Source of the DNA: a virus | Length of the DNA: 64,000 nucleotides | Reading direction: 5' to 3' (one strand) | UHGV virus genome: UHGV-1350217 | Part shown: positions 1-64,000 of the stretch, piece after piece | Position numbering within the stretch: the first letter of the stretch is position 1 | Layout of the letters: each line of letters begins with the position of its first letter | Notes under the pieces: model-generated | The model's database searches: none | Seen by the model: only the letters and a program-made list of their open reading frames with translations | Told to the model about the DNA's origin: nothing | Translations under genes and position numbers: made by a program

Positions 1-3000
1 TGCTGATAAACTTCTAAAAGATGAAAGTAAAGAGTTTAGAAGTAAGTTTGTAAATGCTTCAGAGCAGCTTCCTGAGTTTAAGACTATAGATGATTTATTA
101 AAGACTATTGAAACTTATCAAGAGCATAGTATCTATGCTAAAGCACCTGCTTATAGTACAGATAAAGAGATAGAAGCTAAACCTAAGACAAAGTCTGAAA
201 CAGAGAAACTACTAGAGAATATAGATAAGAGTTTAAAGAATCTAGCTAATAGAGATAATGCTATTAATGAACATACTGGAGTAGAAACAAATCAGTCAGA
301 TGAATTAGATAATGTTTCAGATGAGTTAAAGACTGATATAACTACTCTAGGTAGTCCAGATACTGCACTGAACGATAGTGATGAAGCTATTAATAAACTT
401 ACTAATCAACTAGAGCTTTTATACTCTGCTAGTGATAATACATCAGTAGCTGATGCTATGATAGAGCTAGGTAGAGAATACAATATATCTAATGCTCAAA
501 TAGATTTTAGTGTTAGTATGATTAATAATCTCATAGCTCCTAAAGACCAAGCTAGATTCTTTAAAGACTCTTTGAAAGTCTATATCTCTAGAGATACTAA
601 TAGTAATACCTCAGGAACATTTACATTTAGTCCTACTAAAGACTTAGATAGAATATATCTAAATGCAGGTAAGACTAGTGCAGCAGGTAATAACATAGTA
701 GAGACCTATCTACACGAGTTAATTCACTCTATTATAGAACACGCTATAGCTGAGGGTAATCAAGAAGTAATCTCTGCTATGAATAAAGTAGAACAGCTAA
801 GAGATACTTTCTTAAAGACTCTAAAAACTAATGATGATAAATTGCTATTAGCCAATGAGTTAGGAATACAGGGTTCTAATGAGTTTAAACTAGAAGTAAT
901 CCAAAAGTCTTATATAGATTATATGTCTGAGAATCCTAATGAGTTTATAACTATAGGATTATCTAACCCTACTATCTTTGCTAGATTAAAAGCTATAGAA
1001 GTATCTAAACCTTATGAAGGTATTATAGATACTATTATTCAAGCTGTAAAGAATGCTCTAGATGCTATTATGAATAGACCTCTAGATATATCTCAAACAT
1101 CTAATACAGCTGCTGAAGCTTTGTATAAACTAACACAAACTATAGCTAAGAATAATAATAAGCTATATGATGAATATGTTAGTGCTAGAAAGAAAACTCT
1201 ACTTCAAAAAGTAGCCAATACTCTAGATAAAGCTAGCAATACTATGGTATCTAGATGGATAGATGATAAGAAAATTAAGCTATTAACTTCTAATAAACCT
1301 GATAGTACTAGCAGATTTAAGAACTTAATAGCACTATGTAAGATACTACCATTTGCATTGAAAAATCCAGTCTTAGGCAAACAAGCTAGAGAATATATGG
1401 GTAATGCCTTTAATCTAGGTTGGGGAGGATTTATATCTCAGACATTCTCATCTATGACTTCGCTAGATGATTATAAAAGAACAGTCAATACTCTAATAGC
1501 TGAAAGTCAAGATAACGATAAGAACAGAATATTGACTTTTAATGCTTTGCAAAAACAGCTAAGAGATGCCTTTAAGACTGAAATATCAGATGAAAATGCA
1601 AAATCCTTAGGTAGAGTAATTCTAACTAATGACTTAATCTCTGTATTCCCTACAGCTAAAGAGTTCTATACTGAATACTCTAGCCTAGATAAAAAAGAAA
1701 GAGACGCTAAGATAGATAAAGCTATCAAAGATGCTTCTATTAGACTAAGAGAGTTTGCTTATTTCAAGAATGGCAAATATAATCTAGGGTTACATCAGTT
1801 CTATGTTAATCAAGCTACTCTACTAGGAGAGTCTATAGCTACAGGAGAATATAACTATAATCAAGCTACTAATGCTCAGAATATAGCTCTAGGACTTAAC
1901 TATGAAGGAGTTAAGAGAGGAACAGCATTAGAGCCTAGAGATATTAATAGAGATGAGTTAATACACCTAATAGATAAAATAGCTACTCTAGAAGCTTTAA
2001 AACATACAGATGAGAATGCTATAGCAGACTTTAACTATCTATATAATACAGAGAAAGATGGAGTAGAGAATATCTTTACTATGCAGAAAGTCTATGCTAA
2101 AGGCTTAGAGGATGAACTAAAACTTCAAAACTCTGATGTATCTAATAAAATCAAAGGCTATACTAGAAGCATATCTAATAGAGCTGTAGACGTACAGATA
2201 GCTAGACTAATAGATAGAGATGATATGCTAAAGCAAGGCTATGAATTAGTCCAAGAATATAACGGCATAGGAGTAGATAGAGATGCTCTAGGTATGTATG
2301 TATCTAGAACTAACGTTAAACCTGCATATAATAGAGGTGTCTTTAGAACTACAGGAGGTTCTAATAGAGGTCTTACTATTACCTCTAGTGTAGATTATCT
2401 ACTAGAAGGTAAATCCCTAGAGGAAAAGAATGCTTATATTCAGAATATACTACGTAGAATACAACAAGGAAAGATAAATGGTAAGTTTGTACCTATCTAT
2501 GATGCTAGAGGTGTAGTAATAGATTATCGTATGATGATACCTCAAGCTATCAAAGAACAGCTAGAGTTTACAGATACTAATGTATTTAATGTAATTCCTA
2601 CTATGGTAGCTAGATATTGGGATAAGACAGAGAGTGATGCTTTCAATAAAAAAGCCTTGAATGAGTTACACTCAATGTGGCTAAAAGATAGAAACACTAA
2701 TAACTTCATCTATCTAGGTGCTGAGGATATGGAAATTATGAATAGAGCTAGTAATGGTAAATCTAGAATTAAACCTAAAGATTTAGAAAAACTCAAGGAA
2801 TCTTGGGATTTACTACCTCAAAGTACTAAAGCTTATATCTATGAGCAATTCCCTGATATGCATCACGGTATCTATATCAGAGAGGATTTACTAGCTTCTA
2901 TAGCAGGAAGTAGAGATATTAGACTTACAGAAAGTGAAGCATTTAAACGTATAGTTCCAGATAAAGCTAATCAGCATTTAGCTAACCTAGTAGAGTTTGG

Positions 3001-3928
3001 TATTATCAAACTAGCTAAGCAAATAAGACAGAAACTAGTAGTTAAAAATCCTGAAGTTATCCTAGGTAATATTGCTTCTAATCAGTATATTCTAACGTCT
3101 TATGGTATAACTCCTATGCAGACAGCTAAATACTTTGGAGAAGGAATAGACCTAATAGATAAATACAATAGAGATAATGAAGCTTATCTATCAGCCTATA
3201 GAGCTTATAAGTTAAGCAATAATGACCTTAGATTAAAGAGAAAGTATGAAATATATCTCAAAGCTATGCAAGATAACCCTATCTATGAGTTTGATAAGAG
3301 AGGTTTAATATCAGATATTACTGATGAATTACCATCTCAAAATGATATGGATAAAGACTTCATAGATAAAAAACTTACAGAGACTGCTGATAAGCTAGCT
3401 ATACCTCAAGCATTTAGAGATGCCTTTGATGTATTAATGGTCAATGAAGGAACTCAATTACATAAAGCTTATAGTACAGTAATCAAATACTCTGACTTAC
3501 TAGCTAGATATTCTCTATGGAAGCATCTAATGGCTAATAAAGGTAAAGATGATAGTACTATCAAGACAGATACAGAAATATGGGATTTATTAGATAAGGC
3601 ATTTATTAACTACTCTACACAAGACCATCCATATCTAAAATATGCTAATGATATAGGTTTTGCTAGATTTACCAAATATTGGATTAGAGCTCAGAACTAT
3701 ATAGCTAATGGTCTGCTGGGTACCAAACTAGCTACTACTATGCTATCACTAGCTACACAAGCTATGACAGGTATAAAGATAGAAAGCCCGTTGAATGTGA
3801 TATTAGGCAAAAAGCTATTTGGCTATCATACATTTACATTGCCATTAGTAGATGATATAGCTGAGATAGTAGCTGACCCTATTAATCTAGACAATCCATT
3901 GCAGTATATTAATAGCTACTTTAAATAA
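1..3928 (+). CDS. 3' portion (at least 1309 codons) of a giant ORF that is open from window position 2 and stops at 3926-3928. Probably the C-terminal part of a giant virion protein, an N4-like virion RNA polymerase (vRNAP) candidate.
   Basis: Frame 2 reads without stops from nt 2 to the listed ORF start at 458 and on to TAA at 3928. Codon usage matches the rest of the phage. Same strand and frame continuity with the giant ORF at 57261-64000. The gene upstream of it is convergent. No catalytic motif recognised in this part. Confidence 0.5.
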   Translation, partial: ADKLLKDESKEFRSKFVNASEQLPEFKTIDDLLKTIETYQEHSIYAKAPAYSTDKEIEAKPKTKSETEKLLENIDKSLKNLANRDNAINEHTGVETNQSDELDNVSDELKTDITTLGSPDTALNDSDEAINKLTNQLELLYSASDNTSVADAMIELGREYNISNAQIDFSVSMINNLIAPKDQARFFKDSLKVYISRDTNSNTSGTFTFSPTKDLDRIYLNAGKTSAAGNNIVETYLHELIHSIIEHAIAEGNQEVISAMNKVEQLRDTFLKTLKTNDDKLLLANELGIQGSNEFKLEVIQKSYIDYMSENPNEFITIGLSNPTIFARLKAIEVSKPYEGIIDTIIQAVKNALDAIMNRPLDISQTSNTAAEALYKLTQTIAKNNNKLYDEYVSARKKTLLQKVANTLDKASNTMVSRWIDDKKIKLLTSNKPDSTSRFKNLIALCKILPFALKNPVLGKQAREYMGNAFNLGWGGFISQTFSSMTSLDDYKRTVNTLIAESQDNDKNRILTFNALQKQLRDAFKTEISDENAKSLGRVILTNDLISVFPTAKEFYTEYSSLDKKERDAKIDKAIKDASIRLREFAYFKNGKYNLGLHQFYVNQATLLGESIATGEYNYNQATNAQNIALGLNYEGVKRGTALEPRDINRDELIHLIDKIATLEALKHTDENAIADFNYLYNTEKDGVENIFTMQKVYAKGLEDELKLQNSDVSNKIKGYTRSISNRAVDVQIARLIDRDDMLKQGYELVQEYNGIGVDRDALGMYVSRTNVKPAYNRGVFRTTGGSNRGLTITSSVDYLLEGKSLEEKNAYIQNILRRIQQGKINGKFVPIYDARGVVIDYRMMIPQAIKEQLEFTDTNVFNVIPTMVARYWDKTESDAFNKKALNELHSMWLKDRNTNNFIYLGAEDMEIMNRASNGKSRIKPKDLEKLKESWDLLPQSTKAYIYEQFPDMHHGIYIREDLLASIAGSRDIRLTESEAFKRIVPDKANQHLANLVEFGIIKLAKQIRQKLVVKNPEVILGNIASNQYILTSYGITPMQTAKYFGEGIDLIDKYNRDNEAYLSAYRAYKLSNNDLRLKRKYEIYLKAMQDNPIYEFDKRGLISDITDELPSQNDMDKDFIDKKLTETADKLAIPQAFRDAFDVLMVNEGTQLHKAYSTVIKYSDLLARYSLWKHLMANKGKDDSTIKTDTEIWDLLDKAFINYSTQDHPYLKYANDIGFARFTKYWIRAQNYIANGLLGTKLATTMLSLATQAMTGIKIESPLNVILGKKLFGYHTFTLPLVDDIAEIVADPINLDNPLQYINSYFK

Positions 3929-3936
3929 TATAAAAA

Positions 3937-3985
3937 CCCCTCTAGTAAAGGAATATGAAACGAACAACATAGAAACCTAGAGGGG
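3937..3985 (-). terminator. Long-loop hairpin (9-bp stem CCCCTCTAG / CTAGAGGGG, about 31-nt loop) in the convergent gap between the giant ORF stop and the HU-like gene stop. Candidate transcription terminator.
   Basis: Perfect 9-bp GC-rich inverted repeat read directly in the sequence. A T-run follows on the minus strand (AAAAA precedes the stem on the plus strand). Located where the plus and minus transcription units converge. Confidence 0.3.
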
Positions 3986-4080
3986 AAATTAAGGAAGTTA
4001 CATAATCTTGGATAGAGCCCTTAGGACGTGTTACTAGCTGGGGAGTAAAGCTCTATTACTGCTAGAGAACCAAGACAACA

Positions 4081-4344
4081 TTATTTTACCATACGACGAA
4101 GTCTTTTGCAAGCTCTAAATCTAATAACATTGATTTTATAGTCTTTTTTATTTGTAAAACCACCTGCACCAGTTCGTTCGGTAATTCTAAAAGTACCTAG
4201 ATTAGCTATCTTAACATTATCTCTTTTGAGTAAACCTTTGCCTATCTCATCGATTAACGCATTAATTACTAATCTAACATCTTTCTTAGTAAAGTTAAGC
4301 TTGTCAGCAACATTAGCAGCTAAATCCTCTTTATAAATAACCAT
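4081..4344 (-). CDS. HU/IHF-family histone-like DNA-binding protein
   Basis: Sequence MVIYKEDLAANVADKLNFTKKDVRLVINALIDEIGKGLLKRDNVKIANLGTFRITERTGAGGFTNKKDYKINVIRFRA matches the HU fold pattern (GxF arm, RNP...K). The true start is the internal ATG at 4344, preceded by AGGAGA 6 nt upstream. The track's start at 4386 is an upstream artefact. Confidence 0.75.
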   Translation of the reverse strand: MVIYKEDLAANVADKLNFTKKDVRLVINALIDEIGKGLLKRDNVKIANLGTFRITERTGAGGFTNKKDYKINVIRFRACKRLRRMVK

Positions 4345-4588
4345 AAAGAATCTCCTCATAGTGAAATATAAATGGAAGTATAGCATAAATGAAAGGGATT
4401 AAACTCTCTTAGATGATTTATGACAAATAAAAGCGTGAAATTAATTCTTAAGGAGCGAGAATCTAATCCCTAGATTATATGTTCCAATGAACACATAATT
4501 TAGAAATCCCTCTAGAATAGGGGAAACTAGAGAGATTCTCGAAAAGGACTATTCACTCTATGAAAGAGTGAACGTATTATACCATAAA

Positions 4589-5272
4589 TTAGAATGGTAA
4601 ATTAGATGTATCTGTAGAAGGAGTCGATGTAGCAGCTTTAGAGCCGTTTAGGAAAGCTTCTACTTCCTCTTTAGTTAGATATTTATCTATCTTATCTTGA
4701 TGAGCATACTTCTCATCCTTGGCTAGTTGAGTACCTGCTGGAATAGATTTATCTAGTATTTCACTAGCGTGAACTCCATCAGTAGTATAGAAATCTTGAA
4801 TAACAAACTTCTTTTTAATCTGTCCATTATATTTGCTAATATCTCTTCTAATTCTAACTTTTACTTTAGCACCTTCAAAGTCTTGTAAGACTTTAATCTC
4901 TGGAGCTACTAGTTGCTTAGCAGCTTCAGCATTTTTTTTATAAGTAAAGTAAGGGTCTTGGTCTGTAGCTACTGCTACCTCATCTACTTTAAGTAAATCT
5001 ACTCCTAGAATAGTAGCTAGTCTAATAAAGATATTCCTCTCAAAGTTAGCTTTTCCATCGTTATTATCTAGCTTTAATCCCCATAGAATACCTTTATTAC
5101 CATTGTAGTCATATAGAAAGTTTAAGCTTCTAGCTTTATCAGCATTTCTACTTACTACTACTGCTTCTATAGTGATATCATAGATACCACTCTCACTAAT
5201 ATAAGGACTAAACTCCTTAACCTTAACTGCTTCATTGATGTCTGCTACATCATTTTTACTAAATAATGCCAT
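4589..5272 (-). CDS. Hypothetical protein. Possible single-strand DNA-binding or recombination mediator, by its position next to the ATPase/exonuclease module.
   Basis: 227-aa ORF with phage-typical codon usage and no recognisable motif. The functional guess rests on position only. Confidence 0.45.
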   Translation of the reverse strand: MALFSKNDVADINEAVKVKEFSPYISESGIYDITIEAVVVSRNADKARSLNFLYDYNGNKGILWGLKLDNNDGKANFERNIFIRLATILGVDLLKVDEVAVATDQDPYFTYKKNAEAAKQLVAPEIKVLQDFEGAKVKVRIRRDISKYNGQIKKKFVIQDFYTTDGVHASEILDKSIPAGTQLAKDEKYAHQDKIDKYLTKEEVEAFLNGSKAATSTPSTDTSNLPF

Positions 5273-5285
5273 ATCGTTCCTTTCA

Positions 5286-5951
5286 TTATAGTTCGTCGAT
5301 ATTTACTACTCGATTATGTATATCAGCAATATATTTGTTAATATCAAACTCTTGCTGTTGCATAATCACCTCACTCTTGCATCCTACTTGTCTGCAAGGA
5401 AACTTCTTTAACGGGTCAGAGATAGCTACAATACGCTTACCTTTCTCAACCCCTAAATAAATAGCTTCATCAAATACTGACAACCATCCGTCATTATCTC
5501 TGAAGCTACCTTGAGCAGGTATTGTTATTCTCCCACTATCTCTGTCTGTTACTGTATGTGCTAAGCATACTATATTGATACCTTTATCGCATAGAGTATT
5601 AAGATATTTGTTAAAGATATAGGTATCCTCTAGTATGCGTTGATGAGATTGATAGCCACTAAATGTCTTAGAATTATAATGTACTAGTGATGTATAAAAT
5701 CTAGTGATAGTATCAAATACTATGTATTCAGGTAATTTTTTAAACTTCTCTTTATAAGCTACTATCTTAGAATTACACCAATCCATAAAATCATTAATGC
5801 CATTATATTCTTTAAGACTAGCTACGATAGTCTTAGGCATAGTATAAGGTTTTTCATCTAGATTAATTACTAAAGCATTTTTTATATCCGCTGCTATAGT
5901 AGTTTTACCACTAGCTGCTGAACCACATATTAGAAACTTAATTCCATTCAT
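5286..5951 (-). CDS. RecA-like P-loop ATPase (AAA_24 / Sak4-like recombination ATPase)
   Basis: Walker A motif ICGSAASGKTT near the N-terminus. About 220-aa size typical of phage AAA_24 proteins. Sits beside a PD-(D/E)XK exonuclease. Confidence 0.6.
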   Translation of the reverse strand: MNGIKFLICGSAASGKTTIAADIKNALVINLDEKPYTMPKTIVASLKEYNGINDFMDWCNSKIVAYKEKFKKLPEYIVFDTITRFYTSLVHYNSKTFSGYQSHQRILEDTYIFNKYLNTLCDKGINIVCLAHTVTDRDSGRITIPAQGSFRDNDGWLSVFDEAIYLGVEKGKRIVAISDPLKKFPCRQVGCKSEVIMQQQEFDINKYIADIHNRVVNIDEL

Positions 5952-5960
5952 TAACTCTCC

Positions 5961-6776
5961 TTAAAAGTTTATAGTTACATCAGGTTTTAGTCTATAGTCT
6001 GCATAGAGTAAATAAACTAATTCAGGTTTAGCTTTACCCATCAGGTAAGTATCTGCTATTAGATGAATATAATCATCTATAAACCTCATATCATCATCTG
6101 TAATAGATTGAGTAATAGGTACTACTTTAGATGGATAATCTTTTAAGGGCTTACCTGTCTTTTCACTTATTCTACCCTCTATATTATGAGTTATCCAGAC
6201 TATTCTAATGTTATTAACTTCTATACCTAGTTTTCTATATATCCAAGCATAAGTAAGCATTTGCCATTTATAATTATTAGGGATATATTCTCTAGGGCTA
6301 GACATAGAAGTAGTCTTGAAGTCTACTAGAGTATCCCCTATAATAGCATCAGCTGTTCCTCCTACATAGACATCATCTGTTAATTTTACAGCTATTCTAT
6401 CCTCACTTCTTTCAGGAATACCAAAGAGATTTAAATACTCTATCAGTGCTTTACCCATAGGTTCTAATTGGCTTAATATAAAAGCCTTATCTAAATCAGG
6501 AATAAGCATACTCATATCATCTACATAAGCTTTCAATTCATCTAAATTAACTTCTCTATTCTTGATATATCTCTCTGCTATTCTATGAACACAACTTCCT
6601 AATACTGTAGAAGTATTACCTATAAACTCACCAGATTCACCTAGAACTTGAGTTCTATACCATTCCCACTTTCTCTCATTGAAGCCATATATCATACTAG
6701 GGGATATTCTAAAGGCATTATCAGGTATTAAATCAGCATAGTTCTCTTGATAATTCATAGATTTCATTTCTTGCAT
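5961..6776 (-). CDS. PD-(D/E)XK family nuclease (phage RecB/Cas4-like exonuclease)
   Basis: Motifs GSCVHRIAERY (QhxxY-like) and IGDTLVDFKTTS (D..D.K catalytic signature). Confidence 0.6.
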   Translation of the reverse strand: MQEMKSMNYQENYADLIPDNAFRISPSMIYGFNERKWEWYRTQVLGESGEFIGNTSTVLGSCVHRIAERYIKNREVNLDELKAYVDDMSMLIPDLDKAFILSQLEPMGKALIEYLNLFGIPERSEDRIAVKLTDDVYVGGTADAIIGDTLVDFKTTSMSSPREYIPNNYKWQMLTYAWIYRKLGIEVNNIRIVWITHNIEGRISEKTGKPLKDYPSKVVPITQSITDDDMRFIDDYIHLIADTYLMGKAKPELVYLLYADYRLKPDVTINF

Positions 6777-7114
6777 ATAACACCTCTATCATCTATCTCA
6801 TAGCCTAGAGTTTTAATTCTCTTTTCTAGGAACTTTTTATCAAACTTATTACCTACTAGAGTCATAATATAATCTATAGTCCTACTAGATAAATCTAATG
6901 CAGGTTGAGCTGCTAGAGCTATAGCATCATCTATTAGTTTCTGACCTAAGAACTCATCTGATTTAACATTGCTAGTAGATAGATTTAATGGGGGTATACT
7001 AGCCTTAAAAGCTTTTAAATCCTCTAGTTGCTTAGACAATACAGATTCCTCTTTCTTTAGTATTCCTAGAATAATCTTTAATTCCTCTAGGTCTAATGTT
7101 ATTTGAACATTCAT
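6764..7114 (-). CDS. Hypothetical protein
   Basis: 116-aa ORF overlapping its neighbours by a few nt within the operon; no motif recognised. Confidence 0.45.
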   Translation of the reverse strand: MNVQITLDLEELKIILGILKKEESVLSKQLEDLKAFKASIPPLNLSTSNVKSDEFLGQKLIDDAIALAAQPALDLSSRTIDYIMTLVGNKFDKKFLEKRIKTLGYEIDDRGVICKK

Positions 7115-8286
7115 TTCAATCCTTTCTTTAAAGTTTTATAATCTCTCTTTTCACCTATAAATAGATGAGCTTTATAAGACATTCTAGATATAGCTACATA
7201 GATAAGTCTTAGATACTCCTCTAAGCTAATAGGCTTATTGTAATGATTATATTTAGATGGAACTCTAAATAGCTGTTGATATATATCTCTAACATCTACA
7301 AAGACTTCCTCTATAGTCATACCTTGAGCTTTATGGACTGTAGAAGCAAAGACCTGTTTAGGATGATATATCATATCCATTTCTTGCCAGTATGCTTCAG
7401 GAGTCTTATATTGTTTCATATGATTTTCTAAAGCAGTCTTAGTCTTATAGACTTTGATTGGATAAGTATTATACTCAAATGAAACTAACATTGAGTAATA
7501 ATCAGGAAACTCATCTAGAGATATTATTTCAACTATATCTCCATTCCTAGCGCTTCCTAAGGGCTTATCTATAACTAGCATATCTCCTACACTAAACTTA
7601 GCTTGATTAATATTGGCATTATAACTATCTACTACTTTATTGCTATAGGCTAATATTCGTTTATGCCTATTAGAAGCCAAATAAGCTATGCAGAATGCTT
7701 TATGGTCATCATAGGCTATGATACCCTTAGGTAAGTTCTCTGATAGCTTGTAGAGTTTCCTAGAGGATATAGAATGCCTTAACGATTCTAACCACTCTTG
7801 AACCTCTGGATTATCTACTTGTCTCATATTCTCTACTAGAGTAATAACACTAGCATTACTAGGAATGCTAGCTTTAATACCTATAGCAGGTAATTGAGAT
7901 AAGTCTCCTACTAAGATAATCTTTCTATAAGAAGCATTTAGAATAGCATTAAGGACATTTTGAGTAAGCATAGAGAACTCATCTATAATAATAACCTTAG
8001 ATACTAATGGCTCTCTTACTTGACTAAGATATTCACTAATACCATTACGAGTCATAACAAACCCTGCTATAGAATGAGTTGTATAGCATTTCTTACCTAT
8101 TTTAGATTCTAGCAATGACTTAGCTTTATTAGTAGTAGCTGTAATGAAGCAGTCTTTTAAAACTTTAGCTAGTTCAGATATGAGAAAACTCTTACCTGAA
8201 CCAGCATTACCTAATATAGCTACTACTCTAGGTTTATCAGTTAGACATAGATTATAAGCCTCTTGTTGTAGTTTATTTAATTCCAT
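7111..8286 (-). CDS. Superfamily 1B DNA helicase (Dda/RecD/Pif1-like)
   Basis: Walker A GNAGSGKSFL. Motif II/III region KIILVGDLSQLPAIG. C-terminal TVHKAQGMTIEEVFVD typical of RecD/Dda helicases. ATG start at 8284-8286 confirmed. Confidence 0.75.
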   Translation of the reverse strand: MELNKLQQEAYNLCLTDKPRVVAILGNAGSGKSFLISELAKVLKDCFITATTNKAKSLLESKIGKKCYTTHSIAGFVMTRNGISEYLSQVREPLVSKVIIIDEFSMLTQNVLNAILNASYRKIILVGDLSQLPAIGIKASIPSNASVITLVENMRQVDNPEVQEWLESLRHSISSRKLYKLSENLPKGIIAYDDHKAFCIAYLASNRHKRILAYSNKVVDSYNANINQAKFSVGDMLVIDKPLGSARNGDIVEIISLDEFPDYYSMLVSFEYNTYPIKVYKTKTALENHMKQYKTPEAYWQEMDMIYHPKQVFASTVHKAQGMTIEEVFVDVRDIYQQLFRVPSKYNHYNKPISLEEYLRLIYVAISRMSYKAHLFIGEKRDYKTLKKGLK

Positions 8287-10484
8287 TTCATTACCTGTGA
8301 GATGATAGTACTACGTAGTCTAGCTTCAGGCATAGGGTAAGTCCAATATGAATTAATTTCGTAAACTAAATTAATAATATCCTCATTAGACATTCCTAGT
8401 TCCTTAGCCATTCTAGCAGCTCTCCATAAAGCTACACTTCCTTTACCTTGTGGAGCATTAAATGCAAAGTCAAATGTAGCTTGAGGATTTTCTAATTGAG
8501 TAGCTTTCTGTTCAGCTGTCAAATCACTAGGAGAGATATAGCTATTAGTATCCTCTAGACCCTTAGCTATTAATAAAAACTCTCTAGCCTCTAACGGATT
8601 AGCATTAGTTACTGATAAGACATTTCTACCAGAATAAGAATAATATATTTGACTTCTAGGGAGAATATCAGCATTCAAACCTAGAAAGTCTGATATAGCT
8701 TTAATAAACCCTTTATACTCTATATCATTTAACTCTACTAAGCTATCTAATTCTAATAAGACTCTATATTTATAGGCATTATTAGCATCACTAGTTCTTA
8801 CTATATGATGATTAAACTCTTTTAAAAAATCATCAACCATCTCATCATCAAAATTAGAGTTATCTATATCTAAAGCTATCCATTTAATTTTTCCATATAC
8901 ATTAGCATTGCTTCTAATTCCATTCTTAAACTTAAATGGAGTATAAGCAAAGTCTTTTTGGAGCATATCAGCTAGTCTAGAGAAAGGTAACTCTGCTGAC
9001 TGATATCCACTAGCACACATAGCTTTACGTTGTTCTTTATCACCACTAACAGATACAAAAGATACATTTACTAAATCAGTTTTGATTATTTTCTTATAGT
9101 CTATTCCATCAGTAGATACTTCAAAATAGCCTTTATCATCTACACTATTAGCAAACTTTACTAAGTCTTTTAGAGTGTTATCTACATTTCTAATAGATGG
9201 AATAAAACCTAATTTCTTTAACTGATGTAGGTTTAGACTGAATACTTTATCTATAGTAGTGGATTGTTCTGCTAGAGTAACTAACATTTGATAAGGCTCT
9301 TTAGCTAATTCTTTTTCAAATAAGACTATATCATCTAAAATAGACTCAGTAAAGCTAATAGCTTCTTTATATTCTAGTTCTGTTATAGTATCTAAGCCTT
9401 TTAGTAAAGCCAATGCTCCAGCTAATTTAAATGCTCTCCAATAAGCGTGAGTTCTATTAAGCCTAGATATATTAAGAGTCTTATCTAGTTTCTCAGCAGA
9501 TTCAGAGCAATATGTTTTATACACTAGCATTAATTGAGAACAAGTAGGAGTCATAGTTATATTTTGACCTACTTTAGCTATTTCCCTAAGAGCTATATTT
9601 CTAAAGATATCTTGCAAGTTTCTTACTGTTTGATATGCTAAATCCTCTCTAGCTACAGCAGCATTAATCATATCTCTAACACTAGCATATTCAACTTCAT
9701 CATTAGCTACTGGAATAAAGCAAAAGAAAGACCTTCTAGATAACTTAGAGTTAAACTGCTTAGAAAACTCTCTCTTAGCTTTTTCATCATAGAATAAGAT
9801 ATCAGGAGATGACATAAATAGACCACTGAATGGTAGATTTTTAATCTCTTTAGACTGAGATTGTTTAGATTTAATAATCTTAACTTCTTTCTTACCTTCA
9901 TCATACATCTCTGATAATAAAGTTAGATTACTAAGCAAACTAGAGCTATTCTGTAATTCAGAAGTAAACTCTCCTGTATAGATAAATCCTGCTCCTATAC
10001 CATCATCATCTAGAGTATTTAGATGAGCTATAAGACCTTCATTAGTGCTAAGAGAGGCAAATAATGGATTAGGAGCATCATAATATTTCATATATTCGCT
10101 AGCATCATCAAATCTAACTTTCTTAGCTTGCTTAGCTAGTTCTTTTGCTCTATCTATAGCTTTATCAGTTCTAATTTTATTAATCTCATCATAGCCTTCT
10201 TTGAAGCATCTATGAATTAGATTAACACTAGAATCCTTACCTAGACCACTAGGGGATAAGATAAAACTAATAGCATTAATAGGAATAAGACTTCCATTGT
10301 AATGCACTAAGCTTCTATGAAATTGAGAAGCAAATAAAATAGCTTCATTAACAGCTATCATTAGTTTCATCTTGTCGTTAATTCTAGGGTCTGTAATGAC
10401 GTTAGCTAAGTCATATATAGTCTTAGGTATTGGAGTATTAAAAGCATTCTGACTTACTAATTCTTGTTTTAATTTTTCAAGCAT
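8277..10484 (-). CDS. Replication protein with a C-terminal primase-polymerase (AEP-like) domain. Putative DNA primase.
   Basis: 735 aa. WIALDIDNSNFDDE resembles the acidic DxD motif of prim-pol domains. Positioned immediately upstream of the helicase. Domain assignment not verified. Confidence 0.45.
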   Translation of the reverse strand: MLEKLKQELVSQNAFNTPIPKTIYDLANVITDPRINDKMKLMIAVNEAILFASQFHRSLVHYNGSLIPINAISFILSPSGLGKDSSVNLIHRCFKEGYDEINKIRTDKAIDRAKELAKQAKKVRFDDASEYMKYYDAPNPLFASLSTNEGLIAHLNTLDDDGIGAGFIYTGEFTSELQNSSSLLSNLTLLSEMYDEGKKEVKIIKSKQSQSKEIKNLPFSGLFMSSPDILFYDEKAKREFSKQFNSKLSRRSFFCFIPVANDEVEYASVRDMINAAVAREDLAYQTVRNLQDIFRNIALREIAKVGQNITMTPTCSQLMLVYKTYCSESAEKLDKTLNISRLNRTHAYWRAFKLAGALALLKGLDTITELEYKEAISFTESILDDIVLFEKELAKEPYQMLVTLAEQSTTIDKVFSLNLHQLKKLGFIPSIRNVDNTLKDLVKFANSVDDKGYFEVSTDGIDYKKIIKTDLVNVSFVSVSGDKEQRKAMCASGYQSAELPFSRLADMLQKDFAYTPFKFKNGIRSNANVYGKIKWIALDIDNSNFDDEMVDDFLKEFNHHIVRTSDANNAYKYRVLLELDSLVELNDIEYKGFIKAISDFLGLNADILPRSQIYYSYSGRNVLSVTNANPLEAREFLLIAKGLEDTNSYISPSDLTAEQKATQLENPQATFDFAFNAPQGKGSVALWRAARMAKELGMSNEDIINLVYEINSYWTYPMPEARLRSTIISQVMKWN

Positions 10485-10699
10485 CTACATAGTCCTAAAT
10501 AGTTAAAAGTAGCAGATATAAGAGGATTAGAGGGTATCTCCTCTAGATTTAAAGTATCCTCTTTATAATTACTAATCTGTTCATAATAATGAGCTTTCCC
10601 CTCTGTATCAAAAGCCTTATAGTAATTTAAATTGCTATAGACTTTATGATACTTCTCTGTAAGATACTCCTCTAGTTCTGATAGTTTATTAAAGAGCAT
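10469..10699 (-). CDS. Hypothetical small protein
   Basis: 76-aa ORF in operon context. Confidence 0.35.
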   Translation of the reverse strand: MLFNKLSELEEYLTEKYHKVYSNLNYYKAFDTEGKAHYYEQISNYKEDTLNLEEIPSNPLISATFNYLGLCRCLKN

Positions 10700-11088
10700 T
10701 AGATTAATCCTTCATATTCACAATATTCTCTAAGATACTTAGGAGTTATAACTTCAGCAGGACTATCACCTTCTAAATCCTCTAGAATAGTATCTATTAA
10801 ATCCATCATATCTATTCTATGAAGTAGATATTCCATTCTCTCTGGCATTACTCTTTCTATAAGTTCTCTAAAAGCTGCTTGATTCCAAGCATCTTGTTCT
10901 AGATTAAAGTTCTCAATCTTACCTTCCATAGCATCTCTAGGGATATACAATACGTCGTTATCAGTATCAGCTATACCATAACTATAAGCTCCATAACCAT
11001 CTTTCTCTACGATAGTATTAACCTTCTCTTTGCCTTTATTTTCTACTATAGCTGAGGATAATCTCATATCTAGCTCTTTAAATGTCAT
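10699..11088 (-). CDS. Hypothetical acidic protein
   Basis: 129-aa ORF, D/E-rich C-terminal half. Confidence 0.45.
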   Translation of the reverse strand: MTFKELDMRLSSAIVENKGKEKVNTIVEKDGYGAYSYGIADTDNDVLYIPRDAMEGKIENFNLEQDAWNQAAFRELIERVMPERMEYLLHRIDMMDLIDTILEDLEGDSPAEVITPKYLREYCEYEGLI

Positions 11089-11588
11089 AGTTCCATATCT
11101 CCAAACTCTTTAATGAATACATTTAGGAATACTTGGTCTTTGGATATATCTCTGACTAATCTCTCAGGATATCTAAACCACCTATTAACTCTACTCATAT
11201 GAGCTTCTAAAGTACAATATTGAAGCTCTGGATATTTCTCATATAAATGTCTAATAGATTCAGTCTCAGTAGGATACTTAGAAGTAGCTATATAGTAATA
11301 CTTCTGTAAAGACATATAGAGCAATTCCATATAATCCATATAAGCTTTATATCTATCATAGTCTAGTAATAGAGTAAGCCTATTCTCACTAAGATTTACT
11401 CTCTTAAGCCATTGAAACCAAGGTTGAAGTTTCTTATGATATCTACTTATCCAGCATAGATAGTTAGAATCTAAGTCTCTCTTAGTCCAACTAGGATTAT
11501 CCTCTTTCATAGCATATCTTAGTCTTTTCCAATTATGCTCAGCTATAGTAGTTAATAACCATAGGTCTTTTAATCTATCTGAAATCAT
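11085..11588 (-). CDS. Paralogue family member 3 of 3 (about 168 aa)
   Basis: Shares W..W, NRWF and EFG motifs with the two upstream ORFs. Confidence 0.55.
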   Translation of the reverse strand: MISDRLKDLWLLTTIAEHNWKRLRYAMKEDNPSWTKRDLDSNYLCWISRYHKKLQPWFQWLKRVNLSENRLTLLLDYDRYKAYMDYMELLYMSLQKYYYIATSKYPTETESIRHLYEKYPELQYCTLEAHMSRVNRWFRYPERLVRDISKDQVFLNVFIKEFGDMEL

Positions 11589-12097
11589 ATCTCTCCAAAC
11601 TCAGCTATACAAGCTGTTAGAAATCTCTTTTCTCTATCAGGTCTTTTATAATTCTTAGGGATACCTAGAAACCATCTGTTAATTCTGCACATCCAAGCTC
11701 CAGCTTTTATAACTCTCATATCAGGATATTTAGATAATAGAGTATTAACTAAACTCCAGTCTGACTTATGAGTTTCTCTACCTTTATAGTAATACTCTTG
11801 ACATAGCTCATATAGCAATTCTACATATTCTCTATATAGCTCTACAGCTGTCTTATTAATATATAGCTTTATCTTAGAGTAACTATTAGAATCTACTTTT
11901 CTAATCCAATTAATATAGGGATAGTACTTATCTCTATATCTCACAGACCAAGTAGCGTAGAAAGCAGTAGATTCTTTTCTAGATAGACCATTAGGATATA
12001 AACTATGCATATATGTAGATACAGGTATCCAAGAGTTATCTAGTGGAGTATCTAGTAATTTTTCTAACTCCTTTAATCTAGCAATCTTTGAACTCAT
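11585..12097 (-). CDS. Paralogue family member 2 of 3 (about 170 aa)
   Basis: MSSKIARLKELEKLLD...SWIP...RINRWFLGIPKNY...EFGEI is clearly alignable with 12094-12600. Confidence 0.55.
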   Translation of the reverse strand: MSSKIARLKELEKLLDTPLDNSWIPVSTYMHSLYPNGLSRKESTAFYATWSVRYRDKYYPYINWIRKVDSNSYSKIKLYINKTAVELYREYVELLYELCQEYYYKGRETHKSDWSLVNTLLSKYPDMRVIKAGAWMCRINRWFLGIPKNYKRPDREKRFLTACIAEFGEI

Positions 12098-12600
12098 ATT
12101 ACTCCAAACTCCTCTATGCAGTATTTAATGAATAGAAGTTCTTTACTAGCGTCTCTATAAGTATTAGGCACTCCTAAAAACCATCTATTCATTCTAGCCA
12201 TCCAAGTTCTAGGTTCTAATAGACTCATCTCAGGATAAGCTCTTATCATATATGTAATAAACTTCCATTCTGAATCATATCTCTCTAGACCTTTGTAGTA
12301 ATAAGCTTGAGCTATCTCATAAACTAACTTGCAATATTCATAGAATCTATTGACTGCATTTTTATTAATAAGCAATACTCTTTTAGAGTCATTAGGATAT
12401 TCATACTTAAGCCAATTACTCCAAGGAGTTCTATTATGAAATAATCTCTGAGACCACATAGAGTAATGATTATCGACAGCTCTATGAGTTCTATACTCAG
12501 GATGAGTTAAATGTATATATTCTCTAATAGGAATCCAAGAGTCATCTATAACATCTAGTTTACTCTCTAATTCTCTTAGTTTAGTAATCAGTGAACTCAT
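12094..12600 (-). CDS. Paralogue family member 1 of 3 (about 168 aa)
   Basis: MSSLITKLRELESKLD...SWIP...RMNRWFLGVPNTY...EFGVI. The three copies are tandem with 4-nt ATGA overlaps. Confidence 0.55.
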   Translation of the reverse strand: MSSLITKLRELESKLDVIDDSWIPIREYIHLTHPEYRTHRAVDNHYSMWSQRLFHNRTPWSNWLKYEYPNDSKRVLLINKNAVNRFYEYCKLVYEIAQAYYYKGLERYDSEWKFITYMIRAYPEMSLLEPRTWMARMNRWFLGVPNTYRDASKELLFIKYCIEEFGVI

Positions 12601-13105
12601 ATTTACTATTATCTCCCTCTATAGAGTAATTAACTACAAATGAAGTGAGATATATCTCAAATCGTCTCTTGAAAGCTTTAATAATACCTCTAGGAACAGA
12701 ATTAGGAGTATTGAAGCTAATAATGGCATTATTATCCTCTCTAGTAATCTTAACATTACTAGCATTTAATTTACAACCCCAATTAGCTTCTCTCCAAGGT
12801 CTCCAAGTAGGATAACCATAAAGTTCTATATTTCTTAAGACTTTATCTCTATATTCTAAGAAGTTCTCTAAAGATAAGCCTCTTACTTGTAATATATCAG
12901 CCATCTCTTTTTCATCTCTATTCTCTCTATATTCTATAGCTTTCTGAGTCAAATCACCACTTAGAATATCTAGGCTATCAGGCATAGGAATGAGTTTATT
13001 AAAATCAAAGTTTGAATCACAAGATTTAATAGAATCTAAGATAGTATCAAGATTATTAGAGCTTTTAGCAGTAACTATTAATGTATTTGATACTTCTACT
13101 GACAT
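12581..13105 (-). CDS. Hypothetical protein
   Basis: 174-aa ORF. Confidence 0.45.
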   Translation of the reverse strand: MSVEVSNTLIVTAKSSNNLDTILDSIKSCDSNFDFNKLIPMPDSLDILSGDLTQKAIEYRENRDEKEMADILQVRGLSLENFLEYRDKVLRNIELYGYPTWRPWREANWGCKLNASNVKITREDNNAIISFNTPNSVPRGIIKAFKRRFEIYLTSFVVNYSIEGDNSKYEFTDY

Positions 13106-13419
13106 TAATATCCCCTATTATAGTTATAGAACTGTTGATTTCTCATCTGCTGTTCTTGAAGCATTCTTTGATACTCCATTTGCTGTCTTTGCAATTCCAT
13201 CTGCTGTTGCATTTGCTGTTGTTGTCTTTGCATATCAGCTTGCATTCTAAGTTGGTCTGCTTGATTTTGTAGTTGTTGATATGTCATATTATGCTTGTTA
13301 TGTAAGTTTTGCCAAAACATCTGACTTTCTAACTCTTTCTGTTGGCAAGCATAATCACTACTAGCACAAGAAGCAAATAGACTACTAGCTACTAAAGCTA
13401 TTAAGATTAATCCTTTCAT
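13105..13419 (-). CDS. Gln/Met/Arg-rich lipoprotein (signal peptide plus lipobox LFASC)
   Basis: MKGLILIALVASSLFASC signal/lipobox, then low-complexity QQQMQQQMELQRQQMEYQR. Confidence 0.5.
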   Translation of the reverse strand: MKGLILIALVASSLFASCASSDYACQQKELESQMFWQNLHNKHNMTYQQLQNQADQLRMQADMQRQQQQMQQQMELQRQQMEYQRMLQEQQMRNQQFYNYNRGY

Positions 13420-13421
13420 TT

Positions 13422-13811
13422 TTATCTCCTTTTATTACATTTAATACCAGCTTTTCTAAGCAACTTAACTCCATCTTTATCTAGATTGAGTAACTCTTTA
13501 TACCATACTTCTTTTACTGTTCCAGATTGAATAATTGCACTAGCACAATTAACACAAGGAGCATAAGAGCAATAAAGTATAATCTCATCACTACCTCTAT
13601 AATTAATCAAGCAATTAACTTCTGCGTGAATTACTGTAGGTAGAGTCCTTTTATTCTCATCTCTAGTAGGCATATTTAATGCACTATCATTAAATCCTAC
13701 AGATACTAGTTTATTATTACTAACCGCTATACAAGCTACAGGTCTAGTATCTCTACTATATTCCTCAGCATTTTTAACTAATTGCCATATAAATGAACTA
13801 ATATTCATCAT
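13422..13811 (-). CDS. dCMP/cytidine deaminase-family zinc enzyme
   Basis: HAEVNCL and YCSYAPCVNCASAI zinc-binding motifs (H-A-E ... P-C-x-x-C). Confidence 0.7.
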   Translation of the reverse strand: MMNISSFIWQLVKNAEEYSRDTRPVACIAVSNNKLVSVGFNDSALNMPTRDENKRTLPTVIHAEVNCLINYRGSDEIILYCSYAPCVNCASAIIQSGTVKEVWYKELLNLDKDGVKLLRKAGIKCNKRR

Positions 13812-14368
13812 AACTCCTTTGGGAAAGATTCCATAGCTTTACGATAAGGGTCAGTAACACTAGCTAGTAATCTATTAGCTGTAGATAACCAACCGATAGA
13901 GAAATAAATACCATCTATAGTTCCGCTAGTTATAGAAGCTGCTAAATGTGTTTCTATACGTACATCAAACAGATATTCTCGCCTATCTAGTTTATCGTCA
14001 TATAAAGGATAGGACAAGCAATACCCGAATAAGTGCTGTTCTATCTTAGAATACAATTCTTTAAGCAATAAAGCTTTAGAGACGCTATAAGCACTCTTAG
14101 TAAGCATATCTAAATCAATATAATCAGAATAATCTGGTGGATATAATTCAGGTAATCTAATAGTTCTATCAGGATTACAGATAACATCATAGACATAACC
14201 TTTAAATAACTTCATACGTCTAGGAGTCATCTTTGCTTGTATTTCATCTGGTATTTTACTTTCAATGGAGCTTCCATTTATACATACACTTAAAGTATCT
14301 TTTGATAGTTCTACCAAACAATCTGAAGTAACTAATAATAATCTATTATCGGTTCTAAACTTTAACAT
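13808..14368 (-). CDS. Hypothetical protein
   Basis: 186-aa ORF. Confidence 0.45.
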   Translation of the reverse strand: MLKFRTDNRLLLVTSDCLVELSKDTLSVCINGSSIESKIPDEIQAKMTPRRMKLFKGYVYDVICNPDRTIRLPELYPPDYSDYIDLDMLTKSAYSVSKALLLKELYSKIEQHLFGYCLSYPLYDDKLDRREYLFDVRIETHLAASITSGTIDGIYFSIGWLSTANRLLASVTDPYRKAMESFPKEL

Positions 14369-14378
14369 CTATATACTC

Positions 14379-14984
14379 CTAGTAACCATATTTTGCATTT
14401 TCTTTAATCTTTTCAGCTTGACTAATAACATAGTCTAACAGCTTAGTATCCTCTAGTCCTGACATATCATATATAGATTTATCTATACAGTAAACTAGCT
14501 TTAGACCTTTATAATCTACATCTCCTATGAATACTGTATTCTCTTTGTAATAGTCTACAGAGACATCTGTTATAACAGAGCAAAGGATAATATTATCCTT
14601 AAATATCTGCTTAAAACCTCCATATTTATAGCTATTAGCAAAGCAGCCATAAGAAGTAAATAAATCTATACAAGCTTGTTTTAGAAGCTCTAAGAACTTT
14701 TCTGATAGTAACCTATTTATAACAGCAGTAGGATTCATAGCTATATAGTCTAAATCTAATATTCCCTTATCTGTAGAGTTTTTATAGATAAATTGCTGTT
14801 GAACATACTTATTAAGCATACTTTCAAATGGCTGATATATCTTATCTAGAGGTTTAGTAAATGCTAATTCTATTAGAGAATTGTCTAGTAAAGCAATACT
14901 TACAGCTACATCAGATGCTTTAACACTTCTTATACACTTATACTTGATATAAATATCATTAATTTTGACAAACTTACATTTCAT
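14379..14984 (-). CDS. Hypothetical protein
   Basis: 201-aa ORF. Confidence 0.45.
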   Translation of the reverse strand: MKCKFVKINDIYIKYKCIRSVKASDVAVSIALLDNSLIELAFTKPLDKIYQPFESMLNKYVQQQFIYKNSTDKGILDLDYIAMNPTAVINRLLSEKFLELLKQACIDLFTSYGCFANSYKYGGFKQIFKDNIILCSVITDVSVDYYKENTVFIGDVDYKGLKLVYCIDKSIYDMSGLEDTKLLDYVISQAEKIKENAKYGY

Positions 14985-15525
14985 TTCTACATTCCTTATA
15001 ATTTGCTTTATACCAGTTAGCTACTGCTTCTGGTGATTTATCTTTAACCCATTTCTTTCTAGACTCATCCCATTTACCTACTCTAGAGTTAATTTCTTTA
15101 ATAGTCTCAATCATACATTTAAACCAGTTAAATCCTAGATAATAGATATTAGAGAAAAGATATTCAATGAAGTTTACTAATAGTTCATTAGATATATCAG
15201 GATGTTTCTTTAAATCCTCACTTAGACCTAAAATAGTAACTTCTAGAGCTGTAGCATTTCCTAAATACTCTCTAGATTGATTTGCTATGTTTATAGCTAT
15301 TTCATAATCATCGTCTAGAACATTAAAAGCAAAGACTGCCATATCACAATAAGCATCTATTTTTTCATAGTCATCTTTAGCTTCTTTAAGTTCATTGACT
15401 TCCTCTAATAGATTATTTATTAGACCACTAAATTGATTTTCTCTAGTTAGATGTCTCTCTTTTCTCCATTCTTTTAGAGCTTTGCGAACAACTGCTATTG
15501 ATACTAATTCATTTTTATGTGCCAC
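14974..15525 (-). CDS. Possible MazG-like all-alpha nucleotide pyrophosphohydrolase
   Basis: LLEEVNELKEAKDDYEKIDAYCDMAVFAFNVL resembles the MazG EExxE...D metal-binding helix. Weak. Confidence 0.35.
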   Translation of the reverse strand: MAHKNELVSIAVVRKALKEWRKERHLTRENQFSGLINNLLEEVNELKEAKDDYEKIDAYCDMAVFAFNVLDDDYEIAINIANQSREYLGNATALEVTILGLSEDLKKHPDISNELLVNFIEYLFSNIYYLGFNWFKCMIETIKEINSRVGKWDESRKKWVKDKSPEAVANWYKANYKECRNEM

Positions 15526-15868
15526 TAGTCTTTACTCCTTTCTTTAATCCTCTAGGTCTTTTAGTCTTAGTAAGTTTCTCTACTCTAAGGTCAAACTTTA
15601 CTCTGTCAAATCTATAGCGATAGAATGAAGTTAAGATTCTTACGAAGTTTCTTATTAAAGTTCCTCGTCTAGTAGGAGATACTTTATTTCTGACTCTTAA
15701 AGCTAGCATAGACTCCTCTATCTGTTCTCTAGTAAACCCTGTCTTATAGCATTTCTCATATTTCAATAAATACCATTCCATAGTGTTACTACACATAAAG
15801 GAATGCAATGCTCTAGTAGGATTAGCATCTGAATAGAAACTAGCTTTAATTTCTTTCATATGACCCAT
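15515..15868 (-). CDS. Hypothetical basic protein
   Basis: 117-aa ORF with a K/R-rich C-terminus. Confidence 0.4.
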   Translation of the reverse strand: MGHMKEIKASFYSDANPTRALHSFMCSNTMEWYLLKYEKCYKTGFTREQIEESMLALRVRNKVSPTRRGTLIRNFVRILTSFYRYRFDRVKFDLRVEKLTKTKRPRGLKKGVKTSGT

Positions 15869-15869
15869 A

Positions 15870-16250
15870 CTATAACCCTTCCGTTAGATATTTCATATTG
15901 CAATAACCTAATTTATCTAGCCATATTAGACAATAGCTAATAAACTCCTCTAAGAGTTCATCACTAGCCTCTAGCTTTAAATCAGGAGAATATCCAGCCA
16001 TTTTCATAATATAGCTGTTTATTCTATAGCAGCATCTGATATTATTCATATGCCTATAGATTTTAAGCTCTTTATTTACTGATACATATTGGATAACAGA
16101 CTGAAGCATACCTTTTAAAGCTTCAGAAGTACATTCTGGCTTTTCTAACATATAAGCTAAGGTCTGAAGTAAATAAGCTATTAGATTATGTTCTAATGGA
16201 TAATCTTTTAGTTTAAGTCTTAACTCTACTAATTCATTCTCTGTAATCAT
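15870..16250 (-). CDS. Hypothetical protein
   Basis: 126-aa ORF. Confidence 0.4.
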   Translation of the reverse strand: MITENELVELRLKLKDYPLEHNLIAYLLQTLAYMLEKPECTSEALKGMLQSVIQYVSVNKELKIYRHMNNIRCCYRINSYIMKMAGYSPDLKLEASDELLEEFISYCLIWLDKLGYCNMKYLTEGL

Positions 16251-16251
16251 C

Positions 16252-16737
16252 TCACACCTTTAAATTAACATCTCTAGCATATGTAAGAATAGCTAGACTA
16301 TCACTTATACCATCTAGTAAAGCACCTCTTTCAGAATAGAAATTAACATAGGGATACTTCTCTTGCATTTTCTCGCATATCTTAGCTTTACGTATCTTTC
16401 TATCTTTCTCATTAATCTCAAAGTGTTTTTGCCATAATCTAGGGTTTACAAAAGCAAAAGGAATACAATTAGCCATTAGCATTCCTTGAATTATGCCAAA
16501 GTTAGTACCAAAAGAAAATACACTCTTTACACCTTGTCTAGGCATAGAGTGAACATTTTCTATATAGGCTTTAACTATTAAGTCTGGAGATTCTGATAAG
16601 TCATAGAGTATTTTAGCATAAGTGTCTGTATTGTAAGCATAAGCTTGAGCAGGTTTATCATCAATCTGCATAGCCATAGCACCTTTAAACCCTGGGTCAA
16701 AAGCTAAGTAAGCTCTTGACTTTTTATGTTCTACCAT
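16252..16737 (-). CDS. RuvC-like Holliday junction resolvase
   Basis: N-terminal AFDPGFKGAMAM (the GIDPG-type catalytic Asp strand) and C-terminal VNPRLWQKHF resemble the RuvC/YqgF family. Confidence 0.5.
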   Translation of the reverse strand: MVEHKKSRAYLAFDPGFKGAMAMQIDDKPAQAYAYNTDTYAKILYDLSESPDLIVKAYIENVHSMPRQGVKSVFSFGTNFGIIQGMLMANCIPFAFVNPRLWQKHFEINEKDRKIRKAKICEKMQEKYPYVNFYSERGALLDGISDSLAILTYARDVNLKV

Positions 16738-16785
16738 TTTAACTCCTCATATTGAAATTAAAACAGCTTTATAACAGAAATTAAC

Positions 16786-17022
16786 TTAATGTTTTATATC
16801 GCTACATTGTGAGCAATCTTGACAAGCTATTAAGTCTTTTAATAATCTAACAGCTTCCTCTGCTGAATTAATAGGGAAAGTCAAGACTTCTGTATTATGA
16901 CAAGTAGTACATTCAGCTACTACTAGTAATACAGCAGTATGAGTAGAACGCTTCTCTACATACTTCTCATATACAGGTAAGTCTAGACTATCTCTCATAG
17001 TAGTCATAGATAATATTTTCAT
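16786..17022 (-). CDS. Small Cys-rich (zinc-ribbon-like) protein
   Basis: CTTCHNT ... CQDCSQC cysteine pairs in 78 aa. Confidence 0.35.
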   Translation of the reverse strand: MKILSMTTMRDSLDLPVYEKYVEKRSTHTAVLLVVAECTTCHNTEVLTFPINSAEEAVRLLKDLIACQDCSQCSDIKH

Positions 17023-17360
17023 TGCTTTATCACCATAATTTTACATCCGTCTAGATGAATATAGTAATGTGTAGATTCCTCTGTTATATAAAAACAGCTG
17101 CTAGTACACCATAAATCATCGTAGTTAAACGTTAAAGCCTTAGAGGTATCTTTATATACTCTAAGGCTTCTCGTCTCTCCTAAGCTATCCCAAGAGCATA
17201 CAAGATACTTTTTAGACCTAGATAATTTCTCTAGTCTAACTTTTACTCTAGGGATAGCTTTTAACTTTTTACCTATATACTCTAATGTCATAGATTCATT
17301 ACCACTATATAAGCTGCAAAGAATGCTATTAACACTAAAATTACTTGAGTTACTTCCCAT
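17019..17360 (-). CDS. Hypothetical protein
   Basis: 113-aa ORF. Confidence 0.4.
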   Translation of the reverse strand: MGSNSSNFSVNSILCSLYSGNESMTLEYIGKKLKAIPRVKVRLEKLSRSKKYLVCSWDSLGETRSLRVYKDTSKALTFNYDDLWCTSSCFYITEESTHYYIHLDGCKIMVIKQ

Positions 17361-17364
17361 TTAG

Positions 17365-17721
17365 TCATATTATAAATCCTGGAACTGAAACTATATTGCC
17401 ATTAGTATCTTTAATGGCTTTAGAAGTAAAAGGACATAAAGTCTTAACTTTTAATTTATTAGCCTTACAATACTGCTGTACTATACTAGATACTATATAG
17501 TAAGCATTATCTTTAGTATTTATAGGCAAACCTTCTAACTCTCCAAACTCTTGAATAAACAGTCCTTGACCTATCTCTCTAATAGTAGATTTAACTCTAG
17601 CTACTTTACCACTAGGTTTAAATGTCCATCTATAACCTACTCGATTATTTTTACCAGGTACATCTACTACTACAGGATGAGGTGTTAGATTAACTATCTT
17701 AAATGCTGCTAAGCTTTGCAT
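17365..17721 (-). CDS. Hypothetical protein
   Basis: 118-aa ORF. Confidence 0.4.
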   Translation of the reverse strand: MQSLAAFKIVNLTPHPVVVDVPGKNNRVGYRWTFKPSGKVARVKSTIREIGQGLFIQEFGELEGLPINTKDNAYYIVSSIVQQYCKANKLKVKTLCPFTSKAIKDTNGNIVSVPGFII

Positions 17722-18296
17722 TCAATTTCCTTATAGATAGCATCTTGTTTTATAAACTCCTCATCTAGTTTACCTAATAGTTCCATAGCTTTAGAAGTAG
17801 AATAGATATCAGGGTCATAAGTAACTGTATATTTTATATTTTGATGTAATACAGCTTCTATATATTCCATATGTTTTTCATTAACTCCGTGCATATCATC
17901 ATAAGGAGTATACATATCTACATTAATAAAAGTCTGCATTCCATAAGGATTAAACTCTATAGATACTCTAGAATACTTATTAAATAAAGTATTCTGTAGA
18001 GTAGCTATATAGTAACAGATATTCTTAAGATACTGCTTAATCACACATTCCAAGATGGCTATTCTCTGCTTACCTAGCAGATTAAGTTGTATAGGATAAA
18101 GTACTTTAACATAATCATAAAGACATTGCTCTTTATTATTCTCAGCCTCTATCTCTCTAGTATTTAATGCTAGTTTTTTACAGATTAATCCATCATTATA
18201 ATCTAACAGAATGTTACTTGTAGTAGATAATATCTTTAGATTAAACTGACCAAATAAGTCTTTTCTGAATAAACCAGTTCTTTCTCTTAAATACAT
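17709..18296 (-). CDS. Hypothetical protein
   Basis: 195-aa ORF. Confidence 0.45.
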   Translation of the reverse strand: MYLRERTGLFRKDLFGQFNLKILSTTSNILLDYNDGLICKKLALNTREIEAENNKEQCLYDYVKVLYPIQLNLLGKQRIAILECVIKQYLKNICYYIATLQNTLFNKYSRVSIEFNPYGMQTFINVDMYTPYDDMHGVNEKHMEYIEAVLHQNIKYTVTYDPDIYSTSKAMELLGKLDEEFIKQDAIYKEIECKA

Positions 18297-18817
18297 TAAT
18301 CCTCCTTTACAACTTCACTTAATTTAGACAATACCTCTATGATAGTCTTTATAGGATTTTCCATATCTCTATGATAGAAAGTATAATCAAACATACTCTG
18401 TGTAATATTAATAGTAGAAATACTAATAGTATTCCATTTCTCTTTATGTTCAATGAGTATTTTAACTTTCATATCATCAAAATCACACTTTAAATTAATA
18501 TAGTATTTATAATCTAAGGCTTTACTTATCTGCTCTCGCAGATTTAAGAGAAACTTCTTAAGAGTTAAAAGGAACTCTTGAATTAAATCGCAGATATCAC
18601 TAAATTGCTTATCAGGATATATAAATAATACTTTATTAAAAAAATCAGCAGTGAATGCCTTATCGTCTGGATGTTTATAATTGTAGACTCCTATTTTCCC
18701 ATATAATCTATTATCATCAACAATAGTATATACAAAAGAAGCAGTTTTTAAACCCAAATCTCGATTTAATTTACGTAATTCAGTATTATACTTATGAAAT
18801 AGTTCTCGTAAATCCAT
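18296..18817 (-). CDS. Hypothetical protein (paralogue of 18828-19379)
   Basis: Shared segment NKVLFIYPDKQFSDICDLIQEFL versus NVLFGYPHKTDKFNELSNIVSKYL. Confidence 0.45.
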   Translation of the reverse strand: MDLRELFHKYNTELRKLNRDLGLKTASFVYTIVDDNRLYGKIGVYNYKHPDDKAFTADFFNKVLFIYPDKQFSDICDLIQEFLLTLKKFLLNLREQISKALDYKYYINLKCDFDDMKVKILIEHKEKWNTISISTINITQSMFDYTFYHRDMENPIKTIIEVLSKLSEVVKED

Positions 18818-18827
18818 ATATAATCCT

Positions 18828-19379
18828 TTAACTCTTAATTACTCTATCTACTACAGGTTTAATATTAGATAATAGTAATATTATGATACTTTCAGTATTT
18901 ACATTGCTATCACAATTAATTATATAATCTACACCACTATTAGTATTTATTCTAATAGTATTACCTAAATCTTTAACACTCTCATCAGTTAGGTTTATAA
19001 AAACTGATTGAGTATCAAAAGAGTAATATACTCTAGGTATATAAGATGTCTCTCTTAATACTGAACTTAATTCTTGACGTAGATAAGTTAACTCATCTTT
19101 TACATTTTCTAGATACTTACTAACTATATTAGATAGCTCATTAAACTTATCTGTTTTATGAGGATATCCAAATAATACATTATCATAGAAATTATTCACT
19201 GTATCTGTACCATTTGCTAATAATGGCTTAAATAAAAATAACATACCTCTTACAGCTTCTAACTTATCATCTAAAGCTAAATAAGATACAGTATTATCTA
19301 CTCTCAATTTATCTAGTTTATAGATATCCTCTTTAAACTTCTCTGTTAATTGTATTATATTCATTAATGTGTCTCCCAT
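18828..19379 (-). CDS. Hypothetical protein (paralogue of 18296-18817)
   Basis: See the partner ORF; similar length (183 vs 173 aa). Confidence 0.45.
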   Translation of the reverse strand: MGDTLMNIIQLTEKFKEDIYKLDKLRVDNTVSYLALDDKLEAVRGMLFLFKPLLANGTDTVNNFYDNVLFGYPHKTDKFNELSNIVSKYLENVKDELTYLRQELSSVLRETSYIPRVYYSFDTQSVFINLTDESVKDLGNTIRINTNSGVDYIINCDSNVNTESIIILLLSNIKPVVDRVIKS

Positions 19380-20416
19380 TGATTTTTACCAAACTTAGGT
19401 TCTCCGTGAACAGGGTATTTTAGACCTAATTCATAGCTAGTATCTATAAAACTCTGTTCTAATATTGAACCAAACTCCTCTTTAATTTCAGGTCTAATCT
19501 CGAAACTAATAGCATCGTGAACATTTAATATATAAGCAAAGTCTTTATCATACTTATACTTACTTCTTAAGATATTGTCTATATGAACTAATAAATACTT
19601 CATATAAATAGCTCCAGCAGATTGTAATAGTAGATTTAAAGCACTATGAGGACTTCTACAATAAAGCTTCCTACTATCTAAACCATAGAGATTATCTGCC
19701 ATAGCTTTAGCGGTAGAATCCTCTACTAGGTCATTATAACCTTTAGTACCACTTTTAAATCTACTAGTAAGTTTAGTAGCATAGATAGTAGCTTTAATTA
19801 ATTCGTCATCTACTGGAGCATATTGAGTTTTATTAACTGGATAGTAAAGCTTTCCATTAATCTCTTTACTTCTAGAGGATATACTATCAGATGCTATAGC
19901 ATATTCATCACTAGTATAATCAAACTCTTGACCTTTATAAAGCATATGACCTAGCTTAGTCATACCTGCACCATATAAAGTGGCATAAATAAAGATTTTA
20001 GCAGCATCTCTAGTATCTAATCCAGCTATTCTTTGATTTACAGTATGAACGTCAGTACCCTTAGACTTATCTCCGTGTTCTACAACTTTAGCATAGTAAT
20101 AATTGTCGTATTTACTGAGATAATGACCTAACATCACTAACTCTAAAGCCGAAGCATCTACATCCACAAAAACTCTACCTTCAGGAACACATATTAATTC
20201 TCTCATAAACTGGTCTTTACTAAGTTGTGTCATATTAGGGGAATTGTGTGTCATCCTTCCAGTATTCGCTCCGAGACTATCTACTTTACCGTGTATTCTA
20301 TGAGTATTGGGATTATAACAATTCATAAAACTACCAGCTCCAGTACATAGCATACTAAGGTCTTTATTAGTCTTTAGATAGTCTTTTAATAAACTCTTAG
20401 CTTCGTTTAATTCCAT
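19364..20416 (-). CDS. Family A DNA polymerase, C-terminal half (fingers/palm with motifs A, B, C)
   Basis: Motif A DVDASALELVMLGHY. Motif B RDAAKIFIYATLYGAG. Motif C VHDAISFE. The N-terminus MELNEAKSLLKDYL aligns with T7 gp5 QAAIDLIKEYL. Own GGAG Shine-Dalgarno and ATG at 20416. Confidence 0.85.
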   Translation of the reverse strand: MELNEAKSLLKDYLKTNKDLSMLCTGAGSFMNCYNPNTHRIHGKVDSLGANTGRMTHNSPNMTQLSKDQFMRELICVPEGRVFVDVDASALELVMLGHYLSKYDNYYYAKVVEHGDKSKGTDVHTVNQRIAGLDTRDAAKIFIYATLYGAGMTKLGHMLYKGQEFDYTSDEYAIASDSISSRSKEINGKLYYPVNKTQYAPVDDELIKATIYATKLTSRFKSGTKGYNDLVEDSTAKAMADNLYGLDSRKLYCRSPHSALNLLLQSAGAIYMKYLLVHIDNILRSKYKYDKDFAYILNVHDAISFEIRPEIKEEFGSILEQSFIDTSYELGLKYPVHGEPKFGKNQWETH

Positions 20417-20670
20417 ACCATACTCCTAGTAGCAAGCATTGTCCTAGTAGAAATCCTAATAGATATATGATGTTTTTAAGCCAAATAACACGTTTCTCAA
20501 GCTCTTGAATATAAAGGTTAGTACTTATACTAGTACTAATATTATTATCGCTTAGAGTGCATTCTTTTGCATTTAAAAGGCTATATATCATTCGTTGTAA
20601 ATCTACTTGTTCTTTCTGCATAGTTTCTATACTTAACATCCTAGTTCTAATTAACGTCAAATCAGAGGAT

Positions 20671-21732
20671 TCATTCGCCATCAGACTCATCACTAGAGTC
20701 AAACTTACTATCAAGTGTCTCAGCATTTACGACTATATTTCCTTTCTCAGTAAATACTACTGGTTTCCAATTATAGACTCTCATTAATCTATCAGCTATT
20801 TGTTGTCTGCTAGACGGATTAAATACTTGAAGCTTTAACTTTTGATAAGTACAACCTTCAGTAGTGATAACATCTATAGTTCTAAAAGGTTTATCTCTTA
20901 GAATACCCTTATACTTTACAAATCTACCATTCTTGCCTATAGGGAGCTGATATTTAGGCGTAAAGATACCTAGAGGTTTAGTAGAGTCTAATATTAGCTT
21001 CTTAATACTAGACCTCTTAGGAATTATCACATCACCATCAGCTACTAGCATAGGAGGGAATTGCTTTCTAAGCTTTTGCTCTAAACCTATAGAGTGCATT
21101 TGTAATCTAGCTGATTCTTTTCTAGCTTTATCTATATCAAAATAACAACCATATTCCTGTTGGTCAAAGATAATAGAAGCTACTCTATATTCACACTCTC
21201 TGATAGACTTAGATGGGTATCTTTCTTTCTTGATTAACTCATTATAAAGCATATAAGTTACATCTACATCTCTTTTACAATAAGTCATCATTTCTTGATT
21301 TAATCCATTAGCAAAATCGTCATAATCTAACTTAACTAAACCTAGTCTAAATCCAAAAGCTTTAATGCTATAACTACCATATAAACTAGGAGGTATTACA
21401 GCTCTAGATTTATCAAACTCTGCTAATACGTCTTTAGGTAGAGTAAGCTTAGCATCTATTAGAGTATCTATTAGACTCTTATCTTTAATCTTACCTAATA
21501 GACGTTCTATAATAGGAATATCAAACTTACAGATATTATGACCTATAATTATATCAGCTGAATCTAGTATAGCCTTAGCTTCGTTTAATAAGCCATCTGA
21601 ATTATTTACTTTTTCACAAGTATATATCTTAGTAGGATTACTATCTATCTTTAAGGCTATACACCATATATGCTCTATATTCTTTACTAAGTCCACTAAT
21701 GGACTTGTTTCGATATCAAATACTACCTGCAT
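20671..21732 (-). CDS. Family A DNA polymerase, N-terminal half (3'-5' exonuclease domain plus start of the polymerase domain)
   Basis: Exo I FDIETS, Exo II HNICKFDIPII. C-terminal NPSSRQQIADRL...WKPVVFTEKGNIVVNAETLD aligns with T7 gp5 NPSSRDHIQKKL...WVPTKYTDKGAPVVDDEVLE. Ends with TGA at 20671-20673. Confidence 0.85.
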   Translation of the reverse strand: MQVVFDIETSPLVDLVKNIEHIWCIALKIDSNPTKIYTCEKVNNSDGLLNEAKAILDSADIIIGHNICKFDIPIIERLLGKIKDKSLIDTLIDAKLTLPKDVLAEFDKSRAVIPPSLYGSYSIKAFGFRLGLVKLDYDDFANGLNQEMMTYCKRDVDVTYMLYNELIKKERYPSKSIRECEYRVASIIFDQQEYGCYFDIDKARKESARLQMHSIGLEQKLRKQFPPMLVADGDVIIPKRSSIKKLILDSTKPLGIFTPKYQLPIGKNGRFVKYKGILRDKPFRTIDVITTEGCTYQKLKLQVFNPSSRQQIADRLMRVYNWKPVVFTEKGNIVVNAETLDSKFDSSDESDGE

Positions 21733-22159
21733 AGTTATGAGTTCTATAAGGTCTAATATAAATCACAAAGTTCTTTTCTGTAGCTCTATAGCAATTTATA
21801 ATCTGACATTTATATTTATACTTAGCTAATTCCTCAGCAAATATATTTCTGATTAGCTTAGTAGTATAAGTACTATCACTAACTATAACATCAAATCTAA
21901 TAGACCCCAGTTTCTTTTTACTTTGAGAATAATGCCTAGTAAAGATTTCGATAATACTAGAATTACGTTCTAGTATATCTCTGCATAATATATTCCATTC
22001 TGGCATTTCTACGCTCTTATTTATAATCGTATCTATATAAGTCTGTAAATCTATTCTTGTATCTTTCTCTATACTCTTACTAGGTTTAAACCATAGAAAT
22101 ACGATAGCTACAGAACAGATTATAATCAATACAGCAGGTATTATTACAAAATCACTCAT
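21716..22159 (-). CDS. Hypothetical membrane protein (N-terminal TM helix)
   Basis: IIPAVLIIICSVAIVFLWF hydrophobic segment; 147 aa. Confidence 0.4.
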   Translation of the reverse strand: MSDFVIIPAVLIIICSVAIVFLWFKPSKSIEKDTRIDLQTYIDTIINKSVEMPEWNILCRDILERNSSIIEIFTRHYSQSKKKLGSIRFDVIVSDSTYTTKLIRNIFAEELAKYKYKCQIINCYRATEKNFVIYIRPYRTHNYAGSI

Positions 22160-22309
22160 TTTCTAATCTCCTTTTCGATAATCGAACAATTACAGTCTTT
22201 CATATTTTCTAAGATACTTAGTCTCTTGTACTCTATTACAGTATTAGATATTAAACCTGCAATACCTATAACTAAAATTGTAACTGCAAAATAGAAGTCT
22301 ATATTACCT

Positions 22310-22495
22310 TTAATCATCTTTACTATCCTTTTTGATTGAGCAATTACATTCAGTTAATGTATCTAGAGTTTTCTCTAATACTTTAACTTTTTGATTATTT
22401 ATTACAAGTATTGCAATTACTCCAGCTATAGTTAGTATGAGTAGTGCTCCTAATGTAGAAAAAAGTGCTAGTAAAGCATTATCCATTTCTTTCAT
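22310..22495 (-). CDS. Small membrane protein with a C-terminal CNCSI motif
   Basis: 61 aa with one TM helix. An unlisted neighbour at about 22165-22320 (minus strand, about 52 aa) also has TM plus CNCSI. A 42-aa TM ORF lies at about 22490-22618. Confidence 0.35.
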   Translation of the reverse strand: MKEMDNALLALFSTLGALLILTIAGVIAILVINNQKVKVLEKTLDTLTECNCSIKKDSKDD

Positions 22496-22612
22496 TCCTT
22501 TCCCTTTCTATACGTTTTTTAGTATTATCTATAAACTCATAAAATTTATAAGAGTAATAAACACCACGAACAATCCAGAAAAGCACCATAAATACTAATA
22601 ATACTTCAAATA

Positions 22613-23398
22613 TCATTCTATGCCTTCTACTGTATATAGTTCACTAAGAATATCTTTATAAGTCTCTAGTAATGTCTCTTTAACAAACATAAACTTAATA
22701 CCACTAATAAGCTTCTTATCTAGTTTATGCTTCTTTACTAAAGCTTCTAGATAGTCTTTAATCTCAGCTACTGTCATAGACATAAACTTAACCCTATTTA
22801 CTAGTCCTGGAATATCTTTTAAGTCATCTAAAATAGCTTCTAATTCTCCATAATCATCTTCTGGCTCTAGAGTATGTTCTGTATGATAAAAACCATAACC
22901 AGGAGTACTTCTATAAGCAGGATATACATAAGTCTTAGTATCTAGGTTTTCATCAAAGATACAATCAGTATCTGGTTCATAATCTATAGTATTCCATAAT
23001 TTAGTTAGATTATCAATGAAGTTATTATCTAAGATACTGTCATCAAAGCCATTATAGACTATATAAGGATTACCTTCTATGAACTTAGGCTTTATATCTA
23101 GTATCTTTTCAGCTTCATTAGGTTCAATAGACATATCATTATCTTTAACTATGGCTATACACTTACCTTTACTATAGGTCATAGTATCTCCAACTAAAGT
23201 AGCTAATCTAGCCTCTGTATGCTTTAGCTCTACTCTACCACTATGATGGTCTACAATAGAGCTAACTGATACTATATTCTCACCACTAGCTAATGGAAAT
23301 ACTATTCCAGGTTTAGTTAGGCTAGTATTTAAATCAGTACCACTAAAGGACTGACCATCTACTTGGTCTACACTATTTGTCTTTAGGTATTTTCGCAT
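22613..23398 (-). CDS. Hypothetical protein
   Basis: 261-aa ORF. Confidence 0.45.
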   Translation of the reverse strand: MRKYLKTNSVDQVDGQSFSGTDLNTSLTKPGIVFPLASGENIVSVSSIVDHHSGRVELKHTEARLATLVGDTMTYSKGKCIAIVKDNDMSIEPNEAEKILDIKPKFIEGNPYIVYNGFDDSILDNNFIDNLTKLWNTIDYEPDTDCIFDENLDTKTYVYPAYRSTPGYGFYHTEHTLEPEDDYGELEAILDDLKDIPGLVNRVKFMSMTVAEIKDYLEALVKKHKLDKKLISGIKFMFVKETLLETYKDILSELYTVEGIE

Positions 23399-23927
23399 TT
23401 AATATCCTCTCTGCTAATTGCTTTAATTCAAGGTCTTTCTTAGCTTCTGATATGATTTCTTGAGTAGACTTTCTAAAATCCCATAGAAAGTCTTTAAAAT
23501 CTGATTCCCATAAAGCTCTAACTCTTTGGTCTTTAGTCTTAGACTTCTCAGCTTCCTCTAGGTCTAAGAATACTGCATAGATATTATCTTTATCGTGAAG
23601 TATATATGCTAAGGGTTCAGTTCCTTTATAGACTATAAATACTCTTATAGTATTATCCTCAGAACCTATGAAAAAATCTAGTTTAATTCTAAAGTTATCA
23701 GATACTATAGAATCTAATCTAGATATTAAATCCTTTCTAAGGTTATCTATCTGTTTAATAGATATATCTTTGATAACTATAGCCCTTAGACCAAAATGAT
23801 ATTCTGTCATATCTTTATTCATAGTTAAATTGTCTACTTGACTAGTTTTAGTATCAATAATATCTGATAGAGACATAGTCCAATCTAGGAAAGCCCCATA
23901 GACTTTATCTATTTTATCTACATACAT
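23373..23927 (-). CDS. Hypothetical protein
   Basis: 184-aa ORF. Confidence 0.45.
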   Translation of the reverse strand: MYVDKIDKVYGAFLDWTMSLSDIIDTKTSQVDNLTMNKDMTEYHFGLRAIVIKDISIKQIDNLRKDLISRLDSIVSDNFRIKLDFFIGSEDNTIRVFIVYKGTEPLAYILHDKDNIYAVFLDLEEAEKSKTKDQRVRALWESDFKDFLWDFRKSTQEIISEAKKDLELKQLAERILNAKIPKDK

Positions 23928-23935
23928 ATTAACTC

Positions 23936-24334
23936 CTATGGATGTTTATGGAGAGTATTTAATGGAACTGACTTAAACTCATAATCTTTGAAGTATTGCT
24001 TTAAGATAGGTATAAGCTCTTGTACTTTCATATTATGAAGCTCTTTTACCTCATCAGATACTTTCTCTACATCTGCTAGATTAAAATCTACAGTAGTACT
24101 AGATACTTCCTGAGGATAGTTATAAAATACAGTTGGGATTTGAATGCAAAACTTAGAACCATCTTTAAAGGTCTTTTCTAAGTGTAATGCCCAATAATGT
24201 ACCTGATATTCGTTAGAACTAGCCAACTCTCCTGAATTAACTCTAATAGCTTCTAGAGACTTCTGAGTCCATAGAGTGATGTTTACTACTTTACCATTAG
24301 AGTAATCTACTATTCTTTTTACTAATGAATCCAT
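23936..24334 (-). CDS. Hypothetical protein
   Basis: 132-aa ORF. Confidence 0.45.
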   Translation of the reverse strand: MDSLVKRIVDYSNGKVVNITLWTQKSLEAIRVNSGELASSNEYQVHYWALHLEKTFKDGSKFCIQIPTVFYNYPQEVSSTTVDFNLADVEKVSDEVKELHNMKVQELIPILKQYFKDYEFKSVPLNTLHKHP

Positions 24335-25509
24335 CCTACTTCCTTATATAATTTAAGTGTATTCTCTATACATACTTTAGTCCATATTTTCCATTCTGGA
24401 TGCAAGATAGTATGAGAATAAGCACTATTAGCGTTAGAGATATTAAGAGTTAATAAACCCTCTCTAGTTGTGTTATCAAAATCTCCAGTACATACAGCAT
24501 TACTACCTCTACCTATATTATTACTCATCATAGGAGTCATATGGGTATAACCTTTAACTCCTCTTGTAGTTAAGTATCTTTGTATTTGAGCTACTCCATA
24601 ATATGGAACTACAAAGCCATTAGATAGCATCTGTAAAGGAATATAGACATTCATCTCTGGATTCTCTATAGTCTCTTTATCAGTGTAATATATATAAGCA
24701 TTCTTTACTTGCTTTAATAATTTATCAAATAGGTAATTTAATGGAGCTAAATCTATAGGTTCATTCAGTATAGTTGCCAAATTAGAAGGAACACCTAGAT
24801 AGTTATTAAGAGCGTCTCCAAGCATATCTCTAAGTGTATTATTACCTACTTTAGTATTATTTTCAAAGCAAGCTTTTTTTAGATTTGTAACTCTATCCTC
24901 ATAAAGACTTAAAATCTCATAATAAAGTTTATTAAGTCTTTCTACAACATCAGAAGCTATATTTTCATCATAAGGTTTACTTAGAGAGTAAATACTAGCT
25001 ATATATTTTCTATCAGTAAAAGTATTCATAGATATTAAAGACATAGCTACCATAGGATGAAGTGGATTAAACACTTTACCATTTTCTGTATCTTTAATTA
25101 ATACTCCATATAAAGTACTTTTATCTAAGTTATTTACTTCCTCTAGGATTCTATTAATACTAGACGTAGTAGTGATATTAACTATCTTAGAATCTAATGC
25201 TTTATTATTGTCAAGTAAAACATTATCATTTACTAAATCACTCATATCCTCTGTATAATACTTTGGATATTCTATCCATCTACCTGCTTTTTCTACATTA
25301 AGCCATAAGATTTCATAATTGGTATTAATAGGTAATAGATTCTGAAACAGCTCTTTAGTTCTATCATCTAAACAGTCATAACTAGGTAAACTACCAGTAC
25401 TATTATAGATAAAAGAGACTGTTTTATATAAAAGCTCTATCTTATCTTTAAACATCTCTCGGACTTTATCTAGATATGAATTAAGAAACACATTCTCTAC
25501 GATTGTCAT
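24322..25509 (-). CDS. Hypothetical protein
   Basis: 395-aa ORF with no confident motif. Overlaps the ThiF-like gene by 4 nt, so probably co-translated. Confidence 0.45.
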   Translation of the reverse strand: MTIVENVFLNSYLDKVREMFKDKIELLYKTVSFIYNSTGSLPSYDCLDDRTKELFQNLLPINTNYEILWLNVEKAGRWIEYPKYYTEDMSDLVNDNVLLDNNKALDSKIVNITTTSSINRILEEVNNLDKSTLYGVLIKDTENGKVFNPLHPMVAMSLISMNTFTDRKYIASIYSLSKPYDENIASDVVERLNKLYYEILSLYEDRVTNLKKACFENNTKVGNNTLRDMLGDALNNYLGVPSNLATILNEPIDLAPLNYLFDKLLKQVKNAYIYYTDKETIENPEMNVYIPLQMLSNGFVVPYYGVAQIQRYLTTRGVKGYTHMTPMMSNNIGRGSNAVCTGDFDNTTREGLLTLNISNANSAYSHTILHPEWKIWTKVCIENTLKLYKEVGWIH

Positions 25510-26699
25510 CGTTGCAACTCCTCTAGTGGAAATGTTATATCAGTACTATAATCATTAGTAGTTCCAGTAAAGTTTAGACTAGCTGTATCTAGAGTTTTAT
25601 CGAATAACACTTCATTAGACGCTTCATCTAGGTTATCTCTAGTAGCTAGTATCTTAATAAACTCTACAGTAGCTACTAGACAATTCATAAAGAACTGAGC
25701 TAGTTTAATACTTCCATAAGTCTCTACTTGACTAGCTGTATTAGCTATAGGCTTAGCAATAATAGATACATTATCATTCTGATGCAATAAAGCTAAGAAT
25801 CGTAAGTATTTTTTAGCAAATATTTGCCTAGTCTCAAAATCTGGAGCACCTATATACACACAGTGATAAGGGTCTAGATTTTTGTGATTTATATGTAGAA
25901 ACTCATTAAGTCTAAAGTAGTTATTATGTAGCCTTAAAGAAGTACTAGCTAATGAAACTAATTTACCTCTGTTAATTAAACTTAATTTCCCTATAATTAG
26001 TCTAGTATTATTACTTCTATTTATAATTGAATTATCAGTAAATAGACTAAAAGATTCAGCAGTATTAAGTCTTAGCATATTATTAGCTTCTAATGTTTCT
26101 TGTTCAAAAATACTGATAGAGTGAAAGATATTATTCATATTTAATATCTCACATAGTTCTATTAGATTCTCAAAGACATTACACATCATACCTCCATAAC
26201 CTATAGAGACAATGTCTAGCTTCTTTTTCTTGACTGCTAGTAAGTCTTTTTTAATGTCTTTAAGGTTATAACCTAGATTCTTTAGCTGTTGCTCTAATGG
26301 TATTCTCTTTAGTCTTAGCCATCTTTCAAAGAATCTACTAAGAGTAAAGTCTTTAGTTCTGAATCTCTCTACATATGAAGTCATATCAGCTAATATATTG
26401 CTTTGATATCCTAAGTCTCTAGAGAATATATAAGGTACATAATTATCTAGTAGCAATTTCTTATTCTTTTTATTAAAGACACTATATTTATCCTTCGGAG
26501 CAATGAAAGCATATCTAGTGATAAAACTCATAGATAGATGCTTATTTAGATTATCATCAGAATATCTCTTATTGTTATTTATAATAGAGCTTAAATCAAC
26601 AGTATTTTGAGTTCTCTCTTTTAGACTATTATCAGTTAAATCTTTAGTAGCGTTAGAACATAGAATACCCAACTTATATTTATAGTCGTTTATAGTCAT
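25506..26699 (-). CDS. Putative ThiF/MoeB/E1-like adenylyltransferase-fold protein
   Basis: LDIVSIGYGGMMCNVFENL matches the GxGGxG Rossmann loop of E1-like enzymes. ISIFEQETLEANNMLRL aligns to the MoeB D.D.V..SNLnRQ segment (D to E substitutions). VYIGAPDFETRQ resembles the D.tDN...R motif. About 170-aa N-terminal extension. Confidence 0.4.
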   Translation of the reverse strand: MTINDYKYKLGILCSNATKDLTDNSLKERTQNTVDLSSIINNNKRYSDDNLNKHLSMSFITRYAFIAPKDKYSVFNKKNKKLLLDNYVPYIFSRDLGYQSNILADMTSYVERFRTKDFTLSRFFERWLRLKRIPLEQQLKNLGYNLKDIKKDLLAVKKKKLDIVSIGYGGMMCNVFENLIELCEILNMNNIFHSISIFEQETLEANNMLRLNTAESFSLFTDNSIINRSNNTRLIIGKLSLINRGKLVSLASTSLRLHNNYFRLNEFLHINHKNLDPYHCVYIGAPDFETRQIFAKKYLRFLALLHQNDNVSIIAKPIANTASQVETYGSIKLAQFFMNCLVATVEFIKILATRDNLDEASNEVLFDKTLDTASLNFTGTTNDYSTDITFPLEELQR

Positions 26700-26742
26700 T
26701 TTACTTCCTATATTAAATTAGGGCTATTTCTAGCCCTATGAT

Positions 26743-26903
26743 TATTTGCCACTACCAGCAGCAACTTTAAGAGTAGTGATATCTACCTCGTCTACTTGAA
26801 CGTCATCATCATCTGTAGATTCATCAGTAGAGTTATTATTACTCTCAGCTTGCCTAGTAGCTTGCTCAGCTTTCCTTTGGTCGATAATTTCTTGAATAGT
26901 CAT
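26743..26903 (-). CDS. Unlisted small, highly acidic protein (about 53 aa)
   Basis: ATG at about 26903 reads MTIQEIIDQRKAEQATRQAESNNNSTDESTDDDDVQVDEVDITTLKVAAGSGK. Too short for the ORF track. Coordinates approximate. Confidence 0.3.
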
Positions 26904-27359
26904 TTAGTCCTCCTTTTTAAAAATAGTGATATCAAAAGTGTTTGGCTTGTCAGACTTTCTATCAATTTTAGTCTCTCCACTAGTAGCTAGAATGTTATCA
27001 TCTTTTGCTAATAGGTTTGTAAACTCATTCATAGCTATCTGACCTATCTTAGCTATTTTAAGAGCTGTTGGGTCATTATCAGTTGAGATTCTAATTACGG
27101 TCTTTTTAGTTTTAATATTAGGGAAGTCTGAGTAGACTTTTTCAAAGTCTTGATTAATGATAGTAATTAAACTATCTCCCTGCTTCATAGCCCACTCTGC
27201 TGCTTCCTCAACTGTATCGAAGCTAGCATTAGGCTTAGTATCCTTATCAATGCTAGATGCATTGATATAACCTTTATAAGCTTTAGTAGTATTTTCTTTG
27301 CTATCATCTTTCTTTAAAGTCTCAAGCAATTTTGCTAGAAGTTCCTCCGCTTTTTTCAT
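26904..27359 (-). CDS. Hypothetical protein
   Basis: 151-aa lysine-rich ORF. Confidence 0.45.
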   Translation of the reverse strand: MKKAEELLAKLLETLKKDDSKENTTKAYKGYINASSIDKDTKPNASFDTVEEAAEWAMKQGDSLITIINQDFEKVYSDFPNIKTKKTVIRISTDNDPTALKIAKIGQIAMNEFTNLLAKDDNILATSGETKIDRKSDKPNTFDITIFKKED

Positions 27360-27401
27360 AAATGTCCTTTTTCATTTGCAAATAAAAATAATCAAGATGG
27401 T

Positions 27402-28109
27402 CTATTCACCATCACCTACTAGTACAACCTCCTTTCTCTGTAAGATATCTATATTACAATCTAGTAGTTCTAATAGATAAGTCTTTAATTTATTACTAGC
27501 TATATTTAATAAACTCTTAGAATTAAGCTTTACTTTTAGATTATCTGTTAATTGAATTATCTGATAATCTAAGCTATCAGTCTTATCTGTAATTACTAGA
27601 GTTATATTAGGAGTGTCTAGTTTTATATTAGAGTCTAATGTAATCTCTAGATTCTCTATATTAAATACAGCTCTATCATCTAGAAACTTTTCTTGAATAT
27701 ATTTAAAAGTCTGAATAAATAGAAATAGCTGTAAAATTAGAGATTCGGGATTCTGAATATTTAAAAGTTCATTTGCTGTAGTTCTGTTGATAAAATAATA
27801 GCATCTATTTATACTTGAAAATAAACTACTATTTATAGCATTATATAAAATCTCATCACCATTACCTATAAAAAAGCGTCTATTTAATAAATTTACTTCT
27901 CCTTTAAATCTAGCAATATTTTCAGCTGTATTATCAGTAGCTATTATAGCTACTAGATTATAGTGGTTACATAAATCCTTAGTTATATTTATAGTAGTAT
28001 TTGCAAGACTACCTTCTAATCTATTATACTTCTCTAAGATATACTTTCTAGTCTTTATCAATAGCTCTAACTTCTCTAGTAATTCTCCATAGTATTCCAT
28101 TAAAGTCAT
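27402..28109 (-). CDS. Hypothetical protein
   Basis: 235-aa ORF. Confidence 0.45.
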   Translation of the reverse strand: MTLMEYYGELLEKLELLIKTRKYILEKYNRLEGSLANTTINITKDLCNHYNLVAIIATDNTAENIARFKGEVNLLNRRFFIGNGDEILYNAINSSLFSSINRCYYFINRTTANELLNIQNPESLILQLFLFIQTFKYIQEKFLDDRAVFNIENLEITLDSNIKLDTPNITLVITDKTDSLDYQIIQLTDNLKVKLNSKSLLNIASNKLKTYLLELLDCNIDILQRKEVVLVGDGE

Positions 28110-28119
28110 TTTATAGCCT

Positions 28120-28581
28120 TTAATATAACTGCGATAACTGATTAGATAAATACTTTACTTTTGTTGGAAAGAAGTATCTTTCTATGTCAGATAGTCTATT
28201 ACGAGCTTTAGAGATATTAATATCTCCTATGACTATAACTACTGTAGAACCATACTCATCCTCTTTATCCGTAATAGCTAATGTTGAATATTTATTATCC
28301 GTAACTCTATTACTCAATATAGCTATTTTAAACCCTACAGACTTATAGTAAGTTATTACTATTACTTCTATATCTTTGTCATCCATTATCATTATAAAGT
28401 TATAGAAGTAGTTAAGTAAATCAGCAGACAATGCTCCTGATACTTCTTTATTATCATAGTCTTTAAAGTAATGAACTTCATTTCTATTTTTAGCATCTAT
28501 CTCTAGATACATCTCTTTTATACATCTTGGTATAAGAATTTGGTCTTTAAAATCCATCAATATATCTACTATACTTTTCAT
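28120..28581 (-). CDS. Hypothetical protein
   Basis: 153-aa ORF. Confidence 0.4.
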   Translation of the reverse strand: MKSIVDILMDFKDQILIPRCIKEMYLEIDAKNRNEVHYFKDYDNKEVSGALSADLLNYFYNFIMIMDDKDIEVIVITYYKSVGFKIAILSNRVTDNKYSTLAITDKEDEYGSTVVIVIGDINISKARNRLSDIERYFFPTKVKYLSNQLSQLY

Positions 28582-28937
28582 TTCTTTATCTCCTCGGTAA
28601 ACTCTATATAACCTACTTTTAATATAACTATATCATTCACTAATTCTATAGATATAGATACATTAAAGTCTATACTCACATACTCTAAAGCGTAATTTGC
28701 TATGTTCCATAAAGAGAGAATTATACTAGGGTATTCTAGTGCTAAAGCCCAATTATCTATTATCTTAAACATATCAGTATAAATAATATCGTCAAACTTT
28801 AGTTTAAACTCAAATTGCTTATTACCCTTAACTGACTTAATAGTAATGAATTGAACATCTTTTAAGAAGTTAAAATGAAAATCCTCAACTCTCTTTTTAA
28901 ACCTAGCCTCTATGATTTGCATATCATCCATAGTCAT
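28578..28937 (-). CDS. Hypothetical protein
   Basis: 119-aa ORF. Confidence 0.4.
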   Translation of the reverse strand: MTMDDMQIIEARFKKRVEDFHFNFLKDVQFITIKSVKGNKQFEFKLKFDDIIYTDMFKIIDNWALALEYPSIILSLWNIANYALEYVSIDFNVSISIELVNDIVILKVGYIEFTEEIKK

Positions 28938-29320
28938 CTCTTTAATTCCTTTTCTAGCTGTACTATATGGTCTATAGTTAAGACTATCTTATTCTTATCA
29001 AATAAAACAGAAAAATCTAAAGTAATATCATTAAGATGTATCTTATCTATGACCACATAAGAGTTCATAAATAAATCCCATAGATTTAATACATCTTTAG
29101 CTATATCTCTGTCATAGTTCTCTAGGATGTCTACAACACTATGATAGGTGTATTTACCTGTATGAGGGATTAAAGTTGTAACTCTCTCTTTATTAAATAC
29201 CCTTAGATTTATAGACTTCACAAGGTTATACTCAGTATTGCTGGATACAATCTCACGTATCTTTGGTATATGCTCTTTGAACTTATTAATCATCCAATAT
29301 AAATCACCCTCTGTCAGCAT
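28934..29320 (-). CDS. Hypothetical protein
   Basis: 128-aa ORF; AAGGAG Shine-Dalgarno 7 nt upstream of ATG at 29320. Confidence 0.45.
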   Translation of the reverse strand: MLTEGDLYWMINKFKEHIPKIREIVSSNTEYNLVKSINLRVFNKERVTTLIPHTGKYTYHSVVDILENYDRDIAKDVLNLWDLFMNSYVVIDKIHLNDITLDFSVLFDKNKIVLTIDHIVQLEKELKR

Positions 29321-29530
29321 CTATATACTCCTTATAGAAAAAATTAAAGTGTCTAAGGGAATACACCCTAGACAATTTACACTTCACAAGAGACGCCGAA
29401 GGCGCTAACAATGTGATACTTATTTAAAAGCAAAATAAAGCTCTACAATTGATTGTAATGTCTAGATAGTATCTTTATACTACTAAACTATTATCGTCGA
29501 TTATAGAGCTTGCTAGATATGTCTATGAGG

Positions 29531-31393
29531 CTAACAGATATAATAGCCATCTATGTTGTTTCTAATGGCTTGATATATATCCTCATTATAATTGCTCACT
29601 ATGCCTGTTAGGTCAATATCCTTATCGGTTACTTGCTTTAGGATACTCTCTAGGATAGGCTCTTTATACAACCTAGCTAGTGTGTATCTATAGCACTTTC
29701 TCAATTCCTCGCAGTCATTGGCATATACACCAAATGAATCGTGAATTGGACTGACTACTATACCTCTCTCCCTTAGCATAGTAATCACTTGCCTACATAC
29801 CCAAGCATCTAAGCTGTGTACCAAATTTACTGCTAGACTTCTCCAGTTATCTTTAGATGCTTCATTATCCTCACACCTAATGTTGAAGCTAGGATACTTG
29901 ATACTCTTATCAAGCTCCTTTACTTCTATCTTGTGAATCTTTGTAACTAGACTTGGAACATATGCATAATGTCCATCAGGTAATCTCCAACTATGATATA
30001 ACTTAGGCTCATATAGACTATTGATATACTCCTTTAGTCTTATAGGACCACTAGCTAGTTCCTCTATGGCTTGTTCAAACACTCCATAGTAGTTACCTAG
30101 CATTGTCTTAGGGGTAGCTACTGAGTTGTAGCCAGAAGTCATAATGCTAGCCTTTATGACATCTCTAGGCTTTGCTAAGTCTAGCTCTTTAGCCTTAGCC
30201 TCTAGCCAAGCATCTAAGTCATCTCTATCTCTAGGCTGTACTAGCTCTCTGACTCTATCATACACTAGGCTATAGAAGTCTTGTCTCTTAGTATTGCCTA
30301 ATACATTCAATTTCTCCATAGCTTTCTCATCTCTAGTGATGACACTCATCAGCTGATAGCCACTAGCTGTAGCGTCTAGTCTGACTATCTGTCTAGACTT
30401 TCCAGTCTGTAAATAGTGCTTATACTCCTTGACTGCTTGTTTAAACAATAACTTATCACTAGCTGTATTAGTTAATTCCTCTAGACCTTTATCATCTAAC
30501 AACTTCTCTAGGTTACTTCTACTCCATTGTAGTCTAGTCTCCCAGTTAGACTTGTCTAGACCATAGGCATTAGCTATATCAATCAATAGCCATTCATTGC
30601 CTCTAGCATTGACTTCTCTATGCTGGTAGAATCTAAGCAGAGCTTTACCATATTCATTGGCTTGAACATTTATGCAGTAGCCTTTGCTATATATCCTTCC
30701 TCTCTTATCATAGTTCCATTCAAAGTAGAATGGTCTAGTAGAATACTCCTTAGCCATATCTCTTAGCTTAGTGTTAAACTTGCTAATACCTTCACTACGA
30801 TTGGTATCGTCTAGTGTACTATTGATGAAGTCTAGGTCTAGACTATAGGCTACACTAGAGAGATACTCTAGTACATCTAGGTTAATGCTAGAGTTATCGC
30901 TCAAAGCTAAGTGTTGATTAGCCTTATGTCCTAGTATATGTTCACTAGGGTCTGAATACTCTAGTGGTATTATGCTAGGTCTAAGGTCATAGTCCAATGG
31001 TAAGTCAGTCTCTAGTAATCCTTCTGCTATTAAATCAGCATTAGGCTTGACTAGATATGACATACTTCCCTTATCATTAGGGATACGATTAATATCGTAT
31101 AGTCCGCAGTGCTGTAGCACTCCTAGTACTAAAGCACCTAGTTGTATATCCCATATCACTGACTTATCTTTGCTAGTGTAAATCATACCAGCTATGGACT
31201 GTAATACACCTCCATCTAATGGTAGAGTAGAGATAGCTTTGAATACTCTTTCTACTAGGTATTCAGGCATAGACTCTATTATTTCTACCTGTTCATCTCT
31301 AGTAGTCCATCTGGATTTACTAGAGGAATAGCCTAGTATATATTGCTCTAAGGTTTTATACATACTAGACTTAATGAGTTCTAGTTTGTCCAT
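29531..31393 (-). CDS. Compact T7-like single-subunit DNA-dependent RNA polymerase (620 aa)
   Basis: DKRGRIY = T7 DxxGR motif (DWRGRVY). RLDATASGYQLMSVITRDE = motif A (DGSCSGIQHFSAMLRDE). RDVIKASIMTSGYNSVATPK = motif B (RSVTKRSVMTLAYGS). IHDSFGV = motif C (HDSFGT). ATG at 31391-31393 with a GGAGA Shine-Dalgarno. Confidence 0.85.
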   Translation of the reverse strand: MDKLELIKSSMYKTLEQYILGYSSSKSRWTTRDEQVEIIESMPEYLVERVFKAISTLPLDGGVLQSIAGMIYTSKDKSVIWDIQLGALVLGVLQHCGLYDINRIPNDKGSMSYLVKPNADLIAEGLLETDLPLDYDLRPSIIPLEYSDPSEHILGHKANQHLALSDNSSINLDVLEYLSSVAYSLDLDFINSTLDDTNRSEGISKFNTKLRDMAKEYSTRPFYFEWNYDKRGRIYSKGYCINVQANEYGKALLRFYQHREVNARGNEWLLIDIANAYGLDKSNWETRLQWSRSNLEKLLDDKGLEELTNTASDKLLFKQAVKEYKHYLQTGKSRQIVRLDATASGYQLMSVITRDEKAMEKLNVLGNTKRQDFYSLVYDRVRELVQPRDRDDLDAWLEAKAKELDLAKPRDVIKASIMTSGYNSVATPKTMLGNYYGVFEQAIEELASGPIRLKEYINSLYEPKLYHSWRLPDGHYAYVPSLVTKIHKIEVKELDKSIKYPSFNIRCEDNEASKDNWRSLAVNLVHSLDAWVCRQVITMLRERGIVVSPIHDSFGVYANDCEELRKCYRYTLARLYKEPILESILKQVTDKDIDLTGIVSNYNEDIYQAIRNNIDGYYIC

Positions 31394-31394
31394 C

Positions 31395-31679
31395 TTAGTA
31401 GTTCTCCATTGTTATCTTTATATTCTCATCCTCTTGCTTTTCTGCTAGTATATAGAACTTACTATCTGATTTATGTATATTCTTGATAATCTTATTTAGT
31501 TCCTCTAATGTTGCTTTCAATGGATACTTTAATTTATCTAGATACAATGTATATCTACCAATATCTAGCTTATCAAAGTTTCCTTTAGCAGTATAGTAAA
31601 GTCTGCAATAATCACTAGCATAAGACTGCATAATACTTCTCATAAATCCTTCAACTAATAATTCAATAACACTTTGCAT
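31395..31679 (-). CDS. Hypothetical early protein
   Basis: 94 aa; AAGGAG Shine-Dalgarno upstream; immediately precedes the RNAP gene. Confidence 0.45.
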   Translation of the reverse strand: MQSVIELLVEGFMRSIMQSYASDYCRLYYTAKGNFDKLDIGRYTLYLDKLKYPLKATLEELNKIIKNIHKSDSKFYILAEKQEDENIKITMENY

Positions 31680-31723
31680 TTCATACTCCTTTAATGCTTG
31701 TCAATATTAGTCTACACAGACAA

Positions 31724-31945
31724 CTAGTTATTATCTCTCCACATTAGAGTTAGCCAGTCTTTTATATCACTAGCTAGTTCTCTAAACTCTATACCACTCT
31801 TGCCATAGAATGCTAGATTGTATGGAGCTACTAATAGTACATACATTATGAATATTAGTACTCCAATAGGAAATAGTACACCTATGGATAGCAGAGCTAC
31901 CCATAGTTTGCATATTAGTTTAATCATCTTTATATTCCTCCTCAT
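31724..31945 (-). CDS. Small membrane protein (two hydrophobic segments)
   Basis: KLWVALLSIGVLFPIGVLIFIMYVLLVAPY. Confidence 0.4.
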   Translation of the reverse strand: MRRNIKMIKLICKLWVALLSIGVLFPIGVLIFIMYVLLVAPYNLAFYGKSGIEFRELASDIKDWLTLMWRDNN

Positions 31946-32303
31946 TCTGTAGTGATGGTTTCATCCTATCCTCCCATCGTTCACTACCATCATACTCTAC
32001 ACGTTCTATCCAGTCTGGACTATTCTTAAATGTTATCCATCCATCCCAGTATTGAGTACCATAGCCTGCGTAATATTCTAGATATTCATTAGGAATCTCA
32101 TCCCAATTAATATCATCTGTACCCGAGTATACTTGTATACCTTCCTCATCAAAAGCTGTACCAAGATACTTTAGATAATACTCGTCTACTTGTAGAGTAC
32201 CTATCATTTCAATAGTCTCATCCTTGAAGTTTAGTTCATTAACACTCTTAGTCATCTTATTACTCCTTATAAATGCTAAGTAATTAGTCTCGATAGGAGA
32301 CAA
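31920..32303 (-). CDS. Very acidic, aromatic-rich early protein (DNA-mimic / anti-restriction candidate)
   Basis: 127 aa rich in D/E/Y/W (DEEGIQVYSGTDDINWDEIPNEYLEYYAGYGTQYWDGW...EEEYKDD). Second gene of the early leftward operon. The function is a guess from composition and position. Confidence 0.4.
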   Translation of the reverse strand: MSPIETNYLAFIRSNKMTKSVNELNFKDETIEMIGTLQVDEYYLKYLGTAFDEEGIQVYSGTDDINWDEIPNEYLEYYAGYGTQYWDGWITFKNSPDWIERVEYDGSERWEDRMKPSLQNEEEYKDD

Positions 32304-32319
32304 CTAGATGCTAGTGTAT

Positions 32320-32410
32320 ATCTATGGACAAACTTACAAATTGTTTATCTATGGATGGAATACACTAATAGAATTAAAATAAGTACTAGTAATCCATCAC
32401 GTCCATAGAT
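32320..32410. repeat. Repeated motif ATCTATGGA(C/T) at about 32320-32329 and 32347-32359, plus the inverted copy TCCATCACGTCCATAGAT at about 32393-32410, in the early intergenic leader
   Basis: Read directly from the sequence. A third copy lies at 32784-32807 (next feature). Confidence 0.5.
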
Positions 32411-32492
32411 TACTAGCAGAGCTACAACTTGAGTTTACGCAGGTGAGTAGTACCTCGAATGAGTTTAATGACATCTTAGGTCGATAGCTTAG

Positions 32493-32744
32493 TTAGAGTG
32501 CAAGCTTATAATCACTGGCTGTAAGCTGACGAATGAGTTTCAAGTCCTCAATAGGTTTACCTGACTTAGTTACACCGTAGTCCTCACCCTTCTGAGTCTT
32601 AGCAAAGTCTAAAGCTTTGTCCAAGTCCTCAAAAGTGATTCTCTCTCGGTTTTTGAAGCAGTACCAAGTGGATGGAGCTAATTCTCTTGCCTTCTTATAG
32701 CTAATAAGCTCGCCTTCATTCTCAAATATGACTGACTTAATCAT
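32493..32744 (-). CDS. Hypothetical early protein (first gene of the leftward early operon)
   Basis: The track starts at a GTG (32771). An internal ATG at about 32744 has a perfect AAGGAG 6 nt upstream and is taken as the true start (MIKSVIFENEGELISYKK...). Confidence 0.45.
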   Translation of the reverse strand: MIKSVIFENEGELISYKKARELAPSTWYCFKNRERITFEDLDKALDFAKTQKGEDYGVTKSGKPIEDLKLIRQLTASDYKLAL

Positions 32745-32783
32745 AAGATTCTCCTTAGAAAAGATTTTCACCTTCCCAGTCTA

Positions 32784-32807
32784 TCTATGGATGAAATTGT
32801 CATAGAT
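32784..32807. promoter_or_regulatory. Motif ATCTATGGATGA plus the inverted CATAGAT about 40-60 nt upstream of the first early gene. Candidate early promoter or operator element.
   Basis: Same 10-12 nt motif as at 32320 and 32347, with an inverted-repeat partner forming a potential 7-bp stem hairpin. Confidence 0.35.
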
Positions 32808-32846
32808 GTAGTATTTGAATGATAAAAATCAAATAGAAAAAATTAT

Positions 32847-32870
32847 AAAGTAGAGGTTTTACCCTCTACT
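32847..32870. terminator. Perfect 9-bp stem hairpin AAGTAGAGG-TTTTAC-CCTCTACTT flanked by A-run and T-run. Intrinsic-terminator-like, bidirectional.
   Basis: Read directly. Sits immediately 3' of the minus-strand small ORF 32866-33135 and in the divergent switch region. Confidence 0.35.
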
Positions 32871-33135
32871 TTTTGCTGATTTTCTTAGGTGTTATATCTA
32901 AGATATCAGCTAACTCTAACGATATATTAGCTGCAACATCAGATGCTGCATCTTTTACATCAAGTTCTAGCCCTTGCTTTCTCAATCCCTTTTTAGCTAG
33001 GAATAGGAAAACACAGATACCAATAACATATTCCATCATATCCTCCTTAGGGAAATGTCGTAATAAGAGGCTACTGCTAGCCCAACTAAAACTAAAGATA
33101 ATGCTAACATAGCAAACTCCTTGAATTAATTTCAC
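32866..33135 (-). CDS. Possible small membrane protein (GTG start) in the switch region
   Basis: 89 aa with the TM segment VIGICVFLFLA. GGTAAG upstream of the GTG. Followed by the 32847-32870 hairpin. The plus-strand ORF 32873-33112 is Ser-rich low complexity and judged spurious. Confidence 0.3.
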   Translation of the reverse strand: MKLIQGVCYVSIIFSFSWASSSLLLRHFPKEDMMEYVIGICVFLFLAKKGLRKQGLELDVKDAASDVAANISLELADILDITPKKISKK

Positions 33136-33410
33136 CTTACCAGAATTAAAGAATTACTTTTATCAGCTACCCTCAAGGGGGTAGACTGATGGATAAATTG
33201 CACAGTCTGGCTAGTACTACCCTCGTATTAAATTACATAAAATCTAATGCCTCACCTAAGATTCTTATAAGCTTGTATCTTTTTACTTTTCTCTTATTGT
33301 TATCACTTACAGAGATAAATCAGAGGTATTTGAAAGCAAATACTTATGCTATGGTAGTTTGATAAGGTTTTTTGCTATGTGATTTGACTTATAATAAAAA
33401 TGCTTATAAG

Positions 33411-33438
33411 TTAGGTTTAACCTTCACTAAGTTATAAT
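33411..33438 (+). promoter_or_regulatory. Sigma70-like promoter candidate (TTAGGT, 16-nt spacer, TATAAT) about 30 nt upstream of the first late gene
   Basis: -35-like TTAGGT at 33411-33416 and consensus -10 TATAAT at 33433-33438. AAGGAG Shine-Dalgarno at 33458-33463 precedes ATG 33469. Confidence 0.3.
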
Positions 33439-33468
33439 ATGTGATATATCTCAAATTAAGGAGTAGTT

Positions 33469-34011
33469 ATGCCTAGAGCTAGGTATGAAAATCACGTTCT
33501 TAGAACGTATGTAGATAAAGATACAGGAGAGTTTATATACCAAGATGAATTTGTCAAAATAAGTGGACAAAGAAAACTTGCAGGGTTTAGATTAGCTTAT
33601 ATGGGTAATATTAAAGCTTTAATACTTCAATTTGGAACTACTAGAGAATTATATATTGCCTTAGATATTATAAGTTCTTTACCTAATAAACTTACTTATG
33701 ATATAGCTTTAAATGTAGAAGGTTTAGCTAAGCATTATAAAGTAAAGCCTTGGGTTATTAGACGAGTAATTAATACTCTTAAAAGAACTAACACTCTAGA
33801 AGGCTCTAGGGGTAAATATACAGTTAATCCCTTCTTTATCGTTCCAAAGTATATGGATGATGATTTAGTTTATAAAGCTCAAAAAGAGTGGGAAAAGAAA
33901 TATGGAAAGTTTAAACTTCTACCTAAGAGTTTAAAACCTAGACATAAAGCAGTTATACCTAAAGTTACTCCAGAGGAAGCTGCTGGTAGAAGTATGAATA
34001 GTCCTGTATGA
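33469..34011 (+). CDS. Hypothetical basic protein, possibly DNA-binding
   Basis: 180 aa, K/R-rich. First gene of the plus-strand late block, with a strong ribosome-binding site. Confidence 0.45.
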   Translation: MPRARYENHVLRTYVDKDTGEFIYQDEFVKISGQRKLAGFRLAYMGNIKALILQFGTTRELYIALDIISSLPNKLTYDIALNVEGLAKHYKVKPWVIRRVINTLKRTNTLEGSRGKYTVNPFFIVPKYMDDDLVYKAQKEWEKKYGKFKLLPKSLKPRHKAVIPKVTPEEAAGRSMNSPV

Positions 34012-34080
34012 TATAAGTCTAGTATTTATCTCCTTAGTAGAGTATAATAAAGAAAATACTATATAAGGAGATAAATACTA

Positions 34081-34944
34081 ATGGCTAATATACAAGGTAA
34101 AAAGTATATCAAGCAAAACAATGCACCTAGTAGTAGAGAGATAATACCTACTACTGATACTAGTTCAATAGACAATCCAAATAATAGTAAAGTTAATCTA
34201 GCAGCTATTACAGCTAGTAAAGTATATGGTTGGTTTAATGCCAATAGACGTAAGAAGCATAAATGTGTTATTACTGATGAAGCTGTAGAGCTGATTAAAA
34301 AGAGTGCTAGTGAGGAAGCTTTTGATGGCTATAGATTTATAGATACTATATTAGAGTTTAGAAGTATCCTAGATGAGGATAGTGATATACAGCTAGAGGA
34401 TTACATCAATGCAGTAAGATTTTGTAGCTATCTAGAAATTTATAAAGGTAATGCCATAGAAGCATATATAGAAGCTTTTAGATATAAAGAGTTTGTAGAT
34501 AAGAAGCGTAATGCACCTAGAGATAGTAGAGAATATCTTAGTTTGGTTAATGCTGCATCTAGATACAGAAAGCATCCACTAGTAAAGAAAATCCTAGCCC
34601 AAAGTGAAATACCATTGTATATTATGTTTCAAGGCTATAGATATGCAGCTGTAGAGAAATTAGTAGAGGAGATGAATAATGCTAAGCTTAGCAGAGATAG
34701 GATTAATGCAGCTGATAAGTTGCTATTACATCTAAAAGCTCCAGAGGGCATAGAAGTAAATGTTAATGTCAAGAAAGATAGTGAGACTATCATAGATACA
34801 TATCAGGAAGCTATTATGAATATGATACAAAAGCAAAAGGCTCTAATACAAAATGGAGGTAATATGCACGATATAGTCAATGCCAGCATTAAAGGAGAGG
34901 AGAAAGAAGTGATAGACATAGAGGAGAGTGAAAGTAATGCCTAA
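34081..34944 (+). CDS. Hypothetical protein; terminase small subunit candidate by position only
   Basis: 287 aa. Its stop overlaps the large terminase start (ATGCCTAA). Confidence 0.35.
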   Translation: MANIQGKKYIKQNNAPSSREIIPTTDTSSIDNPNNSKVNLAAITASKVYGWFNANRRKKHKCVITDEAVELIKKSASEEAFDGYRFIDTILEFRSILDEDSDIQLEDYINAVRFCSYLEIYKGNAIEAYIEAFRYKEFVDKKRNAPRDSREYLSLVNAASRYRKHPLVKKILAQSEIPLYIMFQGYRYAAVEKLVEEMNNAKLSRDRINAADKLLLHLKAPEGIEVNVNVKKDSETIIDTYQEAIMNMIQKQKALIQNGGNMHDIVNASIKGEEKEVIDIEESESNA

Positions 34945-36577
34945 GAGTATGGATGAATTACTAAATGAAGTAAATTATGACTTTACTGGCTATATGCCTA
35001 GTAATGAAGCATTAATGGTAGTTAATTTCATTAAAGAAGTAAATGGGGGAAGTGAAGATAATAAAACTCCACTAATGCACTTGAAAGTATTAGATATGGT
35101 CTGTAATACTTCAGCTAGAGATATCATAGTAGCTCATCGTGGTTTTGCTAAAAGCTCATTAATGGAGTATTTAATATTATTCAATGCAGGATTTGGGTAC
35201 TTTCCAGGATTTGGTAAAGCTCCATTTATAATGTATGTTAGTGATAGTATTGAAAATGGTGTAAAGACTCTTAGAAAGAACATTCAATTTAAATATGAGA
35301 ATAGTAAGTTCTTACAGCAGTTAATACCTAATAAAAAACTTACCCTAGTATCAGATGAAGGAAGTAGTAGTAGCAATGACTTTTATGAAGAAGGAACTGG
35401 AGGTAGAAAGTTTACTGATGTAAGAATGGAGTTTGAGAATGTTAAAGGAGTTAGAACAGTAGTTAAAGGATTTGGAGTTAGTACTGGAATCAGAGGTACT
35501 AGAGAATTAGGTCAAAGACCTAGTATAGCCTTATTAGATGACTTAATGAGAGATGAGGATGCTAGAAGTGATACTGTAATATCTAGTATAGAGGATGTAG
35601 TATACAAAGCCGTTAGTAAAGCTTTACACCCTACTAGACAAAAGATTATATGGACTGGTACTCCTTTTAATGCTAAAGACCCTTTATATAGAGCTGTAGA
35701 GAGTGGTAGTTGGGATGTAACCCTAGCTCCTATATGTGAGCAATTCCCTGTTAGTAAAAAGGACTTTAGAGGTAGTTGGGAGGATAGATTTCCATATGAA
35801 TATGTTAAGAGAGAATATGATGAAGCTATGGCTTTACAAAAGCCTGAGAACTTCAATCAAGAACTAATGCTTAGAGTTACTAGCTTAGAGGATAGATTAA
35901 TAAGAGATGAGTATATTAAGTATTTTGATGAAGCTACTATGCTTAAAAGTAGAAGTTATTATAATTTCTATATAACTACGGATTTGGCTACTACTATAAG
36001 ACAGAATAGTGATTATAGTGTTATTACAGTATGGGCTATCAATAGTGCTAAGCAATATATGGCTATAGATGGTTTCTGTGCTAGAGTAGAAGTATCTGAG
36101 TTTATAGAGGAGTTATTTAGACTATGTAGTAAATATAAGCCTATGCTAGGAGTAGGTATAGAAGTTACTGGACAGCAAGGAGGGTTTATATCTTGGATAC
36201 AACAAGAGATGGTTAGAAAGAAAGTATACTTCCCTCTAGCTTCTAGCAATAATAAAGGTAGTGCAGGTATTAGACCTATTGCTGATAAGTTTTCAAGATT
36301 TGTTACTTTTAGTCCTGAGTTTACACAAGGTAACATTTGGATTGGTAATAAATTAAAAGCTAGTGCTTGGGGATTAGAGTTCCAAGATGAAATATCTAAG
36401 GCTACAAAGACAGGCTTTAAAAGTAGACACGATGATGTACTAGATACTATCTCAATGCTACAAGCTATGAATGTCTTTGCCCCTAGTGATAATTCTTATG
36501 AAGGATTAGATAAAGATGAAAAACTTTTCTATGAGGATGAAGAAGGTTTGGGAGACATTCAAAATACTATTTTCTAA
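34937..36577 (+). CDS. Terminase large subunit
   Basis: Deviant Walker A region VAHRGFAKSS. RNaseH-like nuclease signatures YITTDLATT and C-terminal RHDDVLDTISMLQAM. The likely true start is the ATG at about 34937 (the track uses GTG at 34928). Confidence 0.75.
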   Translation: MPKSMDELLNEVNYDFTGYMPSNEALMVVNFIKEVNGGSEDNKTPLMHLKVLDMVCNTSARDIIVAHRGFAKSSLMEYLILFNAGFGYFPGFGKAPFIMYVSDSIENGVKTLRKNIQFKYENSKFLQQLIPNKKLTLVSDEGSSSSNDFYEEGTGGRKFTDVRMEFENVKGVRTVVKGFGVSTGIRGTRELGQRPSIALLDDLMRDEDARSDTVISSIEDVVYKAVSKALHPTRQKIIWTGTPFNAKDPLYRAVESGSWDVTLAPICEQFPVSKKDFRGSWEDRFPYEYVKREYDEAMALQKPENFNQELMLRVTSLEDRLIRDEYIKYFDEATMLKSRSYYNFYITTDLATTIRQNSDYSVITVWAINSAKQYMAIDGFCARVEVSEFIEELFRLCSKYKPMLGVGIEVTGQQGGFISWIQQEMVRKKVYFPLASSNNKGSAGIRPIADKFSRFVTFSPEFTQGNIWIGNKLKASAWGLEFQDEISKATKTGFKSRHDDVLDTISMLQAMNVFAPSDNSYEGLDKDEKLFYEDEEGLGDIQNTIF

Positions 36578-36586
36578 GGCAATACT

Positions 36587-36997
36587 ATGGATAATGGAAC
36601 AAGCATCAAAGAAGTAATGAAAGGTATGCAAGATTATCTTTATATGAATATCAGTAACTATAAAGGTAAACCTATGAGTGATGAAGCCTTAGTAGTTTAT
36701 ATTAATCAAGCCTTACTGGAGATATATAGTATGCTATTAATCAATAAAGAACAAGCTATCATAGCAGTACCTAAAGAAGCTAGAGTATTCACATTAGAAG
36801 GTAATGATGACCCTAATATTACTTATACAGATAAGAATGGAGTAAAGCATCAAAGAATGGCTAAAGACCCTAACGTAATACTAGGTACTATTAAACAAGC
36901 TAGAGAAAACGAATATGGCAAAGCTATGCAAGCTAGAGATGAGGAATCTAATCAAACAATGAAAACTCTAGTCAATGACTATGATTTTAAGAGGTAA
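36587..36997 (+). CDS. Hypothetical protein (structural module)
   Basis: 136-aa ORF. Confidence 0.45.
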   Translation: MDNGTSIKEVMKGMQDYLYMNISNYKGKPMSDEALVVYINQALLEIYSMLLINKEQAIIAVPKEARVFTLEGNDDPNITYTDKNGVKHQRMAKDPNVILGTIKQARENEYGKAMQARDEESNQTMKTLVNDYDFKR

Positions 36998-37002
36998 TTA
37001 TT

Positions 37003-37947
37003 ATGGCAGTAGCAGACCACTATTTAACTTATTGTAAGGGTGTTATAGAGTCTATATCTCCAATAGAGCATATAAATACTATAATAAAAGACAAAAACCT
37101 CAGAGAGGTTTCAGTTAATGGCAATATCATTAAGAAACTTACATTTAATGGTCAATTCTCTAATAATTTCCCTATAACAGAGTTTTACTTATCAGATATA
37201 CCATATAAAGAGAGTGTAAAACACTCATTAGAAATTAATGATATTACGTGGGAGAATAAGTTACAAATACCAGATTCATTAAGTTTTTGCTTATTTACTA
37301 AAGATAATGCTACTTATAAATATATAGGTGGATATGGCATAGATTTAACTAGTTTAAAAGGTCAAGTATTTAAATGTACTACTCCAGAGTTTCCTACAGA
37401 TAAAAACACTATCTCCTTAGTACAAATAGGAGATAATACCATAGCATTTCTACATTGCTATATAAATAGTGAGTTCTCTTATATAATAGTTAAAGATGAG
37501 AATGTTGCACCACAAGCACCTGATATCAATCAAAATAATATACAAGCTATTGATTCCTCTAATGTACTAGAGATATTAAAGTTATGGGATAGTGAAGGTG
37601 ATGAATACATTATGAATGAACAGAATGTATATCAAATTAACCCTTTAACTTTATATCTACCTAATGTCAAAGAAGGAACTATAGTATACGTTGAATATAA
37701 GACTATGCCTCCACAACTAGTATTTAAAGGAGGTAATAGTTCTACATTCCCACTTCCTCCAGAACTATATAAATTACTGTATGCCTTAGTAGCTCTAAAA
37801 GTAGTAAGGTCAATAGATGACTTTAAATCTATGGAAGGAGCAATATTAAATAACTATGCACTGGAATTACAGCAAGCAATGAACTCTAACTGGGCATTAA
37901 GTAATGAGATGGAATCTACTTTACAATTTAAGAAAGGGTTTTATTAA
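37003..37947 (+). CDS. Hypothetical virion/tail protein
   Basis: 314-aa ORF. Confidence 0.45.
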   Translation: MAVADHYLTYCKGVIESISPIEHINTIIKDKNLREVSVNGNIIKKLTFNGQFSNNFPITEFYLSDIPYKESVKHSLEINDITWENKLQIPDSLSFCLFTKDNATYKYIGGYGIDLTSLKGQVFKCTTPEFPTDKNTISLVQIGDNTIAFLHCYINSEFSYIIVKDENVAPQAPDINQNNIQAIDSSNVLEILKLWDSEGDEYIMNEQNVYQINPLTLYLPNVKEGTIVYVEYKTMPPQLVFKGGNSSTFPLPPELYKLLYALVALKVVRSIDDFKSMEGAILNNYALELQQAMNSNWALSNEMESTLQFKKGFY

Positions 37948-39122
37948 TGCTTATACCTTTTACTACAAGCAATATAAAGAGTGTCCAAACTGAGACATCT
38001 CCTGATGGTAAGAATAAAGTTACGACTACTATAGTTCAATATGAGATACCAGCAGAGTTAACTAGCTTTGCTACTAATATTGAAGCTATATTAAACGTTA
38101 ATAACAATATAGAGAATGTTAAGAAAGTATCTGGTGCTATAGAAATATGCAATAAGATACTAGCTGAGATAGATACTCTAAAAGCTGTAAATGCTAATAT
38201 AGAGACTATTAAACAAGTAAATTCTATGAAAGCCTCTATAGAGACTATTAAAGATACTCTAGATGTACTAAGAACTACTAATAATAATCTAGACCTATTA
38301 AAAGCTATCTATGCAGATAAAGAGATGTATAAAACACTCTATGGCTTTAGAGATGCTTATGTTAATGATTCAGAGAATATGCAAGTATTAAAAGACATCT
38401 ATGCTAAGCTAGAGAAATTACTAGGAGTATATGACAAATTAGATGTAATATCTATAGTATATGACCATTTACTAGCTATAGAGATAGTAGCTCAAGGTAT
38501 GTCTAATATCGTTACATTTAACAGCAATATAGAGACATACAAACAGCTAGTAACATTAAAGAATGACATAGCTACGCTAGCTAGTAATATGGTCATAATC
38601 AAAGAAGCATTAGAGAAATTAAATGACTTACCTAGACTTACTAATGAACTAGAAGCTAAACTTACTACTAAAATTACTCAAGCCTTAGCAGATATAGATT
38701 CTAAAGCTAAAGAAGTATTAAAGCAAATAGCTGATAGCTTTGTTAAATGGGAACTAGAACTCACTAAGATTCAAAAAGAGATTAGTGATTTTAAACTAGA
38801 TACCAAACAAGCATTAGACAATATCTCTACTCAGATACTACCTAGTGTAAACAAGAATAAAGATGACATTGCTAAGCTAGATACTAAGCTTAATAATGAA
38901 TTATTGCTACTTAAACAAGAGATTCTTAGTATTAAAGAGAAATATACAGGTCATCAGATTGTTAATAACATTACTTCTACTGAAACTACTACAGCTACAG
39001 AAACTAAGAATGTTACAGAGACCAAAAATGTTACAGCTGATGTTAAAGCTACTGTAACAAGTACTAATAATAACACTACAACTAACAATATTACTAATCT
39101 AGGAAATGGAGAAGATATCTAA
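37947..39122 (+). CDS. Coiled-coil fibre-like protein with internal NIE..VK/IK heptad-like repeats and a Thr/Asn-rich C-terminal tail
   Basis: Repeats NIEAILNVNNNIENVKKV / NANIETIKQV / KASIETIKDT. C-terminal TETTTATETKNVTETKNVT...TNNNTTTNNITN. Confidence 0.5.
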   Translation: MLIPFTTSNIKSVQTETSPDGKNKVTTTIVQYEIPAELTSFATNIEAILNVNNNIENVKKVSGAIEICNKILAEIDTLKAVNANIETIKQVNSMKASIETIKDTLDVLRTTNNNLDLLKAIYADKEMYKTLYGFRDAYVNDSENMQVLKDIYAKLEKLLGVYDKLDVISIVYDHLLAIEIVAQGMSNIVTFNSNIETYKQLVTLKNDIATLASNMVIIKEALEKLNDLPRLTNELEAKLTTKITQALADIDSKAKEVLKQIADSFVKWELELTKIQKEISDFKLDTKQALDNISTQILPSVNKNKDDIAKLDTKLNNELLLLKQEILSIKEKYTGHQIVNNITSTETTTATETKNVTETKNVTADVKATVTSTNNNTTTNNITNLGNGEDI

Positions 39123-40866
39123 GATGAAAAAGCATATATTCTATATTACTTACACACCTAAAGTTGAATACAATGGTACTATTCCTACAGACCCTAAGCA
39201 ATTCAAAGACTTAGTAGAATCTATCTGGGATACCGATGGTAAAAAGATAGTAGAGAAGTTATTAGTTAGAAACATAGATACTAAAATAGATTTTAGAGGT
39301 ATCTATTACAATAAGAAGTTTAAGTTTATAGGTATAGTTCAATTACCTACTAAGAATGCTGATATAGAGCATTATAAAGACTATATGACACTATATACAC
39401 TTAGTGGCACTGGTGAAGGTACTAGTGCAGACCTAACTCCTCTAAATACAGCCATAGAAGCTTTGAAAAAAGAACTAGCTGATTTAAAAGCTAAAGGACT
39501 ACAAGGAAGTATTACAGAGGATAAAGTCAAAGAGTTAATCAATAATAGCGCTATTGAAACTAATAAGATTATTGAAAGTCTAAAGAAAGATAACTCTACA
39601 GAGATTACTAAGTTACTTCAAGAGATACTTAATAATAAAGAGACTATCAAAGAGACTATTAAGAATATAGCAGAGATACAAAAACTAGAAAGAGAGTTTA
39701 ATCAAAAACTTACTGAGACTAATAATAAAGTTACTACTCTAGAAAGTAAAACTACAACTTTAGAGACTAAAACTAAAGAATTAGAAACTAAAGCTAATGG
39801 AATACTATCCAAAGAGGAACTATTAAAACTACTAGGTGATGCTAAAGTAAAGAACTCTGATAATCTAGGAGGTATTCCATCTAGTGGATTCATTAGAAAC
39901 TATATGAATAATTCTTTGACTGACCAAGATTTAAACTCTATAGATTATCCAGGGTTCTTTTCACAAAAAGATAAGACTAAAGCTCTAGCAGCTAAGAATT
40001 ATCCTAAAGATAGTCTAATAGGTATTCTATTTGTAGGAAACTCTGTAAGTCCTCAGCAAGTTTACTTTGCTAATGAAACTAATGAAATATATGTTAGAAG
40101 TAAAACAGCAGGTGATTGGACAACTTGGACAAAGACTTCATTAGATTTTAACTCTATTAAACCTGAAATTGAAACTTTAATTACTGAAAAGACTAATACA
40201 GTAATTGAAAGCAAACTAGCTAATATAATAGCCAAAGACAGTGAAAAGTTAGGTGGGTTAGATAAGACTAAGTTTATTAGAGATTATATGACTGGTCAGA
40301 GTTCCATTAATAATAGAGATATTAATGATATTACTGAGCCAGGATTTTATTATATAGATTCTGACTCTTTAATACACACAGAAAATTATCCAGAGAACTT
40401 TAATATTAATGGTAATCATTCAGAATCTCTTTTAATAGTAAGCTTTATAAGCCAGCCAGCTCAATTTCTTATTACTGGTTATGGTCAAATGTACTTTCGC
40501 TATAAAGGCTTTATGGCAGGTACACTAATGTGGTATCCTTGGCAGTATATGAATAAACCTATAGACTTACCTATTCTGACATTTGATATAACTCATACTT
40601 CAGTTAATAACATTTATCCTACTATCTATAGACCTAATTTAGAGATTACTCTAACACAAGCTGGTCAGACTATGTCTTTTAATAATTCAGTATTTTCTAA
40701 TGAAGGAATTAGTGGTATGATAGTAGTTCATAACACTAAGAATATTTCTGATTTTGCAGATGAATGTATTTGGGCTACTGAAAAACCTACTGAATTAAGA
40801 GATACTGAGTATTTTACTTATATGGTATTACCAGGTAATAAGATACTATTAGGTAGAGTATATTAA
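39106..40866 (+). CDS. Tail fibre protein (coiled-coil shaft plus C-terminal globular domain)
   Basis: 586 aa. Long K/E/L-rich coiled coil (residues about 110-230), then a Y/W/N-rich C-terminal domain. Confidence 0.5.
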   Translation: MEKISKMKKHIFYITYTPKVEYNGTIPTDPKQFKDLVESIWDTDGKKIVEKLLVRNIDTKIDFRGIYYNKKFKFIGIVQLPTKNADIEHYKDYMTLYTLSGTGEGTSADLTPLNTAIEALKKELADLKAKGLQGSITEDKVKELINNSAIETNKIIESLKKDNSTEITKLLQEILNNKETIKETIKNIAEIQKLEREFNQKLTETNNKVTTLESKTTTLETKTKELETKANGILSKEELLKLLGDAKVKNSDNLGGIPSSGFIRNYMNNSLTDQDLNSIDYPGFFSQKDKTKALAAKNYPKDSLIGILFVGNSVSPQQVYFANETNEIYVRSKTAGDWTTWTKTSLDFNSIKPEIETLITEKTNTVIESKLANIIAKDSEKLGGLDKTKFIRDYMTGQSSINNRDINDITEPGFYYIDSDSLIHTENYPENFNINGNHSESLLIVSFISQPAQFLITGYGQMYFRYKGFMAGTLMWYPWQYMNKPIDLPILTFDITHTSVNNIYPTIYRPNLEITLTQAGQTMSFNNSVFSNEGISGMIVVHNTKNISDFADECIWATEKPTELRDTEYFTYMVLPGNKILLGRVY

Positions 40867-40876
40867 GGAGTCTTAA

Positions 40877-42004
40877 ATGAATACTATGCTTATGGCTACT
40901 TATATACCAAAACAGCAAGAAACTCCAGCTAGACTTATTACTGATATATATCCTTATGGTTCCTTTGACCATAAGGAACATATACAGACTAATACTAATA
41001 AAGTCATTATGAGATATATGCCTTATAGTTATACTGGAATGTTAGAAGTTAGATTACGTTTAAATGATGGTAAATATGAAGTATTTATACCTCATATTAG
41101 CGTTATTCTTGGAGAAGGTGGTACTAGCGTACCAACTACTAAAGAGAATATCAAATATACAGTTAAGATTACTAATTACAATGAGATTATAGTCTATGCT
41201 GATGGTAATCCTATAATGTTTAAAGATGCTTCTAAAGAATTACAAGTATCCTATGCTAGTCCTTATTATATTGGTAAAGTTTCTATACCTAATAATCCTA
41301 TGAATCTTGATACTTATAAGAACTATATTTCTAAATCAGAATTAGGAGGTCTTTATTATCATCAGACTGGAGGAGAGTTCTTAAAAAATGAAGCTCATAT
41401 TAAAGAAGGAACTTCAGCTACTGCTGTACTGTTCAAAGATACATATGATAAAAATCAGGCATTAAAAGGGGTTACAATAGCAGGTTGGACTAATGCTGTT
41501 AATCCATTAGTAGAATTTCCTAAAGATATTAGTACTAAGACAATTCAATATATGAAAATACCTTTAGATATGAGCAAGTTTGTTAAATTACCTAGTCAGA
41601 CTGAATATTCTTTTGTATTAGAATTAAAAGCTACTATAGGTTGGTATGATGAAAACTCTATGCTAACAGGTAATAAAGCTAATTTAACTAATACTAATGA
41701 GATTCACGGATATGCTCTAGTAATAGATAGTAAAATCTATGCTTCTATGATTCCTTATACTACTAAGTGGGAAAAGAAAGACTTTGATACTAATATAGAA
41801 CACACACAGCATTCTATGCTAGGATTAGCAATGAAAGTAGATAAAGATGGTCATAGTTTGCTTATAGTAGATGAGCATATTAGAAGTCTAGAATCCCTAG
41901 AGATAATTGCTCATAGTGATTATGATGGAGGTGGTGAACTAGATATATGTAATATTCTAGGTAATGATGAAACCCTATCAGCTTATCAAAAGGACTTAGA
42001 ATGA
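40877..42004 (+). CDS. Hypothetical tail/receptor-binding protein
   Basis: 375-aa ORF in the fibre cluster. Confidence 0.4.
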   Translation: MNTMLMATYIPKQQETPARLITDIYPYGSFDHKEHIQTNTNKVIMRYMPYSYTGMLEVRLRLNDGKYEVFIPHISVILGEGGTSVPTTKENIKYTVKITNYNEIIVYADGNPIMFKDASKELQVSYASPYYIGKVSIPNNPMNLDTYKNYISKSELGGLYYHQTGGEFLKNEAHIKEGTSATAVLFKDTYDKNQALKGVTIAGWTNAVNPLVEFPKDISTKTIQYMKIPLDMSKFVKLPSQTEYSFVLELKATIGWYDENSMLTGNKANLTNTNEIHGYALVIDSKIYASMIPYTTKWEKKDFDTNIEHTQHSMLGLAMKVDKDGHSLLIVDEHIRSLESLEIIAHSDYDGGGELDICNILGNDETLSAYQKDLE

Positions 42005-42351
42005 TACATAGACCTATTTTAAAACCTTATAATAAAAGACAATTTGAAGTAGCTGAGGATTATGAGTTTGAAGGTATGATTATCCCTAAAGGCTATCAGA
42101 CTAATGGTGCTAATATACCTAGAGTATTCTGGAGTTTATTCCCTCCTAATAGTCCAGAGTATCTTAGTGCAGCTCTAATACACGATTATATGTATGATTT
42201 AGCTATGGGTACTTATGCCAATCCTCTAGGGATTACATTTAAAGATGCAGATAAGAAGTTCTATGAGAATCTACTAGAACTCAATGTGCCTAAATGGAAA
42301 GCTTGGTTATTCTATAAAAGTATTAGACTATATTCTAAAATTAGGTGGTAA
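42001..42351 (+). CDS. DUF1353-like small phage protein
   Basis: GANIPRVFWSLFPPNSPEYLSAALIHDYMYD resembles the conserved core of the DUF1353 family (assigned from memory). Confidence 0.4.
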   Translation: MIHRPILKPYNKRQFEVAEDYEFEGMIIPKGYQTNGANIPRVFWSLFPPNSPEYLSAALIHDYMYDLAMGTYANPLGITFKDADKKFYENLLELNVPKWKAWLFYKSIRLYSKIRW

Positions 42352-42710
42352 AAATGAAGTTTATAAGTAGTAAAGTAATCATAATCTGCTTAATATTAGC
42401 AATAGTATCCTTTGGGATTAGTTTTTATAATCTAGGAACTAAAATAAAGCTATTAGAGGCTGAGAATATGCAATATAAACAAGTAATTCAAGATTATAAT
42501 ACTACTGTAGAGGATTTAAAAGTTGAGATTCTTAGAGTATCTAATATAGCTAATCATAATGCTAAAGTAGCTGCTAAATTAGATAGCTCTAAGGCTAAGC
42601 AAGTAATTAAAGTTAAAGTAAAGAAAGAGGATAATTATGAAGTATCTAACGATATTAATCTTACTCGTGAACTTGATAGGCTGTGGGAACAAACAATCAA
42701 CAGTAAGTAA
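42345..42710 (+). CDS. i-spanin (Rz-like): N-terminal TM helix plus periplasmic coiled coil
   Basis: VIIICLILAIVSFGISFY TM segment, then K/E-rich coiled coil. The o-spanin ORF overlaps its 3' end in the +1 frame. Confidence 0.6.
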   Translation: MVKMKFISSKVIIICLILAIVSFGISFYNLGTKIKLLEAENMQYKQVIQDYNTTVEDLKVEILRVSNIANHNAKVAAKLDSSKAKQVIKVKVKKEDNYEVSNDINLTRELDRLWEQTINSK

Positions 42711-42909
42711 ACCTATAGTGGTAACTTGTACTCCTATTAGTCTCAAAGAATTTTATCCTACAAAGATTTCTAAGCCATCATTTGATAGTAATCAAGCTAT
42801 CCTCGATAGTTATGGAGAGTTATTAAAAAGCTATAGTATTAATACTAAGAAACTTCTTAATCTAATAGAGTTAGTTAAGAATCAAAATAAGCAATGCAAA
42901 GGTAACTAG
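42637..42909 (+). CDS. o-spanin (Rz1-like) outer-membrane lipoprotein, partly embedded in the i-spanin gene
   Basis: MKYLTILILLVNLIGC lipobox, Pro-rich mature region, C-terminal Cys. Confidence 0.6.
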   Translation: MKYLTILILLVNLIGCGNKQSTVSKPIVVTCTPISLKEFYPTKISKPSFDSNQAILDSYGELLKSYSINTKKLLNLIELVKNQNKQCKGN

Positions 42910-43257
42910 ATGGACGAGACTACTGTAGCTATACCTAATGCAGACCCTAGTAGTCTCTTAACATCTATAGTATCTAATGCTAAGACTTTTGAGACTCTAG
43001 GTATTACTGGAGTACTGTTTATTCTAGTTATAGCTCTAGGATTTATGCTAGTATTTAAATTACGTAATGATACTAAGCTTACTAATATTGCTACACAGCT
43101 AAGTGCTTTAGCTACAGCTACTAGTAATGCTAATGAGATGAATAAAGAACTTAATTCATCTAATATGAAGTTTATAGAGCATTATTTAGAAACTATCAAG
43201 CAAGCATTAGATAAGTTAGAAGGATATATCTTGGATATAAAAGAGAGGCATAGCTAA
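42910..43257 (+). CDS. Single-TM protein (holin candidate)
   Basis: ITGVLFILVIALGFMLVF TM helix; 115 aa; sits between the two spanin-like pairs. Confidence 0.35.
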   Translation: MDETTVAIPNADPSSLLTSIVSNAKTFETLGITGVLFILVIALGFMLVFKLRNDTKLTNIATQLSALATATSNANEMNKELNSSNMKFIEHYLETIKQALDKLEGYILDIKERHS

Positions 43258-43586
43258 TGGAAATTGCTAAGATATTACAAATAGTCAGTGTTACTATAAT
43301 AGTAGGTCTAAGTACATATGCTTATTACCTATCATCTAAGCTAGACCAAACTAAGTATGAACTAGCTAATAAGATAATAGAGATGAATCTATGCAAAGCA
43401 GATAAGCAAACAGCTGAAGCTAAGATAGAGTTACAAAATACTCAAATTAAAGCTTTAGCTATTAAGCCCTTAGATGAAAAAGAACTAAAGAAACATATTA
43501 AAGTACTAGAGAAAGTAGAAGTTCCTAAAGAAAATACTGATTCTAAGAAAGTAGAATACTATGAAAATCTCTTTGATAATATGTAG
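43257..43586 (+). CDS. Second i-spanin-like protein (N-terminal TM plus coiled coil)
   Basis: ILQIVSVTIIVGLSTYAYYL TM segment, then a coiled coil. The downstream lipoprotein ORF overlaps its 3' end. Confidence 0.5.
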   Translation: MEIAKILQIVSVTIIVGLSTYAYYLSSKLDQTKYELANKIIEMNLCKADKQTAEAKIELQNTQIKALAIKPLDEKELKKHIKVLEKVEVPKENTDSKKVEYYENLFDNM

Positions 43587-43785
43587 TGCTATATTGCTTA
43601 TAGGTTGTTCTAAAGAGCCTATAGTAAGGACTGAATATAAAACAGTAAATGTTCCAGTTAAATGTACTGAAGCTATGCCTAGTAAACCTAGATATATCAA
43701 AGGCAATTTAAAGAGTGCTAGAGATTTAATGGCATATTATAAGAAATGTGAATTAATATTAATAAATTGTATAAAGGATAACTAA
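43561..43785 (+). CDS. Second o-spanin-like outer-membrane lipoprotein
   Basis: MKISLIICSAILLIGC lipobox; small mature domain with three Cys. Confidence 0.5.
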   Translation: MKISLIICSAILLIGCSKEPIVRTEYKTVNVPVKCTEAMPSKPRYIKGNLKSARDLMAYYKKCELILINCIKDN

Positions 43786-44201
43786 TGCTAATGAGTATAA
43801 CTAGATTTAAAGAGATAGATGATAGAACTATAGGTAAGTTTACAATTACAGAGGATGGAGAGTTATTTCTTAGTGGATATACTTGTGAACCAGCAGGGCC
43901 TGATACTATTCTAAGTGGTAAAGATAAGAGAATACCACAAGGAGAATATACTATTACTTGGCATAACAGCCCTAGATTTAATAGACTACTTCCATTAATA
44001 TTTAACTCTCAAGTACCTGCTACTAGATGTATATTAATACATTCAGGCAATACTGGAAAGAATACTGAAGGATGTATTCTAGTAGGTAAGACTTATGATA
44101 ATAATGGAGTATGGAGTTCTAGAGAGACTCTAAATGCTTTAATAGAGATATTCCAAAAAGCTAAAGATATTAAACTAGTAATAACTAATCAAATAGGATA
44201 G
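43785..44201 (+). CDS. Putative cell-wall hydrolase/endolysin candidate (YkuD-like His...Cys motif)
   Basis: ILIHSGNTGKNTEGCILVG resembles the L,D-transpeptidase-fold H-x(n)-[ST]-x-G-C-[ILV] catalytic motif. Sits directly after the spanins, where an endolysin is expected. Confidence 0.35.
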   Translation: MLMSITRFKEIDDRTIGKFTITEDGELFLSGYTCEPAGPDTILSGKDKRIPQGEYTITWHNSPRFNRLLPLIFNSQVPATRCILIHSGNTGKNTEGCILVGKTYDNNGVWSSRETLNALIEIFQKAKDIKLVITNQIG

Positions 44202-44205
44202 ACAG

Positions 44206-46269
44206 ATGATAGCAAATGAGGAAAAAGCTCTTAGAATATTCAAAGCGGATTTCATCTCGGCTCAGAATGCTAAGAAAGAGATAGAAGCTAAAATGGAGGA
44301 ATGGAGAGATAGATATAATGGTAAGCCATATGGAAATGAGACTAAAGATGGCTCTAGGTCTAAGATAGTATCTAGAGATATTAAAAAGCAATCTGAATGG
44401 CAACACGCTGAACTATTAGACCCATTTGTATCTACTCCTGATATTATTCAAGCTAATCCTAATAGTTATGAGGATGCAGAAATAGCACCTAGAATAGGTC
44501 TATTGCTTAACACTCAATTTTGCTTGCAATTTAATAGATATAACTTTATGGCTAAAGCTCTTAAAGTTTTAGATGTAGAAGGAACTTGTGTAGTTAGATT
44601 AGGCTGGGAATATGAGGAAAAAGAAGTAGTAGATTTAGTCTATGATGAAATCCCTAATCCTCAATTACAGCAATTAAAATTAATTATTCAGCAAGCTCTA
44701 GAGCAAGGAGACCAACAAACTGCTATAGAGTTACAACAACAAGGACAGCAATTACCTCCTACTATAAAGCAACCTAGACAAGTTAAAAGAGTAAAGCCTA
44801 TTAAAAATCATCCTACAGCTACAGTATGCAGAAATGATGATATATTCATAGACCCTACTTGTATGGATGACTTCGAAAATTGTCAATTTATAATTCATAG
44901 ATATGAGACAGATTTAAGTCATCTAAAGAAAGCTGGTATCTATAAAAACCTAGAGGAAATTAAAATCAAACTAGATAGCTCTAATATAGATGGAGTATAT
45001 GATGATTACAAAAGACCTGATAGATATCTATTTAACTTTGAAGATAAAACTAGACGTAAACTACTAGTCTATGAATATTGGGGATTCTATGACATTAATA
45101 ATGATGGTATTAATGAATCTATAGTATGTACTTGGGTAGGTGATACTATCATTAGATTTGAGGAGAATCCATATCCTGATAAAAAGCTTCCATTTGTAGT
45201 TACTCCATTTACTCCTATTCCTTTTCAGATGTATGGTGAATCTAATGCTGAATTACTAGATGATATACAAAAAGTTAAGACTGCTATTTATAGAGGATTT
45301 GTAGATAATATGGCATTAAGTAATAATGCTCAAAAAGGTATTAGACAAGGAGTACTAGACCAAGCTAATAGAATTAAGTTCTTAGCAGGTAAGAACTTTA
45401 CCTTTGCAGCTAATGGTAATCCAGCTGTAGATTTCTATGAAGGACATTTCAATGAATTACCTGGAAGTATCTTTAATATGCTTCAATTACTATCTAATGA
45501 AGCTGAGAGTATCACTGGAGTTAAGTCTTTTAATCAAGGATTAAATAGCAATACTCTAGGGGGTACAGCTACAGGTATACAAGGAGTACTTACTAGTGCT
45601 AGTACCCGTAGATTAAATATAGTCAGAAACATCTCTGAGAACTTAGTAAAGCCTATACTACGTAAATGGCTAGCATATGATGCAGAGTTTCTAGATGAGG
45701 AAACTCAGATTAGAATAACTAATGATGAGTTTCTATGGCTTAAAAGAGACGACTTAGGAGCTAATATAGACATAGTACTATCTATCTCTACAGCTGATGA
45801 TAATCAATCTAAAGCTAATAGCCTTACTATGATGTTACAGACTACAGCTCAATCATTACCGTTTGAAATTACTAAGCCTCTATTAATACAAATGGCTCAG
45901 TTATATAGAATGCCAGATTTAGCTAAAGCAATAGCAGATTATACTCCTCAACCACCTCAACCAACTCCTGAGGAACAGCAAATGGCTCAACTACAACTAG
46001 AGGGTATGCAAGCAGAGAATGCTCTAACTATGTCTAAAGTAGATAAGAATCAAGTAGATAATGAATACAAGCAAGCTAGAACAGAGAGTGAAAAAGCTAA
46101 AGCAGCTAATATAGCTTCTAAGACAGATAAGCAAGACTTAGATTATCTACACGATTACTATCAAACTAAGGCTAAAAATGAAGCAGATAAGCAAGCTAGA
46201 CAGCAGAAGTTTGATATTGATAAAGAAACTTTAAAACTATTAGAAAACTCTAATAGGAAGTATTTATAA
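44206..46269 (+). CDS. Portal protein (T7/podovirus-type head-tail connector)
   Basis: 687 aa. C-terminal Q/M-rich PEEQQMAQLQLEGMQAEN resembles the T7 gp8 tail EEQKQQKMAQQSMQMG. Upstream of scaffold and capsid. Confidence 0.7.
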   Translation: MIANEEKALRIFKADFISAQNAKKEIEAKMEEWRDRYNGKPYGNETKDGSRSKIVSRDIKKQSEWQHAELLDPFVSTPDIIQANPNSYEDAEIAPRIGLLLNTQFCLQFNRYNFMAKALKVLDVEGTCVVRLGWEYEEKEVVDLVYDEIPNPQLQQLKLIIQQALEQGDQQTAIELQQQGQQLPPTIKQPRQVKRVKPIKNHPTATVCRNDDIFIDPTCMDDFENCQFIIHRYETDLSHLKKAGIYKNLEEIKIKLDSSNIDGVYDDYKRPDRYLFNFEDKTRRKLLVYEYWGFYDINNDGINESIVCTWVGDTIIRFEENPYPDKKLPFVVTPFTPIPFQMYGESNAELLDDIQKVKTAIYRGFVDNMALSNNAQKGIRQGVLDQANRIKFLAGKNFTFAANGNPAVDFYEGHFNELPGSIFNMLQLLSNEAESITGVKSFNQGLNSNTLGGTATGIQGVLTSASTRRLNIVRNISENLVKPILRKWLAYDAEFLDEETQIRITNDEFLWLKRDDLGANIDIVLSISTADDNQSKANSLTMMLQTTAQSLPFEITKPLLIQMAQLYRMPDLAKAIADYTPQPPQPTPEEQQMAQLQLEGMQAENALTMSKVDKNQVDNEYKQARTESEKAKAANIASKTDKQDLDYLHDYYQTKAKNEADKQARQQKFDIDKETLKLLENSNRKYL

Positions 46270-46317
46270 GCTTAAAGCTTATGTTATACTTAAATAACTT
46301 TATACAAGGAGAAATAT

Positions 46318-46614
46318 ATGAATGATGAACTCTTAGATGAGTTGGAAAATGCTGATTTAGTTACAGGAGATAACTCTTATAACGTAAAGCTAGCTAAGGC
46401 ATTATCAAGACTAGAGAATAACAAAGACTTTCAGTTAGTTATTTTAGATGGCTTTATGCAAGAGAAAGTAGTCTCTATGGCTATGCAATTATCTATTCCA
46501 GGAGCTGATAAAGGTACTATTATGGAGTATCTAATAGCAGCTAATAAACTAAGAGACTATTTCATCGCTATTAAAAATCTAGCTGGTGAAATTGACAACG
46601 AAACTAAGGATTAA
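46318..46614 (+). CDS. Hypothetical small protein
   Basis: 98 aa, between portal and scaffold. Confidence 0.45.
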   Translation: MNDELLDELENADLVTGDNSYNVKLAKALSRLENNKDFQLVILDGFMQEKVVSMAMQLSIPGADKGTIMEYLIAANKLRDYFIAIKNLAGEIDNETKD

Positions 46615-46616
46615 TT

Positions 46617-47714
46617 ATGGCAGAGGATATTAAGAAGGAACTAACCGACGAAGATGTATATAATATGTCTGAGGAGGAGTTCAACAAGTTTCTACAAGAT
46701 GATTTAGATAAGTTAAATACCACTGAAGTAGCTGATGAACCTACAGAACAACCTACAGAGGAAGTTACTAAAACTCCTACTGAGGAAGTAGCTAAAACTG
46801 ATGAAAATCAAGAACCTGTAGAACAACCAAAAGAGGAAACACCTGTAGAAACTCCTACAGATAATGCTTCTAATGACGAATCTACAAGTAACGATAATAA
46901 AGCAGAGGAAACTCCTGAGACTTATACCATTAGGGCTAATAAGCAAGACTATACACTTACACTAGATGAAATCAAAAATCTAGCAAGTAAAGGTATAGAC
47001 TATACTAAAAAGACTCAGCAGTTTAAAGAGTATCTACCTGTTTTAGATGCACTGAAACAGCAAGGAATTAAACCTGAATCTATTAATGTCTTAATAGACG
47101 TTGCTAAAGGCAATAAAGAAGCTATTAAGAGCATTATCAAAGCTAATAATATAGACCCTATGGATTTAGATGATTCTATGTCTGTTGCAGATGATGATGG
47201 TAAGGAATCAAAACCTTATGCTCCACAAGAGTATAGACCTAATTATGCTAAGCAGGAACTAGATGAAGTTGTTGCTAGACTCTCACAAGAGCCTGAATAT
47301 TATAAACAGACTATTTCTGTAGTTAGTAGTTTAGACGATGTCTCTAAAGATTTTCTGCAAAATAATCCTGCTGCTATTGAAGGTTTGCAGAATGATATTA
47401 AATCTGGAGAATATGCTAAGACTATGACTTATGCTAATACACTAGCAGTTAGAGATAATTTCTCTAAGCCTGTTCTAGAGTATTACATTAATGCAGCTAG
47501 AGAATTAGCTATGAATAATATTCAAAGAGCAGCTAGTACTAAAGACCAAGATATTGCTAGAGAACGACAAAGAATAGAGAATAGAAATAAAGTAGTAGCT
47601 TCTAATCCAGTAGCTACACCTCCTGCTAAAGACCTAGTAGGTAAAGATGCAGAGGATGCTATATTTTCAATGTCTACTGAGGAGTTCCAGAAGTATCTTG
47701 AAAGTATTAAATAA
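46617..47714 (+). CDS. Scaffolding protein candidate
   Basis: Acidic 365-aa protein with PTEE/PVE repeats (EQPTEEVTKTPTEEVAKTDENQEPVEQPKEETPVETPTD). Located between portal and capsid as in T7-like and N4-like phages. Confidence 0.55.
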   Translation: MAEDIKKELTDEDVYNMSEEEFNKFLQDDLDKLNTTEVADEPTEQPTEEVTKTPTEEVAKTDENQEPVEQPKEETPVETPTDNASNDESTSNDNKAEETPETYTIRANKQDYTLTLDEIKNLASKGIDYTKKTQQFKEYLPVLDALKQQGIKPESINVLIDVAKGNKEAIKSIIKANNIDPMDLDDSMSVADDDGKESKPYAPQEYRPNYAKQELDEVVARLSQEPEYYKQTISVVSSLDDVSKDFLQNNPAAIEGLQNDIKSGEYAKTMTYANTLAVRDNFSKPVLEYYINAARELAMNNIQRAASTKDQDIARERQRIENRNKVVASNPVATPPAKDLVGKDAEDAIFSMSTEEFQKYLESIK

Positions 47715-47729
47715 TAAAAGGATTTAATT

Positions 47730-48932
47730 ATGGCTAATCCATACAAATATCAAGACGGTAACCCTTCAACTCACGGTAATCAGATGATTCTAGCAGCTGC
47801 TAATAGAGCAGGTATTGAAGCAGCTAAAGCTCATATGATTTATAGACAATTTGCTGATAGAAAGTTCACTCTACCTCAGCGAAATGGTAAGATTTATAAA
47901 ATTACTAAATATCAGAATATGTATGATAGAGCTCTAGGTACTCCAGAGTTTCTAGCTAAAGGCTTTATGCAAGGTAGAGACATAGCTGATGTTCAGACAG
48001 CTACTACAGGAGCAGCACTATCTGAAGGAGCTGGACGACAGAATCTAGTAGATACTAGTGTTAAAGTACTAGAGACTACTATGAAACGCTATGGTGAGAT
48101 GATTGAATACACTGATGAACTAGACTTGTTTTCAGACAATATGAGTTCAATCAGACTACGACAGCAAATGGGAGATAGAGCAGCTAGTCTTTACGAGGAC
48201 TTGCTACAGCTAGACCTATTAGCTACTACTAACGTAATGTATCCATCTCTAGCATCTAGTGTTGCTACTATGGGAACAGGTCTAGTAGCTGATGGTAGTC
48301 TAGATAATAACTATCGAGCTAGCTATGACTTCTTTAAACGATGTGTAGTTAAGCTAAAAGCTAATAGAGCTAAGAAATCTACTTCTGCTATCAATGCTAC
48401 TACAGGTATTGGTACAGTTCCTATTGATGCTAGTTATTACTGTGTAATTCCAGCAGCAGTACACTATGACCTAGATTGCTTATCTAAGACATCTACTGAT
48501 GCTAAAGTATCTAAGTTTGCCTTTGTTCCTGTAGTAGAGTATCCATCTACTAAAGGCGCTATTGAAGGTGAAGTAGGTGCTATGGGAGAAGTTAGATTTA
48601 TCGAAGCTGAGCAAGCTGTAGTATATAGAGGACAAGGAGCAGAAGTTCCAGCATCTTATGCAGGTCATCTGTCTAAATCTCAAAAAGGGGGTAAAGACCA
48701 CTTTGATGTATTCCCAGTTCTATTCCCTACTAAAGATAGCTTTGCTACTGTAGGTCTAGAAGGCAAAGATGGTATTAACTTTATTGTTAAATCTCCTAAA
48801 GAGGATGTTAATAGAGCTAATAACCCTTATGGTACTCAAGGATTTACTTCTTATAACTTCTTTTATGCAACTCTTATTATTCGAGAGGAAGCATTACTTA
48901 AAGGTTATTTGCTTGCTACAGCAATCGATTAA
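47730..48932 (+). CDS. Major capsid protein candidate (400 aa)
   Basis: Position directly after the scaffold; N4 gp56-like size; strong AAAGGA ribosome-binding site. Fold not verifiable by eye. Confidence 0.6.
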   Translation: MANPYKYQDGNPSTHGNQMILAAANRAGIEAAKAHMIYRQFADRKFTLPQRNGKIYKITKYQNMYDRALGTPEFLAKGFMQGRDIADVQTATTGAALSEGAGRQNLVDTSVKVLETTMKRYGEMIEYTDELDLFSDNMSSIRLRQQMGDRAASLYEDLLQLDLLATTNVMYPSLASSVATMGTGLVADGSLDNNYRASYDFFKRCVVKLKANRAKKSTSAINATTGIGTVPIDASYYCVIPAAVHYDLDCLSKTSTDAKVSKFAFVPVVEYPSTKGAIEGEVGAMGEVRFIEAEQAVVYRGQGAEVPASYAGHLSKSQKGGKDHFDVFPVLFPTKDSFATVGLEGKDGINFIVKSPKEDVNRANNPYGTQGFTSYNFFYATLIIREEALLKGYLLATAID

Positions 48933-48984
48933 TCTACTTTGGGGAGTTAATTCTCCCCTATATCTTTATAGAAAGGCTTAACTT

Positions 48985-49383
48985 ATGGCTAATCCAATGA
49001 AAAAAACTTCAGATGAAAATACTACTAGTCCTTTAGTAATTCAATCAGTTCCTAATACTGTAGAGACTAATCTACCTAGTGATACTATTAATAGACTAAA
49101 AGAAGCAGCTCTAAAGAAATACAAAGTAACTGTAACTAATAATGATCCTAAAGAAAGTGCTAATTTGACTAGTGTATATGTATCAGTTGCTAATGCTTTC
49201 TTTACTAAGTCTTATGTACTTCCATTTGGTATTCCAGTAAATGGAGTAGAGCAATGTGTTATTGATAATCTAAAAGAGATTACATTTCCTTTTACTACTG
49301 AAAGTGATGTAAACCCAGGTCTTAGTAAAACTACTATGAGACCTAAATATACTGTAGTAGTAGAACCTTACGTAGAGGAGTAA
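48985..49383 (+). CDS. Hypothetical virion protein
   Basis: 132 aa, follows the capsid gene. Confidence 0.45.
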   Translation: MANPMKKTSDENTTSPLVIQSVPNTVETNLPSDTINRLKEAALKKYKVTVTNNDPKESANLTSVYVSVANAFFTKSYVLPFGIPVNGVEQCVIDNLKEITFPFTTESDVNPGLSKTTMRPKYTVVVEPYVEE

Positions 49384-49386
49384 TCT

Positions 49387-50127
49387 ATGGCTACTGGTTG
49401 TCTAGATTGTAAGGCTCTAACTACTGATTTAGACAATCTGTCATTAGAGCTAGAATTACCTCAAAAAGATGATTTAAAGATTGACCTAGATGTAGGTGAT
49501 TTAACTGATGGTTCTTTAACAGAAGTTAATCACTATGGTAGAGAACTGCTAGAATGGAAAGGCTCTAAGATATTAGACAAACTCTGTGAAGTAATGTCTG
49601 AGAATCTTAGAGCTCAATATGATAGTGGTAGAATAGTCAATAAAGACTATGCTGATGTATATTCACAATCCTTAGCAGTTACACTTCAACAAGCTGTTAC
49701 TTTTATAACTACTAAAGCACAAGTAGAAGCTTCACTGAAAACCCAATGGTGGGTTCAACTAGCTAATATCAAGATGCAATACTTACAATTAAAAGTAGAT
49801 TTATTAATTAAAATAGCTGAACTTAAAATGAAATGTTGTCTAACTCAGGCTCAAATAGCACAAATTGAAGCTCAAGCTAGACTACTAGATAGACAACTAC
49901 TAGGTTTTGATGATAATATGTATATTAAGCTTATAGAATATCAACTACAAGCTTTCTCTATGATTTATTCTAGTGGTATGTTAGATGATGGAGCATTACC
50001 TACTCCATTAAATAATGCAGAGTTATCTAATGTCTATAAAACTTATAAAGATAGAATAACTGCAGTAACTCCTAAATTACTAGCAGATGAAAAGATAAAT
50101 GCTGCTAACTCATTATATCTCCCTTAA
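49387..50127 (+). CDS. Hypothetical virion protein
   Basis: 246 aa. Confidence 0.45.
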   Translation: MATGCLDCKALTTDLDNLSLELELPQKDDLKIDLDVGDLTDGSLTEVNHYGRELLEWKGSKILDKLCEVMSENLRAQYDSGRIVNKDYADVYSQSLAVTLQQAVTFITTKAQVEASLKTQWWVQLANIKMQYLQLKVDLLIKIAELKMKCCLTQAQIAQIEAQARLLDRQLLGFDDNMYIKLIEYQLQAFSMIYSSGMLDDGALPTPLNNAELSNVYKTYKDRITAVTPKLLADEKINAANSLYLP

Positions 50128-50139
50128 TAAGGAGATATA

Positions 50140-53100
50140 ATGGGATTCTTTAAAAAGAAAAAGACCTATGATGAATATATTCATCAATTAATGTATGGAC
50201 CTACTGAATGGTATACCAAAAGAGATTATGGTAAATCAGGTAAGAAGTTCTATGCAGGTACTATACAAGCTAATAGAAAGCTGATATATGATAAATCAGC
50301 TAAGATGTCTAATTATGATGCTATTAAAGATTTAATTACTACTTATAATACATATCACGAAATGCCTTTTGTTAGAAAGAAACTTCAAGGATGGAATAAG
50401 ACTTTAGTTACTAAAAAGACAGAATTACAATTAGATAAATTACTAGCTACTATACCTGATTTTAAAAGCCTGATAAGCTATGAGCAAGGAACTGAATATA
50501 AGCTCTTTCCTGAGTATATGCTAAAGCAGATATTCCCTAGCTATGATTATGATACTAGTACTTTTACCTTTAATAATGACTTATATACATATAAATATGA
50601 TGCTGATATAAATACTGCTGCTATAATTGCAGATAGTTATATAAAACCATCTAATACTAAAGAGTTTACTTCTACAGTAAAATGCTATGTAGATAATGCT
50701 ATTACTAGAGATAAAGTAATTACACTAGCTATAGACCCTAGTATAACTACTAATGTCAAAGAAATTAAAGTAAGTTATTATATCTATGACCCAGATAAGA
50801 AATTAAAAGAGACTATATTAACTGATTGTCCTATAGATGGTAAAGTATCTATTTCACTAGATAAAACCTTAGTAGAGGATACTATTATATCTATAGAGGT
50901 TACTGAAGTAATTACTGACCCTATAACTCATCAAGAAACTAAGAATATCTATACAGATACTTCACTTCCTATAGTATTTAGATATCCTATTCCATCTAGA
51001 CGTAATTATTCAGACTTTAACTTCTATTTTAATCCAAGTAGTAAATTAGATGAAGTAGTAAAAAAAGCTGTATATGATAACTTCAAAGCTACTTTTCATA
51101 TAGACCCTTATGATAATACTAATAATGTCATAGAGGAGGAAAGAACTAGTATAGAAATACAACCTAATGACCCTAAGTATGAAACTAGACCTAATGAAGT
51201 AAAAGTAGAAATAGTATCTAAGTTTACTTGGAAAGACCATACTAAAACAGTAACTCAAACTACTAAAGTATGGAATCCTGTAAAGAAAAAATATGAGGAT
51301 AAGACTATATCTTATCAAGAGAATATCATTGAAGTTTTAATTACTGATATGTGGGTAGATAAAAGACTATTTCTACTAGACTCTATAACTGATAAATTAG
51401 AATGGTACTTTATAGCTTATTACAACACTTCTGGTAAACGTTCTATTTATACCCTTAGGGATATATCCTCTGTCAATGCAAATGGCTCTAAACCTACTGT
51501 ATTGACTGCTGCTGTTAGAGTATTAGCAAATGGTGGATTAGCTGGAGGTAAAAGAGGAGATATAAATCTACAAAAGACTAAACGTAAAAATAAGAACTAT
51601 CGTAGAATACCTAAAAAGTATAAGCCATTATTATATGAAGCTCTTAGAGATAATAAAGATAGTGATATAAAAGATGCTTGGATAACTTCTTGTATAAACT
51701 TTCAACCTTATTTGAAAGCTTCTACTAGAGTAGATAAGTATTATATTAAGTATCTACAGACTATGTTTAAGTTCTTTGATAAAGAGTTTAGTTGCTTTAA
51801 CAAGTCTTTTAAGAATAACTCAGGACAAGTATATTACTTATCAGGAAACTATGCAGATAGGTGGGAAGTTAGTCCTTGTGCTTATAGACTTAGAGGAGTA
51901 AAGAAAATTATATCTAGGAATACTCTACCATCTAGATTATGCTTTTTAGGAGAGGAGTTAGATAATCCTAATCACCTATGCCTTTATTGTTTTGTTCCTA
52001 ATTATATAGAGGATGATGGAACTAGTCAAACTAGAAAGTTTAATACTATTACTCAATATATTCTAGATTTAACTTACTGGTATGGAAATTATAATTTCAA
52101 TGATGGCAAATCTACAGATTGGACTATTAGAATAGCTAAGTATTCTAAGATACCTAAAATCATATGGGGTAGTTCAGGATATAAGAGACATTTTAGGAGA
52201 CATAGTGATGACGATGATGATGACTATTCAGTAACCCCTAGTATAAATCTAGGAGAATATAAAGAATCTCCTAAGACACCTCTTAGTGGCAATGCTACAT
52301 ATAATCAAGCTATTACTATTCCTGCTGGAAATAATTATAAAAGAGAAGTTTTAGAATATATGTGGGATAAGAATAATAGCTTTGTAACAGGACATTATAC
52401 AGGTTCTTATGCTTATGATAGTGGAGGCAATAGAGATAAAACTTTTCATATGCCTTATCCTATATTAGCTAGCTCAGTAAATAACTTCGAGTCTTATATA
52501 AATAATCAAACTGCTAGATGTACTGAAATGTTTGGTAACAATTCTTTAACTTTCAAATGGCTATCTAGTGGAGTAGAGCTATCAGAAGCTGATAAAGCTA
52601 ATATTATTGCATTTACTAAAACTAGAGTTGGTATTAAAGATAGAAAAGGAAATACTATTATCCCTATGAGTGATGTAAACATCAGATATAGAGAAAAAGT
52701 CATTAGAAAGACTAGATATATAGACATAACTAGTGATACTACTGGAGTAATGAATTATGGAGATAAAAAAGAAGGTCTAATAGCAAATACTTTACCTAAA
52801 AACTATACTGAGTCTACATATTGGGTTAGTTATTTTAATAATACTAATATATTTGAACTCTATAATGGACAACCTGCTTTACTAGAATATATGGGGTCTA
52901 ATGGACACAACCAAAAGACTATATTCTTTACTAGTCATAATTTTGGAGGAAATGTAGAAACTAGATTTAGTTATATAGAGATAATTAAGATAGATTATGT
53001 CTATAAGTATAGAGTAAACGGAGTAGTTATTGAAGGTAGTGATGAGAAATGGCTTAACTATAACTCTTGGGAGTTTAAAGGTATAGTAGAACCTAGTTTT

Positions 53101-53826
53101 ACTCCTCCTATGCCTTGGAGAATGTGGGTTAGAGTTCCATTATATATTCAAGAAGCAGTACTAACTAGTATATTATTCTTAGGATTTAGAATAGAGTTTC
53201 AAGTTAAAAAAGCTACTACTTTATTTAAAGTCATAGGTATAGTAGTTACTGTAGTAGGTATAGTCTTAATAGTAGTTGGAGCATTAACTTCTTGGTCAGG
53301 TTTTGGTATACCTCTAATGACTTGGGGTAAAGTAGTATTAGGTATAGGTCTCTCAATGCTTGGAGCAGCTTATGGTAAAGCTTTTCTATCATATCTAGGT
53401 ATGGCTTTCTCATTATGGGGAGGCTATGGTATGATACAAGCAACAGCAGCAGCTAATATAGCAGCTGGAGCTAGTGCAGGATTTGAAACAGCTAAGAGTG
53501 CTTTATCTATGGCTTCATTAGTATATTCTACAGCTAATAATGCTTATAAACTAGCTACTCAAAATAAAGCTCAAGCTAAGCTAGAAAGACAACAGAAAGA
53601 GCAAGAGGAAAAAGATAGATTAAAGAATGACAGAGAGTTTCAAGAAAGTTTAGATGAAGTAAATCTAGCAGACTATGACATACCTAAGAGTATTGACGAA
53701 CAGCTAGATTTATATTACTTCATAGCTTATGGTGGTCTAATGTATGACTATAATACGGTAGAGCAAATAGCATATCACTCAGCTGAACAGCCTATAATGA
53801 GTGAGACATTTGACAGATTTAAATAA
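50140..53826 (+). CDS. Large virion protein (1228 aa) with a poly-Asp run and a C-terminal multi-helix hydrophobic region plus coiled coil. Internal/ejection protein candidate.
   Basis: RRHSDDDDDDYS. C-terminal FKVIGIVVTVVGIVLIVVGALTSW...GIGLSMLGAAYGKAFLSYLGMAFSLWGGYGMIQATAAANIAAGA, then a Q/K/E-rich coiled coil. Confidence 0.5.
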   Translation: MGFFKKKKTYDEYIHQLMYGPTEWYTKRDYGKSGKKFYAGTIQANRKLIYDKSAKMSNYDAIKDLITTYNTYHEMPFVRKKLQGWNKTLVTKKTELQLDKLLATIPDFKSLISYEQGTEYKLFPEYMLKQIFPSYDYDTSTFTFNNDLYTYKYDADINTAAIIADSYIKPSNTKEFTSTVKCYVDNAITRDKVITLAIDPSITTNVKEIKVSYYIYDPDKKLKETILTDCPIDGKVSISLDKTLVEDTIISIEVTEVITDPITHQETKNIYTDTSLPIVFRYPIPSRRNYSDFNFYFNPSSKLDEVVKKAVYDNFKATFHIDPYDNTNNVIEEERTSIEIQPNDPKYETRPNEVKVEIVSKFTWKDHTKTVTQTTKVWNPVKKKYEDKTISYQENIIEVLITDMWVDKRLFLLDSITDKLEWYFIAYYNTSGKRSIYTLRDISSVNANGSKPTVLTAAVRVLANGGLAGGKRGDINLQKTKRKNKNYRRIPKKYKPLLYEALRDNKDSDIKDAWITSCINFQPYLKASTRVDKYYIKYLQTMFKFFDKEFSCFNKSFKNNSGQVYYLSGNYADRWEVSPCAYRLRGVKKIISRNTLPSRLCFLGEELDNPNHLCLYCFVPNYIEDDGTSQTRKFNTITQYILDLTYWYGNYNFNDGKSTDWTIRIAKYSKIPKIIWGSSGYKRHFRRHSDDDDDDYSVTPSINLGEYKESPKTPLSGNATYNQAITIPAGNNYKREVLEYMWDKNNSFVTGHYTGSYAYDSGGNRDKTFHMPYPILASSVNNFESYINNQTARCTEMFGNNSLTFKWLSSGVELSEADKANIIAFTKTRVGIKDRKGNTIIPMSDVNIRYREKVIRKTRYIDITSDTTGVMNYGDKKEGLIANTLPKNYTESTYWVSYFNNTNIFELYNGQPALLEYMGSNGHNQKTIFFTSHNFGGNVETRFSYIEIIKIDYVYKYRVNGVVIEGSDEKWLNYNSWEFKGIVEPSFTPPMPWRMWVRVPLYIQEAVLTSILFLGFRIEFQVKKATTLFKVIGIVVTVVGIVLIVVGALTSWSGFGIPLMTWGKVVLGIGLSMLGAAYGKAFLSYLGMAFSLWGGYGMIQATAAANIAAGASAGFETAKSALSMASLVYSTANNAYKLATQNKAQAKLERQQKEQEEKDRLKNDREFQESLDEVNLADYDIPKSIDEQLDLYYFIAYGGLMYDYNTVEQIAYHSAEQPIMSETFDRFK

Positions 53827-53837
53827 GGAGAATACTT

Positions 53838-54329
53838 ATGTTTTGGGATAGCTTTTTAAGTGGATTACAATCAGTTGGTAATTCATTATTTGGTGCAGGA
53901 ACTTTCGGTAATGCAGCTAATCAAGTAGGAACTACAGCAGCTAATCAAGTTAATAATCAAGCTCTGCAAGGTTTATTAAACTTAGGTTCTACAGCAGCAG
54001 GAACTGCTAATAATGCTGGTCTAGCTGCTAGTCTAGCACAAGCTGCTCAAGCTGGTAATCAAGTAGCTACTAATGGAACTAATGTAGCTCAAGGATTAAC
54101 ACAGCAAGCTACACAACCTAGTGGGGGAGGATTAATGAATAAAGTCTTAGCTCCTACTATGGATATGTATACAGCTTGGAATGCTTATAAGCAAAATATG
54201 AAACAAGCTAAGTATGGTCTAGCTGAAAGACAGAGAGAAGATACCTTCAAATGGCAAGAAAGAGATAGGTCAGCTAGAAATAGAGCTAATACTACAGCTA
54301 ATTACTTTACCAATGGACAAGTAATCTAA
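53838..54329 (+). CDS. Small Gly/Ala/Asn/Gln-rich virion protein (about 16 kDa)
   Basis: Low-complexity AANQV/NNAGLAASLAQAAQAGNQ repeats. Size and position match the small virion protein gp52 of N4-like phages (from memory). Confidence 0.45.
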   Translation: MFWDSFLSGLQSVGNSLFGAGTFGNAANQVGTTAANQVNNQALQGLLNLGSTAAGTANNAGLAASLAQAAQAGNQVATNGTNVAQGLTQQATQPSGGGLMNKVLAPTMDMYTAWNAYKQNMKQAKYGLAERQREDTFKWQERDRSARNRANTTANYFTNGQVI

Positions 54330-54339
54330 GGAGTCTAAT

Positions 54340-57189
54340 ATGGCAGATTTAAATATAGGAGGAACTAGTGCTTTTCTAGGGCCTGCTGTTAATACTCAAA
54401 TAAATCAGACTGATGTCAAAGGAACAGATTTTACTAGGACTATGCTACAGGCATTACAAGGTGCAGCTATAGCAGATGAAAATACTAGAAAGAATGACTT
54501 AGCTTCTGCTGAATTATTAGCAGCTAACACTGAAGCTAGTGAAAAAGCATATCAGTATGGACAAAATCTAGCAGCAGACCAATTAGTGAAAGCTATAGGA
54601 TTAGAGAATGCTGCATTGAATCCTTTTATTGGAACATATGCTAGAGCTAAACTAGATGATACTACTAAAAAGTTTCAAGAGGTTAGAAATACTAATAGAG
54701 ATTTCAATGAAATAGCTGATTATGCTAAAACATATGGACATACTCCAGCTATAGATGCTATTCTTATTAATCGAGAAAATGCTAAAAGAGGTCTAGCAGA
54801 AAGAGATATAGAATTAGCTAGACTAAGAGGTGATTCTAATGGTAATCCTACAACAGCTACTAGTACTAGTCTTACAGTCAAAGGAGGTTTACCTGATAAT
54901 TTAAGAGTTCCTTCTTATATTAATTCAACTGATGGTAGTATTGACTTTAATAAAATTAATTCAATAATGTCAGGTAATAACTCAGCTAATCGGCAAATGA
55001 ATAGTGCCCTAGCTCCTACAGGTAATGATACTGCTACACAGAATGCTTCAGCTAGCCCTAGACTTAATGGTATTAGTGCAGCAGGTAGAGCAGCTGATGG
55101 ATTAAGTAGAATACAAACTACTACTTCTACAGGTAAGTGTGCTACTTCAGTAAGAGAGAATCTAGAAAGAGCTGGATATAGACTTCCTACGGGTAAAGAT
55201 AGAACTAGTGCTTATATGTATGCTGATAATGGTCTATTAGAGGATATGGGATTTCAACGTATAGATAATGCTTATTCACAGAATCCTCTTAAAGGAGATA
55301 TAGTAGTTTTTGGTAAAACTGATAAACATCCTGATGGACATATAGCTATGTTTGATGGTAATAACTGGGTTAGTGATTTTAGACAACGAAGCATTAATCC
55401 ATATATAGATAAAAAGTCAGCAGGACAGATGTCATATTTCAGAGACCCTAGAGCAATAGATGATAATCCTGATTTTGCTAAGTTTCAACAACAAGCTATG
55501 AATCCTATCAATCAATTTAAACAAGCTCTAGGATTAAATCCAGAGCCTACAGCAAGTGAGAGGGCTACAGATAGTACTAACATACCTTCTTACTCTCAGA
55601 ATGGTTTAGACGCTAAGGAAATGGCTTCTAAAGCACTATCTACAAATCAGTCTAAAGCTGTTAGTTTTAATAATTCTTTAGGAGTAGATACAGAAAAGAA
55701 TCCTGAAACTGGTTTACCTATGAATGATGTAGCTGGTAATCAACTAAGTAATGCTATTCAACAGACTAGTAAACTTAAAGGACAGAGTCTTTTTATTTCT
55801 GAGGATGATAAATCTCAAGATAATAAAATTATGGTAAATCTAGGAGATAAGATAGGTGTGTTTGATAATACTCCTGATGGACTAAATCAAGCTGAGCAAA
55901 TGAAAGCTAATGTAGGTATAGGTAGACCATCTATGATAGAAGCTATTACTACTAAAGCTCAAATGTCCTATGGTAAAGAACCTATGCAGACTTATGAGGA
56001 TTATGTTAATAAAAATATAGATAATAATCCTGCATTATATGGAAGCAATATACACGTATCTAAAGCTATTACAGATAAAGGTAATCTAGATAGTATAGCT
56101 AGTATAACTGGCTTACCTATAGTTCAATATGATGATAATGGAAACCCTATCGAAGATACTATAGCTTATCCTCCTAATATGTCTAATAGACTAGCTAATA
56201 TAGGACATACTGATACAGCTAGTGTAGAAAGAGCTCAGAAAGCTGCAGATGACTTAAAAGAGTTCTATCAACAATCAGGACAAGACTATACTATAGGAAA
56301 AAATCATCCAAATATTAGAATAAACAATGATGGTAGCTTAAAAGAAGGAAATCCTAATAATATGACTAAAGAGGAAAGAAAATATAATAAGATGGTTCAA
56401 ACTGAGGATTTTCTAACTGACCCTGCTATATCTGGTGCTAATAAGATAATTCAAACTACTAAAGATATGCCGATTATAAAAGATAAAGGGGATAATACTG
56501 AGAAATATACCTCTTTAGTTCAAAAGGACTTAGCTGAAGGCAATAATGAAAAGATAATTCTAGCTGGTATTACTCTGCATACTCTAGGTATAGAGGATGC
56601 TGATGGTATGAATGCTGATGCTATGGATATGCTATATAGAGTAATGACTGAAGATAAAACACCTACTGAAGCTCTAGCTTCTGGTAAGCTAGGTATTTTT
56701 AAAGATGCTAAAGCTCAAGAGTTAGTTAAGCTATTACCTAAAGCTTATAAAGAAATAGCAGCTTATGCAGCTGATAGTAGTGGTTTTCTATTTAGTAAAA
56801 AAGGCTCTAGAAGTGAAGGTATGATACCTATATTCTTAGACGATAAAGGTAATTTTAGAGTTAATAGATTTAAGATGGATACACCCGAGAATAGAAAGTT
56901 TGCTGAGGATAATGGAGTACCTGTAGCTAATTCATCTAAGCATTTGGCTTTAGTTCCTAATCAACTAGGTTATAAATTAGAGAGTTTTCTTAGAGGAATA
57001 TCTGACAAATATGCTAAAGAAGCTTTTGCTAAATCTACTCATCAAAGAAAATATATTTCAGACGAAACAAGAGATAGAATGAAACAAGATGATGCTCAAT
57101 TCTTACTAGATAATAATGGAGATACTTACGATTGGTTAGCTACAACAGGAATGAGTAAAGGGGAATACTTAGAGAATATGCAACGCTAG
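54340..57189 (+). CDS. Virion-associated peptidoglycan hydrolase with a CHAP/NlpC-P60-like cysteine peptidase domain
   Basis: GKCATSVRENLERAGYRLP ... GDIVVFGKTDKHPDGHIAMFDGNNWVSDF: catalytic Cys and His arrangement typical of CHAP domains (about nt 55100-55400). 949 aa. Confidence 0.6.
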   Translation: MADLNIGGTSAFLGPAVNTQINQTDVKGTDFTRTMLQALQGAAIADENTRKNDLASAELLAANTEASEKAYQYGQNLAADQLVKAIGLENAALNPFIGTYARAKLDDTTKKFQEVRNTNRDFNEIADYAKTYGHTPAIDAILINRENAKRGLAERDIELARLRGDSNGNPTTATSTSLTVKGGLPDNLRVPSYINSTDGSIDFNKINSIMSGNNSANRQMNSALAPTGNDTATQNASASPRLNGISAAGRAADGLSRIQTTTSTGKCATSVRENLERAGYRLPTGKDRTSAYMYADNGLLEDMGFQRIDNAYSQNPLKGDIVVFGKTDKHPDGHIAMFDGNNWVSDFRQRSINPYIDKKSAGQMSYFRDPRAIDDNPDFAKFQQQAMNPINQFKQALGLNPEPTASERATDSTNIPSYSQNGLDAKEMASKALSTNQSKAVSFNNSLGVDTEKNPETGLPMNDVAGNQLSNAIQQTSKLKGQSLFISEDDKSQDNKIMVNLGDKIGVFDNTPDGLNQAEQMKANVGIGRPSMIEAITTKAQMSYGKEPMQTYEDYVNKNIDNNPALYGSNIHVSKAITDKGNLDSIASITGLPIVQYDDNGNPIEDTIAYPPNMSNRLANIGHTDTASVERAQKAADDLKEFYQQSGQDYTIGKNHPNIRINNDGSLKEGNPNNMTKEERKYNKMVQTEDFLTDPAISGANKIIQTTKDMPIIKDKGDNTEKYTSLVQKDLAEGNNEKIILAGITLHTLGIEDADGMNADAMDMLYRVMTEDKTPTEALASGKLGIFKDAKAQELVKLLPKAYKEIAAYAADSSGFLFSKKGSRSEGMIPIFLDDKGNFRVNRFKMDTPENRKFAEDNGVPVANSSKHLALVPNQLGYKLESFLRGISDKYAKEAFAKSTHQRKYISDETRDRMKQDDAQFLLDNNGDTYDWLATTGMSKGEYLENMQR

Positions 57190-57260
57190 TTGTGTATTAA
57201 ATATATTCTTATTCTTTCACTATAATACTGCTAAACTTAAACTAATTTAAGGATAGCAGT

Positions 57261-60200
57261 ATGTATAATGAAAATGATGAAAATCAACAAGAATATAATA
57301 AGCCTACTTCTAAAGATAAATCTAGCAGTATCTCTTTGATGAATACTCTCTCTGATGCTTTTAAGCAAAATGGAGGGGTACCTCAAGAGCTAGAGAACTC
57401 TACAGTTAGAAACTTCTTTAATACTAATTATGCTCCTATATTCAAGCCAGCTAATCAAGTTAAAGCTGAAAGAGCTACAGAAGTTGTTAAAGATATATTA
57501 CAACGTCAAGGATTTCCTTCTACTCCAGAGGATGATGCAGCAGCTAGAATAGCAGCAGATACCACATATGCTCCTCAATATCAACAACTAGAACTTAATG
57601 AGCAAAGATTAGATTTAATTTCTCAAAAGAATAAGCAAGATTTAGACAATGCAGAGCATATGAATAAACTAAAGCTACTAGATGCTCTAAGTCCTCAAGC
57701 ATTAGCTGATATAGGTTATGGAAGTAAAGGTAGCTACTCTATGTCTCCAGAGGAAAGAGCAGCATATGTTAGAAAAATGACAGCTGACCCTTATAAACAA
57801 GCTATGCAACTAGCTGAAATAAAAGCTACAGATGATAGACTTAAAGCAGCTAGAGGTCTAACTATTATCAATGACTTAAATGATAGGTTTAAAATAGAAC
57901 AACAAAGGGAAGCTCTCAACAGAGATAAAGAGAATCTTACTACTGATTTAGCTTCATTAGCTTCATATAATAACTATATGAAAGAGATTAATCCTGCTTT
58001 CACTTCTACTACCTTTGAGACAGGTAATCCTCTAGAAAAAAATCCTGATTATTCTATTACTGCTAATATTGCAGACCAATGGGGAGAGTTCTATAGAGAT
58101 ACTTTAGGTGTAGGACAACTAGCTAGTGAAGGTGCTAGTGATTTAGCTAAGCTAGCTGTTAGAAAAGCTAAGAACTGGAATAAATCTGTATCTGATATAG
58201 CTACAGAAGTTTTACAAGAGGATTATGAGCTAAATAAACAGAGACAAGCAGGTAAATCTACAGGTCATCCTATAGATGATTTTCTAGCTGGAGCTATTAG
58301 AGGTTCAGGTAAAGCAGCTAAAGACAGAAATGCAGTTAATAGATTTACTATTGATTTAATGAAAGCTGATTATGATGCTTCTGATGGAGCATTATCTACT
58401 GTTAAAAATATAGGAGGAGATTTACTAGGAGCTTCAGGACAATTTATAGCTGGTTCAACTCCTGAAGTACTTAGTGCTTTGGTTCCTGGAGGACTAGTAA
58501 ATAAAGCTACAGAGAAAGCTGCTGCTAAATATGGTGAAAAAGTAGCTATGGAAGCAGCTGGTAAAGATTTAATTAATGCTACTAGAGCTACTACAGAAGC
58601 TCTTGATAAACTTAAATCTACAGCTCCTAAAGCTATGACTGACAAAGTAATTGCTGAAGTTCCTAAGAGAAATGAACTCTTTAAAGCTATGCAAGATAAG
58701 TTTAATCAAGACTTTAGAGCTATTAAAAAGTCTACAGATTTAACTAGAAAAGAGAAACTAGAGAAACTTCAAGCTTTAAGACGTCAAAGAAATGTAGAAC
58801 TTACAAGTACAGAGAATAATAATCTAATCAAAGCCTATGCTAAAGCTACAGATGCTGAGAAAGCAAGAATGCTATCAGCTTATAAAGAGTCTTTAAAAGA
58901 GAATGGCTTTAAAGAAGCTAATGCAGCAGCATTTAGAAGTGAATATGCAGCTAATAAAGCTTTACATACTAATGCTATATCTAAAGTAGAGGAAGCTAAT
59001 AAAAAACTAGCTGATACTATGGAGAAATATCATATAGACCCTACTACTAGAACTATCTCTGATAAAGGTAAAGAACTATTAGGTAAAGAGTTTGCAGCAG
59101 AGTTTCAAGCTAATAGTAAAAGATATAGTCCATTAGCTAATGCCTTTAGAACTCTTACCCCTACTGCTGCAGTAGTCGCTGAAAGAAATGCTAGACAAGC
59201 TATGGCTAATAGATTAGGTATAGATGAAAGAGACTTAGTTCAAGTAGTAGATAGTGGAGACTTTATCTCTAATATGCCACTAGCATATGTCTATTCAGCT
59301 CTAAATACACTAGAGGCTACTAACCTACTAGAAGGAGCTTTTAAAGGAGCAGGACTTAAAGATATATTTAGTACTACTAAGAAGTTCCTTACAGGTGTAG
59401 ACGACACTACTATAGCTGCTACTAAGCAAGCTACTAAAGAAGCAGCTTCTAGGACTATGAAAGAAAGAGCATCTGAACTAGCTACTAGACTCAAAGATAA
59501 GCCATTAAAAGAAGTTAGAGATATAACTACTAAAATGTTTGGTCTAGCTTCTAAGACTTTAAAAAGTACTGCTAAAGTAGCAGGTAAAAGAGGTCTATAT
59601 GGTTTTGCTAATGAAGGAACTGCTGAGTTCTTACAAGAGTATTCAGAGCAATTACAGCAAAATGGCTTTAATCTACAAGAGATATTAAATCCTCAAACAC
59701 TAGAACAAGCTAAAGAAGCAGGATTAATAGGAGGTCTAACTGGAGGAACTACAGGTACTCTAAGTACTGGAAGTCATCTAGTTAGAAATGTCTATGATAA
59801 AGGTATTAAACCTCTAGCTACTTCTCTTAAAGATAAATGGCTAGAGCATAAAGAAGCTAAAGCAGATGAAAAGACTGAAGCTACTAGAACTACAACTAAC
59901 TATGAAGCTTCACATAACAATGATGGTTCTGTTATAGCTAATACTACTAGTCCAGCTAAAGTAATTGAGGATAGTCTAAATACTAATCTAAATAATAATA
60001 CTATTAAGAAAATAGCTTCAGAAGCTCAAATAAGACAAGCTAAGAAAAACCAAGATTTCTTTGATAATGATAAACCTAAGACTAAAGCAGATATAGATAG
60101 ACATACTGATGACTTAATGCAAGAGTATAAATATGCTCCAGAGAAAAGACCAGAAGTAAGAGATGCTGTAGTAAATACTGCTGTATCTAGAAATGCTGTA

Positions 60201-63200
60201 GATTATACTGCTGATGAATTGAAAGATTTAGGAGTTAATGATGAAACTATAGCTAGATATGGTAATATCAATCTACAATTACAAGATACTCTTACTGATA
60301 ATTATAAAGTTTCAGATGTAACTAAAGATTGGAATATACCTACTGAGAAACTTACAGAGATACAAGACTTTATACCTAGTCTAGATAAATTAGATAAAGA
60401 TACTTTCAAAGACCTTACTAATGAACAGAAAGCCTTAGTATTAGATGTATTAAATAATAAAGCTGTAAAAGTTAAACCTGAGAATATCACAGGTAGAGTA
60501 TATACTCCATCATTCTCTACTGATGAGAATCCTATAAAACTTAATGTAGAGCATAAACTTACAGATACTGGAGATTTAGACTTATCAGACTTTGCTGAAA
60601 GAGCTAAGAACTTAAATAAAGCCTTTAATTATAATGCTGATACAAATAAGAAAATTACTAGTACTGATGCCTATTATGGATTAAATGAGTTAAGCTTCTT
60701 ACTTACTAATGCTAATAGTAATAATATAGCTACTAAAGAGGAGGATATCACTTCTGAAAGTAATAACTCACTTCTTAAGTCTTTACATAATATAGGTACA
60801 GCTATAGGTAAAGGAGAAGTAGATAAGCTAGAAGGTAATGATAGACAAGTCTTAGAAGGTTTAAAACAGTTAATTAAAGATGGAGCTATCAAGAATAAAG
60901 AGAATCAAGTAGTTAGTCTAGGTAGTGCAGAGAAACTACTAGATGAAGTAGATAAATATGCTAAAGTAGAACTAGAAAAAACTACTCCTGTTACTGATGA
61001 ATTGTCTACTAATCCTAAGTTTAAAGACCAAGGTTCTCAAGCTATTAATAAAGTCTTTCATTCACAGAATGACTCTTTAGATACAAAAACTTCTGAGTTT
61101 GTTATGACTGCTCTAGGTGTAGCTGATATAGCTCAAGCTAGTAGTGTTAATATCAAAGTTATGAGAAAGAATCAAGCTATTAATATGGAGGATGTATCCT
61201 CTGATATAGCTTCTACTGCTGCTAGAATAGTCAATAAGTTAAATGCTGTTATGCACGATATTATGCTTACTAGAGCTGAGAAAGCTAAGGCTTATAGATA
61301 TCTAATGAGTCAGTTAAAAGAACTTACTGTTAGAGTTAATTCTAAAGTTTCAGCTATTAATTCAGTTCGTAATAAAACAGGTCTATTAGATGACTTAAGA
61401 AAAGACCTAAAAAGAAAGCTAGAAAGCCAATCAGAAAATAAGACTGATGAGCAAATATCCAAAAGTGTAGAGGATATAATTAATGACCAATATATTCTTG
61501 GTACTGAAGGTTTCTCAGCTGTAGTAATAGAGATACCATATAAAAATCCTAAAGGAACTAAATTACTTAATGATCTTAGTCCTGCGGAGTTAAGTAAAAA
61601 TCTAGATTTAAAATTAGTACCTAAAAAGTCTTTCTCATTTAATAAAAGAGAACAAGTTACTACTGAGGATATAAATGCTTATAATAGCAAGTATAGTAAT
61701 GGAGAACAGTATTATCTAATAGCTAAAATAGATAAGAATAATGGAACTATTAGCTTTGACCAATCTGAGGATAACTCTTTAGCTTTACTACAGAATGCTA
61801 TTATTAATGACTCTAATCTATTATCTAAGGCTTTAGAGCTATTCACTGGAGTTAGGGAAGCTTTTAGTAATACTACTCTAGGTACTTTACTAGACCCTAA
61901 AGCTATAGATGAAGGGTATTTATTTAATCTACTAAGACAATATGATACAGCTTCTATTAAGACAGATGAACAGATAGAAGTTTTAAAAAATAACTATAAG
62001 AAATTACTAGAAAGTGATACAGCTACTCAAGAGGAAAAAGATAATGCTCTAAAAGATTTGTCTTTATATGTTGTACCTATTAAAGATAATCAAGGTAATA
62101 TAGTAAAAGATCAATATAGACGAATTACTAAAGCTGATGTTAATAAGAACATTCAAGCCTTTATGAATAACTCTATTCAAAGTATGGCTTTATCTCAAAA
62201 GAGAATGTTAGCATTAAGGACTATATTAAAGAATCCTGTTCCAGCAGTAGCTGATAGATTTAAATCTCTTATTCCTGAATTAGCTGATATGCAAGTACTA
62301 GATAGCCCTTCTATTATAGTTAAATTAAGAGATATCTATGAATGGTATAAAAGAGACTTTGAAATAGCTAAAGCTCAAATGGCTTATTTACTATCAGACA
62401 ATCCTGATGAGATAGCTAGACTAATGCTAGCTATGAAATATATAGAGCAAGAGACTGTAAGAAAAGAACTTGGTAGATTAAGCCAAAGTGAGTTTAATAA
62501 AGTTCGTATGCAGGGATACTCTCAATGGTCTGATAAGTTTAAAGTAATGCTTAGAAACTTCTATGGCTTTAATAAGAGCATAGAATATACAGAACAGCAA
62601 TTTAATTCTAAACTAGAGGAAGTAAATAAAACAAGAGAAGCTAGAGATTTGCCTAAAATAACTCTAGAGGAAATAGAGACTATGACTAAGCCTCTATTAA
62701 ATGATTTCTCCCCAGTTAGCATTATAAGCAATATGCAATCTCTTATGTCTATAGCAGCTTCTAAAGAGTTAGCTAAAGGATTTAAACTAAGTAATAACTC
62801 ACTTATGGATTTACTAGATGACTCTAAGTTAGACCTAAACAAATCAGATACTCTAGACTTTGATAGAAATCTCATAGGCTATGCTTATGATTTTAACCCT
62901 CTAGAAGCTAAAGGCTTTAAGTATTTTACTAATGGAAAGAATACTTCTATAGATTCTCTTAAACTAGGAGAATTGACATATAGTAATTTTAAAGATAGAT
63001 TGAATGCTTCCCTTATTAATAATGTTAAAAACTTTGAAAAGATGCCTAAAGGTCTATTTAATGATGTCTTTATATTCAATAAGGATGGCTCTATAAATAG
63101 TGTTAAAGAACCTTATACTAGAGCTATGTTTATGAGTCTAATGGAAACTATGACTAAAGGTGTTAATCCATCTCCTATTACTCTAGGTTCAGCTGAGACA

Positions 63201-64000
63201 CTAGCTTCTAAAATAGCTAAGTATAAAGCAAACTCTACTGTTTCAGCTGCATATCAAGCTCTAAGAACTACTGATAATATCATTAATATCTTAGGACTTA
63301 CTCCTAATAATCATAGGACTATTAGTGAACTTACAGCTATTAGAAGTCAATTAGCTATGTTTAATGAGTCTCTTATGGAAGGAATGCTATCTGGTCTAAA
63401 TAAATTAGGTATAGAATGGGATGGAGGTAAAAGTGTCTATAAATTAAATGAAAAAGCACGTAAAGATACAGAAGCTCAAGTAGATAAGCTTATAAGAGAG
63501 CAAGTATTTGAAAGTAAAGTACAAGGAGTAAATTACTTCTCTGATGCTATCTTAAAGACTCAGTTCAATATAAATCACGCTCCATTAAAAGAATATGCTG
63601 CTAGAGACCAGCAAGAAGCTATAGTAGCTAATGCTTTAGCGCCTAGATACTTTGATAAAGATAGAATGGAACAATCTATAAAAATCTGGAAAGACCCTAA
63701 TCTATTCTTTAACGAATTAAAACAAGACTTAGGTGATGACTTAATAGCTATAGGTCAAGATTATAATGATATAAAAGAGAAATTAGACCAATTTAGAGAA
63801 TTAGCAGGTATAACTGATAAGAACTGGACTAATAAAGTAATTGTACTAATACCTAAAAGAGAGTTCTCTACAGATAATCCTGCTCTAGCTCTATACAAAG
63901 ATGAGGTATTACCTAAAATACTCAATACTATTGAGGATTACAGACAAGTATTAGTAAAGTTTAATTCAGATAGTGTTCAAGAGAACTTACCTGAATATAC
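57261..64000 (+). CDS. 5' portion (2246 codons, still open at the window end) of a giant ORF. Giant virion protein, N4-like vRNAP candidate.
   Basis: ATG at 57261 with an AAGGA Shine-Dalgarno. Translated by hand to the window end without stops. Not in the ORF track because it has no stop. Its position after the virion-protein run mirrors the N4 gp51-gp50 order. A K..K x7 YGF segment at about 59560-59610 loosely resembles RNAP motif B but is not conclusive. Confidence 0.6.
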   Translation, partial: MYNENDENQQEYNKPTSKDKSSSISLMNTLSDAFKQNGGVPQELENSTVRNFFNTNYAPIFKPANQVKAERATEVVKDILQRQGFPSTPEDDAAARIAADTTYAPQYQQLELNEQRLDLISQKNKQDLDNAEHMNKLKLLDALSPQALADIGYGSKGSYSMSPEERAAYVRKMTADPYKQAMQLAEIKATDDRLKAARGLTIINDLNDRFKIEQQREALNRDKENLTTDLASLASYNNYMKEINPAFTSTTFETGNPLEKNPDYSITANIADQWGEFYRDTLGVGQLASEGASDLAKLAVRKAKNWNKSVSDIATEVLQEDYELNKQRQAGKSTGHPIDDFLAGAIRGSGKAAKDRNAVNRFTIDLMKADYDASDGALSTVKNIGGDLLGASGQFIAGSTPEVLSALVPGGLVNKATEKAAAKYGEKVAMEAAGKDLINATRATTEALDKLKSTAPKAMTDKVIAEVPKRNELFKAMQDKFNQDFRAIKKSTDLTRKEKLEKLQALRRQRNVELTSTENNNLIKAYAKATDAEKARMLSAYKESLKENGFKEANAAAFRSEYAANKALHTNAISKVEEANKKLADTMEKYHIDPTTRTISDKGKELLGKEFAAEFQANSKRYSPLANAFRTLTPTAAVVAERNARQAMANRLGIDERDLVQVVDSGDFISNMPLAYVYSALNTLEATNLLEGAFKGAGLKDIFSTTKKFLTGVDDTTIAATKQATKEAASRTMKERASELATRLKDKPLKEVRDITTKMFGLASKTLKSTAKVAGKRGLYGFANEGTAEFLQEYSEQLQQNGFNLQEILNPQTLEQAKEAGLIGGLTGGTTGTLSTGSHLVRNVYDKGIKPLATSLKDKWLEHKEAKADEKTEATRTTTNYEASHNNDGSVIANTTSPAKVIEDSLNTNLNNNTIKKIASEAQIRQAKKNQDFFDNDKPKTKADIDRHTDDLMQEYKYAPEKRPEVRDAVVNTAVSRNAVDYTADELKDLGVNDETIARYGNINLQLQDTLTDNYKVSDVTKDWNIPTEKLTEIQDFIPSLDKLDKDTFKDLTNEQKALVLDVLNNKAVKVKPENITGRVYTPSFSTDENPIKLNVEHKLTDTGDLDLSDFAERAKNLNKAFNYNADTNKKITSTDAYYGLNELSFLLTNANSNNIATKEEDITSESNNSLLKSLHNIGTAIGKGEVDKLEGNDRQVLEGLKQLIKDGAIKNKENQVVSLGSAEKLLDEVDKYAKVELEKTTPVTDELSTNPKFKDQGSQAINKVFHSQNDSLDTKTSEFVMTALGVADIAQASSVNIKVMRKNQAINMEDVSSDIASTAARIVNKLNAVMHDIMLTRAEKAKAYRYLMSQLKELTVRVNSKVSAINSVRNKTGLLDDLRKDLKRKLESQSENKTDEQISKSVEDIINDQYILGTEGFSAVVIEIPYKNPKGTKLLNDLSPAELSKNLDLKLVPKKSFSFNKREQVTTEDINAYNSKYSNGEQYYLIAKIDKNNGTISFDQSEDNSLALLQNAIINDSNLLSKALELFTGVREAFSNTTLGTLLDPKAIDEGYLFNLLRQYDTASIKTDEQIEVLKNNYKKLLESDTATQEEKDNALKDLSLYVVPIKDNQGNIVKDQYRRITKADVNKNIQAFMNNSIQSMALSQKRMLALRTILKNPVPAVADRFKSLIPELADMQVLDSPSIIVKLRDIYEWYKRDFEIAKAQMAYLLSDNPDEIARLMLAMKYIEQETVRKELGRLSQSEFNKVRMQGYSQWSDKFKVMLRNFYGFNKSIEYTEQQFNSKLEEVNKTREARDLPKITLEEIETMTKPLLNDFSPVSIISNMQSLMSIAASKELAKGFKLSNNSLMDLLDDSKLDLNKSDTLDFDRNLIGYAYDFNPLEAKGFKYFTNGKNTSIDSLKLGELTYSNFKDRLNASLINNVKNFEKMPKGLFNDVFIFNKDGSINSVKEPYTRAMFMSLMETMTKGVNPSPITLGSAETLASKIAKYKANSTVSAAYQALRTTDNIINILGLTPNNHRTISELTAIRSQLAMFNESLMEGMLSGLNKLGIEWDGGKSVYKLNEKARKDTEAQVDKLIREQVFESKVQGVNYFSDAILKTQFNINHAPLKEYAARDQQEAIVANALAPRYFDKDRMEQSIKIWKDPNLFFNELKQDLGDDLIAIGQDYNDIKEKLDQFRELAGITDKNWTNKVIVLIPKREFSTDNPALALYKDEVLPKILNTIEDYRQVLVKFNSDSVQENLPEY

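Follow-up and report, generated by a model that had tools for sequence, protein, structure and literature searches.

The window, a stretch of 64,000 nucleotides from the virus genome UHGV-1350217, encodes a family A DNA polymerase that is distributed over two adjacent genes, with a small open reading frame (ORF) lying between them (Table 1). The original prediction described an exonuclease half, a small ORF and a polymerase half with its own GGAG and ATG, located in three different frames, and all of these features are present. The predicted distance from the stop of the exonuclease gene to the ATG of the polymerase gene is also correct, at exactly 254 nt. The small ORF overlaps the first gene by 56 nt and the second by 20 nt.

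Table 1. Features of the split polymerase locus and of a related gene elsewhere in the window.
Feature	Coordinates	Strand	Description
Exonuclease + thumb half	20671-21732	minus	ORF of 353 aa
Small ORF between the halves	20397-20726	minus	109 aa
Palm/fingers (polymerase) half	19364-20416	minus	ORF of 350 aa
Interval, exonuclease-half stop to polymerase-half ATG	20417-20670	minus	254 nt, wholly coding for the small ORF
GGAG Shine-Dalgarno of the polymerase half	20423-20426	minus	6 nt 5' of the ATG at 20414-20416
dCMP/cytidine deaminase gene	13422-13811	minus	homologue of relatives' cargo; about 5.5 kb downstream of the polymerase half

The first gene encodes a 3'-5' exonuclease followed by the N-terminal part of the polymerase domain, comprising the thumb with a TBD-like insertion. 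As predicted, the exonuclease resides in this ORF, which matches Pfam PF01612 (DNA_pol_A_exo1). The motifs Exo I (DxE), Exo II (NxxxFD) and Exo III (YxxxD) are all present; the segments FDIETS, GHNICKFD and YCKRDVD align to T7 D5/E7, D65 and Y/D174, and residues D6, E8, N66, D71, Y151 and D155 are invariant across 24 homologues. Residues 4-342 align to residues 3-371 of T7 gp5 (phmmer), with an insertion of ~70 residues at the TBD position (about 230-300). The AF2 model has a pLDDT of 83, which is low at residues 256-260 within the insertion and below 50 at residues 344-353, and its top Foldseek match is T7 DNA polymerase (E 1.5e-14). The ORF terminates ...NPSSRQQIADRL...VVNAETLDSKFDSSDESDGE-TGA, its C-terminus forming an acidic, disordered tail of 11 residues, KFDSSDESDGE. 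Strong purifying selection acts on this half (pN/pS = 0.13 across six assemblies).

The protein encoded by the second gene begins MELNEAKSLLKDYL and matches Pfam PF00476 (DNA_pol_A, 7e-23). It carries the TGR motif (in the context ANTGRMTH), the palm, the fingers and motifs A, B and C, the last three having been correctly assigned to this ORF. In motif A (DVDASALE), D87 is aligned to T7 D475; motif B (RDAAKIFIYATLYGAG) contains K140 and Y144, and its Tyr, within FIYATLYG, aligns to FIYGFLYG of T7 at the position of Y526; in motif C (NVHDA), D301 is aligned to T7 D654. Among 25 homologues D87, K140, Y148, H300 and D301 are invariant and Y144 is nearly so. Throughout the clade motif C is HDA where HDE would be canonical, and because unsplit relatives have HDA too, this is a trait of the subfamily. 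The protein aligns to T7 gp5 residues 381-546 and 593-663 (phmmer, 704-aa numbering, E 2.5e-32), and Foldseek returns T7 DNA polymerase as the top match of its AF2 model (TM 0.71, E 6e-18). The model has a pLDDT of 84, with residues 1-70 at just 44-69 when the half is modelled alone; low confidence in this region is compatible with packing against the partner half, although by itself it is no test of association. Selection is again strongly purifying, with a pN/pS of 0.11 in the same six assemblies. For both halves, the best PDB matches in sequence and fold are to T7 gp5, and the exonuclease and polymerase motifs, the Tyr and the closest structure place the polymerase in the T7-like subfamily of family A.

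Nothing is missing from the polymerase, as had been proposed, because on single-gene polymerases of pelagiphages one half begins exactly where the other ends. In HTVC134P, residues 1-342 of the N-terminal half map to 11429-12247 and residues 1-350 of the C-terminal half to 12248-13132, contiguously and within a single gene, and the halves are likewise contiguous on the single-gene polymerase of HTVC309P. Relative to T7 gp5, the N-terminal half covers residues 3-371 and the C-terminal half residues 381-546 onward. The cut had been placed at the thumb-region junction, which is about right: relative to T7 gp5 the break point is 371/381. This is the C-terminal base of the thumb, and the TGR motif follows ~45 residues later. 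The locus holds a pair of neighboring genes in the same orientation, both with a start and a stop of their own, which jointly encode a complete PolA.

The 254 nt between the halves had been regarded as a spacer, but they lie entirely within a conserved protein-coding ORF and occupy what is a variable gene slot. The small ORF is intact in six assemblies, with no indel and no stop. Over the 254 nt that it shares with neither half, its own frame has a pN/pS of 0.18, vs 1.98 and 0.83 for the others, which carry 10-12 stops. Its variable sites are distributed 12/7/23 over the codon positions (chi-square p=0.008). Both results draw on 42 variable sites in six closely related genomes that amount effectively to 2-3 sublineages. 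Enrichment at third positions is less pronounced than in the polymerase halves (0.25 variable vs 0.36-0.37). Synonymous changes, at 3-7 per 20 codons outside the short final window, fall within the range of the polymerase halves and show no depletion that would hint at an overlapping element. No promoter-like or terminator-like site was found on the minus strand within 20397-20726.

Either of two ATG codons may be the start of the small ORF. Translation from the ATG at 20726 would give 109 aa, and from a conserved ATG at 20681, which overlaps the stop of the exonuclease half, 94 aa. The product has a hydrophobic N-terminus and a polar/helical middle, and its C-terminal, transmembrane-like helix precedes the residues KRS; the hydrophobic tail that had been noted earlier corresponds to residues 85-103, with a Kyte-Doolittle value of about 2.0. 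The small ORF has no Pfam or PHROG match, no homologue beyond its own cluster among 1.84 billion representatives and no paralogue within the 64-kb window. It is a lineage-specific gene that probably encodes a small membrane protein, whose role probably has nothing to do with polymerase catalysis.

Three ORFs in three frames are the pattern expected from two indel errors, and the original prediction listed an assembly or sequencing artefact, in which two frameshifts break one continuous gene, among its possible explanations. However, the same three-ORF layout is found with identical frames and zero indels across about 530 aligned nt in six independent assemblies (the window, L001, L002, L003, L097 and L098), which derive from different samples and share 80-96% protein identity. 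The same break is seen in ten more diverged lineages, and ~290 nt have no counterpart in any unsplit polymerase. Conservation across assemblies excludes the two errors, and the probability of an artefact is close to nil.

Whether related genomes also encode the polymerase as two genes was suggested as a check, and this arrangement is found clade-wide down to 41% identity. At 41-93% identity there are 28 protein clusters of the exonuclease half, and all of them stand alone at about 312-367 aa, except that one (P0027) is a fragment of 216 aa. Polymerase-half clusters at 48% identity or more are mostly about 350 aa, and fused proteins of ~600 aa are found only at 34% identity or less. In 11 of the 11 lineages examined, the break lies at the same alignment column and the ATG of the polymerase half is preceded by a purine-rich motif resembling a Shine-Dalgarno sequence (AGGAG, AAGGA or AAGGAG; weaker in some, e.g., AAGGT in L007). 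In the nearest unsplit relative (P0088/L016), primase and helicase follow downstream in the same synteny, and the polymerase reads straight across the break site (...TLEALPYENTNDLKDYL...). Unsplit relatives have a short acidic stretch of variable sequence at this site. A neighbor-joining tree calculated without support values suggests that the split had a single origin. A DNA-level search of GenBank phages returned no cultured relatives, only short matches to pelagiphage polymerases at about 77-86% identity.

The two halves are adjacent and co-oriented throughout the clade, and the gap between them, which ranges from 251 to 1521 nt, contains genes that differ from lineage to lineage. A dCMP deaminase is found in L007, L008 and L011, and a 64-aa ORF together with a deaminase in L009/L010. 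Other lineages carry ORFs of 30, 319 and 92 aa (L012), 91 aa (L013), 150 aa (L014), or 63 and 81 aa (L017). Apart from the deaminases these cargo genes are mutually unrelated, and the small ORF of the window has no similarity to any of them. The cargo deaminases of L008, L011, L009 and L007 match positions 13443-13787 of the window at 39-46% identity (tblastn, E to 7e-28), within the deaminase gene listed in Table 1. Derivation of the small ORF from a degenerate deaminase was rejected, as the HAE/PCxxC motif is absent from it and the window has a genuine deaminase gene at another position. The N-terminus of the small-ORF product resembles that of the 64-aa ORF of L009 (hydrophobic, then SE-S-D); this is likely a by-product, both ORFs overlapping the Asp-rich (GAT-rich) tail of the exonuclease gene in the +1 frame. 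No recognizable homing endonuclease gene was detected among the cargo at the split site by Pfam, by PHROG or in the loci of relatives. HNH ORFs occur elsewhere, in the polymerase half of some relatives.

A small self-splicing group I intron, whose removal from the RNA would restore a single chain, was another explanation offered for the interval. Its size (254-290 nt) is within the range of minimal group I introns, and such elements do occur in the same gene of relatives: an ORF-less group I intron of ~325 nt (RF00028) interrupts polymerase motif B of the 96%-identical relative L003, and L007, L013 and L017 have further interruptions of the polymerase gene near HNH_3 ORFs. The covariance model that finds the L003 intron (87.2 bits, E 2e-22), which serves as a positive control, has no match at E<=10 in positions 19000-22500 of the window, so the suggested search for group I elements in the interval came back empty. 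At this cutoff no Rfam family at all matches the interval region, and at the gathering threshold no group I or other family matches anywhere in the window and nothing matches in nine related loci. The sensitivity of Rfam is imperfect, because the HNH-associated interruptions in L007, L013 and L017 gave no intron match. The interval RNA folds no better than shuffled sequences (MFE z-score +0.22), and it evolves as coding sequence in one frame that is free of stops. In L008 and L011 a ribozyme has no room because the deaminase gene fills the interval, leaving ~27-85 nt non-coding (just 24+3 nt in L008). The halves possess their own stop, Shine-Dalgarno sequence and ATG in all lineages examined, and the split falls in a surface stretch of variable sequence, unlike the conserved motifs that introns usually target. 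An intron at this site is therefore extremely unlikely.

A split intein was also considered and rejected on length and frame. Only ~11 extra residues follow the last position of homology in the N-terminal half and ~4-8 precede the first one in the C-terminal half, compared with the in-frame blocks or halves of ~100 and 35 aa of inteins ('fractured gene', PMC2677866). Furthermore, the frames differ and stop codons intervene.

A different possibility is that the two products act separately, as an exonuclease and a thumb-less polymerase, or are decaying fragments in a phage that is replicated by another polymerase. PHROGs does contain families annotated as a separate 'DNA polymerase exonuclease subunit' (phrog_403). 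However, the cut is not at the boundary of the exonuclease and polymerase domains: the exonuclease half retains the thumb, and the other half has the palm, the fingers and the TGR motif. Neither piece is a complete functional module because the cut leaves the thumb apart from the palm and fingers. The strong purifying selection on both halves, their invariant catalytic residues and the constant adjacency and co-orientation of the pair across the clade also argue against this reading, and no other DNA polymerase was found by Pfam and PHROGs among the window ORFs that were scanned (~20 of roughly 74). Separate or decaying products are thus decidedly improbable.

The small-ORF product could instead be a functional third component of the polymerase, such as a membrane tether, an assembly factor or a regulator. 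It is translationally embedded between the halves, overlapping both, and is under purifying selection. Precedents for additional components exist: assembly of the split NrdA of phage Aeh1 is mediated by sequences derived from the inserted mobile element (PMC3045599), and the split PolB of PhiKZ uses an extra subunit (PMC13648687). The small ORF is, however, confined to one narrow lineage (the group of at least 80% identity), and the split enzyme has no need of it because unrelated genes take its place in sister lineages that share the split. A role as third component is consequently considered very unlikely.

The reading preferred here, which is regarded as highly probable, is that the polymerase is encoded by two genes arising from an ancient fission, functions as a two-subunit T7-like enzyme and has a fission site that serves as a slot for cargo. 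A genuinely two-subunit polymerase was one of the options of the original prediction, and it is strongly supported at the genetic level by conservation across the clade, selection and the six assemblies. On this reading, the fission occurred inside the polymerase domain, yielding one subunit with the proofreading exonuclease and thumb and a second with the palm, the fingers and all polymerase catalytic motifs. Coupled translation from one mRNA is probable because the genes overlap, and the GGAG of the polymerase half would allow independent, probably coupled, initiation. The two polypeptides are expected to associate non-covalently into the equivalent of the single-chain enzyme, and their new termini, which are short, acidic and disordered, replace the variable acidic stretch of unsplit relatives. 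Fission also created a new intergenic site in an essential, co-expressed gene pair, which then became a slot for accessory genes, filled here by a lineage-specific gene of ~100 aa and in sister lineages by dCMP deaminase or unrelated ORFs.

A further-reaching proposal is that the fission site, more than a tolerated scar, is a selected expression slot, with a cargo that shares the timing and stoichiometry of the replisome, caused and maintains the split, and binds the two-subunit enzyme. This is improbable. If it were true, the dCMP deaminase of most sister lineages would couple the supply of dTTP precursors to the polymerase, which it might bind, and the putative small membrane protein in the window could tether or localize replication.

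The surrounding genes indicate an N4-like (Schitoviridae-like) phage, a classification based on the giant virion RNA polymerase together with N4-type RNA polymerase, primase, Dda-like helicase, portal and major capsid protein. Matches include the virion RNA polymerase (phrog_2206, 7e-104), primase (phrog_2135), helicase (phrog_325), portal (phrog_1216), major capsid protein (phrog_1357) and RNA polymerase (phrog_2166/2051). The clade consists of uncultured N4-like phages linked to Campylobacter. Its polymerase differs from the UDG-PolA of the N4 type (PMC10201439).

This clade provides a natural, evolutionarily stable family A replicative polymerase that is cut inside the polymerase domain and maintained clade-wide. 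As a permissive site, the fission point could guide the engineering of split or fragment-complementing T7-like polymerases, and it illustrates that a fission site can turn into a hotspot for swapping accessory genes. It also holds a warning for annotators and for PolA-based virome surveys: 'partial' polymerases of 350 aa can be complete subunits.

Several replicative enzymes in pieces have been described in phages. In PhiKZ, the family B polymerase is divided into DNAP-N and DNAP-C, which were shown experimentally to form a stable 1:1 complex (PMC13648687). It resembles the polymerase of the window in being split within the polymerase domain and not at the exonuclease/polymerase boundary. Unlike the latter, PhiKZ has non-adjacent genes, a split in a large palm insertion and an extra clamp-like subunit. 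In some T4-related Aeromonas phages, gp43 (PolB) is also reportedly split, an observation ascribed to Petrov et al. in 2006.

Another example of 'genes in pieces' is nrdA of Aeromonas phage Aeh1, which is interrupted by mobE, a free-standing homing endonuclease gene (PMC3045599). In Aeh1 as in the window, an essential enzyme of replication or nucleotide metabolism is split by gene insertion. The inserted gene of Aeh1 encodes a homing endonuclease, whereas no cargo gene at the split site of the window's clade is recognizable as one. The NrdA pieces are translated separately and reassemble non-covalently, as the polymerase halves probably do. Group I introns have been found in the PolA genes of SPO1 and of the T7-like phages phiI and phiL7 (cited in PMC10580990). 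They too are interruptions of a few hundred nt, and the relative L003 has one; the interval in the window, however, is protein-coding, sits in a variable stretch and has neither a ribozyme signature nor a stable structure.

The closest parallels are the split family A polymerases known before, those of S-SBP1 and MEP401, which are cut at other positions. The PolA of S-SBP1-like cyanophages arose by gene fission and is predicted to reassemble, with termini predicted to be solvent-exposed (PMC10201439, Czernecki et al. 2023), and split polymerases have also been found in uncultured cyanophages (bioRxiv 10.1101/325100). As in S-SBP1, a T7-like polymerase of family A is encoded in the window by two adjacent genes through fission, with no intron or programmed frameshift. 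In S-SBP1, a +1 frameshift made the cut at the exonuclease/polymerase boundary, and the genes overlap with none between them (PMC10201439). Here the cut comes ~170 residues later, within the polymerase domain; the thumb remains joined to the exonuclease, and across the clade the halves lie 251-1521 nt apart with variable genes in between. The OM43 phages MEP401 and MEP402 have a split family A polymerase with a small unknown ORF between its parts (PMC10580990; OP830906), and the authors left open whether this is an intron (PMC10580990). They share with the window a split in the polymerase domain, with the exonuclease and N-terminal polymerase part in gene 1 and the C-terminal polymerase part in gene 2, and a small ORF without homologues in between. 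MEP401 is nevertheless Zobellviridae-like and belongs to an unrelated phage group, its small ORF (gp14) has no similarity to that of the window, and the variable cargo, including dCMP deaminase, distinguishes the window's clade. The cuts differ as well: gp13 of MEP401 still includes the TGR motif, and the MEP401 cut is immediately before motif A, at which gp15 starts (MILNADAKALE), aligned to residue 82 of the C-terminal half of the window. For the clade described here, the question whether the small ORF between the halves is an intron is settled in the negative, and its polymerase represents a third independent fission point beside those of S-SBP1 and MEP401.

The family A DNA polymerase of the window is encoded by two genes with a third, small ORF between them. 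The three ORFs overlap on the minus strand, each in a different frame, and the TGA of the exonuclease half lies exactly 254 nt from the ATG of the polymerase half, which has GGAG 6 nt upstream. In tblastn searches of GenBank phages, the two halves (N-half residues 1-342 and C-half residues 1-350) abut exactly on the single-gene polymerase of pelagiphage HTVC134P, and likewise on that of HTVC309P; against T7 gp5, the N-half covers residues 3-371 and the C-half 381 onward. The original prediction of a polymerase in two ORFs is therefore correct in every particular: ORFs, frames, 254-nt interval, Shine-Dalgarno (SD) sequence, and essentially no missing polymerase sequence. The break falls ~45 residues before the TGR motif, where the thumb region has its C-terminal base (T7 domain boundaries as in the gp5 structure papers). 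The clade shows no variation in the catalytic residues of either active site. Motif C reads NVHDA, HDA rather than canonical HDE, throughout the clade and in its unsplit relatives; E306, an invariant Glu five residues downstream of this motif, might stand in for the missing Glu.

Features of the split polymerase locus and its relatives (cargo, genes between the polymerase halves)
Feature	Genome	Coordinates	Strand	Description
Exo half (N-half)	window	20671-21732	-	353 aa; Pfam DNA_pol_A_exo1
Small ORF	window	20397-20726	-	109 aa; no Pfam match
Pol half (C-half)	window	19364-20416	-	350 aa; Pfam DNA_pol_A, 7e-23
Motif C	window	19514-19522	-	NVHDA
Deaminase	window	13422-13811	-	dCMP/cytidine deaminase
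Four small ORFs	window	21716-22616	-	147, 53, 61, 45 aa
Virion RNA polymerase	window	57246 to end; start to 3928	+	cut by window ends
N-half match	HTVC134P	11429-12247		single-gene polymerase
C-half match	HTVC134P	12248-13132		single-gene polymerase
Group I intron, ORF-less	L003 (IMGVR_UViG_3300008152_000001)	1702-1985 (window ~19990, -)		RF00028
Further broken pol half	L007	5476-7573		breaks at TGR, motif A, motif C; HNH_3-type ORFs near
Further broken pol half	L013	4326-6119		as L007
Further broken pol half	L017	4890-7036		as L007
Possible other interruption	L015	803-1591; 3501-5063		
Two copies	L017 (NZ_NDYN01000010.1), L018 (NZ_NDYN01000001.1)			one on 63-kb contig (phage-genome size), one inside 565-kb contig
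Cargo	L008, L011			dCMP/cytidine deaminase, 128 aa
Cargo	L007 (Campylobacter fetus subsp. testudinum)			dCMP/cytidine deaminase, 152 aa
Cargo	L009/L010			54- to 64-aa ORF and deaminase
Cargo	L012			ORFs of 30, 319 and (reverse strand) 92 aa
Cargo	L013			91-aa ORF
Cargo	L014			150-aa ORF
Cargo	L017 (Campylobacter concisus CCUG 19995)			63- and 81-aa ORFs

One reading of this arrangement was that assembly or frameshift errors had broken a continuous gene. Five further genomes of the same lineage from IMG/VR and other metagenome assemblies (L001, L002, L003, L097 and L098), with halves 80-96% identical in protein sequence, have the same three-ORF layout, and there are no indels in a ~530-nt alignment spanning the junction. 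Two sequencing frameshifts therefore cannot account for the split, and this reading was rejected. With the exo half as query, 28 protein clusters were recovered at 41-93% identity. Each is a stand-alone protein of ~312-367 aa except P0027, which lies on a 1.2-kb contig and is a fragment of 216 aa; identity has to drop to ≤34% before fused proteins of ~600 aa appear. The pol half gave a similar pattern. In all ten more diverged lineages examined for genomic context, the same alignment position marks the end of the exo half and the start of the pol half, and the pol half always has an ATG start preceded by an SD-like motif. Relatives thus encode the polymerase as two genes clade-wide, broken at one position. 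The nearest unsplit relative, P0088 (locus L016), is 39% identical to the N-half and 65% identical over C-half residues 1-137, shares the downstream primase/helicase synteny of the split clade, and is continuous through the split site (...TLEALPYENTNDLKDYL...). The fission therefore arose within this phage group, and its site is a short, variable, acidic stretch.

The interval between the halves is a gene. Over the 254 nt exclusive to the small ORF, pN/pS among four genomes closely related to one another is 0.18 in its own frame, which has no stops, and 1.98 and 0.83 in the other two, each of which contains 10-12 stops; the own-frame values of the exo and pol halves are 0.13 and 0.11. All six genomes keep the small ORF intact, and its variable sites are distributed 12/7/23 over codon positions 1/2/3 (six genomes; p = 0.008). 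The excess at third positions is smaller than that seen in the polymerase, so constraint on the small ORF is moderate. The N-terminus of its product is hydrophobic only if the start is at 20726; another conserved ATG, at 20681, shares bases with the exo stop (ATGGCGAATGA). The middle is polar, and a C-terminal hydrophobic helix is followed by KRS. The protein has no family match in Pfam or PHROG and no paralogue within the window, and a search of 1.84 billion representative proteins gave no homologues beyond the cluster to which it belongs. From its sequence, we read it as a putative lineage-specific small membrane protein. Adjoining the exo half upstream are four consecutive overlapping small ORFs, each with a transmembrane-like hydrophobic segment and, where tested, no family matches, as for the 109-aa cargo ORF.

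The interval had also been proposed to be a small self-splicing intron. Rfam scans came back empty, with nothing intron-like at E ≤ 10 in 19000-22500 under permissive filters and no match in the whole window at the gathering threshold, and the predicted fold of the interval is no more stable than those of dinucleotide shuffles (z = +0.22); the proposal was rejected. Between 20397 and 20726, the coding strand has no promoter-like or terminator-like site. Non-coding sequence between the L008 halves amounts to just 24+3 nt, which on that ground alone excludes a ribozyme there. The same Rfam tool, as a positive control, recognized a group I intron in L003, a 96%-identical relative (RF00028, 87 bits, E 2e-22). 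This insertion of ~325 nt is additional to the interval and breaks motif B of the pol half between AKT and FIYATLYGAG. It is missing from the window, L001, L002 and L097, and is therefore polymorphic within the lineage. The pol halves of L007 (Campylobacter fetus), L017 (Campylobacter concisus) and L013 (metagenomic) are broken into 2-3 further pieces, probably by intron/homing-endonuclease insertions; Rfam at the gathering threshold detected no ribozyme at the breaks in L007 and L013, the two loci scanned. In L015, a 46-49%-identical relative, the polymerase (P0067) is continuous across the window's split site. P0067 begins mid-protein, at the exo/thumb boundary, with a reverse-transcriptase (RVT_1) ORF upstream, and the polymerase gene may here have been interrupted in another way, perhaps through a group II intron.

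Cargo varies among the relatives. The cargo deaminases are mutually 36-80% identical, while the remaining cargo proteins are unrelated. The orthologous deaminase of the window (39-46% identity to the cargo deaminases) lies ~5.5 kb downstream. It is inside a block of ~20 additional small ORFs that separates the pol half from the primase and is absent from sister lineages. On a rough NJ tree without support values, three branches have a deaminase at the split site, which suggests that the deaminase may be the ancestral cargo, displaced in the window's lineage.

Of the three readings, the two-subunit enzyme stands, with gene structure, conservation, selection and the lack of a ribozyme observed. 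The AlphaFold2 model of the N-half (24-sequence alignment; mean pLDDT 83) has T7 DNA polymerase chains as its top Foldseek matches (E 1.5e-14). The final helix of the model stops at residue 341, and pLDDT is below 50 over residues 344-353, which indicates a disordered acidic tail. The C-half model (mean pLDDT 84) reaches TM 0.71 to T7 gp5; its first 70 residues, among them the N-terminal helix and TGR region, score only 44-69, as would be expected if this segment packs against a partner chain, a result compatible with a heterodimer rather than a test of one. The enzyme would be a two-subunit T7-like family A polymerase, with proofreading and thumb on one subunit and palm and fingers on the other. 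Gene overlaps of 56 nt and 20 nt, with the SD inside the upstream ORF, suggest coupled translation of the halves from one mRNA, and we infer that the subunits assemble non-covalently. In this proposal, fission created a new intergenic site within an essential co-expressed gene pair, where accessory genes have repeatedly lodged and been exchanged, the small ORF being the present occupant in the window's lineage. Sister lineages lack this ORF, and the polymerase is therefore unlikely to need it.

The window is a circularly permuted N4-like phage genome of ~66 kb. The open frames at its end (2251 aa) and start (1308 aa, matching the C-terminal part of the N4 virion RNA polymerase, phrog_2206), together with ~66-kb sister contigs, indicate this permutation and a virion RNA polymerase of roughly 4000 aa. 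Further matching gene products are an N4-type RNAP, primase, Dda-like helicase, large terminase, portal and major capsid protein; GC content is 31.6%. Despite this architecture, the polymerase is T7-like, with Tyr in motif B and T7 gp5 as the best-matching structure, and is not the N4-type UDG-fused PolA (PMC10201439). This suggests that the replicative polymerase has been exchanged for another in an N4-like backbone. Clade members occur in assemblies of C. fetus, C. hyointestinalis and C. concisus, which fits the Campylobacterales among predicted hosts of uncultured N4-like viruses (PMC10654107). Cultured phages in GenBank are all distant (identity ≤37%). The single isolate assembly of C. concisus CCUG 19995 contains two copies of the element, a hint that an N4-like phage may exist in Campylobacter both integrated and free, or in a carrier state.

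The first descriptions of split family A polymerases came from S-SBP1-like cyanophages (PMC10201439; bioRxiv 10.1101/325100). The S-SBP1 cut lies at the exo/pol boundary, originated by a +1 frameshift and has no gene within it; reassembly of the halves was predicted by AlphaFold (PMC10201439). In the OM43 phages MEP401/402, PolA is split inside the pol domain around a small ORF, and the intron question was left open (PMC10580990). The MEP401 cut lies directly before motif A, ~75 residues downstream of the window's, and the inserted small ORFs are unrelated. Both cuts differ in position from that of the window, which brings the independent fission points in phage PolA to three. Further analogues are phage Aeh1, whose nrdA is split by mobE (PMC3045599), and PhiKZ, whose split PolB forms an experimentally stable 1:1 complex (PMC13648687). 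The present case marks a permissive split site, answers by example the intron-or-not question for polymerase splits containing an ORF, and is a warning to annotators. Its mechanism is not categorically new; it is one more form of the already known split family A polymerases, to which this clade adds a variable cargo slot.

Follow-up and report, generated by a model that had tools for sequence, protein, structure and literature searches.

Two sequence-unrelated candidate spanin pairs side by side in the putative lysis cassette of an N4-like podophage

In the 64,000-nucleotide stretch of viral DNA analysed here (UHGV virus genome UHGV-1350217; hereafter, the window), two pairs of overlapping genes, A and B, lie in a region that is best explained as the lysis cassette of an N4-like podophage. 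Spanins are the phage proteins responsible for breaching the outer membrane of the bacterium when it lyses. Judging from predicted protein anatomy, gene neighbourhood and conservation, we consider it fairly probable (about 70%) that the pairs represent two complete, functional two-component spanin systems which act in parallel and stem from fused lysis modules.

Seven genes, all on the + strand, are concerned. The first (42001–42351) encodes a 116 amino acid protein matching Pfam DUF1353 (E = 5.5e-18). It is followed by the i-spanin gene of family A (42354–42710; 118 aa, with an N-terminal transmembrane segment (TM) and a long helix that a linker joins to a short C-terminal one), its o-spanin gene (42637–42909; 90 aa precursor, 75 aa mature), a middle gene termed 'mid' (42910–43257; 115 aa, with one TM, acidic at the N-terminus and helical towards the C-terminus), the i-spanin gene of family B (43257–43586; 109 aa, with an N-terminal TM, a helical part and a C-terminal Y..LF motif), its o-spanin gene (43561–43785; 74 aa precursor, 59 aa mature, Cys-rich) and finally the gene of a soluble DUF5675 protein (43785–44201; 138 aa; Pfam DUF5675, E = 1.2e-29), the candidate endolysin. 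Gaps of 0–4 nt or overlaps are found throughout. The two pairs and the middle gene had been described in a first-pass annotation, and all five ORFs are present as described there.

That the window is N4-like was recognised from three proteins: a giant RNA polymerase of the virion, a portal of the SU10/N4 type and a major head protein that also matches. The cassette forms part of the late operon, whose last gene is that of the endolysin candidate. It has the tail-fibre genes on one side and the portal gene on the other, the slot occupied in N4 by the lysis genes gp60–gp63, between tail/appendage genes and the portal gene. Relative to N4, the whole cassette is replaced by other modules: the annotation of N4 comprises a single Rz-like spanin locus along with a holin and an endolysin (gp61), whereas the candidate endolysin of the window is the DUF5675 protein. 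A megablast search with positions 40000–47000 gave no match among phage records, and distant N4-like Alteromonas phages were uninformative on the cassette. In a promoter/terminator scan, counts were at or under shuffle expectation, which says nothing on regulation. One further candidate for the lysis endolysin, a 949-aa protein (54340–57189) with a match to a PHROG labelled 'endolysin', was rejected, being a large virion-type protein that adjoins the virion RNA polymerase.

In each pair, the gene of a single-TM, helical protein is followed by a LIGC lipoprotein gene overlapping it in the +1 frame, so that full spanin anatomy is present twice within the cassette. The o-spanin gene of pair A had initially been called embedded in its partner; the overlap is only 74 nt (26 nt in pair B), which places both pairs in the overlapped class. 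Overlapped two-component spanins consist of a helical type-II inner-membrane protein and a small outer-membrane lipoprotein, as predicted here, and within their lysis cassette the lipoprotein gene starts in the +1 frame before the first gene has ended. Lambda Rz/Rz1, the paradigm of two-component spanins, falls in the embedded class (Summer et al. 2007; Kongari et al. 2018, PMC6139136). The arrangement in the window differs from known spanins in having two pairs per cassette and in the shortness of the i-spanins (109–118 aa versus 153 aa for Rz). A strict lipobox scan of both strands of the 64 kb yielded three ORFs, at 42637–42909, 43561–43785 and 13105–13419 (− strand), as compared to a mean of 0.1 in codon-block shuffles, and chance ORFs were ruled out on this basis. 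Both lipoproteins of the cassette have Gly or Ser, and no Asp, at position +2, and would be sorted to the outer membrane as o-spanins under the rules established for E. coli, which may not be those of the host.

The i-spanin A gene had been listed with a GTG start at 42345. The ATG at 42354 is a likelier start, since it is preceded 5 nt upstream by AGGTGG and since homologues begin with MKYISSK or MKNLSSK. The resulting protein has an MK...K N-terminus and a TM at residues 4–22 (hydropathy), and it lacks a periplasmic Cys. AlphaFold2 modelled residues 2–82 as a helix with pLDDT above 90, followed by a disordered stretch (83–102) and a C-terminal helix (103–116). It matches two PHROG families of Rz-like spanins (739 and 214; E about 1e-5). 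Its lipoprotein partner, whose gene has the ribosome-binding site AGAGGA, carries Cys16 in the LIGC lipobox, Gly at +2 and two further cysteines, Cys31 and Cys87; the lipobox and the C-terminal Cys are kept in orthologues (42–49% identity). Its match to the Rz-like spanin family PHROG 456 is weak (E = 0.014). Family A is very rare: a full HMMER search with i-spanin A found 2 matches among 1.84 billion cluster representatives, a word-indexed protein search found one near-identical match, and tblastn against phage records found nothing significant. Orthologues of i-spanin A were identified in phages of about 100 kb (51–53% identity), in the N4-like relative L007 (31%) and on a short 2.7-kb contig, L129 (33%). 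Family A is the only pair in the latter two, where, as in the window, it directly follows the tail-fibre genes, and it travels with 'mid'.

For pair B, the first protein has an N-terminal TM at about residues 6–25 (also read as about 1–25; hydropathy). Its AlphaFold2 model is all-helical, at low confidence (mean pLDDT 44), and the charge distribution gives no clear topology. The C-terminal half aligns with endolysin-adjacent i-spanins of Helicobacter-type prophages and shares the invariant Y102 and F106. The best-supported family match is PHROG 1955, of unknown function (E = 1.3e-5); the sole match to a spanin family, PHROG 4349, is not significant (E = 0.087). The lipoprotein has Cys16 in its lipobox, with Ser at +2, and matches PHROG 2291 (E = 4e-19) and the Rz-like spanin family PHROG 456 (E = 4e-5); assignment to Pfam PF23793 (LysC, the Rz1-like protein of P2) was rejected, as the score of 17.0 bits (E = 0.0055) is below the 27-bit gathering threshold. 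Residues C16, V29, P32, C35, P40, P43, Y59, E64 and C70 are invariant in its family. Taken over both pairs, similarity to named spanin families is weak, and for i-spanin B and o-spanin A none is significant. Family B constitutes the sole TM/lipoprotein pair beside the endolysin gene in many Helicobacter-type and other (pro)phages, and homologues of o-spanin B are the only lipoprotein beside a lysozyme or DUF5675 gene in prophages.

It had been proposed that one pair arose from the other by duplication and divergence. BLASTP between the proteins of the two pairs gave nothing (E-values 1.5 and 0.65), and each family has its own relatives elsewhere. Profile–profile comparison (hhalign) of the i-spanin families gave a probability of 4.8%; for the o-spanins it was 1.6% without signal peptides and 85% with them, the latter value being due to the signal peptide and lipobox. 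A recent tandem duplication was rejected on these comparisons: at the level of sequence, A and B are two unrelated families and not recognisable duplicates.

Five closely related genomes, whose cassette DNA is about 95% identical, carry both pairs intact, with pN/pS values of 0.02–0.15. The value is 0.15 for i-spanin A, 0.09 for o-spanin A and 0.07 for o-spanin B, while i-spanin B has the lowest of the cassette (0.02, across its whole length). The seven-gene module (DUF1353, pair A, pair B, the 'mid' holin candidate and DUF5675) recurs in an unrelated lineage, the phages of about 100 kb, in a different gene order and at 30–71% protein identity; in four genomes of this lineage both pairs are again intact, with pN/pS values in the same range of 0.02–0.15. 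With all copies intact and purifying selection on every gene in both lineages, the double system is kept by selection. Such selection means that both pairs are useful, and it does not follow that lysis is the use. The phages of about 100 kb also encode a truncated paralogue of i-spanin B, TM94, which has no lipoprotein partner and nevertheless shows a dN/dS of about 0.10; proteins of the i-spanin B type can therefore act without an o-spanin.

As the first-pass annotation had assumed, a phage normally has a single pair, and this is so in N4 and in the other N4-like loci scanned. Among 62 such loci, two TM-then-lipoprotein pairs upstream of the portal gene were seen only in the present lineage. 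The nearest parallels to its pair B are prophage cassettes (L083, L122 and L095–L112) with homologous family-B i- and o-spanins, DUF5675 or lysozyme and often DUF1353 upstream. These Helicobacter and related IMG/VR prophages make do with one spanin pair and have a holin with several TMs; the window has the additional pair A, and the one-TM 'mid' in place of that holin.

The holin-like character that had been attributed to the middle gene makes it a reasonable candidate, given its TM and its position in the cassette. Searches of Pfam, PHROG and NCBIfam with 'mid' led to no assignment to holin or other families, and it is by elimination that 'mid' is likely the best holin candidate of the cassette. 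Its single TM (residues 30–48) is invariant among homologues, and the positive-inside rule would predict an N-out/C-in topology. No gene of the module is better conserved than 'mid' (62–71% identity; pN/pS 0.10), which always lies 3' of pair A (window, L007, L085/L088 and L129); a metagenome scan with the 'mid' alignment recovered only the same two phage lineages. The DUF5675 protein contains the motif IHSGNTGKNTEGCILVG, a His...Cys arrangement of the YkuD/C82 type, and DUF5675 has been classed as a C82-like candidate lysin in a 2026 preprint. In Helicobacter prophages it fills the lysozyme slot beside family-B spanins (L122 versus L083), and on these grounds it is probably the endolysin of the cassette, a YkuD-like one. 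The DUF1353 protein has a weak Phospholip_A2_4 match and an IHDYMYD His-Asp motif. For TtaP, a member of the same Pfam family encoded in the typhoid toxin islet, experiments have demonstrated phospholipase A2 (PLA2) activity (PMC11525133); its gene also adjoins a phage-type muramidase gene, and the product of 42001–42351 keeps the His-Asp motif. A DUF1353 gene stands at the start of the same cassette in L085, L088, L095, L097, L100 and L106, and is found between a holin-like gene and the endolysin gene in L084/L110. Solely from this gene position, a PLA2-like role as an accessory membrane-attacking lysis factor is possible.

Identifiable relatives of the cassette modules are mostly from Campylobacter and Helicobacter phages and prophages; for DUF5675, tblastn detected 127 phage records, 64 of them from Campylobacter phages. 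A scan of a genome collection with the o-spanin B alignment gave just two genomes, both Helicobacter, for which reason we still only infer the host, probably a member of Campylobacterota (Campylobacter/Helicobacter-type).

If the two pairs are parallel spanins, the course of events can be outlined by analogy with Rz/Rz1-type spanins, from which the mechanism is taken. Upon late expression, each i-spanin would anchor in the inner membrane and its cognate lipoprotein would be lipidated and sorted to the outer membrane; the partners would bind through their C-termini across the periplasm, the complexes being kept apart by the peptidoglycan mesh. Once a holin had freed the endolysin and the wall was degraded, both complexes would collapse and the inner and outer membranes would fuse. 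As for the origin of the module, pair A and its holin were most likely joined, as one lysis module, to another made up of DUF1353, pair B and DUF5675, with both pairs retained by selection since then and working in parallel. A more elaborate version is speculative and rather unlikely: the two spanin systems and a PLA2-like DUF1353 protein might form a non-redundant, multi-part outer-membrane disruption apparatus needed by the Campylobacter/Helicobacter-type envelope, in which each complex had a distinct job (e.g. at different envelope sites or steps) and proteins of the i-spanin B/TM94 type also regulated the holin and so tied hole formation to the fusion of the membranes.

Other functions were considered. 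Superinfection exclusion and DNA entry or exit, both raised earlier for the additional pair, found no backing: comparison of the four spanin-like proteins with PADLOC, NCBIfam and Pfam gave no significant match to a defence, exclusion or non-lysis lipoprotein family, and the genes are packed in the late lysis operon, where the tight packing leaves no room for separate regulation. A narrower form of the idea is that only one pair is a working spanin, more likely B because of where its relatives sit, and that the other has a different envelope role, either exclusion through receptor masking or lysis timing. The T5 lipoprotein Llp causes superinfection exclusion by receptor masking, and its gene adjoins the receptor-binding gene, an arrangement with which the position of pair A directly after the tail-fibre genes may be compared; the rarity of family A and the lack of a significant spanin-family match for o-spanin A would also fit. 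However, pair A has complete spanin anatomy, its i-spanin matches Rz-like spanins, it is the only pair that L007 possesses, and its adjacency to the fibre genes is not kept, since in the phages of about 100 kb pair B separates pair A from the fibre-side genes. Together with the packing of the operon and the lack of defence-family matches, this renders such a division of roles distinctly unlikely.

The relationship between i-spanin B and TM94 allows another view, namely that 43257–43586 encodes what is chiefly a TM94-type holin partner or antiholin which has gained a spanin C-terminus, so that pair B couples hole formation to outer-membrane disruption. The N-terminal half of i-spanin B is indeed nearer to TM94 (44–48% identity) than to full-length family-B i-spanins of the phages of about 100 kb (29–33%), TM94 is under selection with no lipoprotein partner, and in L007 a one-TM protein of 89 aa, basic in its tail and unaccompanied by a lipoprotein, takes the slot between 'mid' and DUF5675. 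Nevertheless, TM94 can be aligned to the N-terminal coil of the family-B i-spanins and may be a mere truncated paralogue, while i-spanin B keeps the Y..LF motif of its family, is constrained along its whole length and has a conserved lipoprotein of family B as its downstream neighbour; we regard this view as quite improbable. The least probable reading is that the double arrangement is a transient, redundant by-product of module recombination, an intermediate of spanin replacement, of the kind proposed by Kongari et al. (2018), in which one pair is being lost. The cassette is a mosaic shared by unrelated phages with differing gene order, TM94 resembles a decayed third i-spanin, the nearest N4-like relative (L007) has one pair only, and duplication followed by deletion has been described as a route between spanin architectures (Kongari et al. 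2018, PMC6139136). A copy in decay, however, would not look like this: both pairs are undamaged, and strong purifying selection acts on them, in each of two lineages whose cassettes have diverged to 30–71% protein identity.

Two spanin pairs in one phage are unusual, with a precedent. Two pairs, one overlapping and one embedded, were reported for Stenotrophomonas phage Marzo (PMC8928761, MZ326868), which is a 159-kb T4-like myophage and not an N4-like podophage. The embedded pair (46.3–46.8 kb) has no second annotated spanin pair adjoining it in the first 50 kb of that genome, so that the two pairs of Marzo are apparently dispersed; the report is a genome announcement without conservation or selection analysis (PMC8928761). 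The usual view is that each phage relies on a single spanin system, which poses the question of why a phage would keep two. Two unrelated pairs in one operon, maintained by selection in two unrelated phage lineages, offer a natural system in which redundancy and the specificity of i/o pairing could be addressed, and they raise the further question of whether a single device suffices for opening the outer membrane of hosts such as Campylobacter and Helicobacter. The families PHROG 2291 and PHROG 1955, which had no assigned function, are probably spanins, DUF5675 probably represents an endolysin and DUF1353 possibly a phospholipase associated with lysis; such provisional functions could aid annotation in Campylobacter phages, a group of practical interest in biocontrol.

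The seven genes between 42001 and 44201 all lie on the + strand and are tightly packed: neighbouring genes either overlap or are separated by 0–4 nt. They encode, in order, a DUF1353 protein (42001–42351; 116 aa), a TM/helical protein (42354–42710; 118 aa) and a lipoprotein (42637–42909; 90 aa) forming pair A, a one-TM protein termed mid (42910–43257; 115 aa), a TM/helical protein (43257–43586; 109 aa) and a lipoprotein (43561–43785; 74 aa) forming pair B, and a DUF5675 protein (43785–44201; 138 aa). The ORF list places the start of the first TM/helical gene at GTG 42345, but ATG 42354 is the likely start because AGGTGG is found 5 nt upstream and because it agrees with the N-termini of homologues. 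Each lipoprotein ORF starts in the +1 frame, within the 3′ end of the gene before it. The lipoprotein of pair A had been described as embedded; its overlap of 74 nt instead corresponds to an overlapped architecture, as does that of pair B (26 nt). Both lipoproteins carry the lipobox LIGC with Cys16, and the +2 residue is not Asp in either. A strict lipobox scan of both strands of the window (lipobox and TM detectors being simple heuristics) retained only 3 ORFs, among them both pair lipoproteins, versus 0.1 in shuffled sequence. Therefore, the two consecutive overlapping TM-then-lipoprotein pairs noticed in the first-pass annotation are real rather than a chance pattern. The third ORF (13105–13419, minus strand; 104 aa, lipobox FASC, Cys18) is encoded on the opposite strand within the early/middle region; its PADLOC match to 'Effector 2TM' is weak (E = 2e-4), and it could encode a superinfection-exclusion lipoprotein.

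On gene content and order, the window is assigned to the N4-like podophages (~31% G+C). Its portal matches Pfam SU10_portal (E = 1e-138) as well as N4-like phage portals, and its terminase, appendage, 'tape measure' and major head protein genes keep the N4 order. An open ORF of >2251 codons (57246–64000, +) continues past the window end, and ORF 458–3928 (+) matches the C-terminal part of the virion RNA polymerase family; this giant gene is apparently divided between the two ends, and the source contig is therefore circularly permuted. N4 itself has gp63, gp62 (holin), gp61 (endolysin) and gp60 (Rz-like spanin) in the same slot, beside the portal gene gp59, so the seven genes hold the position of a lysis cassette. 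That one spanin pair per phage is the norm is borne out by the single Rz-like spanin of N4 and by a scan of 62 N4-like loci, where two TM-then-lipoprotein pairs upstream of the portal were found only in the window and four close relatives.

We had assumed a duplicated and diverged pair, but the comparisons speak against it. BLASTP found no match between the two pairs, and profile–profile comparison of the i-spanin families A and B gave a probability of 4.8%. The o-spanin profiles gave 85%, which fell to 1.6% once the signal peptides were taken off; the former value thus came from the signal peptide and lipobox. Tandem duplication was rejected: the pairs belong to different families and are not recognisable duplicates. 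The likeliest origin is the joining of two modules, one made up of pair A and mid, the other of DUF1353, pair B and DUF5675.

The pairs show weak similarity to named spanin families. i-Spanin A matches two PHROG Rz-like spanin families (E ~1e-5), and its AlphaFold2 model has the shape expected of an i-spanin: a confident long helix at residues 2–82, then a disordered linker, then a short helix at the C-terminus. Family A is rare (2 matches when 1.84 billion cluster representatives were searched in full with HMMER), and a mid homologue follows it in every lineage that has it: the window, an N4-like relative (portal 62% identical) where family A is the only pair, the ~100-kb phages discussed below and a myovirus fragment (L129). 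In this fragment, an o-spanin-A-like ORF (1221–1520) has LTGY where relatives have LTGC/LIGC, the lipidated Cys being replaced by Tyr; this may reflect a sequencing error, gene decay or a variant that is not lipidated.

o-Spanin B matches PHROG 2291 (unknown function; E = 4e-19), PHROG 456 (labelled Rz-like spanin; E = 4e-5) and, below cut-off only, Pfam LysC. Its homologues group into a well-defined family in which the lipobox Cys, two other Cys and three Pro residues are invariant, and in other elements they are the sole lipoprotein beside the endolysin. The order is lysozyme, 109-aa TM/helical protein and family-B lipoprotein in a Helicobacter apodemus prophage, and DUF5675, 114-aa TM/helical protein and family-B lipoprotein in a Helicobacter pullorum prophage. 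About 10 prophage-like IMG/VR contigs have, in this order, i-spanin, o-spanin, a holin-like membrane protein (one or two predicted TM segments) and DUF5675, in several cases headed by DUF1353 and sometimes with a small Cys-rich protein before DUF5675. The C-terminal half of i-spanin B aligns with full-length family-B i-spanins and keeps their common C-terminal Y..LF motif.

Homologues of mid led to 98–112 kb contigs of a different phage kind, with a collar-type fibre gene, an SNF2 helicase gene and a DnaB gene beside the cassette. The module recurs here with its genes rearranged: DUF1353 comes first, followed by i-spanin B, o-spanin B, i-spanin A, o-spanin A, mid, a 92–94-aa protein termed TM94, and DUF5675. 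Protein identities with the window are 51–57% (DUF1353), 62–71% (mid), 55–64% (DUF5675), 51–53% and 42–49% (i- and o-spanin A), and 30% and 39–41% (i- and o-spanin B). Apart from pair B, these values exceed those for the cassette of the N4-like relative (23–48%); the cassette is therefore a module common to unrelated phages. These probably share a host group; all sequences are metagenomic, and the host assignment comes solely from relatives of cassette genes. TM94, a one-TM protein located between the holin candidate and DUF5675 (L085 5348–5632; L088 5378–5656; L106 5193–5510), is 44–48% identical to i-spanin B of the window over the N-terminal half of the latter and looks like a truncated paralogue minus the lipoprotein-binding end and partner. 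It is nevertheless under purifying selection (dN/dS ~0.10) and may regulate the holin.

All cassette genes are intact in the window and its four close relatives, whose cassette DNA is ~95% identical. In this sample pN/pS is 0.15 for i-spanin A, 0.09 for o-spanin A, 0.10 for mid, 0.02 for i-spanin B, 0.07 for both o-spanin B and DUF5675, and 0.015 for the portal; overlap stretches are constrained in two frames, which slightly lowers pS in the i-spanin genes and leaves the conclusion unchanged. In four genomes of the ~100-kb lineage, both pairs, mid and TM94 give ratios of 0.05–0.15. The products of both pairs are therefore important to the phage in each of the two lineages.

DUF5675 has a YkuD-type His...Cys motif and is described as C82-like, a candidate lysin, in a 2026 preprint. 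It takes the place of lysozyme beside family-B spanins in Helicobacter prophages (L122 3486–3902; L083 2091–2555); 64 of the 127 matching phage records are Campylobacter phages, and the best matches are in H. pullorum prophages. We take it as the candidate endolysin of the cassette, likely of an unrecognised class. Since it lacks a signal sequence, it needs a holin. The suggestion that the middle gene is holin-like fits its single TM segment, which is invariant, and mid, the most conserved gene of the module, is the best candidate; it matched no holin family in Pfam, PHROG and further family searches. Judging from its charge distribution, mid is probably oriented N-out/C-in, the reverse of an i-spanin. 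A DUF1353 protein, TtaP, has experimentally demonstrated phospholipase A2 activity and a His/Asp dyad (PMC11525133). The window protein keeps an HD motif and has a weak PLA2 match. Its family heads the lysis cassette in the window and several (pro)phages, a repeated position suggesting that it may be an accessory membrane-attacking factor, a lysis-associated phospholipase. A Helicobacter ganmani prophage has DUF1353 between its endolysin and a holin-like gene; in PHROGs the family carries the label 'tail assembly chaperone'.

Beyond the observed anatomy, position, family relationships, conservation and selection of both pairs, we infer processing, sorting, pairing and fusion, and the two systems may or may not be redundant. 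Late in infection, both i-spanins would become anchored in the inner membrane, and the two lipoproteins, after lipidation, would be sorted to the outer membrane; each cognate pair would span the periplasm. The holin would let DUF5675 reach the wall and, with the peptidoglycan mesh removed, both complexes would fuse the two membranes. Alternatively, one pair might have a non-lysis role; superinfection exclusion had been proposed for the second, but nothing in the defence or other family searches supports such a role. i-Spanin B might also serve chiefly as a TM94-type partner of the holin. Lastly, the two pairs might represent a passing intermediate of spanin replacement, as proposed by Kongari et al. 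(PMC6139136) for changes of spanin architecture; the selection data argue against this.

Spanins and the overlapped architecture are well described (PMC6139136). In the literature searched, the only other report of two spanin pairs was the announcement of Stenotrophomonas phage Marzo (PMC8928761), in whose annotation an embedded pair stands alone at 46.3–46.8 kb, whereas the window has both in one operon; no study was found on why a phage keeps two. Not reported before are two unrelated spanin pairs in one operon, their conservation under selection in two phage lineages, and their occurrence alongside a YkuD-like endolysin candidate and a gene of the PLA2 family.

Upstream of the cassette, two tail-fibre-like genes (39106–42004, +) encode the most variable proteins among otherwise close genomes (pN 0.08 and 0.036, plus length differences), as expected for host-range determinants. 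Adjoining the virion RNA polymerase gene, a 949-aa protein (54340–57189, +) matches PHROG 38472 ('endolysin'; E = 8e-15, residues 213–453) and no Pfam family. This is probably a wall-degrading protein carried in the virion for use at entry, rather than the lysis endolysin.

Follow-up and report, generated by a model that had tools for sequence, protein, structure and literature searches.

The window, the whole 64,000-nt stretch of viral DNA analysed here (31.6% G+C), lies inside plus-strand open reading frames at both of its edges. At the right edge, an ATG at 57261 (nearest in-frame upstream stop ending at 57245) opens a frame that is stop-free for 2,246 codons to 63998, with two bases (AC) remaining. 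Because ~0.077 stops per codon would be expected at this G+C content, by our own estimate from base composition, a stop-free frame of this length cannot be due to chance. At the left edge, frame 2 is open from nt 2 for 1,308 codons and closes with a stop at 3926-3928. Joining position 64000 to position 1 keeps the frame, with ACT as the junction codon, and yields 3,555 residues. Both frames and their continuity had been reported in a preliminary description of this DNA, and ORF analysis confirmed them, the total differing trivially from the ~3,556 residues given there. The following features were assigned, all on the plus strand:

53838..57189, +, genes at the N4 gp52 and gp51 positions (163 aa and 949 aa), placed by position and size alone
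57250..57253, +, AGGA ribosome-binding site, read 7 nt upstream of the giant-gene start codon
57261..64000, +, 5' part of the putative virion RNA polymerase (vRNAP) gene, codons 1-2246 and the first 2 bases of codon 2247, cut by the window edge
57261..62111, +, N-terminal domain (NTD), aa ~1-1617, boundary approximate (the N4 mini-vRNAP start, 998, corresponds to about residue 1611 of the relative P0001)
59178..60380, +, conserved core of the NTD by phmmer, aa ~640-1040, containing GLYGFANEGTAEFLQEY...GLIGGLTGGTTG
62112..64000, +, probable N-terminal ('wrist') subdomain of the polymerase, aa ~1618-2246, collinear in a 34-sequence alignment
1..3928, +, 3' part of the putative vRNAP gene: last base of a Tyr codon, 1,308 codons, TAA at 3926-3928
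713..727, +, HELIH, an HExxH motif placed by sequence position in subdomain C1 of the C-terminal domain (CTD)
995..3766, +, CTD core, aa 332-1255 of the C-terminal piece, homologous to the N4 gp50 CTD
3937..3985, +, inverted repeat CCCCTCTAG(31 nt)CTAGAGGGG, read directly after the giant-gene stop codon

The full-length relative P0001 uses the same start as 57261 (MYNENDENQQ...). The inverted repeat sits between the giant gene and a convergent HU-like gene, and is possibly a terminator.

Gene order and the ejection cassette

The genes leading into the giant gene are ordered portal, gp57-like, 400-aa capsid protein, gp54-like, 1,228 aa, 163 aa, 949 aa, giant gene. Synteny with N4 was found by blastp for gp69, gp68, gp66, gp59, gp57, gp56, gp54 and gp50, then for the convergent gp37 and gp43; equivalents of gp51, gp52 and gp53 were assigned by position and size alone, and blastp gave no match of the 163-aa or 949-aa protein to N4 gp51 or gp52. 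The giant gene is the last of the late operon, which runs portal-capsid-tube-plug-gp52-gp51-gp50, and converges on the replication genes. By this synteny the genome is N4-like, and the earlier observation that the run mirrors the N4 gp59-to-gp50 order held when checked. The compact T7-like RNA polymerase noted at 29531-31393 was also confirmed, as a 620-aa RNAPII homologue in which gp15 and gp16 are fused. Pfam PF00940 matches this separate protein and not the giant one.

By analogy with N4, where the roles were taken from PMC13434306, the 163-aa and 949-aa genes would form an ejection cassette with the giant gene. The same cassette logic is seen in Pseudomonas phage DEV, with a 3,398-aa vRNAP and the ejection proteins gp71-gp73; there, ejection proceeds stepwise from an outer-membrane channel protein to a periplasmic tunnel protein and then to the vRNAP (PMC11445570, PMC13434306). 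In contrast to DEV, a CHAP/endolysin-like domain lies at aa 213-453 of the 949-aa protein that holds the tunnel position here (phrog_38472 endolysin, E 8e-15; Pfam CHAP E 0.0027, below the cutoff). The N4 paper describes the N4 ejection proteins as being without peptidoglycan hydrolase activity. Relative to the N4 scheme, the neighbouring putative ejection protein with its lysin-like domain and the single-chain RNAPII are minor departures that may be of use to specialists.

Similarity of the two pieces to known vRNAPs

The CTD core matched phrog_2206, 'virion RNA polymerase', with E 3.1e-103 over profile positions 2444-3363 of 3406, and residues 15-1272 of the C-terminal piece matched an HMM of 27 classical vRNAPs (E 3e-164). 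By blastp the CTD aligned to N4 gp50 2854-3479 (E 3e-16). The C-terminal piece returned 440 phage records in tblastn, and among the matches listed the annotation was virion RNAP or N4 gp50-like. HExxH, already reported for N4 (PMC13434306), was present in 34 of 34 aligned vRNAPs at ~1,010-1,320 residues from the C-terminus, in N4 as HELVH at 2228. This homology places the giant gene in the N4 gp50 (Schitoviridae) vRNAP family, PHROG 2206; together with the N4-like gene order, it bears out the preliminary naming of the gene as an N4-like vRNAP candidate. The CTD of N4 gp50 has been reported to autoinhibit the polymerase, and older literature gives it a role in encapsidation.

The NTD core is the sole part of the N-terminal piece with direct sequence similarity to classical vRNAPs, with phmmer domain E-values of 5e-6 to P0033 and P0095 and 1.3e-4 to P0045, all from the 34-sequence set. 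Iterated search widened this match, and the full classical-vRNAP HMM gave E 0.57 against the N-terminal piece, which is not significant. In the 34-sequence alignment E789 is nearly invariant and G824 invariant, aligning to N4 positions 388 and 432. The NTD of N4 gp50 binds membranes and is needed for ejection (PMC13434306, PMC13492108). In the probable wrist region, residues 1739-2238 of the N-terminal piece matched P0002 1447-1969 by phmmer (E 4e-17), and hhalign gave a weak match to N4-type polymerase positions 88-444 (probability 23%, P 9e-4; controls 0.1-0.4%); the AF2 model of this region was too poor to use (pLDDT 48).

The missing middle of the gene

The window was compared with four relatives found in IMG/VR and in human oral metagenomes, which show 91-98% identity over the C-terminal piece; in 4/4 a single uninterrupted ORF runs through the region. 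The IMG/VR loci L004, L002 and L003 (96, 92 and 91% identical over the best segment of the C-terminal piece) each have one ORF of 4,536-4,548 codons, counted from the first ATG, each locus starting inside the gene. The N-terminal piece is 95.7% identical to L004, and the C-terminal piece 96.1% identical to L004 residues 3241-4548. The fourth relative, P0001, is a called protein of 4,669 aa with 98% identity to the C-terminal query. It is encoded on two contigs of human oral metagenomes (66,044 and 65,972 bp) that share the window's neighbour genes on both sides, and its residues 1-2239 are matched by the N-terminal piece with a score of 3926. The 4,669-aa gene is single and has identical neighbours in L009 and L010. 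In DNA and protein alignments the relatives continue past both window edges into ~1,120-1,126 further codons (3.4 kb). The window's last codons (...ENLPEYT) are followed in the relatives by VWNTSVNERM... and not by the window start; ~1,120 codons later, ...EHSY followed by ADKLLKDESKEF marks the point where the window begins.

We consider it very probable that the ORFs at the edges represent the start and the end of a single giant N4 gp50-type vRNAP gene. On the model of the closest full-length relative, the gene would measure ~14.0 kb (4,669 codons), with codons 1-2246 at the right edge of the window, the last 1,308 codons at the left edge and the middle ~1,120 codons absent; for the window's own gene, this missing ~3.4 kb is inferred from the relatives. 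The complete product has 4,669 aa in P0001; extrapolating from L004 gives about 4,681 aa. Judged from these alignments, positions 64000 and 1 are not adjacent, and a permutation or break in the source record evidently falls within the giant gene. Of the proposal in the preliminary description, a gene of ~3,550 codons across joined ends, the single gene stands; its size does not (~4,670 residues in the relatives), and neither does the joining of 64000 to 1, since other sequence, looked for beyond either end, follows both edges in every relative. Frame continuity alone is a 1-in-3 event, as had been cautioned, and the relatives show the frame match to be that coincidence. When a window has a fixed length, ORFs left open at its two ends may be parts of a single gene even though those ends do not adjoin.

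The search of the window itself showed no catalytic motif of a polymerase; all of them map to the absent ~1,120 codons. The window's end falls 10 residues short of the invariant Arg in the T/DxxGR-equivalent motif, and the missing stretch, read in the relatives, carries this Arg and motifs A, B and C. The earlier reading recognised none of these motifs because the 3.4 kb that contains them is missing. In the 34-sequence alignment, N4 R1421, D1556, K1667, Y1675 and D1948 align to P0001 R2249, D2476, K2627, Y2635 and D2906; R2249, D2476 and D2906 are invariant columns, K2627 is nearly invariant, and P0001 motif B also carries R2623. The catalytic residues are conserved across the 4,100-4,700-aa proteins in the alignment. 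The clade motifs IEIDGQSFGP, R(K/S)ISKPILQLFNYGSG and NNFDAITT correspond to VEADGVTNGP, RGIAKNPLTITIYGSG and KIFDGMNIG in N4, with 271 residues between motifs B and C compared to 273 in N4; T/DxxGR is degenerate in the clade, SVNER replacing TxxGR with the Arg kept. The profile search proposed earlier found the N4-like polymerase domain in this part of the relatives: the classical-vRNAP HMM matched the missing piece alone (E 4.6e-10), and hhalign aligned it to the N4-type polymerase domain (probability 97.3%, E 1.8e-11; NTD and CTD controls <=0.1%). A 4-sequence profile of the clade matched N4 at motif B alone, not significantly. In the full-length relatives, these alignments establish homology for the motif-bearing region of the polymerase domain.

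A circular or permuted genome of ~64 kb, with 64000 adjacent to 1 and an N4-size vRNAP of 3,555 aa, would account for the frames matching across the junction and for a length near the 3,500 aa of N4. We give this arrangement almost no credence: 4/4 relatives have ~1,120-1,126 additional codons precisely where the two edges would join, related contigs measure 66.0-66.4 kb, and the joined protein would have neither motifs A, B and C nor the invariant T/DxxGR Arg. The joined protein is absent from a collection of 15 billion proteins, as is the junction 40-mer from IMG/VR. A deletion with both endpoints falling precisely at the borders of a fixed-length 64,000-base window would be very unlikely. 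That the source genome is a deletion variant without the catalytic core is an outside chance at most, much less likely than the reading of added functional modules given below.

The two ORFs could also belong to two genes, one for the NTD and polymerase and one for a stand-alone CTD, in place of one polypeptide. Among the best 150 database matches to the CTD, about 100 are 1,200-1,500 aa long; one of these, P0005, begins immediately downstream of an ORF of at least 2,009 aa, and the split arrangement seems to occur in another clade. For the window it is very improbable, given the one uninterrupted ORF in each close relative and a C-terminal piece that is open from its very first codon without start context. 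A giant ejection or structural protein that kept the vRNAP NTD and CTD and lost polymerase activity would be in keeping with the altered T/DxxGR motif and with the standard searches, as Pfam, PHROGs, PDB phmmer and tblastn detected no polymerase domain anywhere in the giant protein. We judge such a loss very improbable, because both catalytic Asp residues, the Arg/Lys/Tyr-Gly of motif B and the T/DxxGR Arg are retained at N4-like spacing, and the profile-profile match has an E-value of 1.8e-11.

Comparison with known polymerases and proposed role

With the product of the single giant gene, the known vRNAP family gains a new member that is very divergent and unusually large; it does not represent a new kind of system. 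N4 gp50 (3,500 aa, Escherichia phage N4, Schitoviridae) has the same plan of NTD, T7-like polymerase and CTD; the CTD is homologous, HExxH in C1 is common to both, motifs A, B and C can be aligned, as can the T/DxxGR Arg, and the gene holds the same place, after the gp52 and gp51 positions and convergent on replication genes. In contrast, identity to N4 gp50 is ~21% in the best-conserved domain, with no BLAST-level similarity in the polymerase domain, SVNER stands for T/DxxGR, the genome has 31.6% G+C, and the relatives come from human oral metagenomes. At the motif level, the DGxxxG, Rx3Kx7YG and FD patterns are common to T7 RNA polymerase and PF00940 RNAPs.

At 4,669 aa, the protein of the relative is the largest vRNAP among those found in the search and one third larger than that of N4. 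Its excess of ~1,170 residues over N4 gp50 divides, by alignment column mapping, into about +700 in the NTD, +380 in the polymerase domain and +180 in the linker and CTD. Oversized homologues with the same motifs were found in the uncultured P0002, P0004, P0006, P0020, P0073 and P0126 (4,127-4,388 aa), all shorter than P0001; P0002 is 37% identical over the CTD. Alignment to classical vRNAPs extends over most of the length of P0073, P0126 and P0020, whereas in P0001, P0002, P0004 and P0006 it is significant from motif B onward, P0004 additionally matching in the NTD (E 7e-13). An oversized, divergent member from uncultured human oral metagenome phages is thereby added to the family. Surveys by standard libraries will miss this lineage, because its polymerase domain is recognisable just by motifs and profile-profile comparison. 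The ~700 extra N-terminal and ~380 extra polymerase-domain residues match no known family. That they are additional modules with functions of their own, which enter the cell together with the polymerase, is a speculative and rather unlikely reading, under which they might act in envelope crossing, anti-defence or altered promoter recognition, in a low-G+C host outside Proteobacteria.

The virus would be an uncultured N4-like podophage with relatives in human oral metagenomes. By homology to N4, the NTD (~1-1610) would associate with both the membrane and the gp51-like tunnel protein as the vRNAP is ejected, residues ~1611-3094 would form a T7-like single-subunit polymerase domain, and the large helical CTD with HExxH (~3095-4669) would autoinhibit the polymerase. 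By analogy, copies of the vRNAP would be packed in the capsid, ejected after the gp52-like and gp51-like proteins, and would transcribe the early genes from hairpin promoters on single-stranded DNA, before the fused gp15/gp16-type RNAPII takes over.

In the early region, a cluster of ATCTATGGA/TCCATAGAT inverted repeats was observed at 32316-32810, the sole lead on hairpin promoters.

The edge reading frames and the stretch between them

The window (64,000 nt, 31.6% G+C) is open in a long reading frame at each edge. On the right, an ATG at 57261, with AGGA at 57250-57253 and the closest upstream in-frame stop ending at 57245, begins 2,246 stop-free codons (the N-piece) and leaves the bases AC over at 64000. 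On the left, frame 2 is open from nt 2 for 1,308 codons (the C-piece), up to a TAA at 3926-3928. Because stops are expected at about 7.7% of random codons at the window composition (our estimate from base frequencies), frames of this length are too long to be anything other than real genes. When 64000 is joined to 1, an ACT codon is formed and the product is unbroken over 3,555 residues; giant frames at both edges, continuous across the junction, are thus present as the preliminary description had reported.

From this continuity, that description proposed a circular join giving a virion RNA polymerase (vRNAP) of about 3,550 codons. Neither the junction nor either window end had an exact match in IMG/VR, the right-hand end had none in JGI metagenomes or GTDB genomes, and the joined 3,555-aa protein was absent from a collection of 15 billion proteins (exact look-up). 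C-pieces 91-96% identical (best segment) are encoded on three related IMG/VR contigs, L002 (65,972 bp), L003 (42,959 bp) and L004 (66,396 bp), each as part of a single unbroken ORF of 4,536-4,548 codons, counted from the first ATG in a locus beginning ~119 nt inside the gene. L004 residues 1-2113 (ending ...ENLPEY) share 95.7% identity with the N-piece from its residue 134 onward, and residues 3241-4548 share 96.1% with the C-piece; the L004 protein reads ...FNSDSVQENLPEYT, then VWNTSVNERMSVVG... (1,126 residues, ending ...AVIEAFEHSY), then ADKLLKDESKEF.... In DNA alignments, all three contigs continue with TGTATGGAATACTAG... past the final bases of the window and have different sequence ahead of its first bases.

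With the C-piece as query, HMMER was run exhaustively against 1.84 billion representatives and gave 1,405 matches, of which the best 150 were considered. The longest of these, P0001 (4,669 aa), is 98% identical over the query, starts with MYNENDENQQ as does the window ORF, and ends with ...QYINSYFK as does the C-piece; the N-piece corresponds to its residues 1-2239. Several further uncultured homologues have 4,127-4,388 aa. The P0001 gene lies on two human oral metagenome contigs (66,044 and 65,972 bp), with neighbours that match those of the window on both sides: upstream, proteins of 365, 400, 132, 246, 1228, 163 and 950 aa, and downstream, a convergent HU-like gene followed by 227, 221, 271, 116, 391 and 735 aa.

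Since the three IMG/VR contigs and P0001 carry the intervening codons in one ORF, about 1,120-1,126 codons (~3.37 kb) would separate the window edges, and a genome size of ~67.4 kb is predicted. The giant gene is real and its family was guessed correctly; the circular join is wrong, given the codons that relatives carry between the edges, and so is the size of ~3,550 codons, given a full-length relative of 4,669 aa. Direct joining preserves the frame because the missing stretch, 3,378 nt in L004, is divisible by three, so the earlier caution that frame continuity had a one-in-three chance of being coincidental was apt. Across the right edge we would expect ...CCTGAATATAC, then TGTATGGAATACTAG..., in an open frame of ~3.37 kb that would contain IEIDGQSFGP, ISKPILQLFNYGSG and NNFDAITT, before ...TA and then TGCTGATAAACTTC at the left edge. 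A look-alike repeat over the junction ('LPEY-ADKLLK' / 'LPEF-IDDLLK'), considered as evidence for adjacency, was dropped, as relatives have ...EHSY and not LPEY before ADKLLK.

Divergence along the giant gene is uneven. Alignable DNA of the N-piece is 87-91% identical to a P0001 contig (L009), some stretches giving no blastn alignment, and the same region (57261-64000) has ~96% protein identity to L004. This unevenness suggests mosaic exchange between co-circulating oral strains.

Family membership and the polymerase domain

The C-piece (nt 2-3925) matched PHROG 2206, 'virion RNA polymerase', with an E-value of 3.1e-103, its residues 332-1255 falling on positions 2444-3363 of 3406, i.e., the tail of a ~3,400-residue profile. 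By tblastn it matched 440 phage records; the matches listed have 21-23% identity and are annotated as virion RNA polymerase or N4 gp50-like. The N-piece had no match in Pfam, PHROGs, PDB (phmmer) or 50,697 phage records (blastn and tblastn), and the missing piece, taken from relatives, found nothing in Pfam, PHROGs, PDB phmmer or tblastn searches of the same libraries. Two runs of a word-index search for homologous proteins were also empty, because the index misses identities of 20-30% and evidently lacks close relatives. In pairwise phmmer comparisons with the vRNAPs of N4 and PhiImVa-1, the C-terminal domain (CTD) was the only part matched. The polymerase (Pol) domain is too divergent for any standard library to see. 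Within the N-terminal domain (NTD), one conserved core, aa ~640-1040, matched classical vRNAPs (domain E 5e-6, 34-sequence set).

When 33 long homologues were aligned with N4 gp50 (alignment A3), the published catalytic residues of N4, whose motifs were confirmed in the N4 sequence itself, landed on conserved columns.

Catalytic residues of N4 gp50 and their counterparts in P0001 (alignment A3)
T/DxxGR: N4 R1421, YNMTRVGRM; P0001 R2249, VWNTSVNERM
Motif A: N4 D1556, VEADGVTNGP; P0001 D2476, IEIDGQSFGP
Motif B: N4 K1667 / Y1675, RGIAKNPLTITIYGSG; P0001 K2627 / Y2635, RSISKPILQLFNYGSG
Motif C: N4 D1948, KIFDGMNIG; P0001 D2906, NNFDAITT

The spacing from motif B to motif C is 271 residues in P0001 and 273 in N4, and the N4 mini-vRNAP (998-2103) corresponds to about P0001 1611-3094. 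As matches can be forced in a multiple alignment, they were checked by separate methods. An HMM built from 27 classical vRNAPs (2,851-3,910 aa, with no protein >4,100 aa included) matched the L004 missing piece alone with an E-value of 4.6e-10 (gap residues 384-894), and P0001 2606-4633 with 1.8e-166. In hhalign, the missing part of the clade matched the classical Pol-domain alignment with a probability of 97.3% (E 1.8e-11, template 455-1075 of 1105), compared to 0.1% or less for NTD and CTD controls. A profile of the Pol region from four clade sequences, run against classical vRNAPs, gave a match to motif B only, which was non-significant.

By these alignments, all catalytic motifs map to the piece absent from the window, which ends 10 residues ahead of the invariant Arg; this is consistent with no canonical catalytic motifs having been recognized by eye. 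Window aa ~1618-2246 are presumably its share of the Pol domain, the 'wrist' subdomain as named in PMC13492108. This segment is collinear in A3, matches P0002, an uncultured oversized homologue, with an E-value of 4e-17, and is weakly matched in hhalign (P 9e-4 at 23% probability, over template 88-444; controls 0.4% or less). An AlphaFold2 model of aa 1800-2246 with four homologues was unusable (mean pLDDT 48, pTM 0.31).

Taken from sequence comparison, the CTD homology, the Pol motifs and the gene context place the giant protein in the N4 gp50 family, in agreement with the N4-like vRNAP originally suggested. The known family thereby gains an oversized, very divergent member that exceeds N4 gp50 by ~1,170 residues; brief literature searches found no paper on N4-like phages from the mouth or on vRNAPs this large.

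Gene context and the predicted ejection cassette

By blastp against N4 proteins (loci L001 and L008), the window carries, in order, gp69, gp68 terminase (45% identity), gp66, gp59 portal (34%), gp57, gp56 capsid (27%) and gp54, then the giant gene, and the earlier argument from gp59-to-gp50 synteny is upheld by these ordered matches. Homologues of gp37 helicase and gp43 primase (blastp, PHROGs) lie on the opposite strand and converge on the giant gene at its end.

Features of the window around the giant gene
50140-53826 (+): 1,228-aa protein in the position of N4 gp53 (tail plug), by position and size only
53838-54329 (+): 163-aa protein in the position of N4 gp52 (outer-membrane channel), by position and size only
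54340-57189 (+): 949-aa protein in the position of N4 gp51 (periplasmic tunnel ejection protein)
4081-4386 (-): HU-like DNA-binding protein (Pfam Bac_DNA_binding, 2e-12), converging on the giant gene end
3937-3985: inverted repeat CCCCTCTAG(31 nt)CTAGAGGGG between the giant gene and the HU-like gene, possibly a bidirectional terminator

The 1,228-aa and 163-aa proteins had no match in Pfam, PHROGs or, by blastp, N4. Within the 949-aa protein, aa 213-453 form a domain of CHAP/endolysin type (phrog_38472, 8e-15; Pfam CHAP E 0.0027, below cutoff). The protein may bring peptidoglycan hydrolase activity into the ejection cassette, an activity that the N4 ejection proteins are reported to lack (2026 N4 paper).

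The compact T7-like RNA polymerase noted at 29531-31393 (-) was confirmed by Pfam RNA_pol (2.7e-33). Its single 620-aa ORF matches N4 gp15 over aa 132-255 and gp16 over aa 267-537. N4 RNAPII is a heterodimer of gp15 and gp16, whereas the counterpart here is one chain, a fused version of this middle polymerase.

Proposed early transcription and the C-terminal domain

The subdomains of vRNAP are loosely connected in the N4 capsid; once the receptor has been bound, the gp53 plug is displaced, gp52 forms an outer-membrane channel and gp51 a periplasmic tunnel. The NTD of gp50 then remains at the membrane, whereas Pol and CTD reach the cytoplasm and refold there, and the CTD keeps Pol inactive until hairpin promoter binding, early transcripts letting RNAPII take over (PMC13434306, PMC13492108). 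Here, proteins of 1,228, 163 and 949 aa occupy the cassette positions ahead of the giant gene, the RNAPII counterpart is fused, and homology to N4 is seen for the CTD and, in relatives, for the motif-bearing part of Pol; by analogy this phage would use N4-type packaging, sequential ejection, hairpin-promoter early transcription and RNAPII takeover.

The search for hairpin early promoters (31.3-33.5 kb) returned only a suggestive repeat cluster. Four of the five exact window copies of ATCTATGGA lie in 32316-32810, the leader of small leftward early ORFs, and form inverted repeats, for example ATCTATGacaatttcatCCATAGAT (minus strand, ~32806-32782), closely followed by a ribosome-binding site and an ATG. 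With one mismatch allowed, ATCTATGGA was not enriched window-wide (41 observed vs 32.5 expected). These inverted repeats may act as hairpin promoters for early genes, or as operators.

The CTD contains HELIH, a zincin-like HExxH motif (nt 713-727, +), kept in 34/34 aligned homologues, N4 included, for which it had already been reported (PMC13434306). An apparent absence from N4 was rejected as a MAFFT misalignment, since N4 has HELVH at 2228. About 100 of the best 150 CTD matches are stand-alone proteins of 1,200-1,500 aa. In one of them, P0005 (1,355 aa), the first base immediately follows an ORF of 2,009 aa or more (2-10099 of L011, a JGI 3300042098 contig). Because of this arrangement and the many stand-alone CTDs, a sizeable clade seems to encode vRNAP as two adjacent genes, or with a read-through stop.
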